Below, one piece after another: positions 1-64,000 of a DNA stretch of 64,000 bases (the stretch's first letter is position 1; the number at the start of each line of letters is the position of its first letter). Where the stretch lies: positions 112,118 through 176,117 of the forward strand of contig JAJUGR010000001.1 in NCBI GenBank assembly GCA_029265905.1, in the 5' to 3' direction. This stretch comes from Sporomusaceae bacterium. GTDB taxonomy: Bacteria > Bacillota > Negativicutes > Acidaminococcales > JAJUGR01. The notes under the pieces were generated by a model. That model searched no databases. It saw only the letters and a program-made list of their open reading frames with translations, and was not told the origin of the DNA. Position numbers and translations under genes: made by a program.

Positions 1-432
1 GCGGCGCCCGCGATCGCGGAGCGGATCGGCGAGCTGCTGTGCGAGCGGTGGCCGAATTTAAAAAAGCGGGCGGATCATATTCCGGACAACCCGAAGACGG
101 TGCGCTTCAGCAAGCTTTCCGCTGCTGAGCAGGCGGCGCTGATCGAACAGAACCCGTTGTACGGACGGGTGATTTGCCGCTGTGAATTGATTACGGAGGG
201 CGAAATTATCGCCGCGATCAATCGTCCGTGCGGCGCGCGGACGGTCGACGGGGTGAAGCGGCGCGCCGGCACCGGCTTGGGACGATGCCAGGGCGGCTTT
301 TGCGGCCCGCGGGTAGTGCTGATTTTGGCCCGCGAGCTGGGGGTGCCGGTAACGGCGATTGTAAAGGATGCCGCCGGCTCGTCGCTGTTCATGGACAAGC
401 TGCCGGGGCATTGCGAGGTGTTGAAGCCATGA
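1..432 (+). CDS. FAD-dependent oxidoreductase, C-terminal part (5' end outside window) with BFD-like [2Fe-2S]-binding domain (GlpA/LhgO-type)
   Basis: Frame 1 is open from nt 1. The tail 'VICRCELITEGEI...GTGLGRCQGGFCGPRV' has the Cys pattern of BFD-like 2Fe-2S domains. The TGA at 430-432 overlaps the next ATG (ATGA). Confidence 0.7.
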   Translation, partial: AAPAIAERIGELLCERWPNLKKRADHIPDNPKTVRFSKLSAAEQAALIEQNPLYGRVICRCELITEGEIIAAINRPCGARTVDGVKRRAGTGLGRCQGGFCGPRVVLILARELGVPVTAIVKDAAGSSLFMDKLPGHCEVLKP

Positions 433-1703
433 GGAGGCAAAACTGTGATGTAGCCGTGATCGGCGGCGGGCCGGCCGGCCTTGCCGCCGCCGTCAGCGCC
501 AGGCGGCATGGCGCCCAAAAGGTGCTGCTGCTGGAACGAGACCGGGAGCTGGGGGGGATTTTGCAGCAGTGCATTCATAACGGCTTTGGCCTGCAGCGCT
601 ATGACGAGGAATTGACCGGACCCGGCTATGCGAGCCGGGCCGCGCGGGCGCTTGAGGCAGCGGGCGGCGTGGAGGTGCAGCTTGACACCATGGTCGTCGG
701 CCTCACGCCGGACAAGGTGCTGCGGACGGTCAGCCCGGCTGCCGGCCTTCAAGAAGTGCAGGCCAAGGCGGTCGTGCTGGCGATGGGGTGCCGGGAGAGG
801 ACGCGCGGCGCCATCCGCATCCCCGGCGAGCGGCCGGCCGGCATTTACACGGCGGGCGCGGCGCAGCGCATGGTCAACATGGAAGGCTACCTGCCGGGGA
901 AGGAAATCGTGATCGTCGGCTCAGGCGATATCGGCTTGATTATGGCCAGGCGGATGACGTTGGAGGGGGCTCAGGTCAAGGCCGTCCTGGAAATCATGCC
1001 CTATTCAAACGGTTTGACGCGCAACCTGGTCCAGTGCCTGGACGATTTCAACGTACCGCTGTATTTGTCGCATACGATCACCCGTATCGAAGGGAAAAGC
1101 CGCGTTACGAGCGTTACCTGCATGGCCGTGGATGAAAATCGCTGTCCGATTCCGGGTACGGAGAAAACCTTTGCCTGCGATTGCGTTTTGCTGTCAGTCG
1201 GATTGATTCCGGAAAACGAGCTGTCTGAGGCGACCGGCATTGCGCTTGACCCGCTTACCGGCGGGCCGGTGGTTGATCAGCATCGGGAAACGAGCGTGCC
1301 GGGTTTTTTTGCCGCGGGCAATGTGCTGCAGGTTCATGATCTTGTCGACTGGGTGTCGGCGGAAAGCGATATCGCGGGCCGCAGCGCGGCGCTGTTCGCC
1401 CGGCAGCTGCGGCCCGCGCCCGAAAAGACGCTGTTGCTGCAAGCTGGAAGCGGCGTAAGAAATGTTGTGCCGCAGCGGCTTGTTTGCCAGCCGGGACAAG
1501 CGGAAGCGGTGCGTTTGTTTATCCGTGTCGCGCAGCCGGCGCGCAACGTGCGCCTGCGCTGTTTATGCCAAGGTGAAACTTGCTATGAGCGCCGCCTGCC
1601 GATTGTCAAACCGAGCGAAATGGTTGTCGTCGAATTGCCGTCGGCGGCCTATCAGCCGGCAAGCGGCTTGCTGACGATTGCGGTTGAGGAGGCGGCGCCA
1701 TGA
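429..1703 (+). CDS. NAD(P)/FAD-dependent oxidoreductase (pyridine nucleotide-disulfide family)
   Basis: Dinucleotide folds 'DVAVIGGGPAGLAAA' and 'IVIVGSGDIGLIMA'. ATG 429 is translationally coupled to the upstream gene. The track start at 228 is an extension inside the previous CDS. Confidence 0.8.
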   Translation: MRRQNCDVAVIGGGPAGLAAAVSARRHGAQKVLLLERDRELGGILQQCIHNGFGLQRYDEELTGPGYASRAARALEAAGGVEVQLDTMVVGLTPDKVLRTVSPAAGLQEVQAKAVVLAMGCRERTRGAIRIPGERPAGIYTAGAAQRMVNMEGYLPGKEIVIVGSGDIGLIMARRMTLEGAQVKAVLEIMPYSNGLTRNLVQCLDDFNVPLYLSHTITRIEGKSRVTSVTCMAVDENRCPIPGTEKTFACDCVLLSVGLIPENELSEATGIALDPLTGGPVVDQHRETSVPGFFAAGNVLQVHDLVDWVSAESDIAGRSAALFARQLRPAPEKTLLLQAGSGVRNVVPQRLVCQPGQAEAVRLFIRVAQPARNVRLRCLCQGETCYERRLPIVKPSEMVVVELPSAAYQPASGLLTIAVEEAAP

Positions 1704-2071
1704 AGAACGAGGTCAGAAAAATAAGCTGCATCGTCTGCCCGATGGGGTGCGTCGGTACGGTCGAGGTGCGGGGCGGCATTGCCGTCCGCGCGGCCGGATT
1801 CACCTGCAAGCGGGGCGAGGCTTACGCCGTGGACGAGGTGACGGCGCCCAGACGGGTTCTGACGAGCACCGTGCGCGTCGTAGGCGGCGTTTTGCCGCTG
1901 GCGCCGGTGGTGTCGAGCCGTCCGCTGCCAAAAGAGCAGCTCTTGCCGGCGGCCCGGTGTCTGGCGACCATGCAGGTTGCGGCGCCGGTGCAGGAGGGGC
2001 AGGTGGTGGTTGCCAATTTGCTGGGGCTTGGCGTGGATATGGTGGCGACCCGCGCTATTGCGGTCGCTTGA
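1700..2071 (+). CDS. DUF1667-type small Cys-rich protein, third member of the GlpA-like flavoprotein trio
   Basis: 123 aa with 'CIVCPMGC...FTCKRGEAY'. The start overlaps the upstream stop. This gene order is recalled from clostridial glycerol-3-P dehydrogenase-like clusters. Confidence 0.65.
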   Translation: MKNEVRKISCIVCPMGCVGTVEVRGGIAVRAAGFTCKRGEAYAVDEVTAPRRVLTSTVRVVGGVLPLAPVVSSRPLPKEQLLPAARCLATMQVAAPVQEGQVVVANLLGLGVDMVATRAIAVA

Positions 2072-2144
2072 GATAGGACAAGGAGGGGATAAAAGCAGCG
2101 TACGGGCTAATAAGAAGGAGCAAAACAAATGTGGGAGGGATAAT

Positions 2145-3176
2145 ATGAAGTGGCGGTGGAGCAAATTAGCGGTTGTCCTGTCGATAGCCATGCTGGCGAT
2201 GTCTTTAAGCGGGTGCGGGGCGAAGGAAGAAAAAAAACCTAGCGCAGCCGGCCCCAGCGGCAAGGTAATGATTTACACGTCCATTTATCCGGACATTATC
2301 GAAGTGATCAAGCCGGAGATGAAAAAGGCTTTCCCGAATATCGAGGTAGAGTGGTTCCAGGCGGGCACGGAAAAAGTCATGGCCAAGGTGGCGGGCGAGA
2401 TCGAGGCCAAGAAAATCTCCGCCGACCTTTTGATGGTGGCCGATCCGTCGTATTATTTGTACTTGCAGGAAAAAGGACTGCTCCTGCAATATGATGCGCC
2501 CAACCGCAAGGCGGTCAGCATCAACAAGGACAAGGATGGCTATTGGACCGGCGTGCGGATCAGCAACATGATCATTGCCTACAATACGGCCAAGGTGAAA
2601 CCGGAGGAGGCGCCGAAATCGTTCAAGGACCTGCTTGATCCGAAATGGAGCGGCAAGGTTGCCATGCCCAGCCCGCTGTTGTCCGGGACGGCCTACGTTA
2701 CGGCTGGCGTGCTGTCGGACAAATACGGCTGGGAGTACTTTGAGAAAATGAAAGCCAACGGCCTCAAGGTCGAAGACGGCAACTCCGCCATCCAAAACAA
2801 ATTGCTCACGGGCGAATACCTGGCGGCCATCATTTTGGAGGAAAACATCCTGAAAATGGCGGCCAAAGGCGAACCGGTCAAGGTCGTTTACCCCGAGGAC
2901 GGCACCATCATCATTCCGAGCCCGGTGGCTATTTTCAACACCAGCAAAAACCAGGAAGCTTCCAAAGTCGTGCTGGACTGGCTGCTGTCCCAGCAGGGTC
3001 AGCAGGTAATCGTCAAGGGCTGGATGCATTCGGTGCGGGATGACGTGGAACCGCCAAAAGGCGCGCCGGCGCTGAAAACCTTCGCCGACAAGGCGTTCAA
3101 GCCGGATTGGGCCAAACTGTCCAAGAGCAATGAGGCCATAAAAGAGGCGTTCCGGGCCAGAGTGCTGGAAAAATAG
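2145..3176 (+). CDS. ABC transporter substrate-binding lipoprotein, Fe(3+)/AfuA-FbpA family
   Basis: Signal peptide with lipobox 'MSLSGC'. GGGAGGG RBS lies upstream of ATG 2145. Family-1 solute-binding protein length and composition. Confidence 0.75.
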   Translation: MKWRWSKLAVVLSIAMLAMSLSGCGAKEEKKPSAAGPSGKVMIYTSIYPDIIEVIKPEMKKAFPNIEVEWFQAGTEKVMAKVAGEIEAKKISADLLMVADPSYYLYLQEKGLLLQYDAPNRKAVSINKDKDGYWTGVRISNMIIAYNTAKVKPEEAPKSFKDLLDPKWSGKVAMPSPLLSGTAYVTAGVLSDKYGWEYFEKMKANGLKVEDGNSAIQNKLLTGEYLAAIILEENILKMAAKGEPVKVVYPEDGTIIIPSPVAIFNTSKNQEASKVVLDWLLSQQGQQVIVKGWMHSVRDDVEPPKGAPALKTFADKAFKPDWAKLSKSNEAIKEAFRARVLEK

Positions 3177-3235
3177 ACGGTTTGCGGCTGCGGCATAACG
3201 AATTTCGGGGAGCGGTTATCCCGCTCCCCGATTAA

Positions 3236-4936
3236 ATGATGGGGGAACTTGTGAACGGACAGACGTTTTTTTCGCGCTTTGATACAAAATGGCTTGTTAT
3301 CGCCTGCGCCGTGACTGTGCTGGTATTGTTTACGGCGCTGCCGATGCTGTATTTGATTTACCGCAGCGTCGTGGTGGAGGGCAGTGTTAATTTAGAGAAC
3401 TATCGCGTTGTCTACAGCAATGCCGTGAATTTTCGCGCCTTCGTCAACACCTTCAAGGTATCCTTGCTGGTGACGGGCTTGAGCGTCCTGATTACCTTTC
3501 CTCTGGCCTGGCTCGTGGGGCGGACTAATTTGCCGGGCAAGGGGTTTTTCCGCACGCTGTTTGTGGCGACCTACATGATCCCGCCCTATGTCGGGGCGAT
3601 TGCCTGGATTCAGTTGCTGAATCCGAGTGTCGGCTACGTCAACACCTTTTTGATGGCGGTTTTCGGTCTGACGCAGGCCCCCTTCAACATTTACAGCATG
3701 GGGGGGATGATTTGGTGCATGACGCTCTTTTATTCGCCGTTTGCTTTCATTACGATTTCAAGGGCGATGGAAAAAATGGACCCCAGCCTTGAGGAAGCCT
3801 CCCGGATTGCCGGCGCTTCGCCGCTGAAAACCTTGGTGCGGGTAACGCTGCCGCTGATGCTGCCGAGCGTCATTGCCGGTGGCGTGCTGGTTTTTATCAA
3901 CGCCGGATCATCGTTCGGCATACCGGCGATCGTCGGCATGCCCGCCCAGATCGAGGTTTTGACCACCCGGATCGTCACGTACGTTTATATGGGGACGGGC
4001 AAGGGGATTCGCGAAGCGACCGCCCTGGCGGTCATCCTGATGGTTGTGGCGAACGGCCTGCTGTACGCCAGCACGTTTTTATTGGGTAAAAAAGAATATG
4101 TCACCATCGGCGGCAAAAGCATGCGTCCGAACCTGGTTGATTTGGGCCGCTGGAAATGGCCTGTCACAGCCTTGGTCGCCGCTTATGGCTTTGTTTCGGT
4201 TTTTCTGCCGCTTGGCTCGATTCTGGTTACCTCCATGCTCAAGTCCATGTCGCGGCCCGTTTCGTTTGACAATTTGACCTTTTCGACGTGGAAGACTGTT
4301 GTCAACAACACCGGGTACATGGATTGCCTGGGCACGAGCTTTTTTGCCGCCACCGTGACGGCGACCGTGGCCACGGTCGTTGCCCTGTTTATCGCCTACC
4401 TGGCGGTCAAGACGCGGACGAAGGGCCGGGCGGTTCCGGACAGCTTGGCCACCTTAGGCGGCGCGACGCCGAGCATCGTTATCGCGTTGGCGCTGATCAT
4501 CACCTTTTCCGGCGAGTTTGGCTTGAACCTGTATTCAACCGTGGCGATTTTAGTGGTCAGCTATCTGGTCAAGTACCTGACGATGTCGGTGCGGACGATT
4601 TCCGCCTCCTTGACGCAAGTCCATGTCTCGCTGGAGGAAGCAGCGCTCAGTTCCGGCGCCAGCTGGCTGCGGGCGATGAAAGACATCGTGCTGCCGCTTG
4701 TCTCGCCGTCCATTATTGCCGGGTGGTTTTTGGTGTTCATGCCATCCTTTTATGAACTGACCATGTCCATTCTGCTTTACGGTTCCAAGACGAAGACGAT
4801 CGGCGTGCTGCTCTATGAGATGCAGACTTATGCCGATCCGCAGGACGCGTCCGTGCTGGCGATTGTTATTTTGCTGATTGTCCTAGGAGGCAATCTGCTG
4901 CTGCGCAAGCTCTCGCGCGGCAGCGTCGGCATTTGA
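3236..4936 (+). CDS. ABC transporter permease, duplicated two-domain FbpB/AfuB type
   Basis: 566 aa, polytopic. Two EAA-like loops ('LEEASRIAGASPLKT', 'LEEAALSSGASWLRA'). Confidence 0.8.
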   Translation: MMGELVNGQTFFSRFDTKWLVIACAVTVLVLFTALPMLYLIYRSVVVEGSVNLENYRVVYSNAVNFRAFVNTFKVSLLVTGLSVLITFPLAWLVGRTNLPGKGFFRTLFVATYMIPPYVGAIAWIQLLNPSVGYVNTFLMAVFGLTQAPFNIYSMGGMIWCMTLFYSPFAFITISRAMEKMDPSLEEASRIAGASPLKTLVRVTLPLMLPSVIAGGVLVFINAGSSFGIPAIVGMPAQIEVLTTRIVTYVYMGTGKGIREATALAVILMVVANGLLYASTFLLGKKEYVTIGGKSMRPNLVDLGRWKWPVTALVAAYGFVSVFLPLGSILVTSMLKSMSRPVSFDNLTFSTWKTVVNNTGYMDCLGTSFFAATVTATVATVVALFIAYLAVKTRTKGRAVPDSLATLGGATPSIVIALALIITFSGEFGLNLYSTVAILVVSYLVKYLTMSVRTISASLTQVHVSLEEAALSSGASWLRAMKDIVLPLVSPSIIAGWFLVFMPSFYELTMSILLYGSKTKTIGVLLYEMQTYADPQDASVLAIVILLIVLGGNLLLRKLSRGSVGI

Positions 4937-4972
4937 GCAAGGGAAAAGTTTGTCGATAAAGGAGACCATAAC

Positions 4973-6028
4973 GTGGCGGAAGTAAGAATAAAAGCAGTTA
5001 GCAAAATATTTGGCGACGTGAAGGCCGTCAATGCCTTCGACACGGTTGTCAAAGACGGTGAGTTCGTCTCGATTCTCGGCCCATCCGGCTGCGGCAAAAC
5101 GACCATGCTGCGGATGATCGCCGGGTTTGAGCGGCCAAGCCTCGGCGAGATCTGGATCGGCGATGAACTGGTGAGTTCGGCGGAAAGCGGCGTGTTTTTG
5201 GCGCCGGAAAAGCGCAGCATCGGCATGGTGTTCCAGTCTTATGCCGTATGGCCGCATATGAATGTCTTCCAAAATGTCGCGTATCCTTTGACGATCAAGA
5301 ACCTGAACAAGGAAGAGATTGCCCGACGGACGAACCGCGTGCTGGGGCTGGTCCATCTTGACGGCTATGCGGAGCGCTTTCCCAACCAGCTGTCGGGCGG
5401 GCAGCAGCAGCGGGTCGCTTTGGCGCGGGCGCTGGTCTGTGAACCGCGGCTATTGCTGCTGGACGAACCGCTTTCGAACCTAGATGCGAAACTGCGTGAA
5501 AGCATGCGCTTTGAAATCAAAGAACTGCAGCGCAAGCTCAACATCACCGTCATCTACGTGACGCACGACCAGTCGGAAGCGATGGCCATGTCTGACCGCA
5601 TCGTCGTCATGCACCAGGGCGTTGTCCAGCAAATCGCTTCGCCGGTCGACGTATACGAAACGCCTGCCAATGAGACGGTTGCCGACTTCATCGGCCTCGT
5701 CAATTTTGTGCCGGCCGAATTGACGGCGGATGAGGTTATATTTCCGTCGCTGGGGCACGCGGTGAAACGGGACAATGCCTGCCGGGGCCGGGCGCGCGTC
5801 GGCATTCGCCCGGAGAACATCGCCTTGAGCAAGACGGAAACGGGGCTGCAAGGAACAATCGTGCACAAGTTTTACATGGGTGACGCCACGGATTGCCGCG
5901 TGGCCGTCGGCACGGAAACGCTGCGCGTGATTGCCAAGGGCGACGGGTTCAGGGAGTACCAGGACGGCGATGCCGTTTGGCTCCGGCTGGACAAGATGAT
6001 CGTTTTTCCTGTCGGGGACAAGGCCTGA
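4973..6028 (+). CDS. ABC transporter ATP-binding protein (FbpC/PotA-like)
   Basis: Walker A 'GPSGCGKTT', signature 'LSGGQQQR', Walker B 'LLLLDEP'. GTG start. Confidence 0.9.
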   Translation: MAEVRIKAVSKIFGDVKAVNAFDTVVKDGEFVSILGPSGCGKTTMLRMIAGFERPSLGEIWIGDELVSSAESGVFLAPEKRSIGMVFQSYAVWPHMNVFQNVAYPLTIKNLNKEEIARRTNRVLGLVHLDGYAERFPNQLSGGQQQRVALARALVCEPRLLLLDEPLSNLDAKLRESMRFEIKELQRKLNITVIYVTHDQSEAMAMSDRIVVMHQGVVQQIASPVDVYETPANETVADFIGLVNFVPAELTADEVIFPSLGHAVKRDNACRGRARVGIRPENIALSKTETGLQGTIVHKFYMGDATDCRVAVGTETLRVIAKGDGFREYQDGDAVWLRLDKMIVFPVGDKA

Positions 6029-6044
6029 GAAAAGGTGGCGGATT

Positions 6045-6848
6045 ATGAAGCGCTTGCGGGAAATACGCTGTTTCATGCTCGACATGGATGGCACCTTCTA
6101 TCTTGGCCACCGCCTGTTGCCGGGGGCGCTCCGCTTTATGCGCTATCTGGCGGAGAGCGGCCGGGAAGCGGTGTTTGTGACGAACAACTCCTCCAACAGC
6201 GCCGCCTATTATGCCGATAAATTGACCTCCCTCGGCTGGGCGGCGCAAGCGGAAGACATCCTGACGGCCGGTCAAGCGACCGCCTACTACTTGCGGGCGC
6301 TGAAGCCGGCGCCTAAGATCTTTTTGCTCGGCACGCCGGCGCTGGCGGCGGAGATGGCGGCGCTTGGCGTGCAGCTGACGGAGGAAGCGCCGGATTACGT
6401 CGTGCTTGGCTTTGACCTGACGCTGACGTATGCCAAGCTGGCGCAGGCCTGCCGCTTCCTGCGGGCCGGCGTGCCCTTTTTTGCCACCCATCCCGATTTG
6501 AACTGCCCGACGGAGTCGGGCTATATTCCTGACTGCGGCGCGCTGGCGGCGCTCTTGCATGCCGCGACTGGCGTGGCGCCGAAGGTCATCGGCAAGCCGA
6601 ACCGGGAGATGATTGAGGCGATGCTGCTGAAAAAGCCTAAGGTGCCGAAAGCGCAGCTGGCCATGGTCGGCGACCGACTCTATACCGACGTAGCCATGGG
6701 GCGGGCGGCGGAGATTACCAGCATCCTGGTGCTCAGCGGAGAAACGCAGCCGGCCGATTTGCGCCAAAGCGCGATCCAGCCCGATTATGTCTTTGATCAC
6801 TTGGCCGCTCTTGCGGAGGCGCTGGCTCGCGACGATGCGGCCGGTTGA
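6045..6848 (+). CDS. HAD-IIA family hydrolase (NagD-like sugar-phosphate phosphatase)
   Basis: 'FMLDMDGTFY' nucleophile motif, 'VTNNSS' and 'MVGDRLYTD' HAD motifs. Confidence 0.8.
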   Translation: MKRLREIRCFMLDMDGTFYLGHRLLPGALRFMRYLAESGREAVFVTNNSSNSAAYYADKLTSLGWAAQAEDILTAGQATAYYLRALKPAPKIFLLGTPALAAEMAALGVQLTEEAPDYVVLGFDLTLTYAKLAQACRFLRAGVPFFATHPDLNCPTESGYIPDCGALAALLHAATGVAPKVIGKPNREMIEAMLLKKPKVPKAQLAMVGDRLYTDVAMGRAAEITSILVLSGETQPADLRQSAIQPDYVFDHLAALAEALARDDAAG

Positions 6849-6865
6849 GTAGGAAAAATAAAAGA

Positions 6866-6914
6866 AAAAGAACGCCTGGGCGCAGTCAAACTGCGCGCAG
6901 GCGTTCTTTTTTTG
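6866..6914. terminator. Bidirectional rho-independent terminator between convergent HAD and RND genes
   Basis: Stem agaacgcctgggcgcag / ctgcgcgcaggcgttct, flanked by an A-run upstream and a T-run downstream. Confidence 0.8.
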
Positions 6915-6917
6915 TCG

Positions 6918-9900
6918 TCAGCTGGTGGTTTTTGCGCCGCGCACCGCGGCGGAAATCTTCCGGAACAGGCGGGCGATTTTTTCATCCAGACGCAGCGGAT
7001 GCCGGTCGAAGTGCAAAAAGATGATCGGGATGATGATCAGGGTGAAGATCGTGGAGGACAGCAGGCCGCCGATGATGACCCAGGCCATGCTGACGCGCGT
7101 TTCCGTCCCTTCTGTCATCGAAAGGGCGGTTGGCAGCATGCCGACGACCATCGTCAGGGAGGTCATGAAAATCGGCTTCAAGCGGGCCTTGCCGGCCTCG
7201 ATCAGGGCGTCGTAAGCGCTTTTGCCCTGGCTCATCAAGGTCAGGGTGTAGTCTAAGAGCAGCGTGCCGTTTTTGGCTACCAGGCCGTCCATGACCAGGA
7301 TGCCGATCAGCGAGTAGAGATTGATCGTATTGCGCGTGACGGCCAGGAAAATAAACGAGCCGATCAAGCCCAAGGGTAGGGAAAACATGCGGATGAAAGG
7401 GGTCGAATAGGATTCGTACAGCACGGCCAAGAGCATGTAAATCAAAATCAGGGAGAGGATGAGCGCCTGTCCCATTTCCGTGAAGGTATCCTGCATGTTG
7501 GTCGCCTGGCCCTTGAATTCAATTTCAATGCCGCGGTCGCCGAATTTTTCCGCCGCTAACACGCTTTTTAATTCCTGGATGACTTCGTTGAGCGGCCGGT
7601 CTGTTAGGTTGGCGCTGATGGAGATCGCGCGCTGTTTGTTGAGGCGGCGGATCAGCGTCGGGCCAACGCCTTCCTTGATTTCCGCGACCTGACCGAGTAA
7701 AATCGGCTGCGTGCCGCTGGAGATCGGAATGGAAATCAGGTCGCTGGCGGTAAAGGCCTCGCTGCTTTTCAGGCGGACATAGATATCCGTATCGCGGCCG
7801 TCGTTGTTCGGGTCATTGACCAGGGTGCCGGCTTTTTTGCCGGAGATGGCTGAGGACAGGGCGCTGGATACGTCGGAAATCCCGACCCCGTAGAATTTCA
7901 GCTTGTCGCGGTCGACAACCGGTTGCAATTCCGGCATGCCTTCCGTGTAGGTGCTGTTGATGTCTTTTACGCCGTTTGTTTTGGCGAGCAGTTCCTGCAC
8001 CTGATAAGACGCTTCAACCAGGTTGTCCATGTTGGCGCTGCGCAGCTCAAGCCGCAGCGGCGAGCCGCCTGGGCGACCGCTGCCGCCGCTTTGCGATACG
8101 CCGGCGATCGAAGACTGCGTCTCGCTGACGGAAACGCTGCCTTCCGTGATGTTGTTGCGGGCGAAGGCGCGGACGTCGTCTGTTATCTGCCAGATCGAAC
8201 GGCTGCGCTCCTTGCGGTCGACAATCCGGACGGAAAGGTTGCCGTAGTTGGGCGATGGCCGTCCGGCGCCGGCCAGGCAATAGGTCACCTCGGGGAGGCT
8301 CAGCACATATTGTTCCAGCTTGCGCAGGGCCAAATCGGTTTGCTCCAGGTTTTGCCCCTCGGGCAAGATGAGGTAGACGCGGAAGCTCGATTCGTCAGTC
8401 TTCGGCATGTACTCGGCGCCGATGATGCCGGTAGGGATGAGGGACACGGAGACGAAAAAGACGGCCGCCACGACGGCGAGCACCTTTTTGGCGTGCGCGA
8501 GGCTCCAGCGCAGCGCCTTTTCATAGCGGGCAATCGCCCACTTTTCCAACCGGTCCATGCGCGTCCAGACGGGGCCACTTGGCTCGGTCAGGCCGCTTTT
8601 GAACAGGCGGGAGGCGAGCATCGGCGTCAAGGTGAAGGAAACGAACATGGAAAAAAGCGTGGCAAAGACGATTGTGAGGCCGAACTGGCGGAAAAACTGT
8701 CCGGTCATGCCGGTCATGAAGGCGATGGGCAAAAAAACGACGACGTCGCACAGGGTGATGGCGATCGCCGCCATGCCGATTTCGTTCCGGCCTTCTTCCG
8801 CAGCGGTGCGGGCGTCTTTGCCGAGGTGCATGTGGCGGTGGATGTTTTCCAGGACGACGATCGAGTCGTCGACCAAAATGCCGACGCACAAGGTCATGCC
8901 CATGAGCGACATCATATTGAAAGTAAAGCCGGCCAGATACATGACGAAAAACGTGCTGATCAAGGAGGTGGGAATGGCGATCAGCACGGCTGCCGTCGAG
9001 CGCCAGCCGCGCAGGAACAAGAACAGCACGAGGCTGGTGGTGATGAGGCCTTCAATCAAGGTGCCGAAGGTGTTGCGCAGGGCGTTGTTGACGTAATCGG
9101 CCGAATTGTTGACGATTGTAAAGGTGTAGTCGGGGTACTCTTTTTTCAGTATTTCCAGCTGCTTGAGCGCTCCCTCCGCCGTGGAAACGACGTTGGCGTC
9201 GCTGTTTTTATAAACCGTAAGCGAAATGGAATCCTCGCCGTTGGTGCGGCTGTAGCGGTCGACGCGCTGGTCCTTGGCGGTGACGGTGGCCAGCTCCGTC
9301 AAGGGAATCGTTCCGTAAGAACTGCTGGTCAGGGTCAGCTTTTCAATGTCGGCCGGCCCTTTGTACTGCGTGTCCATCTTGACGTCGGTGATTGTTTTGG
9401 CAGTATAAACGGAGCCGGAGGGCAGCAAAATGTTTTCGCCCTTGACTGCACTGACGAACTGGGCCAGTGACAGCTTGAAATAATACAGCTTGTCCTTGTC
9501 CACCTCGACGGCGATTTCTTTTGTCCGGCCGCCGTTGACGGCGATGTCGGACACGCCGTTGGCGCGCGAGAGTATTTCCGAGAACGCGTTGTCGGCTTTG
9601 GTGTACATGTCGGACAAGGAGTGGGCGGAGGTTACGGAAATCTCCATGATGGGCGCGGCATTTTCGTCGCGTTTGCGGACGACCGGCTCGTCGATATCGT
9701 CCGGCAGCTTGCTGCGCACGGAGTTGACAAGCTTCGTCGCCTCGATGGAGGCGTAATCGGCGTTGGTTTTAAAGTCGAATTCCAGGACGATGTAACCGCG
9801 CTCGGAGGTAGCGGTTGAAGTCATGTTCTTCAGATTGGACAAGGAGGACAAGGAGTCCTCGAGCGGCTTCAATACCTGCTGCTCGATTTCCTTCGGTCCG

Positions 9901-10061
9901 GCGCCGGCATACTTGACGCTGACCGTGACGTAAGGCGAATTCAGCGCCGGCAGCAGTTCGACGCCGATGCGGCTTAAGCTGAACAGGCCAAGCACCACGC
10001 AAAACAAAATGATCATGCTGATGCCAACCGGGCGTTCAATGGAAAAACGGGTGATGTTCAC
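6918..10061 (-). CDS. Efflux RND transporter permease (AcrB/HAE1 family)
   Basis: 1047 aa with 12-TM RND architecture. The N-terminus 'MNITRFSIERPV' is typical of the family. Confidence 0.9.
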   Translation of the reverse strand: MNITRFSIERPVGISMIILFCVVLGLFSLSRIGVELLPALNSPYVTVSVKYAGAGPKEIEQQVLKPLEDSLSSLSNLKNMTSTATSERGYIVLEFDFKTNADYASIEATKLVNSVRSKLPDDIDEPVVRKRDENAAPIMEISVTSAHSLSDMYTKADNAFSEILSRANGVSDIAVNGGRTKEIAVEVDKDKLYYFKLSLAQFVSAVKGENILLPSGSVYTAKTITDVKMDTQYKGPADIEKLTLTSSSYGTIPLTELATVTAKDQRVDRYSRTNGEDSISLTVYKNSDANVVSTAEGALKQLEILKKEYPDYTFTIVNNSADYVNNALRNTFGTLIEGLITTSLVLFLFLRGWRSTAAVLIAIPTSLISTFFVMYLAGFTFNMMSLMGMTLCVGILVDDSIVVLENIHRHMHLGKDARTAAEEGRNEIGMAAIAITLCDVVVFLPIAFMTGMTGQFFRQFGLTIVFATLFSMFVSFTLTPMLASRLFKSGLTEPSGPVWTRMDRLEKWAIARYEKALRWSLAHAKKVLAVVAAVFFVSVSLIPTGIIGAEYMPKTDESSFRVYLILPEGQNLEQTDLALRKLEQYVLSLPEVTYCLAGAGRPSPNYGNLSVRIVDRKERSRSIWQITDDVRAFARNNITEGSVSVSETQSSIAGVSQSGGSGRPGGSPLRLELRSANMDNLVEASYQVQELLAKTNGVKDINSTYTEGMPELQPVVDRDKLKFYGVGISDVSSALSSAISGKKAGTLVNDPNNDGRDTDIYVRLKSSEAFTASDLISIPISSGTQPILLGQVAEIKEGVGPTLIRRLNKQRAISISANLTDRPLNEVIQELKSVLAAEKFGDRGIEIEFKGQATNMQDTFTEMGQALILSLILIYMLLAVLYESYSTPFIRMFSLPLGLIGSFIFLAVTRNTINLYSLIGILVMDGLVAKNGTLLLDYTLTLMSQGKSAYDALIEAGKARLKPIFMTSLTMVVGMLPTALSMTEGTETRVSMAWVIIGGLLSSTIFTLIIIPIIFLHFDRHPLRLDEKIARLFRKISAAVRGAKTTS

Positions 10062-11356
10062 GTTGTTCCCCCCTTCTTAGGCTGAGGAACAGTCGTATTG
10101 GGCTGCGCATCCGCCTCGCCGGTCGGCGTGACGACGATACCGGTTTTCAGCTTGGCCAGGTTGCTGGCGGCGACAACGGTGTTTGGCTTGAGGCCGGACA
10201 GGATTTCGATGAATTGGTCGTTGCCCATGCCGGTTTTCACTTCCTGCTCAATGGCTTTTTTGTCGTCACCAATGATATACACGAAAGAACGTCCGCTTTT
10301 GGCCAGTACGGCGCTTTTTGGCACCACGAGCGCGGCGGTGCGCAGGGGAACCAGCACTTGCCCGCGAATGAAGAGGCCGCTTTTGAGTTTGCGGTCGGGA
10401 TCGTCGATGCTCAAGCGCACCTTGTAAGACTGCGAGCCGGTTTCCTTGGCGGTGCTGATGAAAATGATTTTGCCGGTAAAGGACTGGCCGAGGGAGGCGA
10501 TTTCGATGCTCGGCGCCATGCCCAGTGCCAGACCGGCGGCTTCCTGCTCTGAAACAAGGCAGTCAACAAACACCTGGCTGTTGTCGACTAATGACAGAAC
10601 TTTTTGCGCCGCCTGGATGAACGAGCCTTCCTCGACCTGGCGGTACACGATCACGCCGTCGCGCGGCGCCCGCAGGGTTAAATCGGAACGCTGTTTTTCC
10701 AGCGCTTCGACAGCGCTGGCGATTTTGCTGGCTGCGGCCCGTTTGACCTCCAGCGAAGCCGGTTCACCGTTTACTGCCTGTTTGGCCAAGGTGTCGAGCG
10801 TGGCCTTGGCGTTAATCATGTTCTGGTAAGCGGCGTCGAGCGTTTCGCCAGAAACAGCGCCTTGTTCAAACAAGGTTTTATAGCGGGTGTAGTTGGTTTT
10901 GTTGCGGTTGTAGTCAACCTCCGCTTTTTGCAGGCTGGCGATGTAGCTGGCTTGCGTCTCAACCAAAGCGGCCTGGGCTTGCCGCAGTTCGGCGTTGCTT
11001 TGGGCGATAGAAAGCGAAATGTCGCCAGTGTCCTGGACGAGCAAAACTTGCCCGGCGGTGACGCGGTCGCCTAATTTGACCGGCACCGAGACAACCCGTC
11101 CCGCGTATTTGGGCATGATGTCGATTTGGGCGTCAGCCACGGTTTGTCCGACCAAGGTGACTTGCCTGTCAAGCGGCTGGATGCGGGCGGTGAATAATTC
11201 AACGCTGATGACGGGCGGACCACCCTTTTTGGCTGGCTGCTTGCCGCCATTTTTCAGCAAGGTCGTGCCGGCAACCGCCAAAAGCAAGATGATAAGGGCA
11301 ATAAGAAAGGACCGTTGTTTTTGCTGGACTATCCGCTTGAATACCGATTGCAACAT
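10058..11356 (-). CDS. Efflux RND periplasmic adaptor (HlyD/MFP family)
   Basis: N-terminal TM anchor, coiled-coil hairpin and beta-barrel regions. Its stop overlaps the RND gene start. Confidence 0.85.
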   Translation of the reverse strand: MLQSVFKRIVQQKQRSFLIALIILLLAVAGTTLLKNGGKQPAKKGGPPVISVELFTARIQPLDRQVTLVGQTVADAQIDIMPKYAGRVVSVPVKLGDRVTAGQVLLVQDTGDISLSIAQSNAELRQAQAALVETQASYIASLQKAEVDYNRNKTNYTRYKTLFEQGAVSGETLDAAYQNMINAKATLDTLAKQAVNGEPASLEVKRAAASKIASAVEALEKQRSDLTLRAPRDGVIVYRQVEEGSFIQAAQKVLSLVDNSQVFVDCLVSEQEAAGLALGMAPSIEIASLGQSFTGKIIFISTAKETGSQSYKVRLSIDDPDRKLKSGLFIRGQVLVPLRTAALVVPKSAVLAKSGRSFVYIIGDDKKAIEQEVKTGMGNDQFIEILSGLKPNTVVAASNLAKLKTGIVVTPTGEADAQPNTTVPQPKKGGTT

Positions 11357-11435
11357 GGGTTGTTCCTCCGCTTAGTGACTTTTATCTTCGTTCTCATTAT
11401 AACGAACTATCATAGATTTTAGTATAGCGAACGTA

Positions 11436-11454
11436 TGTCACAGATTTGTCACAG
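11436..11454. promoter_or_regulatory. Direct repeat TGTCACAG-N3-TGTCACAG in the divergent RND/two-component promoter region
   Basis: Perfect 8-mers at 11436-11443 and 11447-11454, 11 bp centre to centre. A TATAAT hexamer lies at 11485-11490, downstream toward the response-regulator gene. Confidence 0.35.
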
Positions 11455-11521
11455 CTTCGTTGCCGATAAGGAACTTTTTTGCGATATAATATAGAGGCAA
11501 GCGATTTGTTCGGAGGCGGTT

Positions 11522-12199
11522 ATGAACGCGACAATTTTAGTGGTGGATGATGAATATCGGATGCGCAAACTGGTGGGCGATTTTCTGCGCAAGGCCGGTT
11601 ACGACGTGGTGGAGGCGGAGGACGGGCAAGGGGCGCTGGCGCTGTTGACGCCGGCGATCGACCTTGTCATTTTAGACGTGATGATGCCGGGACTCGATGG
11701 TTGGGAGACCTGCCGCCAAATCCGCGCTCAGGGTGAGACGCCGGTGATTTTGCTGACGGCCAGGAGCGAGGAAGCGGATGAACTGCAGGGGTTTGCCGTT
11801 GGGGCGGACGAATATATCGCCAAGCCGTTTAGCCCACAGGTGCTGGTTGCACGGGTGCGGGCGTTGTTGAAGCGGGTGCGCTGGAGCGCCCGGAACGAAG
11901 TTGGTGTCAGCGAATACGGCCGGCTCAGGATCGCCGCCGGCGCGCATGAAGTGTTCTGGGACGGAAAGCCGCTTGAACTGACTCCGAAGGAGTATGACCT
12001 GCTTTGCTATTTGGCGGAGCACCGGGGGCGGGCGCTAAGCAGAAAGCAATTGCTGGACCAGATCTGGGGCTATGATTATTTTGGTGACGGTCGGACGGTC
12101 GATACGCACATCAACCGTTTGCGGATCAAGCTGGGCGAGGCCAGCGGGTTCGTGCAGACCGTGCGGGGCTGGGGATATTTGTTTGAGGTGGCGAAATGA
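11522..12199 (+). CDS. Response regulator, OmpR/PhoB family
   Basis: REC domain ('ILVVDDE', 'LDVMMPGLDG') plus a winged-helix C-terminus ('VRGWGYLF'). Confidence 0.9.
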   Translation: MNATILVVDDEYRMRKLVGDFLRKAGYDVVEAEDGQGALALLTPAIDLVILDVMMPGLDGWETCRQIRAQGETPVILLTARSEEADELQGFAVGADEYIAKPFSPQVLVARVRALLKRVRWSARNEVGVSEYGRLRIAAGAHEVFWDGKPLELTPKEYDLLCYLAEHRGRALSRKQLLDQIWGYDYFGDGRTVDTHINRLRIKLGEASGFVQTVRGWGYLFEVAK

Positions 12200-13698
12200 A
12201 CGATTCCGTGGCGAAAAAACTGTTCTGGGGCATGGCCTGCCTGATCCTTTTTCATGTGGGCTTGAATTGGTTGCTGAACGCGCAGCTGCTGGAACGCTAT
12301 TACCTGTACGCGAAGGAAACGCAGTTGGTTGAGCAAGGACGCGCCCTGGCGCTGTCTTATGAGCGGGGGCCGGAAGATGTGCAGGTGATGATTGAACAAC
12401 TGGAGGCGGGCGGCATTTCCGTTTTCATCACCGCCGCCGACGGGAGCGAGCGGTACAGCTCCATCAAGCGGCTGACGTCGGGCAGTGGTTTGGCTGACGG
12501 GGGGGGAGTCGAAGCTGGTGCCCCGCAGCGGCGGATAAGCGATTATTTTGTCCGTCGTCGACAGGCGGTCGACAAGGACATCACGCTGGAGTGGCAGCAG
12601 GATCCGGTGGTGAGCAAGACGAACCTGGCGATGGAAATGCGGCTGGACAATGGCGACCGGCTGCGCCTTTGGCGGCGATTGTCTTCGGTGGCGGAAAGCG
12701 CCGCTTTGATCAACCACTTTATGATGCTGACCGGCGGCGTGAGCTTACTGGTCGGCCTGGCCTGGATCATTTTTTTCACGCGCCGCTTTACCGCGCCGAT
12801 TGTCGGGTTGCGCAATGCGGCGCAGGCGATGGCCAGACTGGATTTTTCCCGCAAATGCCGGGTGAAAGAGGGGGACGAGCTTGGCGAATTGGCCGTTAGT
12901 CTGAATGACTTGTCCGAGCGGTTGGCGGAAACGATCCAGGCGCTGTCTGACAAGAACAAGGCGCTGACCAAGGCGGTGGAGCGGGAGCGAGAGCTGGACG
13001 GCCTGCGCAAATCATTCATTGCCAATGTTTCGCATGAATTAAAGACGCCGATTGCCTTGATATTGGGCTACGGAGAGGGGTTGCGGGCGAATGTCGCCGA
13101 GGACGAGGCGAGCCGCCGCTACTACAGCGAGGTTATCATTGATGAGGCGAAAAAAATGGACAAGCTCGTCAAGGAACTGCTGACGCTGGCTAAAATGGAG
13201 TCTTGCAGCCAGCCTTTACGGTTGGCGCCGATCGCGGTTGATCGGTGGCTGCTGCAACTGCAGCCTAAAATGACGGCCTTGGCCAAGGAACGCTCGGTCG
13301 ACTTGTCCGTGGATTCGGCAGCGGCCGAGGTTGTGATCGATGTGGATAAGCTAGAGCAGGCCGTGATGAATTTAGCCAGCAATGCAATTTGCCATGCCGC
13401 CGGGGAAGAGAAGACGGTGCGCATCAGCACGGAAGCAAGAAACGGCTGGGTTCGCCTGTCGGTCTTTAATTCCGGCGCGCCGATTCCGGACAAGATACAA
13501 AATTGTCTTTGGGACAGCTTCTATCGCGCCGATGAAGCGCGGGTCAGGGAGACGGGACGCGTTGGGCTGGGCCTTTCGATTGTTCGGGCGATACAGGAGC
13601 GGCACGGCGCGGCGTATGGAATGGAGAACGTCGAAGGCGGCGTACGTTTTTGGCTTGACTTGCGGGTGCAGGATGGGGGCTTGAGTGAACCGGCTTAA
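12196..13698 (+). CDS. Sensor histidine kinase (TM-HAMP-HisKA-HATPase)
   Basis: H-box 'NVSHELKTP' and an N/G-box C-terminal catalytic domain. Start overlaps the regulator stop. Confidence 0.9.
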   Translation: MNDSVAKKLFWGMACLILFHVGLNWLLNAQLLERYYLYAKETQLVEQGRALALSYERGPEDVQVMIEQLEAGGISVFITAADGSERYSSIKRLTSGSGLADGGGVEAGAPQRRISDYFVRRRQAVDKDITLEWQQDPVVSKTNLAMEMRLDNGDRLRLWRRLSSVAESAALINHFMMLTGGVSLLVGLAWIIFFTRRFTAPIVGLRNAAQAMARLDFSRKCRVKEGDELGELAVSLNDLSERLAETIQALSDKNKALTKAVERERELDGLRKSFIANVSHELKTPIALILGYGEGLRANVAEDEASRRYYSEVIIDEAKKMDKLVKELLTLAKMESCSQPLRLAPIAVDRWLLQLQPKMTALAKERSVDLSVDSAAAEVVIDVDKLEQAVMNLASNAICHAAGEEKTVRISTEARNGWVRLSVFNSGAPIPDKIQNCLWDSFYRADEARVRETGRVGLGLSIVRAIQERHGAAYGMENVEGGVRFWLDLRVQDGGLSEPA

Positions 13699-13731
13699 CG
13701 GACGCAATGAGAAGACAGAGGAGACGCTGTG

Positions 13732-15117
13732 ATGATGCATTTATTGAAAAAAGTGCTGGCGGCGCTGCTTTGCTGCTGCCTTTCGCTGCCGCTTGCCGGA
13801 CAGGCGGCGTCGCTGGCCGATCTGGAGACGGCGCATAACCATTATCTTTTTGCGGCCGTCTGCCGGGCCGCCTACACGGACCACCGCGGCGACCGGCTGG
13901 TTGAGCTGCTGCGCGAGGATGGCTGGCGGGTTGAGACATATTTTCAGGCCGGCGACAAGGCGGAAGCGAAATTTTTTGTCGCCGTGCGCCCGGAAGCAGA
14001 CGGGCAGCCGGTGCGGTATCTCATTGCCGTTGCGGGTACTGAGTCGAAAAAGGATCTCGCCGTGGATTTTACGTATGACAAAACGCCGTTTGCCGGACCG
14101 TTTGGAGCGGACGCCGATGCCGGTGTTCAGGGAAGCGGAGCAGGCGGTGAACCAAGAATGGTGCATAAGGGCTTCTTGCGTTACGTAAATACCGCACTGA
14201 CGGTTCGCGAGCCGGGGCAGCCGGGGTTGCTGGAGGAGCTGCTGGCGCATCCGGAGCGCAAGGTTTACCTGGTTGGCCACAGCCTGGGCGGAGCGGTTGC
14301 GACGCTGGGCGGGGCGGTTTTGCTGGAAATGGGCGTTTTGCCGCAGCAGGTGGAGGTGGTGACCTTTGGCGCGCCGCCGGTTGGCAACCAGGCCTTTGCC
14401 GACAGCTTTGCCGATCGTTTGAAGGTGACGCGGATTGTCACGGCGGGGGATCCGGTAGCCGGCTTTTTGCTTGTCGACCTGGTTGGCGGCTACCGGCAGT
14501 TTGGTGCGGAGCTAAAATGGCCCATGCCGGAGAAGATGGGCAAATCGCCGCATGTTATGGCGCTTTATAGCGACCTGGCGATGAAAAGGTATTACGATGA
14601 GATGCGCAAAGCGCAACAGGCGGGCTTGCTTGCGATAAAAAACGAAAAACGGGTTCCCGGTCAGCCAGTGGCGTACGTGGCGCCGATTATCAACCGGTTG
14701 CCCGACTCCCTGAAGCGGGAGTTTCCCTATGTGCAGGCCCATGCTGCTGAAGTTTACCGCGGCGTGCTGCCCGGCTATGTTCTTGAGACCGAGGGCCGCC
14801 CTTTTGCCAACGTAGAGCAAGCTTTGGCGAGGGCGGCGGCCCTCGGGGCGGACGCCGCAGTCGTCACGGAGGTGCAGGCGGAGAGAATCCGGACGGAGAA
14901 GCAGTTGTATTACGTGACGGTGTCGCAAAGCGTGTATCGCGTCAAAGATGGTGCTTTGATCAGTTACATGGCGATGGGGAGCAACACGCGCGAATTTACG
15001 CCGTTGGATGCGTTTTCCCGCGGCTTGGTGGATGCCGCCGTGCTTAGTGCGGACTGGCTGCCAAAACTCGCTGAGATTGGACAAGGCGGGGAAGAGAGCT
15101 TCCTTGCGGAAAATTAA
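13732..15117 (+). CDS. Secreted lipase family protein (class 3) with uncharacterised C-terminal domain
   Basis: Signal peptide 'LLCCCLSLPLAGQAAS' and nucleophile elbow 'GHSLGG'. GTG 13729, ATG 13732 and ATG 13735 are all possible starts. Confidence 0.7.
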   Translation: MMHLLKKVLAALLCCCLSLPLAGQAASLADLETAHNHYLFAAVCRAAYTDHRGDRLVELLREDGWRVETYFQAGDKAEAKFFVAVRPEADGQPVRYLIAVAGTESKKDLAVDFTYDKTPFAGPFGADADAGVQGSGAGGEPRMVHKGFLRYVNTALTVREPGQPGLLEELLAHPERKVYLVGHSLGGAVATLGGAVLLEMGVLPQQVEVVTFGAPPVGNQAFADSFADRLKVTRIVTAGDPVAGFLLVDLVGGYRQFGAELKWPMPEKMGKSPHVMALYSDLAMKRYYDEMRKAQQAGLLAIKNEKRVPGQPVAYVAPIINRLPDSLKREFPYVQAHAAEVYRGVLPGYVLETEGRPFANVEQALARAAALGADAAVVTEVQAERIRTEKQLYYVTVSQSVYRVKDGALISYMAMGSNTREFTPLDAFSRGLVDAAVLSADWLPKLAEIGQGGEESFLAEN

Positions 15118-15121
15118 AGAC

Positions 15122-15156
15122 AAAAAAGAGCTGGCCAAACGGCCGGCTCTTTTTTG
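15122..15156 (+). terminator. Rho-independent terminator after the lipase gene
   Basis: Stem agagctggcc / ggccggctct (one G-U pair) followed by TTTTTT. Confidence 0.75.
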
Positions 15157-15285
15157 TGACGCTGGGGGCGGTCCCTATGTCACACGCTTGCTTGCGGCCC
15201 TGCATGTGAAAAGGCAAACAAACACGCGTGCAAAAAGCCGCTAAAAGCGCCGGTGATGACAGAAAAGTTTACACTTAAACCGGCA

Positions 15286-15336
15286 TTAAGTTATTAAAAT
15301 AACTTAATTGACAACATATGGCGCTTGCATTATTAT
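15286..15336 (+). promoter_or_regulatory. Sigma-70-type promoter (TTGACA-17-TATTAT) preceded by a 22-bp perfect palindrome
   Basis: TTAAGTTATTAAAATAACTTAA at 15286-15307 abuts TTGACA at 15308-15313. TATTAT lies at 15331-15336, about 45 nt upstream of the hydrogenase operon start. Confidence 0.5.
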
Positions 15337-15382
15337 CATAGCCATAACCTGGATTGACATAATCGAAAAGGGAGGGTGTCAC

Positions 15383-15862
15383 ATGCTCGACAAGGGAAAA
15401 TCAGTGCAGGCCATCATTTCTGAAATCGGCACCAGCAAAACAGCGCTGCTGCCGATCCTGCTGGCCGTCCAGGACGCCAGTCCTGCCCATTATGTCAACG
15501 AGGCGGCGATGAATGAAATCGCCGCCCGCCTCAAGCTTTCGCGCAGCCGCGTCTATTCCACAGCTTCATTTTACAGCGAAATCTCGCTCAAACCGCGCGG
15601 ACGCAACATCGTACAGGTTTGCGTCAATGCTCCCTGCGAGAATGCCGGCAAGGCGGCGATCATCCGGGCGTTGGAAAATGAATTGACGATCACGCTGGGG
15701 GAAACAAGCGCTGACGCGCAATTCACCCTGGAAGGGGTCAATTGCCTGGGCGCGTGCTACCTGTCGCCGGCGATCAAGGTGAATGGCCGCTTGTACGGCA
15801 ACCTGACGGCAGCCGCGGCTGTCGACATCATTCGGCAATGCCGGGAGGGGGAAGCAAATTGA
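15383..15862 (+). CDS. hydC: [FeFe]-hydrogenase NuoE-like [2Fe-2S] subunit (HydC/HndA type)
   Basis: Thioredoxin-like 2Fe-2S pattern 'VCVNAPCENAG...VNCLGACYLSP'. GGGAGGG RBS precedes ATG 15383. The track start at 15308 is an extension. Confidence 0.85.
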   Translation: MLDKGKSVQAIISEIGTSKTALLPILLAVQDASPAHYVNEAAMNEIAARLKLSRSRVYSTASFYSEISLKPRGRNIVQVCVNAPCENAGKAAIIRALENELTITLGETSADAQFTLEGVNCLGACYLSPAIKVNGRLYGNLTAAAAVDIIRQCREGEAN

Positions 15863-17166
15863 ACATTCGGCGCAACGGACAGTCTGACTTGGTGTTTAAT
15901 ATCGAGTGGCAGGGCGGCCAAACCGGCGCTCAAATTGATTTGCCAGACTACCTGGCGCGCGGCGGCTACCAGGCGCTGCGGCGGGCGCTGGCTACGGATC
16001 CGGCCCAGGTTGTGCAGACGGTGAAGGATGCCGGCTTGCGGGGGCGGGGCGGCGCTGCTTTTCCCACCGGGCTAAAGATGGAGCACGTGCGGGATAACCT
16101 GGAATTAGAGCGCTATGTGATCTGCAATGCTGACGAAGGGGAGCCAGGCACGTTTAAGGACCGCTTTGTCATGACGCATCTGCCCTTCCAACTGCTGGAG
16201 GGAATGACGCTGGCCGCCTATGCGGTGGGGGCGAACCGGGGGATCATCTACATCCGGTATGAATATCCGGAGGCGCAGGCTTCGATCCGCCACAGCATTG
16301 CCGCGGCGGTGGAAGCCGGTCTGCTCGGCGACAACATCCTGGGCAGTGAGTTCTCCTTCCACCTGGAGATCTTCTCGGGCGCCGGCAGCTACCTGTGCGG
16401 CGAAGAAACGGCCCTGCTCTCCTCGATTGAAGGGAAAAAAGGGCGGCCGCGTTTGAAGCCGCCCTATCCGACGCAAAGCGGGCTGTGGGGCAAGCCGACC
16501 CTGATCAATAACGTGGAAACGCTGGCCAACCTGCCGGCGATCATCGGCCGGGGCGCTGTCTGGTACCGCTCGCTGGGGACGGCCGACAGCCCGGGCACGA
16601 AGCTCATTTCCCTGTCCGGCGACGTCAACAACCGGGGCTTGTTCGAGGTGCCGTTCGGCGTCAGTTTCCGGGAGATTATTGAAAGCTGCGGCGGTGGGAT
16701 CAAGAATGGGCGCAAGCTCAAGGCCGTCAATATCGGCGGCGCCTCCGGCGTAGTCGTGCCGCCGCACGAGCTTGATTGCCGGCTCGAGTACGGCGCGTGC
16801 GCCAAGCGGGAGATTACGATTGGCTCCGGGGCGGTGTTCGTGCTGGACGACACGCGCTCGATTCTCGACAACGTGAGGAACCGGGCCGCCTTTTTTCTCC
16901 ATGAAAGCTGCGGCAAGTGCACGCCCTGTCGGGAGGGGTTGCGCCAGGTAAACAGGATCATCGGCGCCCTGTGCGGCGGTGCGGGAACAGCGTCTGATTT
17001 GGCCAAGCTGGAACGGTACACGCGCACGATGCAGCAGGCCGCGTTTTGCGGTTTGGGGCAGGCGGCCGGCAACACGCTAATTTCGTCGCTGGCCTACTTC
17101 CGGAGCGAATACGAGGCTGCCTGCCGGGACGTTCAACCGGCGGCGAAAAAGGAGGGGACGGCGTGA
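15859..17166 (+). CDS. hydB: [FeFe]-hydrogenase NuoF-like NAD(P)H/FMN subunit (HydB type, minimal form)
   Basis: FMN motif 'GRGGAAFPTG', NADH motif 'GAGSYLCGEETALL', N3 cluster 'ESCGKCTPCREG...FCGLG'. TTG 15859 follows a GGGAGGGGG RBS. ATG 15838 is an alternative start. Confidence 0.85.
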   Translation: MNIRRNGQSDLVFNIEWQGGQTGAQIDLPDYLARGGYQALRRALATDPAQVVQTVKDAGLRGRGGAAFPTGLKMEHVRDNLELERYVICNADEGEPGTFKDRFVMTHLPFQLLEGMTLAAYAVGANRGIIYIRYEYPEAQASIRHSIAAAVEAGLLGDNILGSEFSFHLEIFSGAGSYLCGEETALLSSIEGKKGRPRLKPPYPTQSGLWGKPTLINNVETLANLPAIIGRGAVWYRSLGTADSPGTKLISLSGDVNNRGLFEVPFGVSFREIIESCGGGIKNGRKLKAVNIGGASGVVVPPHELDCRLEYGACAKREITIGSGAVFVLDDTRSILDNVRNRAAFFLHESCGKCTPCREGLRQVNRIIGALCGGAGTASDLAKLERYTRTMQQAAFCGLGQAAGNTLISSLAYFRSEYEAACRDVQPAAKKEGTA

Positions 17167-18884
17167 TGGAGCAAGTCGCAATGAAAATCAACGGCGCGGC
17201 CGTGTCGGCCCCGCAAGGCAGCACAATATTAGAGGCAGCCAGGCAGTTGGGCGTGAAGATTCCTAGCCTGTGCCACCACCCGGATCAACGGGTCAAGGCC
17301 AATTGCCGCGTCTGCGTCGTGGAAGTGGAAGGGAGCCGCAACCTAATGCCGGCCTGTTCCACCAGGGTGGCGCCAGGTATGGAGATCAGGACGAACACGG
17401 CCCGTGTCCGGGAAACGGTGCAGACCATTTTAGAGCTGATTTTGTCCAACCATCCGCAGGATTGCCCGAACTGCATCCGCAACGGCAATTGCGAGCTGCG
17501 CCAACTGGCGGCTGATTACGGCATGCGGGAGTACAAGGCGGACATCGAACCGGTCGCGCTGCCGATCGACACGTCAACCCTGTCGCTGGTGCGTGATCCA
17601 AACAAGTGCATCAAGTGCGGCAGATGTGCGGAGGTGTGCCATCATGTGCAGGAGACCGGCATTCTCTACAGCCATTTCCGCAGCACGGATATCGGCGTTG
17701 CGCCGGAGTACGGCAAGCAGCTGTCCGAAGTCAACTGCGTTCTGTGCGGCCAGTGCGTCTTAGTCTGTCCGACCGGCGCGCTGCATGAAAAGGACGACAT
17801 TCCCGCCGTGTGGGCGGCTATTGACAATCACGAAAAGCACGTCGTCGTCCAGGTTGCGCCGGCCGTGCGCGTTTCGATTGCCGAGGAATTCGGCCAGGCG
17901 CCGGGAACGATCGCCACGGACAAGCTGGTGTCCGCCTTGCGGTTTGCTGGCTTTGACCGCGTATTCGATACCGATTTTACCGCCGATTTGACCATTCTTG
18001 AGGAAGGGCACGAATTGCTGCGCCGGCTGCAAACCGGCGGGACCCTGCCGATGCTGACCTCCTGCAGTCCGGGCTGGATCAAATTCATGGAGCACAATTA
18101 CCCGGACCTGCTGCCGCACTTGTCGACCTGCAAGTCGCCGCAACAGATGTTCGGCGCCCTGGCGAAAACCTACTACGCGCAGCTTAGCGGCATTGCTCCG
18201 GAAGATATCTTTGTTGTTTCCATCATGCCCTGCACGGCGAAAAAGTTTGAGAGCGCCCGGCCGGAAATGGCGGACAGCGGCTACCGGGATGTCGATGCGG
18301 TGCTGACGACCCGCGAACTAGGGCGGCTGTTGCGGCAGGCGGGAGTGGATTTCAACAAGCTGCCGCCCGGCGAATTCGACGCGCCGCTCGGCGTTTCCAC
18401 CGGGGCTGCGGCGCTGTTCGGCGCCACCGGCGGCGTAATGGAAGCGGCTCTGCGGACGGTCTACGAGGTGGTTGTGCAGGAGGAGTTAACGGAAGTAAAC
18501 TTCACCGAGGTGCGGGGCATGGCGGGCATCAAGGAGGCTACGGTTGATTTGAACGGCCTGCCGGTCAAGGTCGCTGTCGCCCACGGCCTTGCGCATGCGC
18601 GCCGGCTCATGGATGACGTTCGGGCCGGTCAGGCGGATTATGCGTTTGTCGAAGTGATGTGCTGCCCGGGCGGCTGCATCGGCGGCGGCGGACAGCCTTA
18701 CGGCACCGGCACGGCCTCGCGCGAAGCGCGCATTGCCGCCACCTATGCGGTGGACGCGGCGATGCCGTTGCGCAAATCGCACCACAACCCGGCCGTCCAG
18801 CAGCTATACCAGGATTTCCTGGGACAGCCGCTGGGTGAAAAATCGCATCATTTGCTGCATACGGCCTACTGCGACCGCAGTTAG
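17166..18884 (+). CDS. hydA: [FeFe]-hydrogenase catalytic subunit (M3 architecture)
   Basis: N-terminal 2Fe-2S and His/Cys and 2x[4Fe-4S] motifs. H-cluster motifs 'MPCTAKKFE' and 'EVMCCPGGCIGGGGQP' are present. L1 reads 'TSCSPGW'. The ATG overlaps the hydB stop. Confidence 0.93.
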   Translation: MEQVAMKINGAAVSAPQGSTILEAARQLGVKIPSLCHHPDQRVKANCRVCVVEVEGSRNLMPACSTRVAPGMEIRTNTARVRETVQTILELILSNHPQDCPNCIRNGNCELRQLAADYGMREYKADIEPVALPIDTSTLSLVRDPNKCIKCGRCAEVCHHVQETGILYSHFRSTDIGVAPEYGKQLSEVNCVLCGQCVLVCPTGALHEKDDIPAVWAAIDNHEKHVVVQVAPAVRVSIAEEFGQAPGTIATDKLVSALRFAGFDRVFDTDFTADLTILEEGHELLRRLQTGGTLPMLTSCSPGWIKFMEHNYPDLLPHLSTCKSPQQMFGALAKTYYAQLSGIAPEDIFVVSIMPCTAKKFESARPEMADSGYRDVDAVLTTRELGRLLRQAGVDFNKLPPGEFDAPLGVSTGAAALFGATGGVMEAALRTVYEVVVQEELTEVNFTEVRGMAGIKEATVDLNGLPVKVAVAHGLAHARRLMDDVRAGQADYAFVEVMCCPGGCIGGGGQPYGTGTASREARIAATYAVDAAMPLRKSHHNPAVQQLYQDFLGQPLGEKSHHLLHTAYCDRS

Positions 18885-18903
18885 GACGGATTCATGCGCA
18901 AAA

Positions 18904-18951
18904 GGGGCTGATCCAATCATTTTTCCGATTGGATCAGCCCCTCTGTTTTTT
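18904..18951 (+). terminator. Rho-independent terminator after hydA
   Basis: 15-bp stem ggggctgatccaatc / gattggatcagcccc, followed by tctgTTTTTTg. Confidence 0.9.
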
Positions 18952-19041
18952 GTTTGTTCGATTTTTCCGCACATGGATGTCGCCGTCGCCAGCCTGGCCT
19001 TCGGATTGCCGGCCACAGGTGCTCCGGCTTGGCTGCGGCGC

Positions 19042-19929
19042 TCAGCTAACGGGCGGATGCAGTTTCTGCGTGGCGTAGTAGTGGCGGATATAATCGCAGA
19101 AGGCTCGGACGGCCGGCAACTCCAGCGCCGCGTGGCGGCAAAGCAGCCATGTGCGGCGGGTGAAAGGCTGTCCGTCTGACCAACCGAGCAGGTGCGTGTA
19201 AATTCCCTCCATGGCATGCAGGCCGATCGCGGGCAGAATCGCCCAGCCAAGGCCCTGCTTGACCAATTCGCGGCAGGTGTCCATGCTGTCGACCTCCATG
19301 GTGCTGGCAAACGGCTTGGCATAGGTTTCGCGCCACCACGATTCGATCAGCGTTTGCAAAGGGGTGTCAGTGTTGTAGGTGATGCGCGTTTGGTCGGCGA
19401 GCGTGTTCAGGTCGATTGGCTTGGCCGAGACGATGCAGATCGGCTCTTCAAACAACATCATTTTTTCCTCTGTCCAGTGATAATCGCCGCGTAAAACGGC
19501 GACGGCGATTTCGTCATGCTGCAGCAGGCGGTTGATCCGGTGGCTCAGGCCTGTTTTCAATGATATGTCAACCTTGGGGTAGCTCGTGACAAAGCCTTTT
19601 AGAATATAGGGCAGCTCGTAATGGGAAAAAACGGATGAGGCGCCGAGGCGCAGGGTGCCCTGAACCGTGTCGCGCATGCTCTGCATTTTTTCTTTGGTTT
19701 TTACCAGTGTCAGGAGCATTTCTTCGGCATAGTGAAGAAAAACCTCGCCTTCCGGCGTCAGCAGGATGCCGGAAGGCGTCCTTGTCACCAACTGGGAGCC
19801 GACCTCTTTTTCCAGCGCTTTCAGGCGGTACGTGATGGCGGGTTGAGAAAGATATAAACGCTCGGCCGCTTTGGTAATATTCTTTTCCTCGGCTAGCACT
19901 TTTATCATAATCCAGTCCTTGTCGGTCAT
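19042..19929 (-). CDS. LysR family transcriptional regulator
   Basis: N-terminal HTH 'ITKAAERLYLSQPAITYRLKALE' plus a LysR substrate-binding domain. Divergent from the prpF-like gene. Confidence 0.9.
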   Translation of the reverse strand: MTDKDWIMIKVLAEEKNITKAAERLYLSQPAITYRLKALEKEVGSQLVTRTPSGILLTPEGEVFLHYAEEMLLTLVKTKEKMQSMRDTVQGTLRLGASSVFSHYELPYILKGFVTSYPKVDISLKTGLSHRINRLLQHDEIAVAVLRGDYHWTEEKMMLFEEPICIVSAKPIDLNTLADQTRITYNTDTPLQTLIESWWRETYAKPFASTMEVDSMDTCRELVKQGLGWAILPAIGLHAMEGIYTHLLGWSDGQPFTRRTWLLCRHAALELPAVRAFCDYIRHYYATQKLHPPVS

Positions 19930-19954
19930 GACAGCCTCCGGAAATAAAAATGTT

Positions 19955-19970
19955 TTATCGACACCGATAA
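19955..19970. promoter_or_regulatory. Dyad TTATCG-N4-CGATAA (LysR-type T-N11-A compatible) in the divergent region
   Basis: Perfect 6-bp arms, 26 bp upstream of the lysR start. Confidence 0.35.
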
Positions 19971-20038
19971 AAAACCAATATTTTATTTATTAAAATTAAC
20001 ATACTATACTGAAAATAAGATGTAAAGTTTTTTGTGAA

Positions 20039-20054
20039 AATTCCTATAGGAATT
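20039..20054. promoter_or_regulatory. 16-bp perfect palindrome AATTCCTATAGGAATT upstream of the prpF-like gene
   Basis: Read directly from the sequence. Lies about 30 bp upstream of ATG 20086. Confidence 0.3.
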
Positions 20055-20085
20055 ATTTACGCGAACAATAAAGGGGGACACCAGG

Positions 20086-21249
20086 ATGAAAGAGTATGTA
20101 AAAATTCCGGCGCTTTTTATGCGGGGCGGCACCAGCAAGGGCGCCTACCTGGAGGGGGCGGATTTGCCGTCTGACCCCAAAGTGCGTGACGCGGTTATTT
20201 TAGACATCTATGGGAGTCCGGATGTCCGCCAGATCAATGGCATCGGCGGCGCCGACCCGCTGACCAGCAAAGTGGCGATTCTCGACAAATCGAAGCGCGA
20301 AGGTATCGACGTCGATTATACGTTCGGCTATGTTGGCATCAATGAAGCGTATGTTGATTATGAACAGAATTGCGGCAACATTTCCTCCGGGGTCGGCGTG
20401 TATGCGATCTTGCGCGGCTGGGTGCAGCCGGTGGAGCCATTCACAAAGGTGCGGATTTACAACACCAACACGAAAAAAGTCATCGAAGCGCTGATTCCGG
20501 TGCAGGACGGCGAGGTCGTCACCCAAGGCGATTATGTGATTGACGGCGTCTCCGGCTCGGCCGCCCGCATTGACTTGAATTTCCTGAATTCCGGCGGCGC
20601 AAAAACCGGCAAGCTGCTGCCGACCGGCAATGTTGTCGACGAAATTACGCTTAAGGACGGTCGTGCGGTCCGCGTCAGCCTCGTCGACGCAGCGAACCCG
20701 GCCGTGTTTGTCAAAGGTGCGGACCTTGGTTTTACCGGTTGTGAGCTGCCGGCGGATGTAGCGGGGAACCCGGCGATCATCGAAGTGCTGGAGGATATCA
20801 GGACGACGGCGGCAGTTATGATGGGCTTGGCTGAAAGCAAGGAAAAAACCGGTCCGGCAGTGCCCAAGGTAGCCATGGTCGCCGCGCCGGTCGAGCACAA
20901 GGTGGTAGGCGGACGGACGATCAAGGCGGAAGATTGTGACTTGGTGGCAAGAACCCTGGCGCTTGGCGTCCTGCATAAAGCCTATGCCGTTACGGGCGGC
21001 ATTGCCGTGTCCACGGCGGCGCTGATTCCGGGCACGATCGTCAATGAAGTGGTGGGGCAAAGGGCGAAAGATACGGGGATTGTGCGGCTGGCACATCCGT
21101 CCGGCTTGCTTGATTTTTCCATCGGCCTGACGCCGACGGAAAACGGCCTGTATCTGGAAAAGGCATGCGTCAGCCGTTCGGCCCGCTTGATCATGGATGG
21201 GCATGTGTTCGTGACGCGCTCCGTGTACGAAGGCAAACAAAATAAATAA
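20086..21249 (+). CDS. PrpF/AcnD-accessory family isomerase (methylaconitate/aconitate isomerase-like)
   Basis: Family N-terminus 'IPALFMRGGTSKGAYL'. The length (387 aa) fits PrpF proteins. Confidence 0.8.
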   Translation: MKEYVKIPALFMRGGTSKGAYLEGADLPSDPKVRDAVILDIYGSPDVRQINGIGGADPLTSKVAILDKSKREGIDVDYTFGYVGINEAYVDYEQNCGNISSGVGVYAILRGWVQPVEPFTKVRIYNTNTKKVIEALIPVQDGEVVTQGDYVIDGVSGSAARIDLNFLNSGGAKTGKLLPTGNVVDEITLKDGRAVRVSLVDAANPAVFVKGADLGFTGCELPADVAGNPAIIEVLEDIRTTAAVMMGLAESKEKTGPAVPKVAMVAAPVEHKVVGGRTIKAEDCDLVARTLALGVLHKAYAVTGGIAVSTAALIPGTIVNEVVGQRAKDTGIVRLAHPSGLLDFSIGLTPTENGLYLEKACVSRSARLIMDGHVFVTRSVYEGKQNK

Positions 21250-21270
21250 TTTAATGGAGGAATTAAAGTT

Positions 21271-22533
21271 ATGATGGTCTGGATTGGTGTGCTGATTATC
21301 GCGATTGCCATTTATTTTTTGGTGAAACAGGCGGAAACCAGATTGGTTCTTCTGGTGGCCGGCTTTGCCATGGCAACCATTGCCGGTACACCGATGGCGG
21401 CTTTCAAGTCGTTTTCCCATGGCATAGCGGAATACAAGCTCTTTGAAACCATTATCACCGTTATGGGCTTTTCCATGGTTATGAAAATGACGGGTTGCGA
21501 TCAGCACTTGATCCACTTGCTGGCGAAGCCGGTCCGCAAGGCTGGGCCGCTCTTGATTCCAGTCGCTACCTTCGCCACGTTTCTCGTCAACAGCACATTG
21601 ACGAGCGCGGCTGGCGCCGCTGCGGCCGCCGGGGCGATCATCATTCCGCTCTTGCTGGCCTCCGGCGTTCATCCGGCGGTTGCCGCCGCGGCCGTGCTGG
21701 GCGGTACGTACGGCTCCATGTTCAACCCCGGCTACGCCATGAATGCGCTGGTCGCCAACGTTGCCAAGGCCGAGGCGGTGGCAGTTGTCGGCAACCATTT
21801 CCTTCCGCTGCTGATTACCTGCGCCGTCAGCGCCCTGACGCTGGGCGCGCTGGCCTATGTCCGCAAGGAGAACAAAGGCTGGGGCGAGGTGAAAGCCGGC
21901 GCGGTCAAGGATGACACCTTCCAACTGAGCTACTTGAAGGCGTTTGTGCCGGTTGTGCCGCTTATTCTGATTTTGGTCGCCAACTCCAAAATGGTGCCGG
22001 CCTTGAAAGAGCTGTATATCTCGCACACGATGCTGATCGGCGCGTTTGTCGCGTTTTTGGTCTCGCGGCAAAATCCAGGCAAGATCGCCAAGGAATTTTT
22101 CCATGGCATGGGCGACGCGTACGGCCATATTTGCGGCATCATCATTTGCGCGTTGGTGTTCGTTGACGGCATGAAAGCGCTCGGCATGGTTCAAGCGCTG
22201 ACGCAGTCCATGATTGCCCATCCGGAAGTGGCCAAGTTCAGTTCGGGGTTCGGACCGTTTTTCCTGGCCGTCATCTCCGGTTCCGGCGATGCGGCCGCCA
22301 CCGCCTTCAACAAGGCCGTCACGGTCAACGCCGCACAGTTTGGCCTGCAGCCGCTGAACATGGGCAGCCTCGCCGTGTTGGGCGGTGCGCTGGGGCGTTC
22401 AATGTCGCCTCTTGCCGGCGCGGCGATCATTTGCGCCTCGTACGCCGGCACCAGCCCGATGGAAGTCGCCAAACGCAATGCCCCCGGCATGGTGCTGGCC
22501 TGCCTTGTTGCGACCTACCTGCTTGTTTATTGA
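21271..22533 (+). CDS. DcuC-family anaerobic C4-dicarboxylate-type carrier
   Basis: 420 aa, polytopic. By eye it resembles E. coli DcuC in the 'MGFSMVMKMTG...LAKPV' region. Confidence 0.6.
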   Translation: MMVWIGVLIIAIAIYFLVKQAETRLVLLVAGFAMATIAGTPMAAFKSFSHGIAEYKLFETIITVMGFSMVMKMTGCDQHLIHLLAKPVRKAGPLLIPVATFATFLVNSTLTSAAGAAAAAGAIIIPLLLASGVHPAVAAAAVLGGTYGSMFNPGYAMNALVANVAKAEAVAVVGNHFLPLLITCAVSALTLGALAYVRKENKGWGEVKAGAVKDDTFQLSYLKAFVPVVPLILILVANSKMVPALKELYISHTMLIGAFVAFLVSRQNPGKIAKEFFHGMGDAYGHICGIIICALVFVDGMKALGMVQALTQSMIAHPEVAKFSSGFGPFFLAVISGSGDAAATAFNKAVTVNAAQFGLQPLNMGSLAVLGGALGRSMSPLAGAAIICASYAGTSPMEVAKRNAPGMVLACLVATYLLVY

Positions 22534-22542
22534 TGATTTATA

Positions 22543-22581
22543 AAGAAACCATCGCTCGTGCCGGGCGATGGTTTCTTTTTG
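22543..22581 (+). terminator. Rho-independent terminator after the carrier gene
   Basis: Stem aaagaaaccatcgc / gcgatggtttcttt followed by a T-run. Confidence 0.85.
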
Positions 22582-22646
22582 CTTGCCCTAGTAATTAATG
22601 CTGCCTTCCGGTATAATATATGTGTCGTTTCGAAGGAGAGGATTTG

Positions 22647-23360
22647 ATGTCGGACGTGAAAGTGAATGATGGCGGCCCTTGGTACGGACGGGTGGCGTTG
22701 CGGACCGGAGGGTCGTTTGTTTTGCTGCTGCTCTGCTTTTTATGGTGGCGGCCGGCGATTATGCCCCTGCTGCAGGAGTATGTGGCTAAGGCCGGAATCT
22801 GGGGGCCGCTGGTGTATGTCTTGTTTTATACGTTGCGGCCGTTGGCGGCCCTGCCGGCGTTGCCGTTCAACCTTTCCGCCCCGCTTTTTTTTGGCCCGCT
22901 CTTGGGCGCGGCCTGCATTGTTGCCGGGGGGCTGGGGGGCGCGCTTGTCTGCTTTTGGGGGGCGCGCCGATTGGGCGACCGCTTCTCGGACAAGGTCGCC
23001 TTGCTTCCGTTGCTGGCACGTTGGCAGCGCAAGCTGCATGAAGACAGCCTGGGGGCGGTGCTCTTCTTGCGCCTGACGCCGATTTTCCCTTATGATCCTG
23101 TCAGCGTGGCGCTGGGGCTGTCGCCGGTTTCGACGCGGACTTACCTGACCGGCACGTTTTTAGGCATGCTGCCCGGTGCCATCGCTTATGGACTGGGCGG
23201 CTCGCTTTTGCGCGGCTCGCTTGACTGGACGGACTACGTGCTGGTTTTTGTTTTCTTCGCGCTGGCGTTTGGTGTGCCTGTGTGGTGCTACCGGCGGCAA
23301 CTGCTGGCGGCGGGGCTGGTGCAAAAAGCTGGCCGCTGGTGGCGCTTGCGGAAGCTGTGA
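22647..23360 (+). CDS. TVP38/TMEM64 (DedA superfamily, SNARE-associated) membrane protein
   Basis: 'RLTPIFPYDPVSVALGLS' core motif. AAGGAGAG RBS precedes ATG 22647. Confidence 0.75.
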   Translation: MSDVKVNDGGPWYGRVALRTGGSFVLLLLCFLWWRPAIMPLLQEYVAKAGIWGPLVYVLFYTLRPLAALPALPFNLSAPLFFGPLLGAACIVAGGLGGALVCFWGARRLGDRFSDKVALLPLLARWQRKLHEDSLGAVLFLRLTPIFPYDPVSVALGLSPVSTRTYLTGTFLGMLPGAIAYGLGGSLLRGSLDWTDYVLVFVFFALAFGVPVWCYRRQLLAAGLVQKAGRWWRLRKL

Positions 23361-23380
23361 GGCCCGGGACAATTGGATGG

Positions 23381-23836
23381 ATGGGAATGGTGAAGGTTAT
23401 TAAGAAGGAACAAATGAGGCAATTGCTGCGCTTTGGCTTGGTCGGCGCCAGCGGGGTCGGTGTCAATCTGGCCGTTTTTTCAACTGCTTTATGGGCCGAC
23501 GCCGGTTACCAGGCGGCGGCGGTCGCGGCCTTTTTGGTTGCGGTCAGCCACAATTTCTATTGGAATGCGCGCTGGACGTTCCGCCTTTTGGCGCAGACGA
23601 ATAAAAGAATGTTCACCCGTTATCTGTGGTTTGTGGGGATCAGCGCGGTGTGCTTGCTGTTGAATTTGCGCGTCCTGTCTATGCTGATTGACGATTGGCG
23701 CTTGCCGCCGGTTGCGGCGCAGATCGGCGCGGTTGTAGTGGTGGGGTTTGTTAATTTTTGGCTTCAGGCGAGGATGACCTTCCGGGGCGCTGCGCCGGCG
23801 CTGGCCAATAGTGATAAGGCGGTGGACAACGGATGA
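23381..23836 (+). CDS. GtrA family membrane protein (lipid-linked sugar translocation)
   Basis: 'LLRFGLVGASGVGVNLAVF' N-terminus, four TM segments, about 150 aa. The start is ambiguous (23381, 23387 or 23414). Confidence 0.75.
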   Translation: MGMVKVIKKEQMRQLLRFGLVGASGVGVNLAVFSTALWADAGYQAAAVAAFLVAVSHNFYWNARWTFRLLAQTNKRMFTRYLWFVGISAVCLLLNLRVLSMLIDDWRLPPVAAQIGAVVVVGFVNFWLQARMTFRGAAPALANSDKAVDNG

Positions 23837-24546
23837 GACTGGTCGTGATGCCTACCTACAATGAACGTGAAAATATCGAACCGATGGTGGAAGCAGTATT
23901 GGCCTACCCTTGGCTGCACATGCTGGTGGTGGACGATGCTTCGCCGGACGGCACAGGGCAGTTGGTGAAAAAACTGGCGCAGGAGCGGTTTGCCGGACGC
24001 TTGTTTCTATTGGAGCGGAGCGGTAAGCTGGGGCTGGGAACGGCTTACGTGGCCGGTTTTAAGTGGGCGCTGGAGCGGGACTATGACGCGGTGTTTGAAA
24101 TGGACGCCGACTTTTCGCATAACCCGGCCGATTTGCCGCGCCTGAATGAGGCGCTCAAGGCGGCCGACGTGGCGCTCGGCAGCCGCTATGTAAGCGGCGG
24201 CGGCGTTGAAAACTGGGGGCTGGGCCGGCGCGTTTTAAGCCGCGGCGGCAGCTTGTACGCCCGGATTATTTTGGGCTTGGACGTGAATGACGTGACCGGC
24301 GGCTTCAAAGCGTTTCGCCGCGCTGTGCTGGAGGCGCTGCCGCTTGACAAAGTGCGCTCTAACGGCTACTCCTTTCAAATCGAGCTGAATTATCGCACGC
24401 GGCAAAAGGGCTTTCGCATTGCCGAGGTGCCGATCCTGTTCGCTGACCGGCGGGTGGGCGCCTCGAAGATGAACAGGCGCATTGTTCTGGAAGCGATTAC
24501 GCTTGTCTGGCAGCTCCGCTGGGCAAGTTTGCGAGGCCGCCTATGA
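23833..24546 (+). CDS. Polyprenol-phosphate glycosyltransferase (GT2, DPM1/ArnC-like)
   Basis: 'VVMPTYNERENI' and 'VVDDASPDGT' motifs. Start is coupled to the upstream stop. Confidence 0.88.
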   Translation: MRLVVMPTYNERENIEPMVEAVLAYPWLHMLVVDDASPDGTGQLVKKLAQERFAGRLFLLERSGKLGLGTAYVAGFKWALERDYDAVFEMDADFSHNPADLPRLNEALKAADVALGSRYVSGGGVENWGLGRRVLSRGGSLYARIILGLDVNDVTGGFKAFRRAVLEALPLDKVRSNGYSFQIELNYRTRQKGFRIAEVPILFADRRVGASKMNRRIVLEAITLVWQLRWASLRGRL

Positions 24547-25934
24547 AGCAGCGGCCTCTTTTTTTCCTGGCGCTGATGGCGCTGTTTTCCCTGTGGTTTA
24601 ACGCTACGCTGCCGCTTCATTTTGACGAGGCTTACTATTGGCTTTGGTCGCAGCATCTCGCTGCGTCTTACTTTGACCATCCGCCTATGATCGCCTGGCT
24701 GCTGTGGCTGGTACAGGTGTTCGGAAAATCGGAGTGGGTGCTGCGGCTTGTGCCGGCCTGCTGCATGACGGTCACGGGTTTCCTCCTCTATCGCTTGGCA
24801 AAGCGCTCCTTCGGCGAAGCAGTGGCGGAACGGGCCCTGCTCCTGTATCTTTTTTTGCCGCTGACGCAGCTTGGCTTTTTGCTGGCCGTGCCGGATGCGC
24901 CGCTGGCGCTCGGGTGGGTGCTGCTCATGTCAGCCGGTTACGAAGCGGCGTTTGGCGCGCGCTGGCGGCGGTCCATGCTATTGGCCGGTGCGGCGGCAGG
25001 TTTTGCCTTGCTGGCCAAATATACGGCCGTTGTGGCCGTTTTGAGCCTGTTTGTTTTCTTTCTCTTCTCGCCTGTGCGCGCCAGGCTGCTGTCGGTTTCT
25101 TTTCTTGGCTCCGCCGCCTTGGCGGCGCTGGTTTTCTCGCCGGTTTTGTACTGGAATTACCAGCATGACTGGGTTTCCTTCCGTTTTCAGCTGGCGCACG
25201 GCGTGGCGGCGGAAAAAGTGTTTCAGCCCGCCTATCTGCTTGAATTTGTCGGCGGCCAGCTAGCCGTTGGCGGCGTATTTACAGCTTTGGCGCTGTTTTA
25301 CTTGGCGTTTCGCTATTGGCGGCAACATTTCGCCCAGCCCAAACTGTTATTTTTCTGGTGCTTTTCGATCATTCCGATCGGCTTTTTCATGCAGGCCGCC
25401 GCTTTCAAGCGCGGTGCGGCGAACTGGCCGGCGCCGGCTTTTTTGGCCGGGTGCGTGCTGGTTGCCTATTGGAGCCTGCGATTGAATTGGCATCGCTGGT
25501 ATAAGGCGGCGCTGGCGTTCGGCGTGCTGCTGCTGGTAGTGGCGAAGCTTCCGGAGTGCCTGCCTTTTCTTCCGGAAAAGGTTGTGCCGAAGCAGCGGTT
25601 TTTAGGCTATAAAGAAGCGATCACGGCTTTGCCCGCAGCACATCCGGAGGCGTGGCTGGCAGACAGCTACAAGGCGGCCAGCCTCCTGGCCTACTACGGA
25701 GGGCGCTTGGACGTCGACGTCCTAGACTCGGACCGGCCTTCCATGTTTGACTATTGGCGCAAGGAGGCGGCGCTTCCGGAGCGGGCCCTGTTTGTGACCA
25801 GCCGCGACAAGCGCGAGGCAGCGGCGACGTATTACCGGCAGGTGACGGCATTGCCGTCCGGCGGCGCGCGCTTCGGGTTTGACAAGCAGGGCTTTTTTCT
25901 CTACCAGTGTGAAGGTCTGCAACGGGGGCGATGA
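24543..25934 (+). CDS. Glycosyltransferase family 39 (ArnT/PMT_2-like)
   Basis: 'HFDEAYYWLWSQHLAASYFDHPP' signature loop. Polytopic, 463 aa. Confidence 0.85.
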   Translation: MKQRPLFFLALMALFSLWFNATLPLHFDEAYYWLWSQHLAASYFDHPPMIAWLLWLVQVFGKSEWVLRLVPACCMTVTGFLLYRLAKRSFGEAVAERALLLYLFLPLTQLGFLLAVPDAPLALGWVLLMSAGYEAAFGARWRRSMLLAGAAAGFALLAKYTAVVAVLSLFVFFLFSPVRARLLSVSFLGSAALAALVFSPVLYWNYQHDWVSFRFQLAHGVAAEKVFQPAYLLEFVGGQLAVGGVFTALALFYLAFRYWRQHFAQPKLLFFWCFSIIPIGFFMQAAAFKRGAANWPAPAFLAGCVLVAYWSLRLNWHRWYKAALAFGVLLLVVAKLPECLPFLPEKVVPKQRFLGYKEAITALPAAHPEAWLADSYKAASLLAYYGGRLDVDVLDSDRPSMFDYWRKEAALPERALFVTSRDKREAAATYYRQVTALPSGGARFGFDKQGFFLYQCEGLQRGR

Positions 25935-26064
25935 GCGCTGCAGTTGTTTGTTTGGCGGCATGGTTCAGGGCAGGCGAAAAGGAAATGCCCGGCGCTGCGC
26001 GAATAACAAAAGAGTAGGGACTTATGCCTTGAAACGATGCGGCTGACGAAGGGGAGGGCAAACC

Positions 26065-27603
26065 ATGTCATTGGATGCTGTGGAGTTGGAGATTAAGCTT
26101 GCAGCGGCAACTGAGTCTGTTTGGTCGGAATTGTTTGGCCTGCCGATGATTGCAAAAGCAACTATCGACGGCACGGTGGCGGAAAAGGCGTTGGAATCCC
26201 ATTATTTCGATACCGAAAGCCGCCGGCTGGCGCAGGCCGGCTACGCTTATCGCATTCGCCGCACGCCGTCCGGCTTTGTCGCCACCATGAAGGGTTTCGG
26301 ACACATGGAGGGCGGCTTGGCGCACCGGCCTGAGTTTGAAGCGCCGGTGCCCGATTTGTCGCCGGACCTATCTGTGTTTGACGGGCAGGCGGTCGGAGCT
26401 GACTTGACGGCGCTTTTGGCGGGCGAACCATTGACGCGCCTGTTCACGGTGGACGTAGTTCGGCGCCAGCGGCAGCTGCAGCTTACGCCCCAGACGCGGG
26501 TGGAAATGGCCGTTGACTTTGGCCGCATTTTAGCGGGTGGCAAGGAAAGTCCGCTTGCCGAAGTTGAGTTTGAGCTGATGGAAGGCACCGTCGCCGACTT
26601 GTTGCGGTTTGTCGCCGATTTGTGCGCGCGGCTGCCGTTTTACATTGCTTTCAAAAGCAAATTCCGCCGGGGGCTGGATTTGCTGGCGGATGTGCGGGAA
26701 CCGGAAGACCGGCCTGCGCCTGTTGCGTTGGCGGAAGACAAGGCGGTTGGGGCGGCGGCATATGGGTTGCTGGCGGGTGCGGTCGGCGCACTGCTGCAGC
26801 AACAGCAGCGGCTGGGCCAAGGCAATGAGGCTGCCTTGGACGAAATGCGGCTGTTCGGCAGCCAATTGCAGTTGCTTCGGTGCTTGCTGGCGTTTGCCAA
26901 GCCGTTGCTTGAGCCGGCGGATTACGCGCGCCAACAGCTGCTGCTCGGCCGGCTGGCCGAACCTTTTGCCGAATTGGATCAGGTGGAGGCTTTGGCGGCT
27001 GACTGGGGGCAACTAAGTTGTCTGCCGGGGGCGATAAGCGGCTCGACTTGGATTGGCAAACAGTTGGAGGCGCGGCGCGAGCAGCTTGGCCAGCGGATTT
27101 TGCGCGAAAAGCAAAGCGGCGCCTATACGCAGGTGCTCACGGCGCTATGGGCCTGGGCGGCGGCAAGCCCCTGGGGCGGTTCGGACGCCCGGCTGGCGAG
27201 CGATTATGCCGCTGCGCGCATCGCTAAGTGGATGATGGATTTGCTGCAAATGGGCGAAGGGGCGGCGGATGATCCGGCGACTGCCAGCCGGCTGTTTGGC
27301 CAGGGGCAGAAAATCGCCGTCGTGGTGGCTTGCTTGGGTCCGGCATTTGCGGATGCGGAGCAAAAAGCGTTCGACCGGCTGCAAAGCCTGCAAAAGCGTT
27401 TGCAGTCGGTTTGGCTTGCGGAAACGGGCAAGGCGGTGCTGCAGTCGTTCCTTGGCGCCGGCGCGAGCCGCTTGCTGTATCGCGATGCCGGCCTGCTGGC
27501 CGGCTGGCGGTTGCGGACGGTCGCGGAGGCGCTGCGGCAGGTTGACAAGCGGTGGCGGCGGTTCGCTAAGCCGGCGCGCAAATGGATAAAGCATGTGCGG
27601 TAA
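26065..27603 (+). CDS. CYTH domain + CHAD domain protein
   Basis: N-terminal ExExK motif ('VELEIKL') of triphosphate-tunnel enzymes. Helical Arg/Leu-rich CHAD-like C-terminal half. Confidence 0.75.
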   Translation: MSLDAVELEIKLAAATESVWSELFGLPMIAKATIDGTVAEKALESHYFDTESRRLAQAGYAYRIRRTPSGFVATMKGFGHMEGGLAHRPEFEAPVPDLSPDLSVFDGQAVGADLTALLAGEPLTRLFTVDVVRRQRQLQLTPQTRVEMAVDFGRILAGGKESPLAEVEFELMEGTVADLLRFVADLCARLPFYIAFKSKFRRGLDLLADVREPEDRPAPVALAEDKAVGAAAYGLLAGAVGALLQQQQRLGQGNEAALDEMRLFGSQLQLLRCLLAFAKPLLEPADYARQQLLLGRLAEPFAELDQVEALAADWGQLSCLPGAISGSTWIGKQLEARREQLGQRILREKQSGAYTQVLTALWAWAAASPWGGSDARLASDYAAARIAKWMMDLLQMGEGAADDPATASRLFGQGQKIAVVVACLGPAFADAEQKAFDRLQSLQKRLQSVWLAETGKAVLQSFLGAGASRLLYRDAGLLAGWRLRTVAEALRQVDKRWRRFAKPARKWIKHVR

Positions 27604-27605
27604 AT

Positions 27606-27646
27606 AAAAAACTGGTTGATCTTGGAACAAGATCAACCAGTTTTTT
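27606..27646. terminator. Bidirectional terminator between CYTH-CHAD and lrgB
   Basis: 13-bp stem ctggttgatcttg / caagatcaaccag flanked by A6 and T6. Confidence 0.9.
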
Positions 27647-27648
27647 AT

Positions 27649-28344
27649 TTAGTTGAGCAGCAGGCGGCTCAAGGGCGAGGCCAACAGCGAGGTGGCGATG
27701 CCGACCAGCACGATGGCGACCCCGCTGACCGCGCCGGCCAGCTCGTTTTCCTCCAGGCAGCGGTTGGTGCCCAGGGCGTGGGCGGCGGCGCCGATTGCCA
27801 GGCCGCGGGCAATTTGATTTTTTACGCCGACGAACGTCAAAATTTCCGGTCCGGCCATGGCGCCGAGCACGCCTGTGAGGATGACGGCCGCCGCAGTCAG
27901 CGACGGGATGCCGCCAAGCGAACGGGCGATTTCCATGGCGATGGGCGTTGTGACCGATTTAGGCGTCAGCGAGAGGGTGATTTCCCGCGCCGCGTCAAAA
28001 AACGACGCGACGATCAGTACGGATACGACGCCAACCAGCGCGCCGACGACCACTCCGGTCATAATCGCCCGCCAGTTTTTCTGCAGCACAGGCAGCTGGC
28101 GGACGAGCGGAATCGCCAGGGCGATCGTAGCCGGGCCAAGCAAAAAGGTGATGAACTGCCCGCCCTGGTTGTAGTCGGAATAGTCGATATGCGCGAAGTT
28201 CAAAAGGACGATCAGCAGCAAGGCGGAGACCAGCATTGGCTGCAGCCAGCGTTTTTTTGTTGCTTGCTGCAGCCGTTTGGCAAATAGGTAGAGGATCAAG
28301 GTCGCCATCAGGCCGAAAATCGGTTCCTTGATTATATCAGTCAT
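27649..28344 (-). CDS. lrgB: LrgB/CidB family membrane protein
   Basis: 231 aa, polytopic, with the family-typical N-terminus 'PIFGLMATLILYLFAKRL'. Paired with lrgA. Confidence 0.85.
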   Translation of the reverse strand: MTDIIKEPIFGLMATLILYLFAKRLQQATKKRWLQPMLVSALLLIVLLNFAHIDYSDYNQGGQFITFLLGPATIALAIPLVRQLPVLQKNWRAIMTGVVVGALVGVVSVLIVASFFDAAREITLSLTPKSVTTPIAMEIARSLGGIPSLTAAAVILTGVLGAMAGPEILTFVGVKNQIARGLAIGAAAHALGTNRCLEENELAGAVSGVAIVLVGIATSLLASPLSRLLLN

Positions 28345-28705
28345 GGGAGGTCACCTTCTTATCTTCGTTTGGCAAGACTTGATCGACCAGCTTGCCGGTC
28401 AGGCAGAGGACAACCAGCGTGCTGACCAGGATAGTCAAAACAATAGCGACGCTGTTTTTAAACAGTAAGTCGGCGTAGAGGACCAGGCCGACGCCGATCG
28501 GCACGAAGAACAGCCCCATCTCGCCCAGCAGCGCATCAGCTGCCTGCTCGACGGCCCGCAGCGGGATAAGTCCGGTCGCCAGCGCGGTCGCCAGGAGGAT
28601 AAGGCCGGTCAAAACGCCTGGCAGGGGCAGGTGCAGCCACTGGCTGAGCATTGTGCCGATAAACTGGAAAGCCAGCAGGATTGTAAAGCCCAGGACAAAG
28701 TTCAT
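28337..28705 (-). CDS. lrgA: LrgA/CidA holin-like protein
   Basis: 122 aa with four TM segments. Overlaps the lrgB start. Confidence 0.8.
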   Translation of the reverse strand: MNFVLGFTILLAFQFIGTMLSQWLHLPLPGVLTGLILLATALATGLIPLRAVEQAADALLGEMGLFFVPIGVGLVLYADLLFKNSVAIVLTILVSTLVVLCLTGKLVDQVLPNEDKKVTSHD

Positions 28706-28745
28706 CGGTGCAAGGCTCCTTTCGTAAATCTAATGATTAAAGCCT

Positions 28746-28774
28746 ATTCTAGCGGGCGCGACTGCCTGTGTCAA
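28746..28774 (-). promoter_or_regulatory. Putative sigma-70 promoter of lrgAB (TTGACA-17-TAGAAT on the minus strand)
   Basis: The reverse complement reads ccTTGACAcaggcagtcgcgcccgcTAGAATagg. Confidence 0.5.
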
Positions 28775-28828
28775 GGTTTGGCTTCCCCTTGAAGTTGAAG
28801 CTTTGCTCACGATGCGGGCGGCTAGGAC

Positions 28829-28863
28829 AAAAAAACAACGCCCAACGTGGCTGTTGGACGTTG
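28829..28863 (-). terminator. Rho-independent terminator (minus strand) after the DUF155-like gene
   Basis: On the minus strand: caacgtccaac-agccac-gttgggcgttg followed by TTTTTTT. Confidence 0.75.
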
Positions 28864-28945
28864 TAATGTTATTGCTTAAAAAATTGCCTGTAGAAGCAAT
28901 ATTGCAAAGCAAAGGCGGTTTTTTTACAATAAAAGTATAGCTTGT

Positions 28946-30004
28946 CTACTGCCTGCTGAATTCCCACAACGTTAAAATGATTTCAATCAAGATAAGCAGG
29001 ATGACGGTGAGTTCCATGACCTCCGAACGGCTGGTGACGACTTCGTCGCTAAGCTGGTTGTAGCTGTGCTGGATAATCTCCACCTTTTCGGTGATGCTGC
29101 TTTTCCAGTCGGAGACGCGGAGCAAGCGCAGGTAGACGCCATAGACGCGCGCGTAAAAGACATCCTCCGTCACGCGCAGCGCATTCGTGATGCGGCTGGT
29201 GATTTCCGTAACGTCGGCCATCAACTCCAGCAGGTGGCGGCGGATGCGGCGGTATTTGCCCAGCTTGTTGAAACGCGTCTTTACATTCGCGTCCTCAATC
29301 GCTTCATACATGCTGACAATGCCCTGCTCGAGCAAGCCGTCGTAATAACGCAGCTCAAGGTACTGGGCGTTGGCGAATTCCAGCAAATCGGGAATGTCCA
29401 TGCTGCCGCTTGAGTCGTAGATGAAGGCGGAATCCCAAGCCAGATAAGCCACGTCGTCGGCATAAGACAGCCGGTTGGCGAGCGTCTCCTGGCGGGTTTC
29501 CTCGTTGACCGGATTGCGGTCTCGCAACAATAAGGGGACAATGTCCCAGTCCTTCCATTCGCGGAAGTAGTAAACCGTAAAATCCTCGCCGAACTCCGGC
29601 GGCCGCCGATTAAGCAAGGCGGCGTGGACGGTGTCCAGCACACGTTCGGCAAATTGCTGAATGCGGTCTTCGGGCAGATGGTCCGTGGCAATAGCTAAGT
29701 CCAGGTACTCCTCGTAGGGGATGTCGCGCGGCAAATCCAGGCGCAGCATCAGGCTGATCACACCGAAATCATACAGGTGCGCTTTGGTATCGACCGCGTA
29801 GTTGCGTCCGGCGACCGGCATTTCCTGTGTGCCGAGTTCCACGGTCAGCGGCGGGGCTTTAAAGGCGATTGCCTTCGGGGAGACGCGCGACAGGCGCAGG
29901 CGGGAGGAGATCTGGTTGCTGGCCGTCCACAGCGCCTGGGCTTTGTTGAGGTCGATGTTGTCGGCAACGTCGTAAAGACGATACAACACGATTGTGCAGG
30001 ACAT
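28946..30004 (-). CDS. DUF155 (RMD1/YagE-like) family protein with C-terminal TM helix
   Basis: Single C-terminal helix 'ELTVILLILIEIILTLW'. The central 'LYDFGVISLMLRL' segment resembles DUF155 by recall only. Confidence 0.45.
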   Translation of the reverse strand: MSCTIVLYRLYDVADNIDLNKAQALWTASNQISSRLRLSRVSPKAIAFKAPPLTVELGTQEMPVAGRNYAVDTKAHLYDFGVISLMLRLDLPRDIPYEEYLDLAIATDHLPEDRIQQFAERVLDTVHAALLNRRPPEFGEDFTVYYFREWKDWDIVPLLLRDRNPVNEETRQETLANRLSYADDVAYLAWDSAFIYDSSGSMDIPDLLEFANAQYLELRYYDGLLEQGIVSMYEAIEDANVKTRFNKLGKYRRIRRHLLELMADVTEITSRITNALRVTEDVFYARVYGVYLRLLRVSDWKSSITEKVEIIQHSYNQLSDEVVTSRSEVMELTVILLILIEIILTLWEFSRQ

Positions 30005-30063
30005 ATGTAGTCCTCCTTATATTTGCAGAAAGCATGAAGTCTGTTATGAATATTCTCTCGTGT

Positions 30064-30080
30064 AGCAGGAATTTCCTGCT
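30064..30080. promoter_or_regulatory. 17-bp perfect palindrome AGCAGGAATTTCCTGCT upstream of clpB
   Basis: Read directly. Lies 33 nt upstream of ATG 30113. It is neither a CIRCE nor a CtsR repeat. Confidence 0.3.
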
Positions 30081-30112
30081 CCTTGCGAAACAAAGCTAAA
30101 GAGGTGATTGCG

Positions 30113-32656
<2,544 letters not shown>

Positions 32657-32782
32657 AGATGCGATATCCCCTGTGGGCGGGGGCGGGGTAAATAGTTTCT
32701 TCTGGCTCTTGCTTTTTCTGGCTGGCATGTTAAAATAGACATGTAAGATTCAGTTTAATTTACAAATGAGGAGTGTGCATGC

Positions 32783-33268
32783 ATGAAAAGCGAAAAACTT
32801 GTACAAGCGATCAACGATCAAATTCAGGCAGAACTTTACTCCGCTTACCTGTATCTTGCCATGAGCCTCTATTGCGAAAGCGAAAACTACAAAGGTTTCG
32901 CCCACTGGCTGAAAAAGCAATATGAAGAAGAAACCAGCCATGCGATGAAATTCATGGCGCATTTGAGTGAGCGCGGTGCAACGGTGGCCCTGCAAAAAAT
33001 CGAGGCGCCGGCTGCGAAGTTTGGCACGCCCGTGGAACTGTTTGCGGAAGTGCTGAAGCACGAACAGTATGTGACCAGCCGCATTCATGCCTTGTATGCG
33101 CTGGCGCAGCAAGAAAAAGATTACGCGGCGGAAATCATGCTGCAATGGTTTGTCAAAGAGCAAGTTGAGGAAGAAGCCTCCGCGGCGGAAATCCTGGCGA
33201 TGCTGAAAATGGCCGGGGACAACAAAGGGGCGATTTTCTTCATCAACGGCGAACTTGGCAAGCGTTAA
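32783..33268 (+). CDS. ftn: Non-haem ferritin
   Basis: 'LYSAYLYLAMSLY...EEETSHAMKF' ferroxidase-centre pattern. 161 aa. Confidence 0.85.
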   Translation: MKSEKLVQAINDQIQAELYSAYLYLAMSLYCESENYKGFAHWLKKQYEEETSHAMKFMAHLSERGATVALQKIEAPAAKFGTPVELFAEVLKHEQYVTSRIHALYALAQQEKDYAAEIMLQWFVKEQVEEEASAAEILAMLKMAGDNKGAIFFINGELGKR

Positions 33269-33282
33269 GAAACGAGGACAAA

Positions 33283-33313
33283 ATAGCCGCCGGCTCATTG
33301 AGCCGGCGGCTAT
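33283..33313. terminator. Bidirectional terminator between ferritin and the binding-protein gene
   Basis: 14-bp stem atagccgccggctc / gagccggcggctat. Confidence 0.85.
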
Positions 33314-33314
33314 T

Positions 33315-34223
33315 TCACTTTTTGGCGGGAAGCAGCCCGCGGCTGCTTAAAAACTTTCTGGCAACTTCGGCGACCGGTTGTTGCTGTTGGTCAACCTGGT
33401 GGTTGAGCTGCTGCATATCGGCATCCGATAATTGTCCGGCCAGCTTGTTCAACACAGGCTCGAGTTCCGGGTATTGGCGCAGCGTCTCCATGCGCGCCAG
33501 CGTGGCGGCCTGATAGGCTGGGAAAAAGTGCTTGTCGTCGGCCAGAACGGTCAACTCGTTGGCGGCCAGCAGGCCGTCCGTGGCAAAGGTGTTGACGACG
33601 TCGACCCGTTCGTCGACGAGGGCTTCGTATCGCGGCCCGATGTCCATTTGCTTTTTGTCTTTGAAGTTCAAGCCGTACGCTTTGACAAGGCTGTTAAATC
33701 CGTCGGGACTCATATAAAAATCCAGGTTGGCCGCGAAGACGAGCGAGGGAGCGTGTGGGGCGAGGTCCGATATGGTGCGCAGCCGGCGGGCCTTGGCTAG
33801 GGAGGCGTTGACGGCAATCGCGGAGGTGTTGTTGAAGCCGTAGGGCTGCAGCCACTTGAGGCGGTATTGCCTGTTGAAGGCTTCCTGAACGAGTTGATAC
33901 GCTTTTGCGGCGTCTTTTTGCGGCGGCTGGTTCAGCAGCATGACGAGGCCCGTTCCCGTGTATTCCGGGTACAGGTCGATGCTGCCGGCTTTGAGCAGGT
34001 CAAAAGCGACGAGCGTGTTGCTGAGGTTGAACTTGCGCTCGACTTTAATTTTTGTGTGCGCCTCCGTCAACTGGGCCAGCATTTCAGCCAGCAGGACATT
34101 TTCCGTAAAAGGCTTCGAGCCGATGGCGATTTGCTTGCTGCTGAAGGGGGAACAACCGGCCGGCAGCAGGCCAATCAGCAGCAAACATAAAAGCAGGGCG
34201 GCATATTTACAGCGGCGGGACAT
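33315..34223 (-). CDS. Glycine betaine/choline-type ABC substrate-binding lipoprotein (OpuAC/OpuBC family)
   Basis: Lipobox 'LLPAGC'. AAGGAG RBS lies 8 nt before ATG 34223. 'DLYPEYTGTGL' family motif. Confidence 0.75.
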   Translation of the reverse strand: MSRRCKYAALLLCLLLIGLLPAGCSPFSSKQIAIGSKPFTENVLLAEMLAQLTEAHTKIKVERKFNLSNTLVAFDLLKAGSIDLYPEYTGTGLVMLLNQPPQKDAAKAYQLVQEAFNRQYRLKWLQPYGFNNTSAIAVNASLAKARRLRTISDLAPHAPSLVFAANLDFYMSPDGFNSLVKAYGLNFKDKKQMDIGPRYEALVDERVDVVNTFATDGLLAANELTVLADDKHFFPAYQAATLARMETLRQYPELEPVLNKLAGQLSDADMQQLNHQVDQQQQPVAEVARKFLSSRGLLPAKK

Positions 34224-34417
34224 AAAAGACACTCCTTGCGGCACTCATTTAGCCAGGCTGGTTTGCCCAGCGAGACCATAGAACTAAATTGGACAAAGAA
34301 AGGAAAAAACCTTTCTTTGGGCAGGTTTATTTGCGTGAAAAGCGAATATCAATAAAGAAATTGGGGTATAATGAAAACCTAATCCTTGTGGCGATAAAAA
34401 AGTGGCGAGGTGGCAGC

Positions 34418-34789
34418 ATGATTATTGGCATCGGTGTTGATATTATCGAGCTGGAGAGAATTGAGAAGGCCTTGCAGGGGCATGCCTTTGCCGCGCGCAT
34501 TTTTCACACGGATGAATGCGCTTATTGTGAGGCGAGGGGGAAGCAGAAAGTCGCTTCTTATGCCGCCCGCTTTGCCGCCAAGGAGGCTTTTGTCAAAGCG
34601 CTCGGCACGGGCTTTTGCGGCGGAACTCCGGCTGACATCGAGGTGCGGCGCGAAGAGGGCGGACGCCCGGAAATCGTGCTTTACGGCGCTTACCGCGAAG
34701 CGGCGGAGGCAAAACACATTACCAACATCCATTTGTCTTTGAGCCATTCGCGTCAATATGCCATCGCACAGGTAATTTTGGAGGCGTAA
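34418..34789 (+). CDS. acpS: Holo-[acyl-carrier-protein] synthase
   Basis: 'MIIGIGVDIIELERI' N-terminus and 'FAAKEAFVKALG' motif. Confidence 0.9.
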   Translation: MIIGIGVDIIELERIEKALQGHAFAARIFHTDECAYCEARGKQKVASYAARFAAKEAFVKALGTGFCGGTPADIEVRREEGGRPEIVLYGAYREAAEAKHITNIHLSLSHSRQYAIAQVILEA

Positions 34790-34792
34790 TAA

Positions 34793-36355
34793 ATGAACAT
34801 AGCGACTAGAGAAGAAATGCGGCGTCTGGACAAAATGGCGCTTGATAAATTGGGGTTGTCCGGTCTGGTGCTGATGGAAAATGCCGGACGGGCGGTGGCG
34901 GACGGGGTGAAGGCGACGCTCGGCTGCGTGGCGGGCCGGCGCGTATTTGTTTTGGCCGGCAAGGGCAACAACGGCGGCGACGGCTTGGTGGCCGCCCGGC
35001 ATTTGGAAAATGACGGGGCGCATGTGCGGGTTTTTTTATTTGGCACGCCGGATGAATTGTCGCCCGATGCCAAGGTCAATCATCGCATTTTGACGGCGGC
35101 CGGCGGCGAAGTGTTGGTCGTCCGGGAGGAACGCGACTGGCAGCGGGTGAAAATGGCGCTGCCGTTTGCGGACTGCCTGGTCGATGCGTTGGTCGGGACG
35201 GGCGCCCAGGGGGCTTTGAGCGGTGCTGTTGAACGGGCCGCTAAACTGCTGAATGAAGCGCAGCGGCCGGTGGTAGCGGTTGATATCCCCAGCGGCGTTG
35301 ACGCCAATACCGGTCTTGTGTCGGGGCCCGCAGTACGGGCGCAGCGCACGGTTACGCTGGCCTTGCCCAAGCCCGGCCTGTTGCTGCAGCCGGGAGCCGG
35401 TTACGCCGGCGAACTGGCGGTGGCTGACATCGGCATCCCGGCGCGGCTGACGGCGGAACTGGCTTTGCGGCGGCATGTGGTGGAAAATAACTGGGTGCGG
35501 GAAGTGCTGCCGAAGCGCCGTGTGACTGACCATAAGGGGGATGCCGGCCGCGTGCTGGTGGTAGCCGGGTCGCGCGGTTTGACCGGCGCCGCCGTGTTGA
35601 GCGCCACGGCCGCCGCGCGGAGCGGGGCCGGCTTGGTAACGGCCGCTGTCCCGCGCTCGCTTGAATTGCTGGTGGCGGGCAAGCTGACCGAGGTAATGAC
35701 GCTTGGCCTGCCGGATCAAGGGGAGGGAGCCGGCTTGGTCGACGCTGCGGTGGAAACGGTGCTGGCGAAAGCGGCCCAGTCGGATGTGGTGGCGTTGGGA
35801 CCGGGACTGGGGCGGGAAGCGGGCACCCAGTCGGTCGTCCGTCAACTGCTTCAGCAGGCGGCCTGCCCGCTTGTTTTGGATGCCGACGCCCTGTTTGCGA
35901 TCGCCAACGAGCCGCACCTGCTGGGGAAGGCGGCGGCCGTGCCGGTTATAACGCCGCATCCGGGAGAAATGGCGCGGTTTTGGGGGATGAAGGCGGCGGA
36001 GATCAACGAGAATCGGTTGGCGGTAGCGCAGCAGGCGGCGGAGGAATGGGGCGCGATTGTCGTTTTAAAGGGTGCCCCGACCGTCATTGCTTATCCGGAC
36101 GGTGAGGTGTTTGTCAACCCGACCGGCGGTCCGGCGCTGGCAAGCGGCGGAACCGGCGACGTGCTGACTGGCGTGATCGCCGCTTTCATTGCGCAGGGAA
36201 TGACGAGCCACCAGGCGGCTGTCGCCGGTGTGTATGTGCATGGCCTGGCGGGTCAAATCCTGGCGCGATCCGGCGACCTGGGCGTCTTGGCCGGTGATGT
36301 TGCCGCTTGTTTGCCGGCGGCTCTGGCAGGAATATTAGGGCAGTGTGGCGAATGA
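34793..36355 (+). CDS. nnr: Bifunctional NAD(P)H-hydrate repair enzyme (epimerase + ADP-dependent dehydratase)
   Basis: YjeF_N region ('AGKGNNGGDG') plus a carbohydrate-kinase-like C-terminus ('GGTGDVLTG'). Confidence 0.9.
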   Translation: MNIATREEMRRLDKMALDKLGLSGLVLMENAGRAVADGVKATLGCVAGRRVFVLAGKGNNGGDGLVAARHLENDGAHVRVFLFGTPDELSPDAKVNHRILTAAGGEVLVVREERDWQRVKMALPFADCLVDALVGTGAQGALSGAVERAAKLLNEAQRPVVAVDIPSGVDANTGLVSGPAVRAQRTVTLALPKPGLLLQPGAGYAGELAVADIGIPARLTAELALRRHVVENNWVREVLPKRRVTDHKGDAGRVLVVAGSRGLTGAAVLSATAAARSGAGLVTAAVPRSLELLVAGKLTEVMTLGLPDQGEGAGLVDAAVETVLAKAAQSDVVALGPGLGREAGTQSVVRQLLQQAACPLVLDADALFAIANEPHLLGKAAAVPVITPHPGEMARFWGMKAAEINENRLAVAQQAAEEWGAIVVLKGAPTVIAYPDGEVFVNPTGGPALASGGTGDVLTGVIAAFIAQGMTSHQAAVAGVYVHGLAGQILARSGDLGVLAGDVAACLPAALAGILGQCGE

Positions 36356-36426
36356 AGGAAAATGGATGTTGTGAGGCTTTAGTTGCGTTATTGCAATTTT
36401 TATGATGTAACGGCGGGAGTGACGAC

Positions 36427-36717
36427 ATGAACGGGCAAAAGTATGTGACGATTTGTATTCCGGAGGAGTTGCTGCGCGCGATCGATACGGCGGCGGAGTC
36501 GGAAAAGTTATCACGCAACGAATGCGTGGAGCGCGCCATGTCCTGGTATTTGCTCAGCATCCGGCGCCGGGAGCGCTTCTGCGTGATGCGCCGCGGCTAT
36601 CAGGAAATGGGCCGCCTCAACCTGACGATGGCGGAAGAATGCCTGCCGGCAGAGTGCGAATGTGAATGCCTGACCCCTTCGCACGACGGTGCCGCCTGGC
36701 TGAGGGAGCTGAAATGA
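36427..36717 (+). CDS. mazE: Ribbon-helix-helix antitoxin of the EndoAI/MazE type
   Basis: Resembles B. subtilis NdoAI ('[18 protein letters not shown]...ECE'). Its stop overlaps the mazF start. Confidence 0.8.
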
Positions 36718-37061
36718 TTAGGCGAGGGGACATCTATTATGCCAACTTAAGTCCGGTGGTCGGTTCCGAACAGGGCGGCCACAGACCGGTGCTGGTGGTG
36801 CAAAACGATGTGGGCAATCGTTACAGCCCCACGGTGATCGTGGCGGCGATCACTTCGCAGATTGCCAAGGCGAAGCTGCCGACCCATGTTGAACTGCCGG
36901 CGGATGAAAAAAAAATCGGCAAGGACTCCGTGATTTTGCTGGAACAGATCCGCACGATTGACAAGCGCCGCCTTAAGGAAAAAGTGGCGACGCTGGATAA
37001 GCAGACCATGGAAAAAGTGGACATTGCGCTGCGGATTAGTCTGGGATTAGTGGAATTTTAA
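36714..37061 (+). CDS. mazF: Type II toxin mRNA interferase MazF/EndoA
   Basis: Near-colinear with B. subtilis EndoA ('[30 protein letters not shown]'). Confidence 0.93.
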
Positions 37062-37085
37062 AATAGTGGCCGGGGGGACTTCTTT

Positions 37086-37967
37086 GTGAAACAAATAATG
37101 CGTTTGACGACGGCCTTCTTGATGATGGTCGTCCTTTTTATCACTGGCTGTGCAAGCGAGACGAAAAAAGCGGCGCCGGCGGCCGGTTTGTCTAACGGCG
37201 GGCTTGTCGTGCGCATGCTGGATGTGGGGCAGGGTGACGCCTTGCTGATCCAGCACGGCGGGGAGACGGCGCTGGTCGACAGCGGCGACGTGGGGGCGCG
37301 CGACAAATTGATTGCCCAACTGAAAAAAGCTGGCGTGCAAAAAATCGACAAGCTCATTGTGACCCACGCGCATGCCGACCACATCGGAGGTCTGGAGGCG
37401 GTGTTCGCCAACTTCTCCGTCGGCGAGGTCTATGACAGCGCCATTCCAGGGTCAACGAAGCTCTACCGGGACTACCTGAAAACCGTTAAAGAGAAAAAAA
37501 TTCCTTTCCATGCCGCAAAAGATGGCGTGAATATCTCCGTGGGCGCGGCGCACATCGCGTTCTTCAGCCTGCCGTCGCCGATCCAGGAGGAGGGCAAGCC
37601 TGACCTCAACAACAACAGCGCTGTTTTCCGTTTGCAGTTGGGCGAGTTCAGCATGCTTTTCACCGGCGATATCGAACAGGCGGCGGAAGAAAAACTGATC
37701 GGGCGCTATGGATCGAAGCTGGCCAGCAAGGTGCTGAAGGTGGCGCACCACGGCAGCCGCACCTCCACCTCGACCGAGTTTTTGCGGACGGTAAAGCCGG
37801 AGACGGCGCTCATCAGCCTGGGCGCGGGCAATGACTACGGTCACCCGCATCAGGCGGCCATCCGGCGTCTTGAGCAAAGCAAAGCGAAGGTTTTTCGCAC
37901 GGACCAAAACGGTACGATAGCGATTGAAGCGGACGGCAAGCAGTACCAGGTGAAAGGGGAAAAATAG
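37086..37967 (+). CDS. MBL-fold metallo-hydrolase lipoprotein (ComEC C-terminal-domain-like)
   Basis: Lipobox 'FITGC', metal motif 'THAHADHIGG', and 'KVAHHGSR'. Confidence 0.8.
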   Translation: MKQIMRLTTAFLMMVVLFITGCASETKKAAPAAGLSNGGLVVRMLDVGQGDALLIQHGGETALVDSGDVGARDKLIAQLKKAGVQKIDKLIVTHAHADHIGGLEAVFANFSVGEVYDSAIPGSTKLYRDYLKTVKEKKIPFHAAKDGVNISVGAAHIAFFSLPSPIQEEGKPDLNNNSAVFRLQLGEFSMLFTGDIEQAAEEKLIGRYGSKLASKVLKVAHHGSRTSTSTEFLRTVKPETALISLGAGNDYGHPHQAAIRRLEQSKAKVFRTDQNGTIAIEADGKQYQVKGEK

Positions 37968-37968
37968 C

Positions 37969-38190
37969 ATGAAATTGACGGCGATTGTTGACCGGATTGA
38001 GGAGCAATACGCGGTGTTGCTGGTGGGCGAGGCGGAAACAAGCGTCAATTGGCCGGTGGCTTTGCTGCCTGAACCGGTGCGCGAAGGCGACGTGCTGACG
38101 GTGGAATGGCAGCATGACCTAGAGGAAACAAAGAAAGTGCGGGATGAGGCGGCTTCGCTGTTGGCGGAGCTGCTGGGCGAAAATAAGTAA
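37969..38190 (+). CDS. DUF3006 family small protein
   Basis: 73 aa with 'AIVDRIEEQYAVLLV...EGDVL'. From recall, this family usually pairs with the MBL lipoprotein. Confidence 0.6.
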   Translation: MKLTAIVDRIEEQYAVLLVGEAETSVNWPVALLPEPVREGDVLTVEWQHDLEETKKVRDEAASLLAELLGENK

Positions 38191-38299
38191 GCTGCTATTG
38201 CGACGTTACTGTTCGATAGTAGTTCTCAATTGCCTGGCCTTTTCTGGCGTGGTAGAATGAAGGGGCGAGGAACGCCGTTCCTGGGGAAGGGGGATCTTT

Positions 38300-39352
38300 G
38301 TGCTCCGCAAAATTGTGTGTTTGCTAATGATCTTCATCGGCCTGGGGCTGCCCGGCGCTGAGGCGGCCAGCTCTGAATTGACGAGTATCCGCTGGTCCGT
38401 TCATAACAATAAAAACGATGGTTCCCGCATGCTCCGGCTGGTCATTGACGCCACCGCGCCGGTGACGGCGGCGACGGAGTTTGTCGATGGCGCGACGCCG
38501 CAGTTGAAGGTGACGATTAAGGGCGCCATTCCGGGCGCCGGTTTTGGCTACGTAGCATTGAAAAGCGAGCTGGTGCAGGGCGTGGTCGGCAAGCGGGCCC
38601 CCTACGACAGCAGCCAATTGGTGATTTCCCTCAGCCGCGCGCTTGACCCAAGTGAGTATAAGGTGTTCGTGTTGAAAAAAGATCCGCAGAACAAAAAGCC
38701 TGACCGGGTTGTCATTGACCTGTTTGAGATACCGGAAGCGAAATTCTCCGTTTCACCCGGTTTGGAGGATAAAACGATTGTGATTGATCCGGGCCACGGC
38801 GGTTCGGACCCCGGCGCGATTGGGCCCAATCGGGTCTATGAAAAGTCGGTAACGCTGGCCATTGCCAAGCGCGTCGAGGCGCTGCTTGAGCAAAAAGGCG
38901 CTTCGGTTGTGCTGACGCGCGACAACGATCGCGACGTCTATCCGGGAACTGATGCCACCGACGCGCAGGAACTGCAAGCCCGCGTCAATGTGGCGGTTAA
39001 GGAAAAAGCGGATGTTTTTGTCAGCATTCATGCCAATGCCGCCGTTGATCGTACGGCCAGCGGCACGGCCACTTACTATACGGCCAAGACCGCATATGAC
39101 CTGCGCCTGGCACAGGCGCTGCAGCGCGGCATGGTGCTTGCGGGCGGCCTGGAGGACGATGGCGTGCGCCAGGCGGGTTTTTATGTGACGAAACGCAGCC
39201 GGATTCCTGCGGCGTTGGTGGAAACGGCCTTCCTCTCCAACCCGCGTGAAGAACAGTTGCTGAATTCCCCTGCCTTCCAACAAAAGATCGCGGTTGGCAT
39301 CGTAAATGGTCTGGAGGAGTATTTTTCCAGCGCGACCGGGGGTGATAAGTGA
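38300..39352 (+). CDS. N-acetylmuramoyl-L-alanine amidase with N-terminal AMIN-like domain
   Basis: Signal peptide, 'RVVIDLFE' AMIN-like end, and Amidase_3 'VIDPGHGGSDPGA'. GTG start. Confidence 0.85.
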   Translation: MLRKIVCLLMIFIGLGLPGAEAASSELTSIRWSVHNNKNDGSRMLRLVIDATAPVTAATEFVDGATPQLKVTIKGAIPGAGFGYVALKSELVQGVVGKRAPYDSSQLVISLSRALDPSEYKVFVLKKDPQNKKPDRVVIDLFEIPEAKFSVSPGLEDKTIVIDPGHGGSDPGAIGPNRVYEKSVTLAIAKRVEALLEQKGASVVLTRDNDRDVYPGTDATDAQELQARVNVAVKEKADVFVSIHANAAVDRTASGTATYYTAKTAYDLRLAQALQRGMVLAGGLEDDGVRQAGFYVTKRSRIPAALVETAFLSNPREEQLLNSPAFQQKIAVGIVNGLEEYFSSATGGDK

Positions 39353-39927
39353 TGAGGACAAAGCGCCAGCTGTTGACAGCTTGTTCCCTCTTGCTGCTGG
39401 TTTTGCTGCTGTTTATGACGGCGGGGTGCGATCAGCAACAGCCGCCTGCGCCGGGGAAAACGCCGCCTGCGGCGCAACAGCCCGCACCGGCGGAAAAGCC
39501 GGTGGCCAAGGAGCGGACGTACGTCTTGTATCGCGCTGACGCCAAGGCGGGCAAGCTTGTTGCCGAGGCGGTTAAGCGTCCGGACAGCGACCAGCCGGAA
39601 AAACGGGCGCTGGAGCTGCTGTTGTCGGAGCCGCCGGCTGACGCGCGCCTGTACAGCGTGATGCCGAAAGATGTGCGATTGTTGGGCTTGACGATTCGTG
39701 ACAAAGTAGCGTATGCTGATTTTAGCAAGGAATTGAAAACGAATGCTTTAGGCGGCGCTGCCTACGAACTGCTGTTGGTCAACGGTGTTGTGAACACCTT
39801 GACCGAGTTCAAGTCGGTTGAACGAGTGCAGTTTCTTGTTAATGGACGCGCTATAGCGACAATTAATGGACATCTTGATCTTACGGAGCCAGTGGCCCGT
39901 GACGAGAGCATGATTAAACGACCATAA
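39349..39927 (+). CDS. GerMN domain lipoprotein
   Basis: Lipobox 'MTAGC', Pro/Ala linker, and a GerMN-like C-terminus ('VQFLVNGRAIATINGHLDL'). Confidence 0.7.
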   Translation: MMRTKRQLLTACSLLLLVLLLFMTAGCDQQQPPAPGKTPPAAQQPAPAEKPVAKERTYVLYRADAKAGKLVAEAVKRPDSDQPEKRALELLLSEPPADARLYSVMPKDVRLLGLTIRDKVAYADFSKELKTNALGGAAYELLLVNGVVNTLTEFKSVERVQFLVNGRAIATINGHLDLTEPVARDESMIKRP

Positions 39928-39966
39928 AAAAAGCGCGCATCACCGAGGTGATACGCGCTTTTTTTA
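39926..39966. terminator. Bidirectional terminator between the GerMN gene and alr
   Basis: Stem aaagcgcgcatcac / gtgatacgcgcttt (one mismatch) flanked by A and T runs. Confidence 0.8.
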
Positions 39967-39981
39967 TCCAGCGGCTGCCGA

Positions 39982-41103
39982 TCAGGCTTGGAAAAGCCGG
40001 GTGACGCGGGGGGTGATCAAGCAGGTCAGCTCGTAATTGATCGTGCCGGCCAAGTCGGCCAGGTCGGTGAAGGTGATGGTCTCGTCGCCGCTTGTTCCCG
40101 CCAAGGTGACCGGTTCGCCGACACCGAAAGCGGGCGTTTGGGGACCGAGGTTAACCATCATTTGATCCATGCAGACGCGGCCTACGACGGGATAGCGCCG
40201 GCCTCGAATCAGCACCTCTGCCTGGTTGGACAGGTGGCGCGAGTAGCCGTCGGCGTAGCCGACCGGCAAGGTGGCGATGTAGGTGCGCTCGGTTGTGGTA
40301 TAGGTGGCGCCGTAGCTGATCGGCACGCCGGCTTCGACTTCTTTGAGGTAGACGATTTTTGTATACCACTCCATGACCGGCTTCAGGTCGGCCATCAGCG
40401 GAGCGAGCGCGGGCGCTGGCGGCAAGCCGTATAAAATGATGCCGGCCCGCACCATGTCGGCGTGGGTGGCCGGAAGCTGCAAGATGGCGGCGCTGTTGGA
40501 GAGGGTCTGCAGTCCAGGGGCGAGGCCGGCCTGCGCCAGTTGCGCGCAGGCGCTGAAAAAACGCTTGGCCTGGAGGTCGGCGAGCCGAGAACCGCCGGGT
40601 TCGTCGGCTGTGGCAAAGTGGCTGAACACGCCGACGCGAACCAACTCGGGGTAATCCGCCACGGCTTTGGCTAGGGCGACAAGTTCGGTCGGCAATACGC
40701 CGATCCTGCCCATGCCCGTATCAACGGTTAGCATGACCGGGACTTGGCAATGAAAGCGCCGAGCAGCGCCGGCCAGGGCGGAGAGGGCGGCCAGGGAGGA
40801 AACGGTGGCCGTCAGGTTGTAACGGCAGTAGCAGTCGGCTTGCTCCGGCAGCGACAGGCCCAGCACCAGGATCGGGGCGGTGATGCCTGCCTCCCGCAGC
40901 TCGGCGCCTTCCTCCGGGCAAGAAACGGCCAGGTGGGACGCGCCGGCGGCCAGTGCGGCTTTGCTGACGGCAACGGCGCCATGGCCGTAGGCGTTGGCTT
41001 TTACGACGGCCATGACTTTGGTGTCCGGCAGGAGCCGCTGGCGGATTTGCTGCAGGTTGTGGGCAAGATGGTCAAGACGGATGACGACGTGGGTGGGCCG
41101 CAT
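39982..41103 (-). CDS. alr: Alanine racemase
   Basis: PLP-lysine motif 'AVVKANAYGHGA'. 373 aa. Confidence 0.93.
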   Translation of the reverse strand: MRPTHVVIRLDHLAHNLQQIRQRLLPDTKVMAVVKANAYGHGAVAVSKAALAAGASHLAVSCPEEGAELREAGITAPILVLGLSLPEQADCYCRYNLTATVSSLAALSALAGAARRFHCQVPVMLTVDTGMGRIGVLPTELVALAKAVADYPELVRVGVFSHFATADEPGGSRLADLQAKRFFSACAQLAQAGLAPGLQTLSNSAAILQLPATHADMVRAGIILYGLPPAPALAPLMADLKPVMEWYTKIVYLKEVEAGVPISYGATYTTTERTYIATLPVGYADGYSRHLSNQAEVLIRGRRYPVVGRVCMDQMMVNLGPQTPAFGVGEPVTLAGTSGDETITFTDLADLAGTINYELTCLITPRVTRLFQA

Positions 41104-41223
41104 ATAATCACTCTTTCCGTGTTGATTTCAGGTGGTTCTCTGTTATACTCAATACTATACGACGATTGCATTGCTTTTGCAAAAATAAACTGCGCGGGCC
41201 GCAAGCGCGCAAAGGAGTGTCAC

Positions 41224-41700
41224 ATGCTGCGCATAGAAAGTTTTTCCGACCGTGAAACAAGCGAAATCGGCGCCCGGCTCGGTTGCCTGCTGCGTGCCGG
41301 CGACGTGGTTACGCTGGACGGCGAACTGGGAGCGGGGAAAACGACTTTTTCGCAAGGGTTGGCGAGGGGTCTGGGGGTAACCGAGATTGTCAACAGTCCG
41401 ACGTTTACGATCATGAATATTTATGAAGGTCGCGTCGCCTTGGCGCATTTTGACTGGTACCGCCTCGAGTCGGAAGAAGAGCTCGACTGTTTGGAACTGG
41501 AACGGGTCTATGGGCAAAATCAGGTAACCTTGATTGAATGGGCGGATAAATTTGCCGATGCGCTGCCGGCGGAACGGCTGGCGGTTCGGTTGGAATACGG
41601 CGGACAGCCCGACAGCCGAGTGATCACCATCATGCCGCTTGGAAAGCGCTACGAAGAACGATGTGAGGAGATGGCAAAAAGTGCTGGTTGCAGGGATTGA
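41224..41700 (+). CDS. tsaE: tRNA t6A37 biosynthesis ATPase TsaE
   Basis: 'LDGELGAGKTTF' P-loop and 'HFDWYRL' motif. The track ORF from 40744 is an extension antisense to alr. Confidence 0.9.
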   Translation: MLRIESFSDRETSEIGARLGCLLRAGDVVTLDGELGAGKTTFSQGLARGLGVTEIVNSPTFTIMNIYEGRVALAHFDWYRLESEEELDCLELERVYGQNQVTLIEWADKFADALPAERLAVRLEYGGQPDSRVITIMPLGKRYEERCEEMAKSAGCRD

Positions 41701-42385
41701 AACAGCGACGCAGGTTTGCAGCGTGGCGCTGTGGGACGGTGAAAAAAGGGCGTTGCTGGCGGAAAGTTCGCTGGTGCGGGGAAATACCCATTCGGAGCGC
41801 CTGATGCCGCTTTTGGATAATTTGCTCCTGCAGGCGGGCGTCGCCAAGCGGGAAGTCGGCGCGGTTGCCGTCAGCATTGGCCCGGGCTCGTTCACCGGCC
41901 TGCGGATCGGTCTGGCGGCCGCCAAGACGATGGCTTATGCGTGGGAAATCCCGTTGACGGGCGTGTCCACGCTGGCGGCGCTGGCGCTCAACGTGCCGGC
42001 GCCGGGCGTGATTCTTTGTCCGCTCTTGGACGCGCAAAAGGGCAACGCCTATCACGCCTGCTATATGTGGGAGGCGGGCTGCCTGAAAACGCTTCAGGCG
42101 CCGGAGGTTGTGGCGGTAGCGGACTTGTGGGAACGCTTCAGTGAACCGGGCTTGCCCGTCTTGCTGCTCGGGGAAGCGGCCAAGTACCCGATTCCTGAGC
42201 CGGTCAGACAGCGCGTGGCATTGCCCCCTGAGCCGGTCCGGCTTCCGCGGGCGGCGCTGGTGGCCGCTCTGGGGATGGAACAATTACAAGAAAACAAGGC
42301 CGACGATGTGTTTGGGCTGAGTCCTGCCTACATCAGACGGTCAGAGGCGGAGGAGCTATGGGAGAAGAGACAGCGGGGCCTATAA
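41681..42385 (+). CDS. tsaB: tRNA t6A37 biosynthesis protein TsaB
   Basis: 'VLVAGIETATQVCSVAL' N-terminus and 'GPGSFTGLRIG' motif. GTG 41681 follows a GAGGAG RBS. Confidence 0.85.
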   Translation: MLVAGIETATQVCSVALWDGEKRALLAESSLVRGNTHSERLMPLLDNLLLQAGVAKREVGAVAVSIGPGSFTGLRIGLAAAKTMAYAWEIPLTGVSTLAALALNVPAPGVILCPLLDAQKGNAYHACYMWEAGCLKTLQAPEVVAVADLWERFSEPGLPVLLLGEAAKYPIPEPVRQRVALPPEPVRLPRAALVAALGMEQLQENKADDVFGLSPAYIRRSEAEELWEKRQRGL

Positions 42386-42846
42386 TTGTCAGACGGTGGG
42401 AGAAAGCGGATTTGGAGGCGGTGCTGGCGGTTGAGGAGGCGGCGTTCGGCCACCCTTGGAACCGCAGCGCCTTTGAAGAAGAACTGGACAACCCGGTAGC
42501 CAATTATTTCGTCCTGGAACAGGCGGGGCGCATCATTGCCTACGGCGGTTTTTGGCTTGTGCTTGATGAAGCGCAAGTGACCAATGTGGCCGTGCACCCG
42601 GACTATCAAGGGCGGGGTCTGGGGAAAAAACTGCTGTCGGCTTTGCTGGATACGGCGGCGGAACTGGGCGCGGTCAGCTTCACGCTGGAGGTGCGCCGCT
42701 CAAATAAAGCCGCGATCAAACTGTATGAAGGCGCCGGCTTGCGGGTGCAGGGCGTTCGGCCGGGGTATTACGCTGATACCGGCGAGGATGCCCTCTTGAT
42801 GGGCTGCACCTGGCATGCGGAGCCGGAAGAAGAAGGGGAAGCGTAA
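42358..42846 (+). CDS. rimI: Ribosomal-protein-alanine N-acetyltransferase
   Basis: GNAT motif 'VHPDYQGRGLGKKLL'. Position is conserved between tsaB and tsaD. Confidence 0.85.
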   Translation: MGEETAGPIIVRRWEKADLEAVLAVEEAAFGHPWNRSAFEEELDNPVANYFVLEQAGRIIAYGGFWLVLDEAQVTNVAVHPDYQGRGLGKKLLSALLDTAAELGAVSFTLEVRRSNKAAIKLYEGAGLRVQGVRPGYYADTGEDALLMGCTWHAEPEEEGEA

Positions 42847-43862
42847 TGTCTGATTGTATCATTCTAGGCGTTGAGTCGAGCTGCGACGATACTTCCGCCG
42901 CGGTTGTCAAAAACGGGCGGCAGGTGTTGTCCAACATCATCGCCTCGCAAATACCGATCCATCAAAAATACGGCGGCGTCGTGCCGGAGATCGCATCGCG
43001 CAGCCATGTCGAGGCGCTGCTGCCGGTGATTGACGAGGCGATCAAGCAGGCCGGCGTGCAAAAAAACGACCTTTCCGCCGTTGCCGTTACCTATGGGCCC
43101 GGCTTGGTCGGGGCGCTGCTGGTCGGCTTGTCGGGCGCGAAAAGTCTGGCTTGGAGCCTCGATCTGCCGCTCATCGGGGTCAATCACCTGGAGGGGCATG
43201 TATACGGGAACTTCTTGTCGCATCCTGATTTGGAGCCGCCGTTTTTGGCGCTGGTCGTGTCGGGCGGACACACCTCGCTATTGGCGGTGCCTGACTATGA
43301 GACCTTTCAAACGATCGGACAGACCCGCGATGATGCGGCGGGGGAGGCCTTCGACAAGGTGGCGCGCGTGATGGGGCTGCCTTATCCAGGCGGTCCGGAA
43401 ATCGATCGCTTGTCAAAAGCCGGCGATAAAACGGCGATTGCCTTCCCGCGGGCGCTGGCGGACGCGCCGTACGACTTTAGCTTCAGCGGTCTCAAGTCGG
43501 CCGTCATCAATTATCTGCACCATGACCGTCAGACGGGGCATGTGACGCCGCCGGCTGATGTGGCGGCCAGCTTTCAGGCGGCGGTGGTTGATGTGCTGGT
43601 GGAAAAAACGCTGCGGGCCGCCGCCGACCACGGGTTCGAGACGGTTGTCATGGCGGGCGGCGTTTCCGCCAACAGCGCCCTGCGCGAAGCCTTGGCGGCT
43701 GAGACGAAGCGCCGCGGCCTGCGCTTCCTCTATCCCTCGCCGCTTTATTGCACTGACAATGCCGCAATGATCGCCTGCCGAGGACACTACTTGTTCCAGC
43801 AGGGGAAAACCAGCGACTGGCGGCTTAATGCTGTTCCGGGTTTGGCGCTGGGTAAATTGTGA
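42846..43862 (+). CDS. tsaD: tRNA N6-adenosine threonylcarbamoyltransferase TsaD
   Basis: 'ILGVESSCDDTSAAVV' N-terminus and 'HLEGH' metal motif. Confidence 0.95.
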   Translation: MSDCIILGVESSCDDTSAAVVKNGRQVLSNIIASQIPIHQKYGGVVPEIASRSHVEALLPVIDEAIKQAGVQKNDLSAVAVTYGPGLVGALLVGLSGAKSLAWSLDLPLIGVNHLEGHVYGNFLSHPDLEPPFLALVVSGGHTSLLAVPDYETFQTIGQTRDDAAGEAFDKVARVMGLPYPGGPEIDRLSKAGDKTAIAFPRALADAPYDFSFSGLKSAVINYLHHDRQTGHVTPPADVAASFQAAVVDVLVEKTLRAAADHGFETVVMAGGVSANSALREALAAETKRRGLRFLYPSPLYCTDNAAMIACRGHYLFQQGKTSDWRLNAVPGLALGKL

Positions 43863-43881
43863 ACAACAGCTGGGATTAACC

Positions 43882-44038
43882 TGTGGATAATGTGGGTAAG
43901 TCGCCTGGTTGGAGAAAAAACGCTTTGTACAGCGAGTTGCTGGCTTGTGGATAATGTGAACAAGTCGGTGGATAACAATGGGGAAATGTGTGGACAAGCA
44001 AAATGTTAAAACGCAATCGATGGATGTGTTTTTCCACA
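43882..44038. promoter_or_regulatory. DnaA-box cluster (2 perfect, 4 one-mismatch and 1 two-mismatch boxes)
   Basis: Perfect TGTGGATAA at 43882-43890 and 43946-43954. One-mismatch boxes: TGTGGgTAA 43891-43899, gGTGGATAA 43967-43975, TGTGGAcAA 43989-43997, and TTtTCCACA in the opposite orientation at 44030-44038. Two-mismatch box: TGTGaAcAA 43955-43963. Confidence 0.75.
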
Positions 44039-44082
44039 GGACGATCGCTGATCGTCCGCGGGATGGCGGGGAGGTGGCAGCT

Positions 44083-45495
44083 ATGAGAGCACGTATGCGC
44101 TGGGAAGGTTTGACGGACGAGCAAATCCGCCGCATTCGCCTGGTGTTGAGCGGATTGAATTTAGCCAGCGATTTGTCGCACGCGTTGGTGACGCTATATG
44201 TCCTGCCGCCGAACGGACGTAAAATGTGGATCGCGGGGCAGGCGCAGCCGGAGACCGGGTTTGTCCCGCACCGGGCGGCGGAAGAGGAACAGCCGACCTC
44301 TTTGCTGGAAGAGCCGCTGGTGTGGCGAAGTATCGTCAGCCGGCGCCACATTATCGGCAAACGCGAATGGGCGTTGGGCGTTTTTTTGGATATGCAGGTG
44401 TATCCGCTCCTTGACGGTGATAACCAGCCGTTTGCGGCAGTTTCGTTTGAGGTGGGTTCCAGCGAAACGGAACTGCCGGAGCAGCAAGTTTTCATTGAAA
44501 TGGCGTACCGGTTCCTGAGCGGTTTGCAAAAGCCGGTGCAGGGCAAGGCCTACGACCGACTGTCGCCGCGTGACGGGTTGGTGGTGGTGGAAAAATCGGG
44601 CCGTCTTGTCGCCGCCAACGATACGGCGAAGAATATTTTTAGCGTGATCGGCGCCACGCATATCGTCGGACGCCGCATCAGCGACCGGCAGATTCGGTTG
44701 GGTTTTGTGCGCAATTCCTTTTACACGGGCGAGCCGGAGCGGGCGGAGGTGGAAAAGCATAACCTCGTGATCGCGCTGCGTACGATCCCGGTGCTGGTCG
44801 ACGGCAGCCCGGAATGGGTCGTCGTTGTTCTGACTGACGTGACGGAGCTGAAAAAGAAAGAGCAGGAGCTCTTGATTAAGTCGGCCGTCATCCAGGAAAT
44901 TCACCATCGCGTCAAAAACAACCTGCAGACCATCGCCTCGCTGTTGCGGCTGCAGGCGCGGCGCACCGATTCGCCGGAGGTTAAGGCCGAACTCAAGGAA
45001 ACGATCAACCGCATCTTGAGCATTTCCGTCGTGCACGAATTTTTGTCGCAGCAGGATGAGGAAGTCATCGACGTGGCCGTTGTAGCGCGCAACATTTTCG
45101 ATGTTATTATTGAGAACATGCTGGATCCTTCGCTGGAGCTGCAAACCTCGTTCGAGGGCGGGACGATCGTTCTGCCCTCCTGGCAGGCGACGAGCATCGC
45201 TCTGATGATTAACGAACTGACGCAAAATGCCATTGAACATGCGTTTGTCGGCCGCAGCAAGGGGTTTATCGGCGTGCGGATCACGGCGGATGAAAAAGGC
45301 TGCAACGTCGAGATTTATGACGACGGCATCGGTTTGCCGGACGACTTCACGATCGGTTCCAGCCGCAGCCTGGGGCTGCAGATCGTCAAGACATTAGTGG
45401 AGAGCGACCTTGGCGGAACGATCCGGATGTTCAACGACAACGGGACGCACGCGGTTATCTGGATACCAACGGACAGGGAGGAGAGATCAGCATGA
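44083..45495 (+). CDS. PdtaS-like sensor histidine kinase (N-terminal sensor, PAS, HisKA_2, HATPase)
   Basis: HisKA_2 H-box 'EIHHRVKNNLQ'. No TM segments. GGGGAGGTGG RBS precedes ATG 44083. The track start at 43978 lies inside the DnaA-box region. Confidence 0.8.
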   Translation: MRARMRWEGLTDEQIRRIRLVLSGLNLASDLSHALVTLYVLPPNGRKMWIAGQAQPETGFVPHRAAEEEQPTSLLEEPLVWRSIVSRRHIIGKREWALGVFLDMQVYPLLDGDNQPFAAVSFEVGSSETELPEQQVFIEMAYRFLSGLQKPVQGKAYDRLSPRDGLVVVEKSGRLVAANDTAKNIFSVIGATHIVGRRISDRQIRLGFVRNSFYTGEPERAEVEKHNLVIALRTIPVLVDGSPEWVVVVLTDVTELKKKEQELLIKSAVIQEIHHRVKNNLQTIASLLRLQARRTDSPEVKAELKETINRILSISVVHEFLSQQDEEVIDVAVVARNIFDVIIENMLDPSLELQTSFEGGTIVLPSWQATSIALMINELTQNAIEHAFVGRSKGFIGVRITADEKGCNVEIYDDGIGLPDDFTIGSSRSLGLQIVKTLVESDLGGTIRMFNDNGTHAVIWIPTDREERSA

Positions 45496-46073
45496 GCAGT
45501 TTGCGCATTGTCATCGCCGATAATGAATCAATTATTCGTATGGATTTAAGGGAACTGCTCATTGAGGCAGGGCACGAGGTGATCGCCGAAGCAGCCGACG
45601 GCCGCCAGGCGGTCGAATTGGTCCGGCGTCACCGGCCGGACCTGGTCATCATGGACATCAAAATGCCGGAGATGGATGGCTTGGCGGCTGCGCGCATCAT
45701 TTCGGATGAGAAAATCGCCCCGGTACTGCTTCTGACGGCATACAGCCAGAAGGAAATTGTCGAAAAAGCGAAGGAGTCCGGCGTATTGGCCTACCTGGTC
45801 AAGCCGGTCAAAGAGGAAAACCTGTTCCCGGCCATTGAGATCGCCTTGTCGCGTTTCCAGGAATTCATGTCATTGGAGCATGAATTGGAGGGGCTCAAAA
45901 CGTCGCTGGAAGCCAGAAAACTGCTTGACCGCGCGAAGGGCGTGCTGATGGACGCCCATGGCTTGACGGAGAGCGAGGCGTATCGCCGCATCCAGCAGTA
46001 CAGCATGGCGAAACGAAAATCAATCAAGGAAGTGGCACAGGCCATTGTGACGGCGGCGACCCGCTCCCGCTAA
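45492..46073 (+). CDS. ANTAR-domain response regulator (PdtaR-like, REC + ANTAR)
   Basis: REC ('IVIADNE', 'VIMDIKMPEMDG') plus ANTAR ('KLLDRAKGVLMDAHGLTESEAYRRIQQYSM'). Confidence 0.88.
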   Translation: MSSLRIVIADNESIIRMDLRELLIEAGHEVIAEAADGRQAVELVRRHRPDLVIMDIKMPEMDGLAAARIISDEKIAPVLLLTAYSQKEIVEKAKESGVLAYLVKPVKEENLFPAIEIALSRFQEFMSLEHELEGLKTSLEARKLLDRAKGVLMDAHGLTESEAYRRIQQYSMAKRKSIKEVAQAIVTAATRSR

Positions 46074-46089
46074 ACTTAAACTGCTTTTT

Positions 46090-46117
46090 AGCCCCGAAAG
46101 GGGCTTGATTTTTTTTT
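46090..46117 (+). terminator. Rho-independent terminator after the ANTAR regulator
   Basis: agcccc-gaaa-ggggct followed by tgaTTTTTTTTT. Confidence 0.85.
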
Positions 46118-46144
46118 CTTCAGACGTTAATATAAATAATGTGA

Positions 46145-46171
46145 TTAGCACTCGCAGTCGTTGAGTGCTAA
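46145..46171 (+). promoter_or_regulatory. CIRCE operator (HrcA binding site)
   Basis: Perfect TTAGCACTC-N9-GAGTGCTAA, 50 nt upstream of groES. Confidence 0.93.
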
Positions 46172-46220
46172 CAATAGCGAAAAGCTAACTTTTACCAAGT
46201 AAAAGGAGGTAATCTTACAA

Positions 46221-46505
46221 ATGATTAAACCATTGGCAGACAGAGTGGTAATTGAGGCCCTGGCGAAAGACGAAGTGACCAAAAGCGGCATCGTCCTGCC
46301 GGATACGGCCAAAGAAAAACCGCAAGAAGGCAGAGTCGTTGCCGTAGGCAATGGCAAAGTGGCGGACAACGGTACGCGCGTAGCCCTGGAAGTGAAGGTG
46401 GGCGACAAGGTTATTTTCTCCAAATATGCCGGCACCGAAGTGAAAGTGGATGGCAAAGAGTATTTGATCCTGAGCGAGCGCGACGTTCTCGCTGTTGTTG
46501 AATAA
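46221..46505 (+). CDS. groES: Co-chaperonin GroES
   Basis: '[11 protein letters not shown]...[17 protein letters not shown]'. Confidence 0.98.
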
Positions 46506-46538
46506 GTTTCGCCCCAGATTGATTTTTGCAGATATTGA

Positions 46539-48194
<1,656 letters not shown>

Positions 48195-48277
48195 TGCGGG
48201 CCTAAGCCCTTGTAGCAGAGGGGCTTAATGACTCGCGTGCATTGCGACTGTTGTTCCATTGTGTTAAAAATCGCTTA

Positions 48278-48330
48278 AGAGAGGTTGTTCATGAGTTGAA
48301 AAAACTCATGAGCAACCTCTCTTTTGTTTA
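48278..48330 (+). terminator. Rho-independent terminator after groEL
   Basis: Roughly 19-bp stem agagaggttgttcatgagtt / aactcatgagcaacctctct followed by tttgttt. Confidence 0.9.
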
Positions 48331-48601
48331 AAGGATTTTGTTGCGCAGTAATGAAAGTAAGGCAGCGAGTACCCGTTTTATCCATTGTTCCTGAAAGGGG
48401 ATGACGATCCTTCGTTGGTCAATGTATAGTTTCATAAACAAATATGTCTAATTTTATGTACATAAAAACAGCGAAACACGGGACGCAGGGGGGCTGTTTT
48501 ATTGGCTTTGTTAGCGTAATAGTTCGACCCGATGCGCGTGATGAGCGGAAACACAGGCTAGCAAGCTGTTTATGCATTTTATTTTTTTGTCGACACTGTT
48601 T

Positions 48602-48617
48602 TGGCACGCGATTTGCA
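48602..48617 (+). promoter_or_regulatory. Sigma-54 (-24/-12) promoter P1
   Basis: TGGCAC-gcgat-TTGCA matches TGGCAC-N5-TTGCA exactly. Lies about 120 nt upstream of the permease ATG 48741. Confidence 0.8.
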
Positions 48618-48740
48618 TATAAAACAAAGCAGAGATAAAACAGCTTCATCGACGCAGGCGAATAAAGGAGGGCATTGCAAAAAAGAGGTCAGTTGTACAG
48701 TCAAAACGGTTTAAACAAAAAAATTGGGAGGTTAATAAAA

Positions 48741-50138
48741 ATGGAAGTAATCGGCATTATTCTCAGTCTGTTCTTGTTGATGTTTTTTGCCTATCGGGGC
48801 TTTTCTGTTATCCTGTTTGCGCCGGTATTCGCGCTGTTGGCCGCCTCCATGTCCGGGTTGTCTCTCATGCCTGCATACACGGAGCTGTTTATGGCCAAGG
48901 CTGTTACCTATATTAAGTCGTTTTTCCCCGTTTTCCTTTTGGGGGCTGTATTCGGGAAAATAATGGAAGATACTGGTCTGGCTAAGGGGATAGCTCAGGC
49001 CATTATCAAGACGCTAGGCAAGGAAAGAGCCATTTTAGCGGTTGTCCTTGCCGGTGCCGTGCTTACCTATGGCGGTGTCAGTTTGTTTGTCGTCGTGTTC
49101 GCCATCTATCCTTTTGCCGCAGCCTTGTTCAAGGAGGCTGAAATCCCCAAACGGCTGCTGCCGGCTTCGATTGCGCTGGGCGCGTTCACAGCTACTATGG
49201 ACTGCCTGCCTGGCACGCCGCAAATTCAAAACTTGATTCCGACGAATTTTTTTGGCACGAATATCTATGCTGCGCCTGTTTTGGGGGTCATCGGTGGGGT
49301 TTCAATCTTTGCGCTGGGCATTACCTGGCTTGACCGGCGCCGCAAAGCAGCACAGGCCGCCGGCGAAGGCTACGGCGCGCATACTTTAAATGAGCCAGAA
49401 ATCAAAGAAGACCTGGCTTTGCCATCCTGGCAGATTGCCGTTCTTCCGCTGCTGACGGTTTTGGTTGTCAACTTCGTTATGAACCGCATGTTCACTTGGG
49501 ATCCTAACATGCTGGCCCCGTTCCAAGCGATGAAACTGCCGATGACGGCGCCGGCCGTTAAAAACGTTATCAGCATCTGGTCGCTGATTATTGCGCTAGT
49601 GGCAGGTATTTTGCTGACCGTCGCCCTTGGTTATCGCAACCTTGGCAAAGGCATGCTGGCCAAGTCGTTAAATGCCGGCGCGATTGGATCGTTGCTGGCG
49701 ATCATGAACACCGCTTCAGAAGTCGGTTATGGCAATGTTGTCGCGTCGCTGGGCGGTTTCAAATCGATTTCCGGTGCCTTGATGAGCATAAAAATTGGCG
49801 GTTCGCCGCTCGTGTCTGAAGCGGTTACGGTCAACGTGCTGGCGGGCATCACTGGTTCGGCTTCAGGGGGCATGTCGATTGCACTTGACCTGATGGCAAA
49901 GGACTGGCTCGCCTGGGCGAATCAGATCGGCATGTCGCCGGAAATATTGCACCGGGTTGCATCGATGGCCTCTGGCGGCATGGATACGTTGCCGCATAAT
50001 GGTGCGGTCATCACGCTGCTGGCGGTATGCGGCTTGACGCATAAAGATTCGTATGGTGACATTTTTGTCCTGACTTGCATTAAAACCTTGATGGTGTTTG
50101 TCGTAATTGCGCTGCATAGCATTACGGGCATCCTGTAA
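48741..50138 (+). CDS. GntP-family organic-acid permease (candidate hydroxy/short-chain acid importer)
   Basis: 466 aa, polytopic. 'FGKIMEDTGLAKGIAQ' and C-terminal 'TLPHNGAVI' resemble GntP family motifs. GGGAGG RBS precedes ATG 48741. Confidence 0.6.
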   Translation: MEVIGIILSLFLLMFFAYRGFSVILFAPVFALLAASMSGLSLMPAYTELFMAKAVTYIKSFFPVFLLGAVFGKIMEDTGLAKGIAQAIIKTLGKERAILAVVLAGAVLTYGGVSLFVVVFAIYPFAAALFKEAEIPKRLLPASIALGAFTATMDCLPGTPQIQNLIPTNFFGTNIYAAPVLGVIGGVSIFALGITWLDRRRKAAQAAGEGYGAHTLNEPEIKEDLALPSWQIAVLPLLTVLVVNFVMNRMFTWDPNMLAPFQAMKLPMTAPAVKNVISIWSLIIALVAGILLTVALGYRNLGKGMLAKSLNAGAIGSLLAIMNTASEVGYGNVVASLGGFKSISGALMSIKIGGSPLVSEAVTVNVLAGITGSASGGMSIALDLMAKDWLAWANQIGMSPEILHRVASMASGGMDTLPHNGAVITLLAVCGLTHKDSYGDIFVLTCIKTLMVFVVIALHSITGIL

Positions 50139-50195
50139 TTTGGTTCAAGTTGTGGAAATGACGAAATAGTGATGATCAAGGAGTGTGGGGGAAGA

Positions 50196-51752
50196 ATGGC
50201 GAAGTTTATTACCGCCCAGGAAGCTGCGGCGCTGATTAAAGACGGTGACACTGTTGCGACCAGCGGTTTTGTCGGCATTGGGCATGCGGAAGCATTGACG
50301 GCGGCGTTGGAGACGCGTTTTTTAAATGAAGGCGCACCGCGTGATCTCACGTTGGTTTACTGCGCCGGACAAGGGGATGGAAAAGAACGCGGGTTGAACC
50401 ATCTTGGCCAGGAAGGCCTCGTGGCGCGCGTTATCGGCGGCCATTGGAATTTGGCCCCCAAATTAGGCAAGCTGGCGATTGAAAACAAGATTGAAGCATA
50501 TAATTTCCCGCAAGGTACGCTGACCCATTGGTTCCGCAATGTTGCCGGACGCAAGCCGGGTGTTATCACAAAAGTTGGCTTAAATACGTTTGTTGACCCG
50601 CGCGTAGAGGGCGGCAAACTTAATTCAGTCACGAAAGAAGATTTGGTGGAAGTTATTCATCTGGGTGGAGAAGAGTGGCTTTGGTACAAGCCGTTTCCGG
50701 TCAATGTCGCCTTAGTGCGGGGCACAAGCGCCGACGAAAAAGGCAATATTTCCATTGAACGGGAGGCGGCTTCGGTGGAAATCCTGCCGATTGCCCAGGC
50801 GGCGCAGAGCTCCGGCGGCATCGTCATTGCGCAAGTTGAGCGCATTGTGGCCAATGGGGTCATCAATCCGAAGGATGTGAAATTGCCGGGCATCAGCGTA
50901 GATTACATCGTAGTGGCGGAAAGTCCGGAGCTGCACATGCAGACTTTCGCCGAAGCCTACAACCCGGCTTATTCCGGGGAGACGCGCGTGCCGCTATCCG
51001 CGATTGCGTCCTTGCCGTTAGATGAGCGCAAAGTGATTGCCCGTCGGGCGGCTATGGAATTGATCCCTAATGCGCGGGTCAACTTGGGCATTGGGATGCC
51101 GGAAGGGGTGTCCGTTGTTGCGAACGAAGAAGGCGTCGGTCATACGATGACCCTGACGGTTGAAGTTGGTCCTGTCGGCGGCGTTCCAGCTGGGGGCTTG
51201 AGCTTCGGCGCAGCGACGAATGCTGAGGCTATTTTGGATCAGCCGTATCAATTCGACTTTTACGATGGTGGCGGCGTTGACTTGGCGTTCTTGGGACTGG
51301 CCGAAACGGACCAGCACGGCAACATCAATGTGAGCAAATTCAAGGGCCGTGTCGCCGGCTGCGGCGGATTTATCAACATCACGCAAAACGCCAAAGAGGT
51401 TGTGTTCTGCGGGACGTTTACCGCCGGCGGCTTGAAGGTCAAGGTTTGCGACGGCAAACTGAATATCGTTTCAGAAGGACGGGCGAAGAAATTCCTGGAT
51501 CATGTCGAGCAAATCACGTTCAGCGGCGCTTATGCGCAAAAAGTCAAGCAGCCCGTGTTGTATATTACGGAGCGGGCGGTGTTTAAGCTGACCGAAAAAG
51601 GGCTGATGCTGACCGAGATTGCGCCGGGCGTAGACCTGGAAAAAGATGTGCTGGCTCACATGGACTTCAAGCCGCTGATTGCAGAAAACTTGAAGTTGAT
51701 GGATGCCAGAATTTTTGCGGACGCCCCGATGGGTTTGCAGTTGAAAGCTTGA
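50196..51752 (+). CDS. Fused family-I acyl-CoA:acetate/3-ketoacid CoA-transferase (YdiF-like)
   Basis: About 518 aa, a single-chain alpha-beta fusion. '[23 protein letters not shown]' N-terminus. Confidence 0.8.
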
Positions 51753-51803
51753 ACAGCGAGGTCCGCAGTGCAGCGAAGACAATAACGAGGGTGAGGGAAT
51801 AAT

Positions 51804-52985
51804 ATGAGAGAAGCGGTTATCGTTAGTGCGGTTAGAACCGCGATCGGCAATTTCAACGGTTCGCTGGCGCCTTTCTCGGCGCCGGAACTTGGCTCGATCG
51901 TAATTAAAGAAGCCTTGGACAGGGCTGGCGTGGACGGCAAGGCTGTGGAGGAAGTGATTTTTGGGAATGTCTTGCAGGCCGGTCTTGGCCAAAACCCTGC
52001 CCGGCAGGCCGCACTGAAGGCGAACTTGCCAGTAGAGGTTCCGGCACTGACGATCAATAAGGTCTGCGGTTCCGGTCTCAAGACGGTCAATTTAGCCGCC
52101 CAGGCGATCTTGGCTGGCGACGCCGACATATTGGTTGCCGGCGGCATGGAAAGCATGACGAACGCACCGTATGTGCTTGATAAAGCCCGTTGGGGTTATC
52201 GCATGGGCAATGGCAAGCTGGTTGACGTGATGATTAATGACGGTTTGTGGTGCGCCACGAACGACTGCCATATGGGAATTACGGCGGAAAACATCGTCGA
52301 CCAATGCTGCGGTATCACTCGTGAGGCGCAGGACCAACTGGCTTACGAATCGCAGACGAAGGCCGTCGCCGCAATCGAGCGGGGCGATTTCAAGAAAGAA
52401 ATTGTGCCGGTGACTATCAAAACGAAAAAAGGCGAAGTTGTTTTTGATACTGATGAGTTCCCGCGGGCTGGAGTCACGGTCGAAGCGCTGGGTAAGCTGA
52501 AGCCGGCTTTCAAAAAAGACGGCACTGTCACCGCCGGCAATGCTTCCGGCATCAATGACGGCGCAGCCGCGCTGGTCATTATGTCGGCGGACAAAGCCAA
52601 AGCGCTGGGGCTTAAACCTCTCGCCCGCATCCGTGGTTATGCTTCAGCCGGCGTTGATCCGAGCGTTATGGGTTTGGGACCGATCACGGCAACTAGAAAA
52701 GCGCTGGCTAAGGCTGGCCTGACAGTGAATGATCTTGATCTGATCGAAGCCAATGAAGCTTTTGCCGCGCAGTTTCTGGCAGTAGGACAAGACCTGGCGT
52801 TCCCGAAAGAAAAAGTCAATGTTAACGGCGGCGCCATCGCCCTCGGTCACCCCATCGGAGCAAGCGGCGCCCGTATTTTGGTGACGTTGCTTCATGCGTT
52901 GGAAGCACGGCAAGGAAAACTAGGCCTGGCGACCTTGTGCATCGGCGGCGGACAAGGTGTGGCCACCGTTATTGAACGCTTGTAA
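51804..52985 (+). CDS. Acetyl-CoA C-acetyltransferase (thiolase II)
   Basis: '[11 protein letters not shown]', active-site '[10 protein letters not shown]', C-terminal '[15 protein letters not shown]...CIGGGQG'. Confidence 0.93.
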
Positions 52986-52991
52986 TCAAGC

Positions 52992-53024
52992 GGCATGCCA
53001 ACGGCAACTTGCCGTTGGCATGCC
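52992..53024 (+). other. Intra-operon RNA hairpin (14-bp perfect stem) between thiolase and acyl-CoA dehydrogenase genes
   Basis: ggcatgccaacggc-aactt-gccgttggcatgcc followed only by TTT. Confidence 0.5.
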
Positions 53025-53104
53025 TTTGGAGAAGAAAGTGATTAAATTCACTTTGCAACTTGCGGGTCTAGCCGCAATAAGATAAAGAACAGGAGGGGAT
53101 TAGC

Positions 53105-54244
53105 ATGTTGTTTGAGTTGACAGAAGACCAAATCATGATTCAAGAGATGGTGCGTGACTTTGCCGTTAAGGCAGTCGCACCTGGTGTGGCGGAACGCGAC
53201 GAAGCCTGCTTTTTTGACCGGGCGCTCGTCGACCAAATGGGGGAATTAGGCTTAAACGGCCTTGGTTTTCCGGAACAATACGGTGGGACAGGAACCGATT
53301 ACCTGAGCTACATTTTGGCAGTGGAAGAATTGTCAAAGGTGGACGACGGAATCGGGGTTACCTTGTCAGCCACCGCTTCGCTCTGCGCTTGGCCAATCTA
53401 CGCCTACGGCACGGAAGAACAAAAGGGAAAATACCTTCGCCCGATTTTGGAGGGCCGGCACATGGGGGCGTTTGGCCTCACGGAGCCGAACGCTGGTACC
53501 GACGCTGCCGCCCAACAGACGACGGCGGTTTTGGATGGCGAGCACTATATTTTAAACGGCAGTAAAATGTTCATCACCAATGCCGGCGAAGCGGAAACCT
53601 ATGTTGTGTTTGCCATGACTGACAAAGCCAAAGGCTTGAAAGGCATTACGGCCTTCATCCTGGAAAAGGGGATGCCTGGCTTTACCTTCGGCAAGAAAGA
53701 GCACAAGATGGGGATACATTCGTCCATCACGATGGAACTGATTTTCCAGGATGTGAAGGTCCCGAAAGCGAATCTGTTGGGTAAAGAAGGGGAAGGGTTT
53801 AAAATCGCCATGACAACGCTGGATGGCGGACGGATCGGCATCGCCGCCCAAGCGCTGGGCATCGCGCAAGCGGCGCTCGACCATGCGGTCAAATACTCCA
53901 AAGAGCGCGTGCAGTTCGGCAAGCCCATTTGCGCCAACCAAGCGATTGCCTTCATGCTGGCCGACATGCACACCAAGGTGGAGGCGGCCCGCCTGCTGAC
54001 CTATCGCGCCGCCTGGCTCAAACAGCAAAACAAGCCTTACTCCAAAGAAGCTGCAATGGCGAAAATGTACGCCGGCGACATTGCCATGGAAGTAACTACG
54101 GATGCGGTGCAAATCTTTGGCGGGTATGGCTACAGCGCTGAGTATCCAGTCGAACGGCTGATGCGGAACGCAAAAATTACGCAGATTTATGAGGGCACGA
54201 ACCAAGTGCAACGGATGGTCATTTCCGGCGCCTTGCTGCGGTAG
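53105..54244 (+). CDS. Short-chain (butyryl-CoA-type) acyl-CoA dehydrogenase
   Basis: ACAD fold; '[14 protein letters not shown]' and '[13 protein letters not shown]'. Confidence 0.93.
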
Positions 54245-54278
54245 GTGTCGGGCAAGATCCAAGCGGGAGGTAGAAAAA

Positions 54279-55064
54279 TTGGATATTATCGTATGTGTCA
54301 AGCAAGTGCCGGATACGACAGAAGTGAAAATCGATCCGCAAACCAATACGCTGATTCGTCAAGGAGTGCCGAGCATTGTCAACCCTTTTGATAAAAATGC
54401 CGTGGAGGCGGCCCTGCAATTGAAAGAACAGCACGGAGGCAAGGTGACGGTCATTTCCATGGGGCCGCCGCAAGCGCAGGAGAGCCTGAAGGAATGTTTG
54501 GCGATGGGAGCGGACGAAGCCGTGCTCATCAGTGACCGGGCGTTCGGCGGCGCCGACGTGCTGGCGACCAGCTATACGCTGGCGGCGGCGATTCGCAAGA
54601 TCGGACGTTATGATTTGGTGCTATGCGGCAAACAGGCGATCGATGGCGATACGGCGCAAGTGGGGCCGGAAATCGCCGAACATCTGGGCATTGCGCAAAT
54701 AACTTATGTTGCCAAACTTGCGGTCGAAGGCGACAACGTGCGGGTTGAGCGCGAGCACGAAGATGGCTATGAAATCCTGGAAACGAAGCTGCCGGTCTTG
54801 CTTTCCGTAGTCAAGTCGATCAATGAGCCGCGCTTTCCGACCATCAAAGGGAAAATGAGGGCCAGTCGGACCAAAATTCCGGTGTGGGGGGCGGCCGACC
54901 TTGCGGTAGACCCTGACTGCATCGGGCTAAAGGGCTCGCCCACCCAGGTGCGCAGAATCTTCACCCCTCCGCAGCGGACTCAGGGCGTTGTGATTCAAAA
55001 GGAAACGGCGCGCGAGACGGTTGTTGAGCTGATTGCAAAACTGACTGACGCGAAGCTCGTCTAA
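54279..55064 (+). CDS. etfB: Electron transfer flavoprotein beta subunit
   Basis: 'LDIIVCVKQVPDT' N-terminus. TTG 54279 lies 8 nt after a GGGAGG RBS. Confidence 0.88.
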   Translation: MDIIVCVKQVPDTTEVKIDPQTNTLIRQGVPSIVNPFDKNAVEAALQLKEQHGGKVTVISMGPPQAQESLKECLAMGADEAVLISDRAFGGADVLATSYTLAAAIRKIGRYDLVLCGKQAIDGDTAQVGPEIAEHLGIAQITYVAKLAVEGDNVRVEREHEDGYEILETKLPVLLSVVKSINEPRFPTIKGKMRASRTKIPVWGAADLAVDPDCIGLKGSPTQVRRIFTPPQRTQGVVIQKETARETVVELIAKLTDAKLV

Positions 55065-55080
55065 AGAGGGGGAAGCGATT

Positions 55081-56280
55081 ATGGCAATTAGATTTACCGA
55101 CGCCTGCATCGGGTGCGGCGCATGTGAGCCGATTTGTCCGTTTGCGGCGATTGAAATGAAGGACGGCAAGGCCTACAATACGGAAGCTTGCACGTCCTGC
55201 GGAGCCTGCGTGGACGTTTGTCCGGTCGGGGCGATTGTCCGCGAGGCTGAAGAAAAAAAGACCGCGGTCAATAAGGACGACTATCGCCATGTCTGGGTAT
55301 ACCTGGAATTGAGTGACGGGCGCCCGCGCAACGTCGGCCTCGAACTGCTGGGAGAAGGGCGCAAGCTGGCCGATGCAATGGGCCAGCAGCTGGCCGCGGT
55401 TGTGTTGGGCGAACGCGGTGCGGCCGAGGCCGGCGTAAAGGAAGCGTTCGCCTATGGGGCGGACAAGGTCTATTTGGTCGAGGGCGAGGCGTACAAACAC
55501 TACAACACGGACGCCTTCACCAGCGCTTTTGCCGATTTGATCGAGACGCACAAGCCGTCCGTCGTACTCATCGGCGCGACCAATGACGGGCGCGATTTGG
55601 CGCCGCGGATCGCTTGCCGCGTCAAAACCGGCTTAACGGCAGATTGCACCGACCTCGGCATTGACGAGGCGACAGGATTGGTGGCCTGGACCAGACCGGC
55701 TTTCGGCGGCAACATTATGGCCACCATCCTTTGTGCCGATCATCGCCCGCAGATGGGCACCGTGCGCCCGAACGTATTCAAGCGTCCGGCGCCGGATTAC
55801 GGCCGCAGCGGTGAAGTAGTTGTTGTGGCGGGTAAAGTAGGGCCGCAAGATGCGCGCGTCAAGTTCATCGACCTGTTGCGCGTTTGCACAGCCTCCTGCA
55901 ACCTGGAAGAAGCGGAAGTCATTGTTTCGGGCGGGCGCGGCATGTGCAACCGGGAGAACTTTGCCTTGCTGGAACAGCTGGCGGAAGTCCTGGGCGGCAC
56001 CGTCGGCGCTTCGCGGGCGGCGGTTGACGCCGGCTGGCAGTCGGCGCTGCAGCAAGTCGGGCAGAGCGGTAAAACGGTCGGACCCAAAATCTACTTTGCC
56101 TTCGGCATTTCCGGAGCCATCCAGCATTTGGCCGGCATGTCCTCCTCCGACGTGGTCATTGCCATCAACAAGGACCCGGACGCGCCGATCTTCAAGGTGG
56201 CCGATTACGGCGTCGTCGGAGACGCAATGGAAATCTTGCCGATCATGATTGAAGAGTTCAAAAAGCTGAAGGGAAAATGA
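55081..56280 (+). CDS. etfA: Electron transfer flavoprotein alpha subunit with N-terminal 2x[4Fe-4S] ferredoxin domain
   Basis: '[12 protein letters not shown]' and '[12 protein letters not shown]' in the first 60 aa or so, then an EtfA body ('[15 protein letters not shown]'). Confidence 0.9.
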
Positions 56281-56314
56281 TGCGCAAGCGTCAGCTGAAA
56301 GGAGCGCGGCACTG

Positions 56315-57088
56315 ATGAGCTTATTGTATGAAAACGATAACGGCATTGCCACCATAACCATGAACCGGCCCCAAGCCTTGAACGCCCTGAATACAGCAAC
56401 TTTGAAAGAACTCGACAACTTGCTGGACGTGATTGCCGGCGACAGCGGCGTGAAGGTTGTGATCCTGACCGGGAGCGGAGAAAAAGCGTTTGTGGCCGGC
56501 GCGGATATTGCGGAAATGAAGCCCTTGTCCGCGCTGGAGGGGCGGGCGTTTGGAAAAATGGGGCAGGCTGTTTTCAACAAGCTGGAAAACCTGCCTCAGC
56601 CGGTCATTGCGGCGGTGAACGGCTTTGCCCTGGGGGGCGGCTGTGAGCTGGCGATGGCCTGCGATCTGCGGATCGCCTCGGACAAGGCGAAATTCGGCCA
56701 GCCAGAAGTCAGCCTGGGCATTACCCCAGGGTTTGGCGGAACCCAGCGCCTGCCGCGCTTGGTCGGCAAAGGCCGGGCGATGGAACTGTTGTTCACCGGC
56801 GACGTTATTGATGCCGCGGAAGCGTACCGGATCGGCTTGGTGAACAAAGTGGTTGCTTCGGATGAATTGCTGGCGACAGCTAAAGCGGCAGCGCAAAAAA
56901 TCATGGCGCGGGCGGAAGTTGCGGTTCAGCTTTGCAAAGCGGCGATTAATGAAGGCCTGAACATGGATCTTGCGTCAGGCATGGCCTACGAGCGAGAAGT
57001 GTTTGGCCTCTGCTTTGCCACCTCTGACCAAAAAGAGGGCATGGCTGCTTTTTTGGAAAAACGCGCAGCGTCGTTCAGTGGCAAGTAA
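56315..57088 (+). CDS. Enoyl-CoA hydratase (crotonase family)
   Basis: 'FVAGADIAEM' and 'GFALGGGCELAMACD' oxyanion-hole motifs. Confidence 0.9.
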   Translation: MSLLYENDNGIATITMNRPQALNALNTATLKELDNLLDVIAGDSGVKVVILTGSGEKAFVAGADIAEMKPLSALEGRAFGKMGQAVFNKLENLPQPVIAAVNGFALGGGCELAMACDLRIASDKAKFGQPEVSLGITPGFGGTQRLPRLVGKGRAMELLFTGDVIDAAEAYRIGLVNKVVASDELLATAKAAAQKIMARAEVAVQLCKAAINEGLNMDLASGMAYEREVFGLCFATSDQKEGMAAFLEKRAASFSGK

Positions 57089-57145
57089 GGCTGCGAGTCA
57101 AAGCAACCACGAGATGCTATAATTGAGGGATTGAAAAGCGAGGCA

Positions 57146-57568
57146 ATGACGATGGTGAGAGATGTTCCATTTGCGGAAATTCAAATTGGTGACAAAGCCA
57201 GCATGGCGAAAACGATTAGCGATTATGATGTGTATGGGTTTGCCGGCATCACCGGTGACTTCAATCCGGTTCACGTCAATGACGAATTTGCCAAAACGAC
57301 GCAGTTTAAAGGACGCATTGCCCACGGTATGCTGTCTGCCGGCTTGATTTCGGCTGTTATTGGGACGGCGTTGCCGGGAATGAACGCCATATACTTGGGA
57401 CAGGAGCTCACGTTTAAGTTGCCGGCCCGGGTCGGCGATACGTTGACGGCGACGGTGGAAGTCTTGGAGAAGATCGAAGCAAAAAAACGGTTGATTTTTC
57501 GCACGACAGTCGTTAACCAGGAGGGAAAGCTTGTTGTTGATGGCAAAGCCACAATCATGAAAAAATAG
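57146..57568 (+). CDS. MaoC-like (R)-specific enoyl-CoA hydratase/dehydratase
   Basis: Hot-dog fold with motif 'GDFNPVHVNDEFAKTTQFKGRIAHG'. Start is ambiguous (57131, 57146 or 57152). Confidence 0.8.
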   Translation: MTMVRDVPFAEIQIGDKASMAKTISDYDVYGFAGITGDFNPVHVNDEFAKTTQFKGRIAHGMLSAGLISAVIGTALPGMNAIYLGQELTFKLPARVGDTLTATVEVLEKIEAKKRLIFRTTVVNQEGKLVVDGKATIMKK

Positions 57569-57581
57569 GGTGCGGGTTTTT

Positions 57582-57617
57582 AAAATGGGAGCGCAAGCAG
57601 GCGCTCCCATTTTTTGA
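57582..57617 (+). terminator. Rho-independent terminator ending operon 1
   Basis: aaaatgggagcgc-aagcag-gcgctcccatttt followed by TTT. Confidence 0.9.
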
Positions 57618-57743
57618 TTCGGAGGCGAGGATGCTTAGCTCATGTCCTGTAAACTAGACAGTGTGTCGAAGTGAATATACAAAAGATCTAGACATCATTT
57701 TCGGGAAGGCTTGGTTTATCAGCGGTCGTAGCCAATTGGAATT

Positions 57744-57759
57744 TGGCACGCTTTTTGCA
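57744..57759 (+). promoter_or_regulatory. Sigma-54 (-24/-12) promoter P2
   Basis: TGGCAC-gcttt-TTGCA is an exact consensus match. Lies about 90 nt upstream of the SDR ATG 57849. Confidence 0.8.
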
Positions 57760-57848
57760 TCAAAGCTAAGTGCGTCAGTTGCGCGAACTCCATTTGTTAG
57801 TTTTGGAAGGCATCTGGCCAGATGATGAAAAAGTAGGAGGATCAGAGT

Positions 57849-58589
57849 ATGAGAGGGTTAAAAGACAAAGTAGCGATTATTACGGGTGCTGCCGGTGGAA
57901 TTGGCAAAGCTACCGCTCTGCGTTTTGCTGAAGAGGGAGCTAAAGTAGTTGTTGCTGATTTTAGTGATGGTTCGGCGACTGTTGCCGAAGTTAAGGCCCA
58001 AGGCTCGGATGCCGTTTATGTTCAAGTGGATGTTACCTCGCCTGATAGCGTCAAACTGATGGTTGAAAAAGCACTCGAAGCCTTCGGACGCATTGATGTT
58101 CTGATCAATAATGCCGGGATCACCAAAGATGCGATGATGAAAAAGATGAGTAAAGATGCCTGGGACGCGGTTATCAGCGTTAACCTGACCGGCGTATTCA
58201 ATTGCACGTCAGCTGTATTGCCGCATTTGTTGGAACAACAATCCGGTGTAGTGCTTACGACTTCCTCCGTCGTCGGTCTTTATGGCAATTTGGGGCAGAC
58301 AAACTACGCTGCTACAAAATGGGGCGTGATTGGGATGACAAAGTCGTGGGCCAAAGAAATGGCTAAAAACGGTTTGCGTTTCAACTGCGTGGCGCCTGGA
58401 TTTATTGGTACTGAAATGGTAAAGAAAATTCCTGAGCAAGTGCTGAAAGAAAAAATTCTAATCAAAGTTCCGGCCAATCGTTTGGGCGAGCCCGAAGAAA
58501 TTGCTGCTGCGTTTGCCTTCCTTGCTTCGGATGATGCAAAATTCATTAATGGCGCTGTTCTTAGCGTTGATGGCGCCTGCACCCTGTAA
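57849..58589 (+). CDS. SDR-family 3-oxoacyl reductase (FabG/PhaB-like; candidate 3-hydroxyacyl-CoA dehydrogenase)
   Basis: 'ITGAAGGIGKA' cofactor motif, 'NNAG', catalytic 'YAATK'. Confidence 0.88.
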   Translation: MRGLKDKVAIITGAAGGIGKATALRFAEEGAKVVVADFSDGSATVAEVKAQGSDAVYVQVDVTSPDSVKLMVEKALEAFGRIDVLINNAGITKDAMMKKMSKDAWDAVISVNLTGVFNCTSAVLPHLLEQQSGVVLTTSSVVGLYGNLGQTNYAATKWGVIGMTKSWAKEMAKNGLRFNCVAPGFIGTEMVKKIPEQVLKEKILIKVPANRLGEPEEIAAAFAFLASDDAKFINGAVLSVDGACTL

Positions 58590-58603
58590 CGGTCGGATTT
58601 ATT

Positions 58604-58631
58604 GGGGCTGCCTTAAATGCAGCCCCTTTTG
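58604..58631 (+). other. Short hairpin with T-tract between the SDR and thiolase genes (possible partial terminator)
   Basis: ggggctgc-cttaaat-gcagcccc followed by TTTT. Confidence 0.45.
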
Positions 58632-58667
58632 CGTGCTTGATTATTCTAAAGTTGTAGGAGGAGTAAG

Positions 58668-59873
58668 ATGAACACAAGAGAAGTTGTGGTCGTCAGCGCC
58701 TGCCGGACGGCGATTGGCAAGTTCATGGGGTCGCTGGGCGGGGTATCGGCCCGCGAATTAGCCATGACGGTCGGGAAAGAAGCCATCAAGCGAGCCGGCA
58801 TTAATCCGGAAAGCATTGATGAAATCGTTATGGGACAGTTGTATACGGGCTTGCAGGGATCATTGCCCGCCCGACAAGTTGCCATGCGTATCGGGCTTCC
58901 GCATCGCAGTGCGGCCGTTAGTGTCAATCAAAACTGCGCTTCGGGGATGCGGGCGCTGGAGATTGCGGCCAGCAACATCCTGCTGGGCAAAACGGAGATT
59001 GGCTTGGTAATCGGCGTGGAGAGCATGACGAATGCGCCTTATATGCTGCCGAAAGCGCGCATGGGCTACCGGATGGGGAACGGCACGATCGAAGACTCCA
59101 TGCTGCACGACGGTCTGTTCGACGAACTGGTTCCCGGACACATGGGCGTGACGGCGGAAAACGTAGCGGCCGCGTACGGCATCACCAGGCAGGAGTGCGA
59201 TGAACTGGCGGTGACGAGCCATACGCGCGCCGCCCGGGCAATTGACGAAGGACGTTTTAAGCGGGAAATCGTTCCGGTTGAAATACAGGGGAAGAAAGGG
59301 CCGACCTTTTTTGACACGGATGAGCACTTGATTCGTGGCTGCACAGCGGAGTCGCTGGGCAAACTGGCGCCGGTCTTTAAAAAAGACGGCGTAGTGACGG
59401 CGGCCAATGCCTCCGGCATCAATGACGGGGCTTCGGCGGTGATCGTCATGTCGGGTGAGAAGGCGCAGGAGCTCGGCTTAAAGCCACTGGGGAAAATGCT
59501 CAGCATAGTAAGTGAGGGTGTGGATCCGCAGCTCATGGGCATTGGACCGGCGGTTGCGATCCCCAAAGCGCTGAAAGCGGCGCAGCAGGCCTTTGAGGAG
59601 ATTGAATACTGGGAAATCAATGAGGCATTTGCGGCGCAGTGGTTGGGCGTAGGTCGCGCGCTGAAGCAGGATGCCGGCATCGAACTCGATCTGGATAAGG
59701 TCAACCACAACGGGTCGGGCATAGCACTTGGTCACCCGGTCGGTTCGTCGGGGTTGCGGATCGTCGTATCTTTGCTGTACGAAATGGAGCGGTTGAACCT
59801 GACACTGGGCGGGGCGTCGCTTTGCGTAGGCGGCGGCCCGGCGATGGCTTCCTTGTGGTCAAGAGAAGCGTAA
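58668..59873 (+). CDS. Acetyl-CoA C-acyltransferase (second thiolase paralogue)
   Basis: 'VVVSACRTAIGKF', 'VNQNCASGMRA', 'NGSGIALGHPVGSSG...CVGGGPA'. Confidence 0.93.
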   Translation: MNTREVVVVSACRTAIGKFMGSLGGVSARELAMTVGKEAIKRAGINPESIDEIVMGQLYTGLQGSLPARQVAMRIGLPHRSAAVSVNQNCASGMRALEIAASNILLGKTEIGLVIGVESMTNAPYMLPKARMGYRMGNGTIEDSMLHDGLFDELVPGHMGVTAENVAAAYGITRQECDELAVTSHTRAARAIDEGRFKREIVPVEIQGKKGPTFFDTDEHLIRGCTAESLGKLAPVFKKDGVVTAANASGINDGASAVIVMSGEKAQELGLKPLGKMLSIVSEGVDPQLMGIGPAVAIPKALKAAQQAFEEIEYWEINEAFAAQWLGVGRALKQDAGIELDLDKVNHNGSGIALGHPVGSSGLRIVVSLLYEMERLNLTLGGASLCVGGGPAMASLWSREA

Positions 59874-60008
59874 TGTTGGGGCTGTATATACCTGGTTTTG
59901 TCTTGCGTAAAGACAGCCTTTAAATAAAAGTGTCTACTTTGCGCGACAAAAGAGGTTTTTGCCAGATGGCGTCTAATCATTAAGGCGGAGAATGAAAGGG
60001 AGGGTGCT

Positions 60009-62102
60009 ATGAATATTCGAGACATTATGCGTGGACAAGTGGTTACCGTTCGACCGGAGATGACAATTCGACACGCCGCCGCCCTTTTCTACCGGACTAC
60101 CGTCGATGGGGCGCCTGTAGTTGACGGAGACGGACGGCTTATCGGTTTGATCACAAAGTCTCAATTCATCAAGGCGCTGTCGGATGGCCTCTCGCTGGAC
60201 GCGCAAGTACAGGCGATGATGAACACCGCGGTGTTCACGTTGACGGAAAACATGACGGTGCCTGGTTTGACGCGTACGAAGGAAATCTATCAGTATAGCT
60301 GCTTTCCTGTCTTGGATAGCAAGGGCAGGCCGGTCGGCATGATTAACCGTACCGATTTGGTGAAGTACTTGGCGGAAAAATATGTTTTTTTAGCTGATGA
60401 GATGCAGGCGGTTCTTGATTCGGTCAGCAATGGTGTGATGGCAACGAACAGCGAAGGTATTCTAACGATCTTTAACCCCGCTGCCGAGCGTATCACCGGA
60501 CTTCATGCCGATGCGGTCCTGGGGCGCTATGCGTATGAAGCCATTCCCAATTCAGGCTTGCAACGCGTATTGGAGACCGGGGCGGCCGAGCTTAACCAGC
60601 AGCAGACCCTTAATGATTGCACGATTATTACAAATCGCTCGCCAATCATTAAGGACAATAAAATTTGCGGCGCGGTGGCAATCTTCCAGGATGTAACGGA
60701 ACTTCAAGCCGTGGCTGCGGAACTGGAAATGGTCAAAAGCCTGCAAAGCACCTTGGAGTCAGCGATAGAAAGCATTTTTGAAGGCATAGTCGTCGTTGAC
60801 AAGGCTGGCATGATCACCATGATGAACCAAGCTTATAAGGAGTTTCTCGGGGTGGAAACGCGGGAAGTGATCGGGCAGCATGTCACTAAAATCGTACCCA
60901 ATACCCGCATGCATATTGTCGCCCAGACCGGCAAGGCTGAATTGGGGGAAGTGCAGCGAATCGGCGACAACAATGTCATTGTCAGCCGTATTCCCATTAT
61001 AAAAGACGGCGAGGTCGTTGGGGCGGTTGGGAAGGTTTTGTTTAAAGATCTCAAAGACTTTAAGCTGCTGGCTCGTAAGCTGAACACCTTGCAGTCTGAA
61101 TTGGAGTACTATAAGGAGGAGCTGAACAAGGTTCATGGCGGCAAGTATACGATCGAGCGCATTGTCGGAGACAGCGAAAAATTGCGGTGGCTGAAAAGCG
61201 TAGCGGTGAAAGCGGCCAAAGGCAACTCAACTGTTTTGATATTGGGCGAGAGTGGAACAGGCAAGGAACTATTCGCCCACGCGATTCACAATGCCAGCTC
61301 GCGCAGCCAAGGGCCGCTGATTAAGATCAATTGCGCGGCGCTGCCGGAAAACCTGTTGGAAGCCGAATTGTTCGGCTATGATGAAGGGGCTTTTACCGGG
61401 GCGAGAAAAGGCGGCAAACCTGGAAAGTTTGAGCTGGCGAACGGTGGAAGCATTTTCCTTGATGAAATCGGCGATATGACTATGGCTATGCAGGCTAAGC
61501 TGTTGCGCGTTTTGCAGGAACGTGAAATCGAGCGGGTAGGCGGCACAAAGACGATCAAGATTGATGTTAGGGTCATTGCGGCTACGAACCGGGATTTGGA
61601 GGACATGATAGAGCGCGGCGAATTCAGGCAAGATTTGTACTACCGGCTCAATATCATCACGCTCGTTATTCCGCCCTTGCGGGAACGTAAAGAGGATATA
61701 CCAGCCCTGTGCGCGACGTTGTTGAAGAAAATCAATAATCATTTTGATTATGGGGTTGACGAAGTGTCGCCGGAGGCAATGGCGGTTTTGACGGAATACA
61801 ATTGGCCGGGCAATGTCCGGGAATTGGAAAATGTGCTGGAGCGGGCGGTCAATTTAGTTGATGAAGAAACCATGATTTTTCCGCAGCACTTGCCGCCCCT
61901 GGTCAAAAAGGCGTATAAATCCAAGGAGGGGCCAGATAAAGATACTGAGCAGAAGTTGTCAAGCGTGATAGATGATGCCGAGAAGCAAGCCATTTGCAAA
62001 GCGCTTGAAGCAGCTGGCGGCAACAAAAGCAAAGCGGCTAAGCTGCTGGGGATTCATCGTTCTGGCTTTTATCAAAAACTGCAAAAGTATAATCTTGGCT
62101 GA
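60009..62102 (+). CDS. Sigma-54-dependent transcriptional activator (CBS pair, 2 PAS, AAA+, Fis-type HTH)
   Basis: Walker A 'GESGTGKE', sigma-54 contact loop 'GAFTGA', 'NWPGNVRELEN', C-terminal HTH 'KSKAAKLLGIHRSGFYQK'. Confidence 0.93.
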   Translation: MNIRDIMRGQVVTVRPEMTIRHAAALFYRTTVDGAPVVDGDGRLIGLITKSQFIKALSDGLSLDAQVQAMMNTAVFTLTENMTVPGLTRTKEIYQYSCFPVLDSKGRPVGMINRTDLVKYLAEKYVFLADEMQAVLDSVSNGVMATNSEGILTIFNPAAERITGLHADAVLGRYAYEAIPNSGLQRVLETGAAELNQQQTLNDCTIITNRSPIIKDNKICGAVAIFQDVTELQAVAAELEMVKSLQSTLESAIESIFEGIVVVDKAGMITMMNQAYKEFLGVETREVIGQHVTKIVPNTRMHIVAQTGKAELGEVQRIGDNNVIVSRIPIIKDGEVVGAVGKVLFKDLKDFKLLARKLNTLQSELEYYKEELNKVHGGKYTIERIVGDSEKLRWLKSVAVKAAKGNSTVLILGESGTGKELFAHAIHNASSRSQGPLIKINCAALPENLLEAELFGYDEGAFTGARKGGKPGKFELANGGSIFLDEIGDMTMAMQAKLLRVLQEREIERVGGTKTIKIDVRVIAATNRDLEDMIERGEFRQDLYYRLNIITLVIPPLRERKEDIPALCATLLKKINNHFDYGVDEVSPEAMAVLTEYNWPGNVRELENVLERAVNLVDEETMIFPQHLPPLVKKAYKSKEGPDKDTEQKLSSVIDDAEKQAICKALEAAGGNKSKAAKLLGIHRSGFYQKLQKYNLG

Positions 62103-62204
62103 TTGTAAAATGAAGTTGAACACCTAAAAAAATCCATAGTGACTTTTCCTCAGATGGTAAAATGGAGTTCCCACACAACCATCACCAAAGAGGAGGCGAT
62201 CACT

Positions 62205-62724
62205 ATGGACCGCCATGATTATAACACAGAAGTGACAGAGCGAAAACGCGGTCAGCTCTTTGGCGCTAGAGGAGATTGAGATCGGCGCACTGCCAATTTA
62301 TAACCAAGATTTTGACGATGAGAATATTCCTCCGCCAGCCTGGATAGCCTTTCTTGAGCAGATGAAGGGTTTTTGATGGCGTCATTTTTGTCACGCCCGA
62401 GTACAACCGCTCGGTTCCTGCGGTGCTGAAAAATACGCTGGATGTTGGTTCGCGCCCTTACGGGCAGAGTATCTGGTATGGCAAGCCTGGGGCAGTAGTG
62501 AGCGTTTCGCCAGGAGCAATAAGCGGGTTTGGTGCAAATCATCTTTTGCGGCAATTGCTGGTGTTCTTAAATGTTCCGGCGATGCAGCAACCTGAGGCTT
62601 ATATCGGCAATGCCGCAATCCTTCTTGACGCGCAAGGGGAGCTTGTAAATGAAAACACGCGAGCGTTTTGCGGAAAGTGATGGAGGCTTATGTGGCTTTG
62701 GTTGGGGAAAATGCGTGCCAATGA
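62205..62724 (+). pseudogene. Degraded NADPH-dependent FMN reductase gene (in-frame stop, two frameshifts, shortened N-terminus)
   Basis: Homologous peptide runs in frame 1 ('EIEIGALPIYNQDFDDE...EQMKGF'), frame 2 ('DGVIFVTPEYNRSVPAVLKNTLDVGSRPYG...') and frame 1 again ('LRKVMEAYVALVGENA'). TGA at 62233. Frame changes fall at T-runs 62370-62374 and 62666-62669. Confidence 0.7.
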
Positions 62725-62824
62725 TGTTACAATGTGCTTTGTGGGGGGCGAGGTTTAAGTAGAGGGAGCTAAGCGTCGGCCACTTGGCTTGTTCGGATTT
62801 TGTTTTTGAAAGTGGCAAAAAGGT

Positions 62825-62865
62825 AGATGGTGTTCGTGAGTTCCCTGAACTCACGAACACCATCT
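62825..62865 (-). terminator. Rho-independent terminator (18-bp stem) downstream of the UPF0316-like gene
   Basis: agatggtgttcgtgagtt / aactcacgaacaccatct. On the minus strand it is followed by acCTTTTTg. Confidence 0.75.
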
Positions 62866-62908
62866 TTGTCTTGTGCGCTTTCAAATTCGCGGCGGTAGTG
62901 GCCACGCC

Positions 62909-63361
62909 TCAGATGCCGGAAGAATACACCGGCGTTATAATATTGTAGTTGAAGCTAGGTGGTATGCTTTTTTCGATTAACTTGCTTGTGGTTTTGGATT
63001 TGCTGTACACGCGCACCGTTACGGTTTTTTCGCGGCTGTTGTTGAAGCAAATGTTCGTATTTACTTGCAAATCATACTCCCTTAATTTGTCCGCAAAGGC
63101 CATGCCGGTCTCGAGATCCTGCGATGTTACTTCATACAGGAACAGCTTATCTTTGTCGAGGTAATGCAATAGCTTTGGCGGAAGGTAATTGCCTAAGAAA
63201 GTAGCGAGAAAGATGGTCGCATACACGTAGTCTCCTGATTGCTGCGCGGCATATATGAAAAACACGACGCTTAAAGAGGCGGACACAGCCGCAGCGAAAT
63301 ATTTGTCCTTACATATGAAAATGGTTTTTAAGACATTGAATGCACAATCAAACAATTTCAC
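62909..63361 (-). CDS. UPF0316/DUF2179-like small membrane protein, possibly N-terminally truncated
   Basis: Two TM segments, then a soluble domain ('LYEVTSQDLETGMAFADKLREYDLQVN...VTVRVYSKS') that resembles DUF2179 by recall. GTG start. Lies in an AT-richer region. Confidence 0.45.
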   Translation of the reverse strand: MKLFDCAFNVLKTIFICKDKYFAAAVSASLSVVFFIYAAQQSGDYVYATIFLATFLGNYLPPKLLHYLDKDKLFLYEVTSQDLETGMAFADKLREYDLQVNTNICFNNSREKTVTVRVYSKSKTTSKLIEKSIPPSFNYNIITPVYSSGI

Positions 63362-63585
63362 CCAAAATAGAGCAAGGATTGATGCCGAGATAATTATTGC
63401 TACATCACCAACGTTTCTTTTTTATTTTATAAGCTTTTTGCGCGCACAAAAAAGCCGCCTGCCAGGAATTTCAGCAAGCGACTTTATTTTAACAGCACCA
63501 AGATATTAAAAGGAAAAAAGCTTACTTGATCAGTATATATTGCCGAGAAGGTTTTGTCAACGGATAATTAAAACAAATAGCCGGA

Positions 63586-64000
63586 TCACTTTTCCGACAC
63601 GATGCCGTAAGGCCAATCGTTGATGCCGCCGAAGTCGTAGACGTTGGCATAGCCCATGCCGATGAGCTTTTGCGCCGCCTGCCGGCTGCGGTTGCCGCTG
63701 CGGCAGTAAATCAAAATCAGGGCGTCCTTGTTCGGCAACTGGGCGGGCGGGATTGTACCAATGGTTTCGTTTGGTATCAGCAGCGCGCCTTTGATGTGCT
63801 TTTCCCCATATTCGGCGGGGATGCGCACGTCCAGGAGGACTGCGTCCTTGTTGCCGTCCAGCAGCCGTTTGGCTTCGGCCGCTGAAATTTTTCTGTATTG
63901 CGGCGCCTGCGTGCTGTTGCGCGGCGCTGCGGTTTCGGTTGCACTGGCGGGCGGTTGTGCGCTTTTGTTTTCACTGCCGGCGCATGCGCTCAGGAGCGGC
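63586..64000 (-). CDS. Rhodanese-domain lipoprotein (5' end outside window)
   Basis: The frame stays open to nt 64000 and reads '...LLSACAGSENK...' (lipobox). It then gives a rhodanese domain with active-site loop 'IYCRSGNRS'. Confidence 0.8.
   Translation of the reverse strand, partial: PLLSACAGSENKSAQPPASATETAAPRNSTQAPQYRKISAAEAKRLLDGNKDAVLLDVRIPAEYGEKHIKGALLIPNETIGTIPPAQLPNKDALILIYCRSGNRSRQAAQKLIGMGYANVYDFGGINDWPYGIVSEK

Follow-up and report, generated by a model that had tools for sequence, protein, structure and literature searches.

In E. coli, the datA locus titrates DnaA, promotes the hydrolysis of DnaA-bound ATP and needs an IHF site. For oriC, Richardson in 2016 reportedly described a basal unwinding system composed of tandem DnaA boxes, DnaA-trios and an AT-rich element. 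The parts of this system have been defined (Pelliciari 2021; PMC8287927).

The closest described system is one of the six B. subtilis DnaA-box clusters that lie outside oriC, the gcp-ydiF cluster DBC[gcp-ydiF] (PMC2533591; PMC3245932), for which our account draws on Ishikawa 2007, Okumura 2012 and Smith and Grossman 2015. It is bound by DnaA in ChAP-chip experiments in B. subtilis (PMC2533591), and in vitro its 10 sites are bound with a Kd of ~0.15 µM, ATP-DnaA binding 16-fold better than ADP-DnaA, a preference known only for the B. subtilis cluster (PMC4447404). The earlier note on this DNA had described the gcp(tsaD)-ydiF spacer as a DnaA-binding cluster outside oriC, which is correct (PMC2533591; PMC3245932; PMC4447404), and as one that helps to control initiation, a contribution that is weak for this particular cluster. 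Deletion of all six clusters leads to early initiation, but deletion of gcp-ydiF alone leaves the oriC/terC ratio unchanged (0.99), and re-insertion of the cluster at 353 degrees in the six-fold deletion strain brings no rescue (1.35 versus 1.37; PMC3245932). The null single deletion and null re-insertion thus leave a pure titration role weakly supported for this cluster. It lies between two 3' ends, an arrangement that its authors call uncharacteristic of transcriptional regulation, and its conservation downstream of gcp in Bacillaceae was reported in 2007 by Ishikawa et al. (PMC2533591). The idea of a cluster at this site is therefore not new, and the cluster described below extends a known element; our literature search found no paper that extends the conservation beyond Bacillaceae.

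The window, by which we mean the whole 64-kb stretch of DNA analysed, encodes tsaE, tsaB, rimI and tsaD, followed by a spacer, a HisKA_2/GAF_PdtaS kinase, a REC-ANTAR regulator, groES and groEL, and these Pfam assignments agree with the tsaEB-rimI-tsaD ... groESL order proposed in the earlier note. Direct reading of the sequence likewise confirmed that tsaD (ending at 43862) and the kinase ATG at 44083 are separated by 220 bp, with GGAGGTG before the ATG. The kinase matches HisKA_2 (3.5e-23), HATPase_c and GAF_PdtaS (4e-6; 27.2 bits versus a cut-off of 23.7) and the regulator matches Response_reg (5.6e-27) and ANTAR (1.6e-20), the domain content of a PdtaS/PdtaR-type two-component system. An intrinsic terminator (AGCCCC-GAAA-GGGGCT, then a T-run) at 46090-46118 ends the kinase-regulator unit after the ANTAR regulator, and a perfect CIRCE operator (TTAGCACTC-N9-GAGTGCTAA) at 46145-46171 precedes groES; the kinase-regulator pair and groESL are thus separate transcription units. 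The mechanically called tsaE open reading frame (40744-41700; 318 aa, TTG start) overlaps an alanine racemase gene on the opposite strand (39982-41103), and since relatives are annotated with a 158-aa TsaE, its true start is probably near 41220. A tsaC-linked cluster was also considered and set aside, as the TsaC query used matched no TsaC-like gene in the window.

The nearest named TsaD proteins (~66% identity) belong to Acidaminococcaceae, Succiniclasticum and Negativicutes, and GroEL and the regulator are 86% and 80% identical, respectively, to their Pelosinus counterparts. An AcrB-family RND transporter and an HlyD-type adaptor are encoded at 6918-11356 on the minus strand. The host is best read as a Negativicutes-like diderm Firmicute, a reading that the efflux pair and the protein similarities fit. 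The label "distant high-GC Firmicute" in the earlier note needs this qualification.

Table 1. Positions in the 64-kb window of the DnaA boxes, their modules and the neighbouring features.
Feature	Position	Strand	Remarks
tsaD (gcp)	42846..43862	+	last in tsaE-tsaB-rimI-tsaD operon; Pfam TsaD E=6.8e-102
Weak DnaA box TGTGAACAA (+ strand letters)	43858..43866	-	overlaps tsaD stop codon; one mismatch to TTATNCACA; eighth box
Module 1	43882..43903	-	perfect box, abutting one-mismatch box, then GTCG; third box decayed
Perfect box TGTGGATAA	43882-43890	-	TGTGGAT invariant across all relatives
One-mismatch box TGTGGGTAA	43891-43899	-	relatives carry TGGGGATAA or TGTGCACAA
Linker between modules	43904..43945		poorly conserved sequence, fixed length
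Core three-box module TGTGGATAA-TGTGAACAA-GTC-GGTGGATAA-C	43946..43976	-	starts 0, +9, +21; one orientation
Perfect box TGTGGATAA	43946-43954	-	invariant in 5/5 relatives
Middle box TGTGAACAA	43955-43963	-	two mismatches to TTATCCACA, one to TTATNCACA
One-mismatch box GGTGGATAA	43967-43975	-	invariant in 5/5 relatives
Sixth same-orientation box TGTGGACAA	43989..43997	-	43 bp (~4 turns) from core perfect box
Reverse-orientation one-mismatch box TTTTCCACA	44030..44038	+	no relative keeps a box there
8-bp hairpin GGACGATC-GCT-GATCGTCC	44039..44057	+	just 5' of kinase ribosome-binding site; read from sequence
PdtaS-like histidine kinase (44083-45495) and REC-ANTAR regulator (45492-46073)	44083..46073	+	co-directional with tsaD, 3' of cluster

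We took as reference boxes TTATCCACA, its reverse complement TGTGGATAA and the degenerate consensus TTATNCACA. Reading the sequence directly, we found all seven DnaA-type 9-mers where the earlier note had placed them, and also the two copies of a 22-nt module (at 43882 and 43946) that it had described as lying 64 bp apart; the copies are 86% identical. The cluster is intergenic, inside the tsaD-kinase spacer, and its first perfect box begins 19 bp past the tsaD stop codon. At the weak box that overlaps this stop codon, TGTGAAnAAC is retained in relatives, and the constraints exerted by the coding end and by the box are inseparable there.

This concentration of boxes departs strongly from expectation. 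Three perfect boxes occur in the window where 0.14 are expected, and boxes with no more than one mismatch number 13 where 6.9 are expected; six of these 13 are packed into 157 bp. In 200 simulated sequences of 64 kb, generated under a first-order Markov model, no stretch of 160 bp held more than two boxes. The Poisson probability of at least six boxes is 4e-14, or 2.5e-9 when corrected for all start positions, and the probability of at least three under the dinucleotide composition of the spacer itself is 5e-5. A lone perfect box (TTATCCACA on the minus strand, 13341-13349), with no neighbouring boxes, occurs within a gene for a HAMP/HisKA histidine kinase (12196-13698).

A rule derived by Ishikawa from ChAP-chip DnaA-binding sites in B. 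subtilis scores four successive boxes by the value A, their summed affinity divided by their mean distance, with stable sites having an A above 0.3 (PMC2533591). Under this B. subtilis-derived rule, the best quartet of the cluster (43946-43997) has a mean distance d of 6.3, an affinity sum of 7 and an A of 1.11. No other part of the 64-kb window exceeds 0.3, the runner-up reaching 0.01. In the window, the enrichment for which the earlier note had proposed a test is seen in this score and in the Poisson estimate alike. With eight boxes that differ from TTATNCACA by at most one mismatch, the cluster lies within the sequence part of the definition of a B. subtilis DBC (at least four such clustered boxes and an A above 0.3).

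Placed beside DBC[gcp-ydiF], the cluster shares position, content and density. Both follow immediately on tsaD, where a tsaE-tsaB-rimI-tsaD operon ends, and are located outside oriC, both comprise ~8 boxes with at most one mismatch to TTATNCACA, both are closely packed (d of 6.3 here versus 5.3; A of 1.11 versus 0.94) and both are conserved in relatives. They differ in that the cluster here has two perfect boxes rather than four, belongs to a Negativicutes-like host rather than one of the Bacillaceae and is predicted from its sequence. The neighbouring gene differs as well, being a co-directional PdtaS/PdtaR-like operon here and the convergent ABC-F gene ydiF in B. subtilis, so the present cluster occupies a possible promoter or read-through zone whereas the B. 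subtilis cluster separates two 3' ends. A convergent ydiF-like flank is absent here and was found only in sampled Bacilli (L054, L064 and L071). Such a flank gives the B. subtilis locus its name and is no part of what defines DnaA binding.

We asked how the spacer compares among close relatives, which were collected by protein search (TsaD at least 90% or ~87% identical) on contigs with the same gene order. Seven such loci (L081, L082, L084 and L096-L099) carry the cluster, and in the alignment of relatives the boxes form conserved islands in an otherwise diverged spacer, the outcome that the earlier note had anticipated. Invariant positions make up 44 of 54 in the boxes versus 24 of 166 elsewhere in the spacer (Fisher p=2e-19), and mean identity to the window is 87% at box positions and 45% at the remaining spacer positions. 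The offsets from the tsaD stop codon (+19, +83, +92, +104 and +126) and the spacings between boxes are identical and gap-free in the relatives. The middle box of the core module varies among relatives solely at the fifth position, the known degenerate N of TTATNCACA; one further mismatch is peculiar to the copy in the window. The offset of the box at 43989 does not differ in any relative, where the box reads TGTGGATAA or TGTGGATAG. The boxes are under purifying selection. At the 44030 site, the relatives read GTTTCCACG, TGTTGGAAG, ATTTTGCAG and CCATACAAG, and the reverse-oriented box there probably falls outside the conserved element. Of the seven-box cluster described in the earlier note, then, the six boxes in a common orientation are conserved and the reverse box is kept in no relative. 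Relatives in which groES directly follows tsaD have no cluster.

The conserved part of the element comprises six boxes of one orientation in two modules 64 bp apart, with starts at 0, +9, +21 and +43 relative to the core perfect box. The spacing between module starts (65 bp in one relative) corresponds to ~6 helical turns, and the starts at 0, +21, +43 and -64 are near whole numbers of turns. The linker contains an A-run (43915-43920), present as 5-7 A in four of five relatives and missing from L082, that could act as an intrinsic bend aiding cooperation between the two modules.

That the repeats are a product of chance, or sites for a non-DnaA regulator that recognises a TGTGGATAA-like word, is highly improbable in light of these comparisons. 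Chance is excluded by the clustering statistics, and the repeated word matches the universal DnaA consensus exactly. The variation tolerated among relatives falls at the N position of that consensus, and an origin close to dnaN (L089, below) has the same array of words. The spacer also has no Rfam match and no notable RNA structure; an RNA element was rejected as a candidate, as there was no match at the gathering score or at E<=1 and the fold z-score was -1.8. We conclude that the spacer after tsaD very probably contains a genuine DnaA-binding cluster.

A DnaA-box array of this density might also be a replication origin, a second origin or the decayed relic of one. The three-box module is the same as that found beside DnaA-trios in a real oriC (L089), and GAACAACAG at 43861-43869, 12 bp from the box at 43882, formally fits the loose (NAN)3 form of a trio (rule from PMC8287927). 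However, this stretch shares bases with the tsaD stop codon and does not resemble TAG, and the match has been lost from L096 and L081. The spacer, at 49% GC, has no TAG repeats and no AT-rich block (the 27-mer lowest in GC is 30% GC and includes a box). GC skew is positive over all 64 kb, with no switch, and a tblastn search of the window found neither dnaA nor dnaN, which upholds the statement in the earlier note that the cluster lies away from both; the DnaA query was validated against Pfam. Two marks of an oriC, three or more DnaA-trios no further than 16 bp from a box and an adjoining AT-rich unwinding element with a GC-skew switch, are thus absent. An origin or relic was rejected on the absence of a skew switch, of dnaA/dnaN, of an AT-rich block and of conserved trios, and we give this reading scarcely any weight. 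No parS site within two mismatches, sought as a marker of origin proximity, was found near the cluster. AT skew in the window ranges from -0.27 to -0.30 at 22001-26000, where four co-directional open reading frames lie (22620-25934), versus about +/-0.1 elsewhere.

The L089 locus (positions 1335-1720; metagenome contig OIYG01019880.1) is a true oriC. It combines AT-rich DNA, (TAG)5 DnaA-trios and TGTGGATAA-TGTGGATAA-nnn-GGTGGATAAC directly upstream of dnaN, which is split by a frameshift in the contig; further boxes in both orientations lie beyond the module. The cluster after tsaD and the basal unwinding system thus have in common head-to-tail tandem boxes in one orientation and, as L089 illustrates, the same three-box layout. 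They differ in that the spacer has no conserved DnaA-trios, AT-rich element, skew switch or adjacent dnaA/dnaN. Since L089 shares the module, the tsaD cluster has a box geometry of the origin type without the parts required for unwinding (PMC8287927).

We next turn to the distribution of the cluster beyond close relatives. The long-range sample comprised 589 kb around 80 Firmicute tsaD loci among the matches listed, with TsaD at most 65% identical, and a cluster was defined as at least three boxes in 160 bp, at least one of them perfect. Nine clusters were found among the matches listed. Six of them follow tsaD at a distance of 0-450 bp, another two are situated 2.5-2.9 kb past tsaD, where a convergent ydiF-like ABC-F gene has its 3' end, and the ninth precedes the tsaD stop codon by 1.4 kb. 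Distant carriers include L019, L023 (Thermincola), L028, L037, L054 (Bacillaceae), L066 (Staphylococcaceae) and L091; the carrier lineages include Aliicoccus, Jeotgalicoccus, Paenibacillus and several uncultured Firmicutes. The layout that recurs after tsaD is TGTGGATAA-TGTGnATAA, usually with a third box nGTnGATAA 3 bp on, and box orientation is mostly common to all, with TGTGGATAA on the tsaD strand. The same core three-box module follows tsaD in L023, L037 and L091, and variants of it do so in L019, L028, L054 and L066. The conservation in a distant lineage that the earlier note had proposed is thus supported by the same layout after tsaD in Thermincola, Bacillaceae, Staphylococcaceae and uncultured Firmicutes.

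What follows the cluster differs from one carrier to the next. In the uncultured L019, tsaD, kinase and regulator follow one another as in the window, with groES further downstream, whereas the cluster precedes lgt in Thermincola ferriacetica and a convergent ABC-F gene in Pseudalkalibacillus, like B. subtilis. The Staphylococcaceae cluster is immediately after tsaD, and that of Paenibacillus is 2.8 kb downstream, at the 3' end of an ABC-F gene. The two clusters at a distance from tsaD, L064 5166-5304 (Jeotgalicoccus) and L071 7804-8039 (Paenibacillus), are separated from it by an ABC ATPase gene and a glyoxalase-family gene (L064) or by a LeuA-like gene (L071). These intervening genes are unrelated, and the insertions fell on the tsaD side of the cluster. 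The element is tied to the tsaD neighbourhood and not to any downstream gene, and it is old or has been recruited repeatedly.

When metagenome DNA was scanned blindly for the three-box pattern, five matches emerged. One is the L089 oriC, and L091 (TsaD 53% identical) is the sole match adjacent to tsaD; the remaining three (L087, L088 and L090) have no TsaD or DnaA match, and L088 carries a LytR-family gene.

The cluster is missing from Pelosinus, Anaerovibrio and Megamonas (A of at most 0.02) and from all sampled Lachnospiraceae, so the element is dispensable. Pelosinus and Anaerovibrio share the tsaD-kinase-regulator order of the window with no boxes in the spacer, and groESL also lies downstream of these genes in Pelosinus and A. 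lipolyticus.

The position of the cluster in the window raises the possibility of a local role. No intrinsic terminator is predicted after tsaD. A promoter-like TGTACA-18-GATAAT at 43926-43955 is a weak match; its GATAAT, which resembles a -10 element, falls within the invariant perfect box (43946-43954) and is intrinsic to that box. Weak -35-like hexamers are properly spaced from GATAAT in three of four relatives, the -35 element is not conserved, and no promoter is predicted in the spacer of L096. The hairpin before the kinase (Table 1) lacks a T-run and is thus no intrinsic terminator. L096 retains the hairpin with non-compensatory changes and L081, L082 and L084 lack it, which makes it lineage-specific, and a block of ~40 nt around it is well conserved solely in L096, the nearest relative.

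An alternative account of the cluster makes this local role its main one. The array would be a DnaA-dependent operator or roadblock of the PdtaS/PdtaR-like operon, comparable to DnaA repression of dnaA, ywlC and yydA in B. subtilis, and any effect on initiation would be incidental. The cluster occupies the sole space available for a kinase promoter, tsaD lacks a terminator while the kinase-regulator unit has a clear one, the -10-like GATAAT is embedded in an invariant perfect box, and DnaA is well established as a regulator of transcription at other clusters (PMC2533591). The resemblance to the B. subtilis dnaA, ywlC (tsaC), yydA and sda operators, where boxes overlie promoter elements, extends to this GATAAT; the difference is that the promoter here is predicted and the cluster is conserved regardless of the downstream gene. 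The account is unlikely, as the cluster remains beside tsaD or the 3' end of an ABC-F gene irrespective of the next gene, which is lgt in Thermincola and a convergent ABC-F gene in Bacilli, and Pelosinus and Anaerovibrio retain the kinase-regulator pair after tsaD without boxes. The unconserved -35 and the placement of the B. subtilis cluster between two 3' ends, noted above, also speak against it. Since the downstream genes vary and the spacers of Pelosinus and Anaerovibrio are free of boxes, local transcription control is ruled out as the conserved role. A promoter role for the PdtaS/PdtaR-like genes, to which the earlier note pointed in saying that the cluster sits where their promoter should be, is thus possible for this lineage and is not the conserved one.

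The reading that we prefer, with a probability of about 0.7 for the explanation as a whole, is that the spacer contains a secondary, non-origin DnaA-box cluster that is the positional counterpart of B. subtilis DBC[gcp-ydiF]. Judging from DnaA biochemistry and the B. subtilis example, the two perfect boxes would nucleate DnaA binding, and ATP-DnaA would spread cooperatively from them onto the abutting weaker boxes to give a stable, non-productive oligomer. The boxes have neither DnaA-trios nor an AT-rich unwinding element beside them, and the complex would therefore not open DNA. The oligomer would keep a pool of DnaA from oriC and, together with other such clusters, would damp or delay initiation. 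Buffering of DnaA in this manner has, in our analysis, an even chance of being the role for which the cluster is selected. The proposed behaviour is similar to that of E. coli datA, another non-origin cluster of DnaA boxes thought to restrain initiation by engaging DnaA. The IHF site and ATP hydrolysis are datA features, whereas the present cluster is a feature recognised from its sequence; the two loci also differ in genomic context and have no homology outside the boxes.

In this lineage, the bound array may additionally act on transcription. Because tsaD lacks a terminator and is followed by a co-directional operon, bound DnaA could be a roadblock to read-through from tsaD, a repressor of the weak GATAAT promoter, or both, and either would tie expression of the PdtaS/PdtaR-like system to DnaA status. 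We consider it possible, if somewhat doubtful, that the cluster also controls transcription into the kinase operon.

A bolder view, which we regard as a long shot, is that the tsaD-adjacent cluster is an ancient, phylum-wide Firmicute cis element, an origin-type array stripped of its unwinding parts, kept for a function that laboratory phenotypes in B. subtilis have failed to reveal, and that it has been co-opted here as a DnaA-responsive gate of the PdtaS/PdtaR-like operon. One candidate function under this view is the coupling of DnaA-ATP status to the t6A tRNA-modification operon, in line with ywlC/tsaC, the other t6A gene, being a direct DnaA target in B. subtilis too; another is a part in local chromosome architecture.

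The gain made here is incremental, in that a known element is extended and no new mechanism is put forward. What is added is its reach over several Firmicute classes, a conserved three-box geometry common to origins and the existence of natural loss lineages. The same geometry and orientation in a Negativicutes-like lineage, in Thermincola and in non-Bacillaceae Bacilli argue that the element is old and selected rather than a Bacillus curiosity. Lineages that lost it within an otherwise identical gene order (Pelosinus and Anaerovibrio), together with a cluster that here precedes a co-directional operon, provide handles on whether such an array serves as a sink for DnaA, as a roadblock, or as both.

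Follow-up and report, generated by a model that had tools for sequence, protein, structure and literature searches.

A one-component sigma-54 regulon with a predicted role in importing a short 3-hydroxy or enoic acid and degrading it at the CoA level

What do two sigma-54-type promoters and a neighbouring activator gene control in this Sporomusaceae bacterium, and does the C4 acyl-CoA chemistry encoded between them consume a short acid or make one? We analysed a 64,000-nt stretch of DNA (hereafter, the window), and we place a probability of approximately 60% on the following reading: a one-component sigma-54 regulon that, when induced, lets the cell take up a short 3-hydroxy or enoic acid and catabolise it at the CoA level, (R)-3-hydroxybutyrate being the likeliest candidate, probably together with crotonate. 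The substrate, effector, stereochemistry and flux direction in this proposal are deduced from homology and gene content.

The motif TGGCACNNNNNTTGCA (TGGCAC-N5-TTGCA) has exactly two matches in the whole window, at 48602–48617 (promoter 1) and 57744–57759 (promoter 2), both on the forward strand; shuffled versions of the window contain a mean of 0.04 matches, and none of 100 shuffles yielded at least two. If one mismatch is allowed, two extra sites appear (39108 and 49600), which is the chance level. Promoter 1 (−24 TGGCAC, −12 TTGCA) lies within a 417-bp intergenic gap after the groEL terminator, and promoter 2, with the same two elements, is situated between the terminator of operon 1 and the SDR gene; the end of the −12 element is separated from the ATG by 124 nt for the permease gene and by 90 nt for the SDR gene (ATG at 57849). 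The original prediction, that this motif occurs just twice, in intergenic DNA some 90–120 nt upstream of each of two operons, is thus borne out. Equivalents of promoter 1 are retained in relatives before the permease and CoA-transferase genes, and of promoter 2 before the SDR gene wherever the latter leads its operon: in these loci the strict −24/−12 motif precedes the permease gene in 24/27 cases, the CoA-transferase gene in 15/18 and the SDR gene in 12/22, and it precedes none of 89 acad, etfB, etfA, hbd and crt genes. Could both motifs nevertheless be accidental, with sigma-70 promoters transcribing these genes and the activator controlling something else? Weak sigma-70-like hexamers do occur in the region, and no rpoN gene was seen within the 64-kb window; however, these hexamers are found at about the chance rate and are no commoner than in shuffles, and an accident would have to account for the excess of motifs over the 0.04 expected, for their retention before orthologous operon-leading genes only, and for their co-occurrence with an enhancer motif (see below). 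We regard it as exceedingly improbable. The presence of SigL in Sporomusa, where SigL promoters have been mapped (PMC12456013), further supports sigma-54 function in this group.

A further observation, which had escaped the original prediction, is a set of enhancer (UAS) sites and a candidate autoregulatory site. The UAS consensus is an 18-bp palindrome (TGTmTA-N6-TAkACA), the copies of which are mostly in tandem, 21–22 bp apart, a spacing that is conserved in relatives. Upstream of orthologous promoters, TGT-N12-ACA occurs 5.84 times per kb versus a background of 0.26 per kb, a 22-fold enrichment; no similar enrichment was found there for other spacings between TGT and ACA. The window contains 15 TGT-N12-ACA matches, five of them in the cluster's three intergenic regions. 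Two copies precede each promoter: site 1a (TGTATAGTTTCATAAACA; 48423–48440), 179 nt upstream of promoter 1, is followed 22 bp later by site 1b (TGTCTAATTTTATGTACA; 48445–48462), and site 2a (TGTCCTGTAAACTAGACA; 57643–57660), 101 nt upstream of promoter 2, is followed 21 bp later by site 2b (TGTCGAAGTGAATATACA; 57664–57681). A single UAS-like site (TGTCTACTTTGCGCGACA; 59931–59948) lies 78 nt before the ATG of the activator gene, a position that suggests autoregulation; a comparable single site at −30 to −110 of the activator gene is present in 22 of the 27 loci with a full-length activator. We consider that the activator is probably autoregulated through this putative operator.

The activator gene itself (60009–62102, forward strand) encodes a sigma-54 enhancer-binding protein of 697 residues, to which domain and motif searches assign the architecture CBS-CBS-PAS-PAS-AAA+-HTH_8. 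A GAFTGA loop occupies residues 460–465, and Walker A and Walker B motifs are also present, in agreement with the earlier description of the next gene as an activator with this loop and a CBS/PAS module. A structural search with the sensor part returned generic CBS and PAS matches only; the second PAS domain is highly conserved. Orthologous activators in relatives are 60–77% identical. Taken together, the restriction of the −24/−12 motif to operon-leading genes, the shared enhancer motif and the linkage to the activator (i.e., phylogenetic footprinting) strongly support the regulatory reading, in which two genuine sigma-54 promoters and a cognate activator would gate a self-contained uptake and CoA-level module for a short acid. 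This part of the earlier proposal is likewise supported; its substrate part, a dismutation of 3-hydroxybutyrate, crotonate or acetoacetate by way of thiolase and Bcd/Etf, would fit the enzymes and the minimal modules described below.

Gene identities were assigned by Pfam, NCBIfam and PDB searches. None of the cluster's eleven ORFs, all on the forward strand, contains an internal stop, their catalytic motifs are present, and all eleven identities originally given hold. Operon 1 begins with a GntP-family permease of 465 residues (48741–50138). Its ORF opens at 48675, but we rejected the TTG start there in favour of the ATG at 48741, which follows a GGGAGG ribosome-binding site and yields the 465 residues seen in relatives. 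Permease orthologues adjoining the activator are 83–88% identical; the match to GntP is weak (36 bits), and we found no close relative with a characterised function. There follow a YdiF/FadX-type fused family-I CoA-transferase of 518 residues (50196–51752, in an ORF opening at 50169; 511 bits to E. coli YdiF, 2ahu); acetoacetyl-CoA thiolase 1 (51804–52985; Pfam, NCBIfam and PDB matches, motifs), close to the E. coli thiolase structure 5f38, which we take to be AtoB; a Bcd-type acyl-CoA dehydrogenase (53105–54244; 589 bits to A. fermentans Bcd, 4l1f, with a further match to M. elsdenii 1buc); EtfB (54279–55064; 261 residues from a TTG start chosen by orthologue length); and EtfA (55081–56280), which matches CarE (6fah) over its full length and carries an N-terminal 2x[4Fe-4S] ferredoxin domain with two CxxCxxCxxxCP motifs. 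The last two genes encode a crotonase, i.e., an S-specific short-chain enoyl-CoA hydratase (56315–57088; NF004475, 406 bits, above cut-off), and a MaoC/PhaJ-type (R)-specific enoyl-CoA hydratase (57146–57568, in an ORF opening at 57131; PhaJ structures 5cpg and 1iq6; hydratase-2 motif FAGITGDFNPVH). The strong terminator predicted to end operon 1 is present on the forward strand at 57582–57617 (−27.6 kcal/mol, z = −4.2). As had also been claimed, tblastn detected no Hbd homologue anywhere in the window, and no Ptb or Buk domain was detected in those of its ORFs that were scanned.

Downstream of promoter 2 is the SDR gene (57849–58589). The top PDB matches of its product are 2et6, the (3R)-hydroxyacyl-CoA dehydrogenase of Candida MFE-2, and 4nbu, a FabG-like enzyme; it has the motifs TGxxxGIG, NNAG and YxxxK, and the Asp in VVVADF, at the end of strand β2, indicates the use of NAD. 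In this pathway the protein most likely serves as the (3R)-3-hydroxyacyl-CoA dehydrogenase, with NAD as its cofactor; it also scores near FabG and acetoacetyl-CoA reductase models, so its sequence is equally compatible with a reductive role. SDR orthologues in relatives are 82–91% identical. Thiolase 2 (58668–59873), assigned from database matches, lacks a close orthologue in the relatives' clusters; the closest matches of both thiolases are acetoacetyl-CoA thiolases. The two identities in the proposed operon 2 stand, but their co-transcription is uncertain, because a hairpin followed by TTTT (58604–58626, forward strand; GC-rich 8-bp stem, −18.2 kcal/mol, z = −1.9), possibly a weak terminator or attenuator, lies between the genes.

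An orthologous activator adjoins the same genes in approximately 40 Negativicutes loci: in Anaerospora, Sporomusa, Pelosinus, Thermosinus and many MAGs its neighbours are the permease, a CoA-transferase-thiolase-Bcd-EtfBA-MaoC group, and the SDR. Anaerospora hongkongensis DSM 15969 and Sporomusa malonica DSM 5090 are among the strains that carry the cluster. The layout is not unique to this genome; judged from these gene orders, it is the local form of a regulon that is widespread and whose permease gene is usually served by a separate, divergent promoter. Every one of the relatives' loci contains either SDR or Hbd, and those of Thermosinus and Pelosinus combine Hbd with crotonase, which suggests that R-specificity is not universal across the regulon. 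Two loci (L011 and L015) are minimal modules of permease and CoA-transferase-thiolase-SDR-activator, without Bcd/Etf and hydratase. Chemoreceptor genes are embedded in the clusters of Pelosinus, Sporomusa and Natroniella, and a related module occurs in a strain named Natroniella sp. ANB-PHB2.

Bearing in mind the resemblance of the SDR to (3R)-hydroxyacyl-CoA dehydrogenases and of the MaoC protein to PhaJ, we infer an R-specific route that needs no Hbd, which narrows the substrate towards an R-3-hydroxy acid. Both the minimal modules and the presence of chemoreceptor genes within clusters favour a pathway that takes up and degrades (R)-3-hydroxybutyrate or crotonate, and Sporomusa sphaeroides is on record as growing on 3-hydroxybutyrate (PMC6315149, Table 1). 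We hypothesize that the activator gene has a promoter to itself, with the single operator probably autoregulatory, and that the second PAS domain probably detects the effector, while an adenosine-nucleotide input probably comes through the CBS pair. Ahead of each promoter, effector-bound activator would assemble on the pair of 18-bp palindromes, which are separated by two helical turns; with ATP and its GAFTGA loops, it would then open the complex that the sigma-54 holoenzyme forms at TGGCAC-N5-TTGCA. Promoter 1 would give an 8.9-kb transcript from permease to MaoC, ending at the operon 1 terminator, and promoter 2 an SDR transcript, with thiolase 2 reached by read-through. The permease would import the acid, to which the YdiF-type transferase would pass CoA from acetyl-CoA; the SDR would then oxidise (R)-3-hydroxybutyryl-CoA to acetoacetyl-CoA, which thiolase would split into two acetyl-CoA. 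In a parallel branch, the PhaJ-like hydratase would generate crotonyl-CoA, and Bcd/EtfAB, probably by electron bifurcation, would reduce it to butyryl-CoA as an electron sink; the matches of Bcd to the A. fermentans and M. elsdenii enzymes, and of EtfA to CarE, support this reductive branch. Crotonase and MaoC together could interconvert S- and R-hydroxyacyl-CoA. The window has a crotonase and no Hbd, a combination that this model accommodates only through such an epimerase role.

The same enzyme set could in principle run the other way, forming butyrate from acetyl-CoA (reverse beta-oxidation). Thiolase would be followed by an acetoacetyl-CoA reductase, R-specific and dependent on NADH, then by PhaJ and Bcd/Etf, and finally by a butyryl-CoA:acetate CoA-transferase; redox or energy state would switch on the activator. 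The near-identical Clostridium CrbR regulon is classed as butyrate/butanol synthesis (PMC6615313), the CBS pair could report energy charge, the SDR scores near reductases, and activator homologues also occur in Lucifera butyrica and Acetonema longum, which are butyrate producers (PMC6315149). Yet the minimal modules could not make butyrate, the cluster is found in Sporomusa acetogens, and Sporomusa sphaeroides KIAC has no butyrate pathway, according to the study's authors (PMC12456013). Moreover, the activator's most conserved partners are the uptake-type permease and the SDR, several clusters include chemoreceptor genes, and the NAD-indicating Asp fits a catabolic dehydrogenase. We consider the synthetic direction unlikely.

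We give similarly low credence to a general inducible short-chain beta-oxidation system for another short- or medium-chain acid, such as butyrate, valerate or 3-hydroxyvalerate, hexanoate, a branched acid (e.g., 2-methylbutyrate) or 4-hydroxybutyrate. YdiF-type transferases are described as broad for short acyl groups, and two thiolases plus both R- and S-hydratases suggest breadth; one cluster (L012) contains a different transporter, and in Thermosinus an AbfD-like (HpaB-family) gene lies just upstream. On the other hand, that gene is outside the Thermosinus sigma-54 promoter and absent from the window, and the nearest matches are C4-specific Bcd enzymes for the dehydrogenase and acetoacetyl-CoA thiolases for both thiolases. 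In addition, modules without acyl-CoA dehydrogenase or hydratase imply a substrate that enters already at the 3-hydroxy/3-oxo level.

By our comparison, regulons closely analogous to this one are already known: those of AtoC in E. coli and HbcR in Pseudomonas, and the one predicted for CrbR in Clostridium. In E. coli, AtoS/AtoC governs the sigma-54-dependent atoDAEB operon (CoA-transferase, short-chain acid transporter and acetoacetyl-CoA thiolase) for catabolism of acetoacetate and short-chain acids, so that in both systems a sigma-54 activator would switch on these three functions. AtoS phosphorylates AtoC, a response regulator, whereas the window's activator has CBS-PAS-PAS and no receiver domain; a fused YdiF-type transferase takes the place of the two-subunit AtoDA, a GntP-like transporter that of AtoE, and Bcd/Etf, PhaJ, crotonase and SDR are extra. 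The targets of HbcR work on the free acid, via 3-hydroxybutyrate dehydrogenase, whereas the oxidation proposed here would occur at the CoA-ester level, linked to Bcd/Etf. HbcR (PA2005 of Pseudomonas aeruginosa) is described as a PAS-containing enhancer-binding protein (Lundgren et al. 2015, via PMC10482368 and PMC8694187) and, like the window's activator, as a one-component PAS-type regulator; in these accounts (R)-3-hydroxybutyrate activates it and it controls that acid's catabolism. Compared by description, it differs in its sensor: the passage on HbcR in PMC8694187 lists one PAS domain and no CBS pair.

An SDR-type (3R)-hydroxyacyl-CoA dehydrogenase and a hydratase 2 of the MaoC type are likewise paired in peroxisomal multifunctional enzyme type 2 (MFE-2) and in bacterial PhaB-PhaJ, and the SDR's top PDB match is indeed the Candida tropicalis MFE-2 dehydrogenase, as the MaoC protein matches PhaJ; here, in contrast, the two are separate small proteins of a strict anaerobe, encoded in distinct operons of a single regulon, coupled to Bcd/Etf and with a presumed stereochemistry. 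The Bcd/Etf genes resemble those of the electron-bifurcating complexes Bcd/EtfAB and CarCDE of A. fermentans, C. difficile and A. woodii, both in the Bcd score given above and in the alignment of EtfA with CarE, ferredoxin domain included; the presumed substrate is crotonyl-CoA, versus caffeyl-CoA for CarCDE, and bifurcation in our case is a prediction. The nearest parallel in gene content, which is almost identical, is the CrbR regulon, a computational prediction labelled butyrate synthesis (Nie, Dong & Yang 2019, BMC Genomics 20:565; PMC6615313). CrbR, which we compared with the window's activator by description, also has several palindromic TGT...ACA enhancer sites upstream (PMC6615313). 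Its sites, however, are 16–17 bp (TGTA-N8/9-TACA) against 18 bp here, its clusters carry Hbd where the window has SDR, and its host is Clostridium, whereas ours belongs to the Negativicutes.

The motif TGGCAC-N5-TTGCA occurs exactly twice in the 64-kb window, at 48602–48617 (promoter 1) and 57744–57759 (promoter 2), against a chance expectation of 0.04 matches; none of 100 dinucleotide-preserving shuffles contained two or more, and when one mismatch is allowed the extra sites appear at chance level only. Both exact copies are intergenic, with GG and GC elements ten bases apart, and they fit TGGCAC-N5-TTGCW. Promoter 1 lies 124 nt 5′ of the ATG of the permease gene that heads operon 1 (its start at 48741 is preceded by GGGAGG and yields 465 aa, as in the orthologues), and promoter 2 lies 90 nt 5′ of the SDR ATG at 57849. 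The original prediction of just two intergenic sigma-54 motifs, each ahead of an operon, is therefore borne out, as is that of a strong terminator at 57582–57617 (−27.6 kcal/mol, z = −4.2). The proposal that the SDR and thiolase 2 genes form a second operon fared less well: both are on the forward strand, but their joint transcription is uncertain, as an 8-bp GC-rich hairpin followed by TTTT separates them. Scans of the window for sigma-70 promoters and terminators did, overall, no better than chance, and Rfam gave no match in the window, so the long 5′ UTRs carry no riboswitch or leader of a known family. Neither an RpoN box nor rpoN was found in the 64 kb; in Sporomusa, SigL (sigma-54) is present and active, and its promoters have been mapped (PMC12456013).

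Evidence that these promoters are genuine was derived from 47 loci fetched from relatives, onto which eleven window proteins and the Hbd of Thermosinus were mapped by tblastn. Within 350 nt upstream of each mapped gene, the strict motif TGG[CT]A[CT]-N5-TTGC[AT] precedes the permease gene in 24/27 loci, the CoA-transferase gene in 15 of 18 (the window is one of the three exceptions, the gene being operon-internal there) and the SDR gene in 12/22; in nearly all of the SDR exceptions, the gene follows a thiolase gene by 45 nt or less. It precedes none of the 89 acad, etfB, etfA, hbd and crt genes examined. A motif that stands ahead of operon-leading and not of internal genes follows the pattern of true sigma-54 promoters, unlike chance matches.

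A second conserved element lies further upstream. Of the TGT-Nk-ACA spacings from k = 6 to k = 16, counted over 260 bp upstream of the sigma-54 promoters of these loci, k = 12 alone stood out, at 5.84 per kb versus a background of 0.26 per kb (22-fold enriched); N10 and N11 show no enrichment of similar size, and the lesser peaks at k = 14 and 16 are probably due to TGTGT/ACACA ends that overlap. An 18-bp consensus, TGTmTA-N6-TAkACA, emerges from the 73 distinct sites, which are usually paired, with starts 21–22 bp apart, that is, two helical turns. In the window, the pairs begin at 48423/48445 (−179/−157 from promoter 1) and 57643/57664 (−101/−80 from promoter 2): these predicted enhancer sites are palindromic and fall 70–200 bp upstream of a promoter, as an enhancer palindrome (UAS) should. 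A fifth UAS-like site, TGTCTACTTTGCGCGACA, occupies 59931–59948, 78 nt before the start codon of the activator gene (60009–62102), and a comparable single site precedes that gene in 22 of the 27 loci with a full-length activator, which we read as a sign of autoregulation. Across the whole window TGT-N12-ACA has 15 matches versus 7 expected, and 5 of the 15 are in the cluster's three short intergenic regions. The direct repeat TGTCACA-N4-TGTCACA at 11436–11453 fits TGT-N12-ACA yet is unrelated to the activator's palindromes: it lies between a divergent RND efflux operon (HlyD_D23 and AcrB, 6918–11356, minus strand) and an OmpR-type regulator/histidine kinase pair (11522–13698), and looks like a candidate response-regulator binding site.

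The activator itself carries a CBS pair and a PAS pair, followed by an AAA+ sigma-54 interaction domain (Sigma54_activat PF00158, 240 bits) and a C-terminal HTH_8 (PF02954, 56 bits). Walker A (GESGTGK at 413), the GAFTGA loop (460–465) and Walker B (DEIG at 485) are all present, as in bacterial enhancer-binding proteins, and a structural model, of good local quality (mean pLDDT 81.7), has the same domain order, with long helices as connectors. Foldseek searches with the sensor model returned adenosine-ligand-binding CBS proteins (MJ0100, AcuB) for the CBS pair and tandem PAS sensors (DosP, MmoS, FixL, CitA PASc) for the PAS pair; these matches are generic, so no ligand can be deduced from them. 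In an alignment of 38 homologues the second PAS is the sensor's best-conserved part, with invariant polar residues N298, T299, H302, E311, Q316 and R327 and the motif NTRMHIVAQTGKAE. The CBS pair appears to be an accessory input, since it is missing from the Sporomusa orthologues (588 aa) and from more distant homologues. A PdtaS-like histidine kinase (GAF_PdtaS, HisKA_2) followed by a receiver-ANTAR antiterminator regulator is encoded at 43978–46073, just upstream of groES-groEL; this pair is a system separate from the activator.

Searches against Pfam, NCBIfam and PDB sequences upheld every gene call of the original prediction. The cluster's ORFs have no internal stops, and the catalytic or nucleotide-binding motifs checked are present, except that the catalytic Glu motif of the CoA-transferase had no match to a simple pattern. 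This protein has the fused alpha/beta family-I fold of the YdiF/FadX/Pct subgroup (about 520 aa, YdiF-like), aligning with YdiF (2ahu) at 511 bits over residues 8–525 and scoring 451 bits with the FadX model, under the 750-bit equivalog cut-off. The best PDB matches of the SDR are 2et6, which is the Candida tropicalis MFE-2 (3R)-hydroxyacyl-CoA dehydrogenase, and 4nbu, a bacterial FabG-like protein, with FabG and PhaB next; TGxxxGxG, NNAG and YxxxK are present, and an Asp ends strand β2 (VVVADF), the usual mark of a preference for NAD over NADP. The MaoC protein carries the hydratase-2 motif and matches PhaJ. Judged by motifs and nearest relatives, SDR and MaoC would thus form an R-specific pair of the MFE-2 or PhaB-PhaJ type.

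The remaining enzymes are of the butyryl-CoA kind. For the acyl-CoA dehydrogenase, the nearest relatives are the butyryl-CoA dehydrogenases of Acidaminococcus fermentans (4l1f, 589 bits) and Megasphaera elsdenii; the match of EtfA to CarE of the bifurcating caffeyl-CoA reductase (6fah, 411 bits) spans the whole protein and takes in the ferredoxin domain, and 4kpu is matched at 367 bits. A Bcd-type dehydrogenase, an adjoining EtfB and an EtfA related to bifurcating Etfs together predict a Bcd/EtfAB complex of the bifurcating type. Thiolases 1 and 2 are both closest to acetoacetyl-CoA thiolases, and of Hbd, Ptb and Buk, which the original prediction had declared absent, tblastn gave no Hbd homologue in the window and the ORFs scanned there contain no Ptb or Buk domain. 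From the assignments of SDR, MaoC, Bcd, EtfA, CoA-transferase and thiolase we infer a complete C4 route of R stereochemistry, in which the SDR would stand in for Hbd. AcrABC-like NCBIfam matches had raised the acrylate pathway as a candidate. These scores all fall short of the equivalog cut-offs, a lactoyl-CoA dehydratase is missing and Bcd enzymes lead the PDB ranking, and so this pathway was ruled out.

The activator's nearest named relatives in the homologue search are all from Negativicutes: identity is 77% in Anaerospora hongkongensis, 72% in Thermosinus carboxydivorans, 71% in Sporolituus thermophilus, 65–67% in Sporomusa (in an alignment that starts at about residue 128) and 61–63% in Pelosinus. 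In the fetched loci it nearly always adjoins some mix of the permease gene, the CoA-transferase-thiolase-Bcd-EtfB-EtfA-MaoC unit and the SDR gene. Its best-conserved partners are the permease (83–88% identity) and the SDR (82–91%), the latter being better conserved across genera than the activator (60–77%) or the Etf subunits (67–80%). The dehydrogenase and hydratase vary by lineage: loci of Anaerospora, the UBA7701 MAG and Sporomusa have SDR and MaoC and neither Hbd nor crotonase, those of Thermosinus and most of Pelosinus have Hbd, crotonase and MaoC, some loci carry both the SDR/MaoC and the Hbd/crotonase sets, and no locus lacks both SDR and Hbd. The permease gene is divergently transcribed in most relatives; in the window it is the first gene of the long operon 1 (48741–57568, forward strand). 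Thiolase 2 had no close counterpart by tblastn in the fetched loci.

Several of these loci show further peculiarities. Two paralogous activator-permease pairs occur per genome in three cases (L008 and L038, both Anaerospora hongkongensis; L009 and L034; L010 and L011), the second pair being 56–68% (activator) and 80–84% (permease) identical to the window proteins; around the second Anaerospora pair there are no acyl-CoA genes and no strict promoter motif, and its neighbours are uninformative. The metagenomic locus L005 (1724–9877) encodes CoA-transferase, thiolase, Hbd, EtfB, EtfA, thiolase and SDR, with no acyl-CoA dehydrogenase, MaoC or crotonase, which leaves the Etf pair without an obvious partner dehydrogenase. 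In Thermosinus carboxydivorans, the sigma-54 promoter of the CoA-transferase operon is immediately preceded by HpaB-family, NifU-like and AF_0334-family genes (L003, 1–1077); the HpaB family includes 4-hydroxybutyryl-CoA dehydratase, and this arrangement may point to 4-hydroxybutyrate metabolism in that species. A sigma-54 regulator beside a CoA-transferase in Sporomusa sphaeroides KIAC is part of another kind of cluster, FixABCX-type and containing two dehydrogenases, and was dropped as evidence.

In which direction would such a module run? We favour uptake and catabolism, because the activator's tightest partners are an uptake-type permease and a dehydrogenase, and because minimal versions of the regulon (L011, L015) consist of permease, CoA-transferase, thiolase and SDR only. 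This minimal set would be exactly what is needed to convert a 3-hydroxy acid to two acetyl-CoA, and it would be useless for either butyrate synthesis or the degradation of saturated acids. Chemoreceptor genes embedded in Pelosinus, Sporomusa and Natroniella clusters also argue for uptake and catabolism, and suggest taxis towards the same substrate. These chemotaxis genes (L024 5804–7531; L027 6099–6977; L032 7190–8059; L047 21463–21752) encode a 575-aa transmembrane methyl-accepting chemotaxis protein in Pelosinus and a soluble form of about 290 aa in Sporomusa, where the gene sits between the CoA-transferase operon and the permease; in Natroniella it is behind the permease. A fourth argument for uptake and catabolism is the related module of Natroniella sp. 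ANB-PHB2, in which a PAS-PAS activator accompanies MaoC-Bcd-EtfBA, two CoA-transferases, a GntP permease and a chemoreceptor, with one sigma-54 promoter, ahead of the second transferase; the link of this strain to PHB is through its name alone. For Sporomusa sphaeroides, 3-hydroxybutyrate is listed as a growth substrate in Table 1 of PMC6315149, citing Moller et al. 1984.

Within such a catabolic module, MaoC-Bcd-Etf would form the reductive arm if the substrate is dismutated to acetate and butyrate, or would permit the use of crotonate, and the S and R esters would be converted into each other by crotonase and MaoC. Three adjoining genes at 15308–18884 encode a NuoE-like 2Fe-2S thioredoxin-like ferredoxin, a NuoF-like FMN/4Fe-4S protein and the large subunit of an [FeFe]-hydrogenase, to which a small-subunit domain is joined. 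This is the layout of a hydrogenase of the HydABC type, probably an electron-bifurcating one, which could take up the electrons of ferredoxin and NADH reduced in the Bcd/Etf branch. Elsewhere in the window there is a 462-aa class-3 lipase-domain protein (13729–15117), and a LysR regulator gene is divergent from genes for a PrpF-family isomerase and a DcuC-type C4-dicarboxylate carrier (19042–22533). Downstream of the activator, the only ORFs in about 1.5 kb (62103–63580) are small, on the minus strand and free of Pfam matches; the same stretch has a perfect hairpin at 62825–62865 (19-bp stem, loop of 3), which looks like a terminator in either orientation. In relatives this position is taken instead by a DUF2007 gene and one resembling pyruvate kinase.

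Conserved promoters, enhancers and gene linkage indicate that the original prediction, of a self-contained sigma-54-gated module for uptake and CoA-transferase activation of a C4 or short hydroxy acid, was essentially right. We hypothesize, with a probability of roughly one in three, that the cluster is the first example of a hitherto undescribed one-component sigma-54 regulon, widespread in Negativicutes and reaching other anaerobic Firmicutes such as Natroniella, for scavenging (R)-3-hydroxybutyrate by a split MFE-2-like R-specific route coupled to flavin-based electron bifurcation, the PAS domains sensing the substrate and the CBS domains, lost in some lineages such as Sporomusa, sensing an adenosine nucleotide or CoA thioester. 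Its users would be fermenters and acetogens, and (R)-3-hydroxybutyrate would reach them as the PHB monomer. If true, a gene set of many Negativicutes that present annotations describe only generically (‘FabG’, ‘GntP permease’, ‘Fis family regulator’) would gain a function, a regulator, motifs for promoter and enhancer, and an inducer that can be tested; the reading would also explain 3-hydroxybutyryl-CoA oxidation in anaerobes without Hbd, and show how the breakdown products of PHB could be consumed by acetogens and fermenters. Together, the 18-bp enhancer and the −24/−12 pair would make a compact, tight off/on switch, usable for Sporomusa and Pelosinus genetics.

No general principle is changed by this reading: AtoC, HbcR and the predicted CrbR regulon already provide cases in which the catabolism of short-chain acids is under sigma-54 control. 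Escherichia coli AtoSC with atoDAEB is a functionally validated analogue; AtoC has a receiver domain and a cognate histidine kinase, whereas the N-terminus of the window activator is CBS-CBS-PAS-PAS, with no Response_reg domain, and so it is not of the AtoC type. Another functionally validated analogue is HbcR of Pseudomonas, a one-component activator of the PAS type that responds to (R)-3-hydroxybutyrate (PMC10482368, PMC8694187); PAS domains are present in the window activator as well. Clostridium, the genus of the CrbR regulon (PMC6615313), has no named protein among the best 120 matches of either activator homologue search, the second of which was seeded with a distant Bacillota activator (L037) and reached Desulfotomaculum, Natroniella, Pelotomaculum and others. 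The CrbR UAS is TGTA-N8/9-TACA, of 16–17 bp, whereas the sites in the window and its relatives are of 18 bp. The predicted CrbR regulon is the closest described system: its gene content is nearly equal to that of the cluster described here, except that it has Hbd where the window has the SDR.
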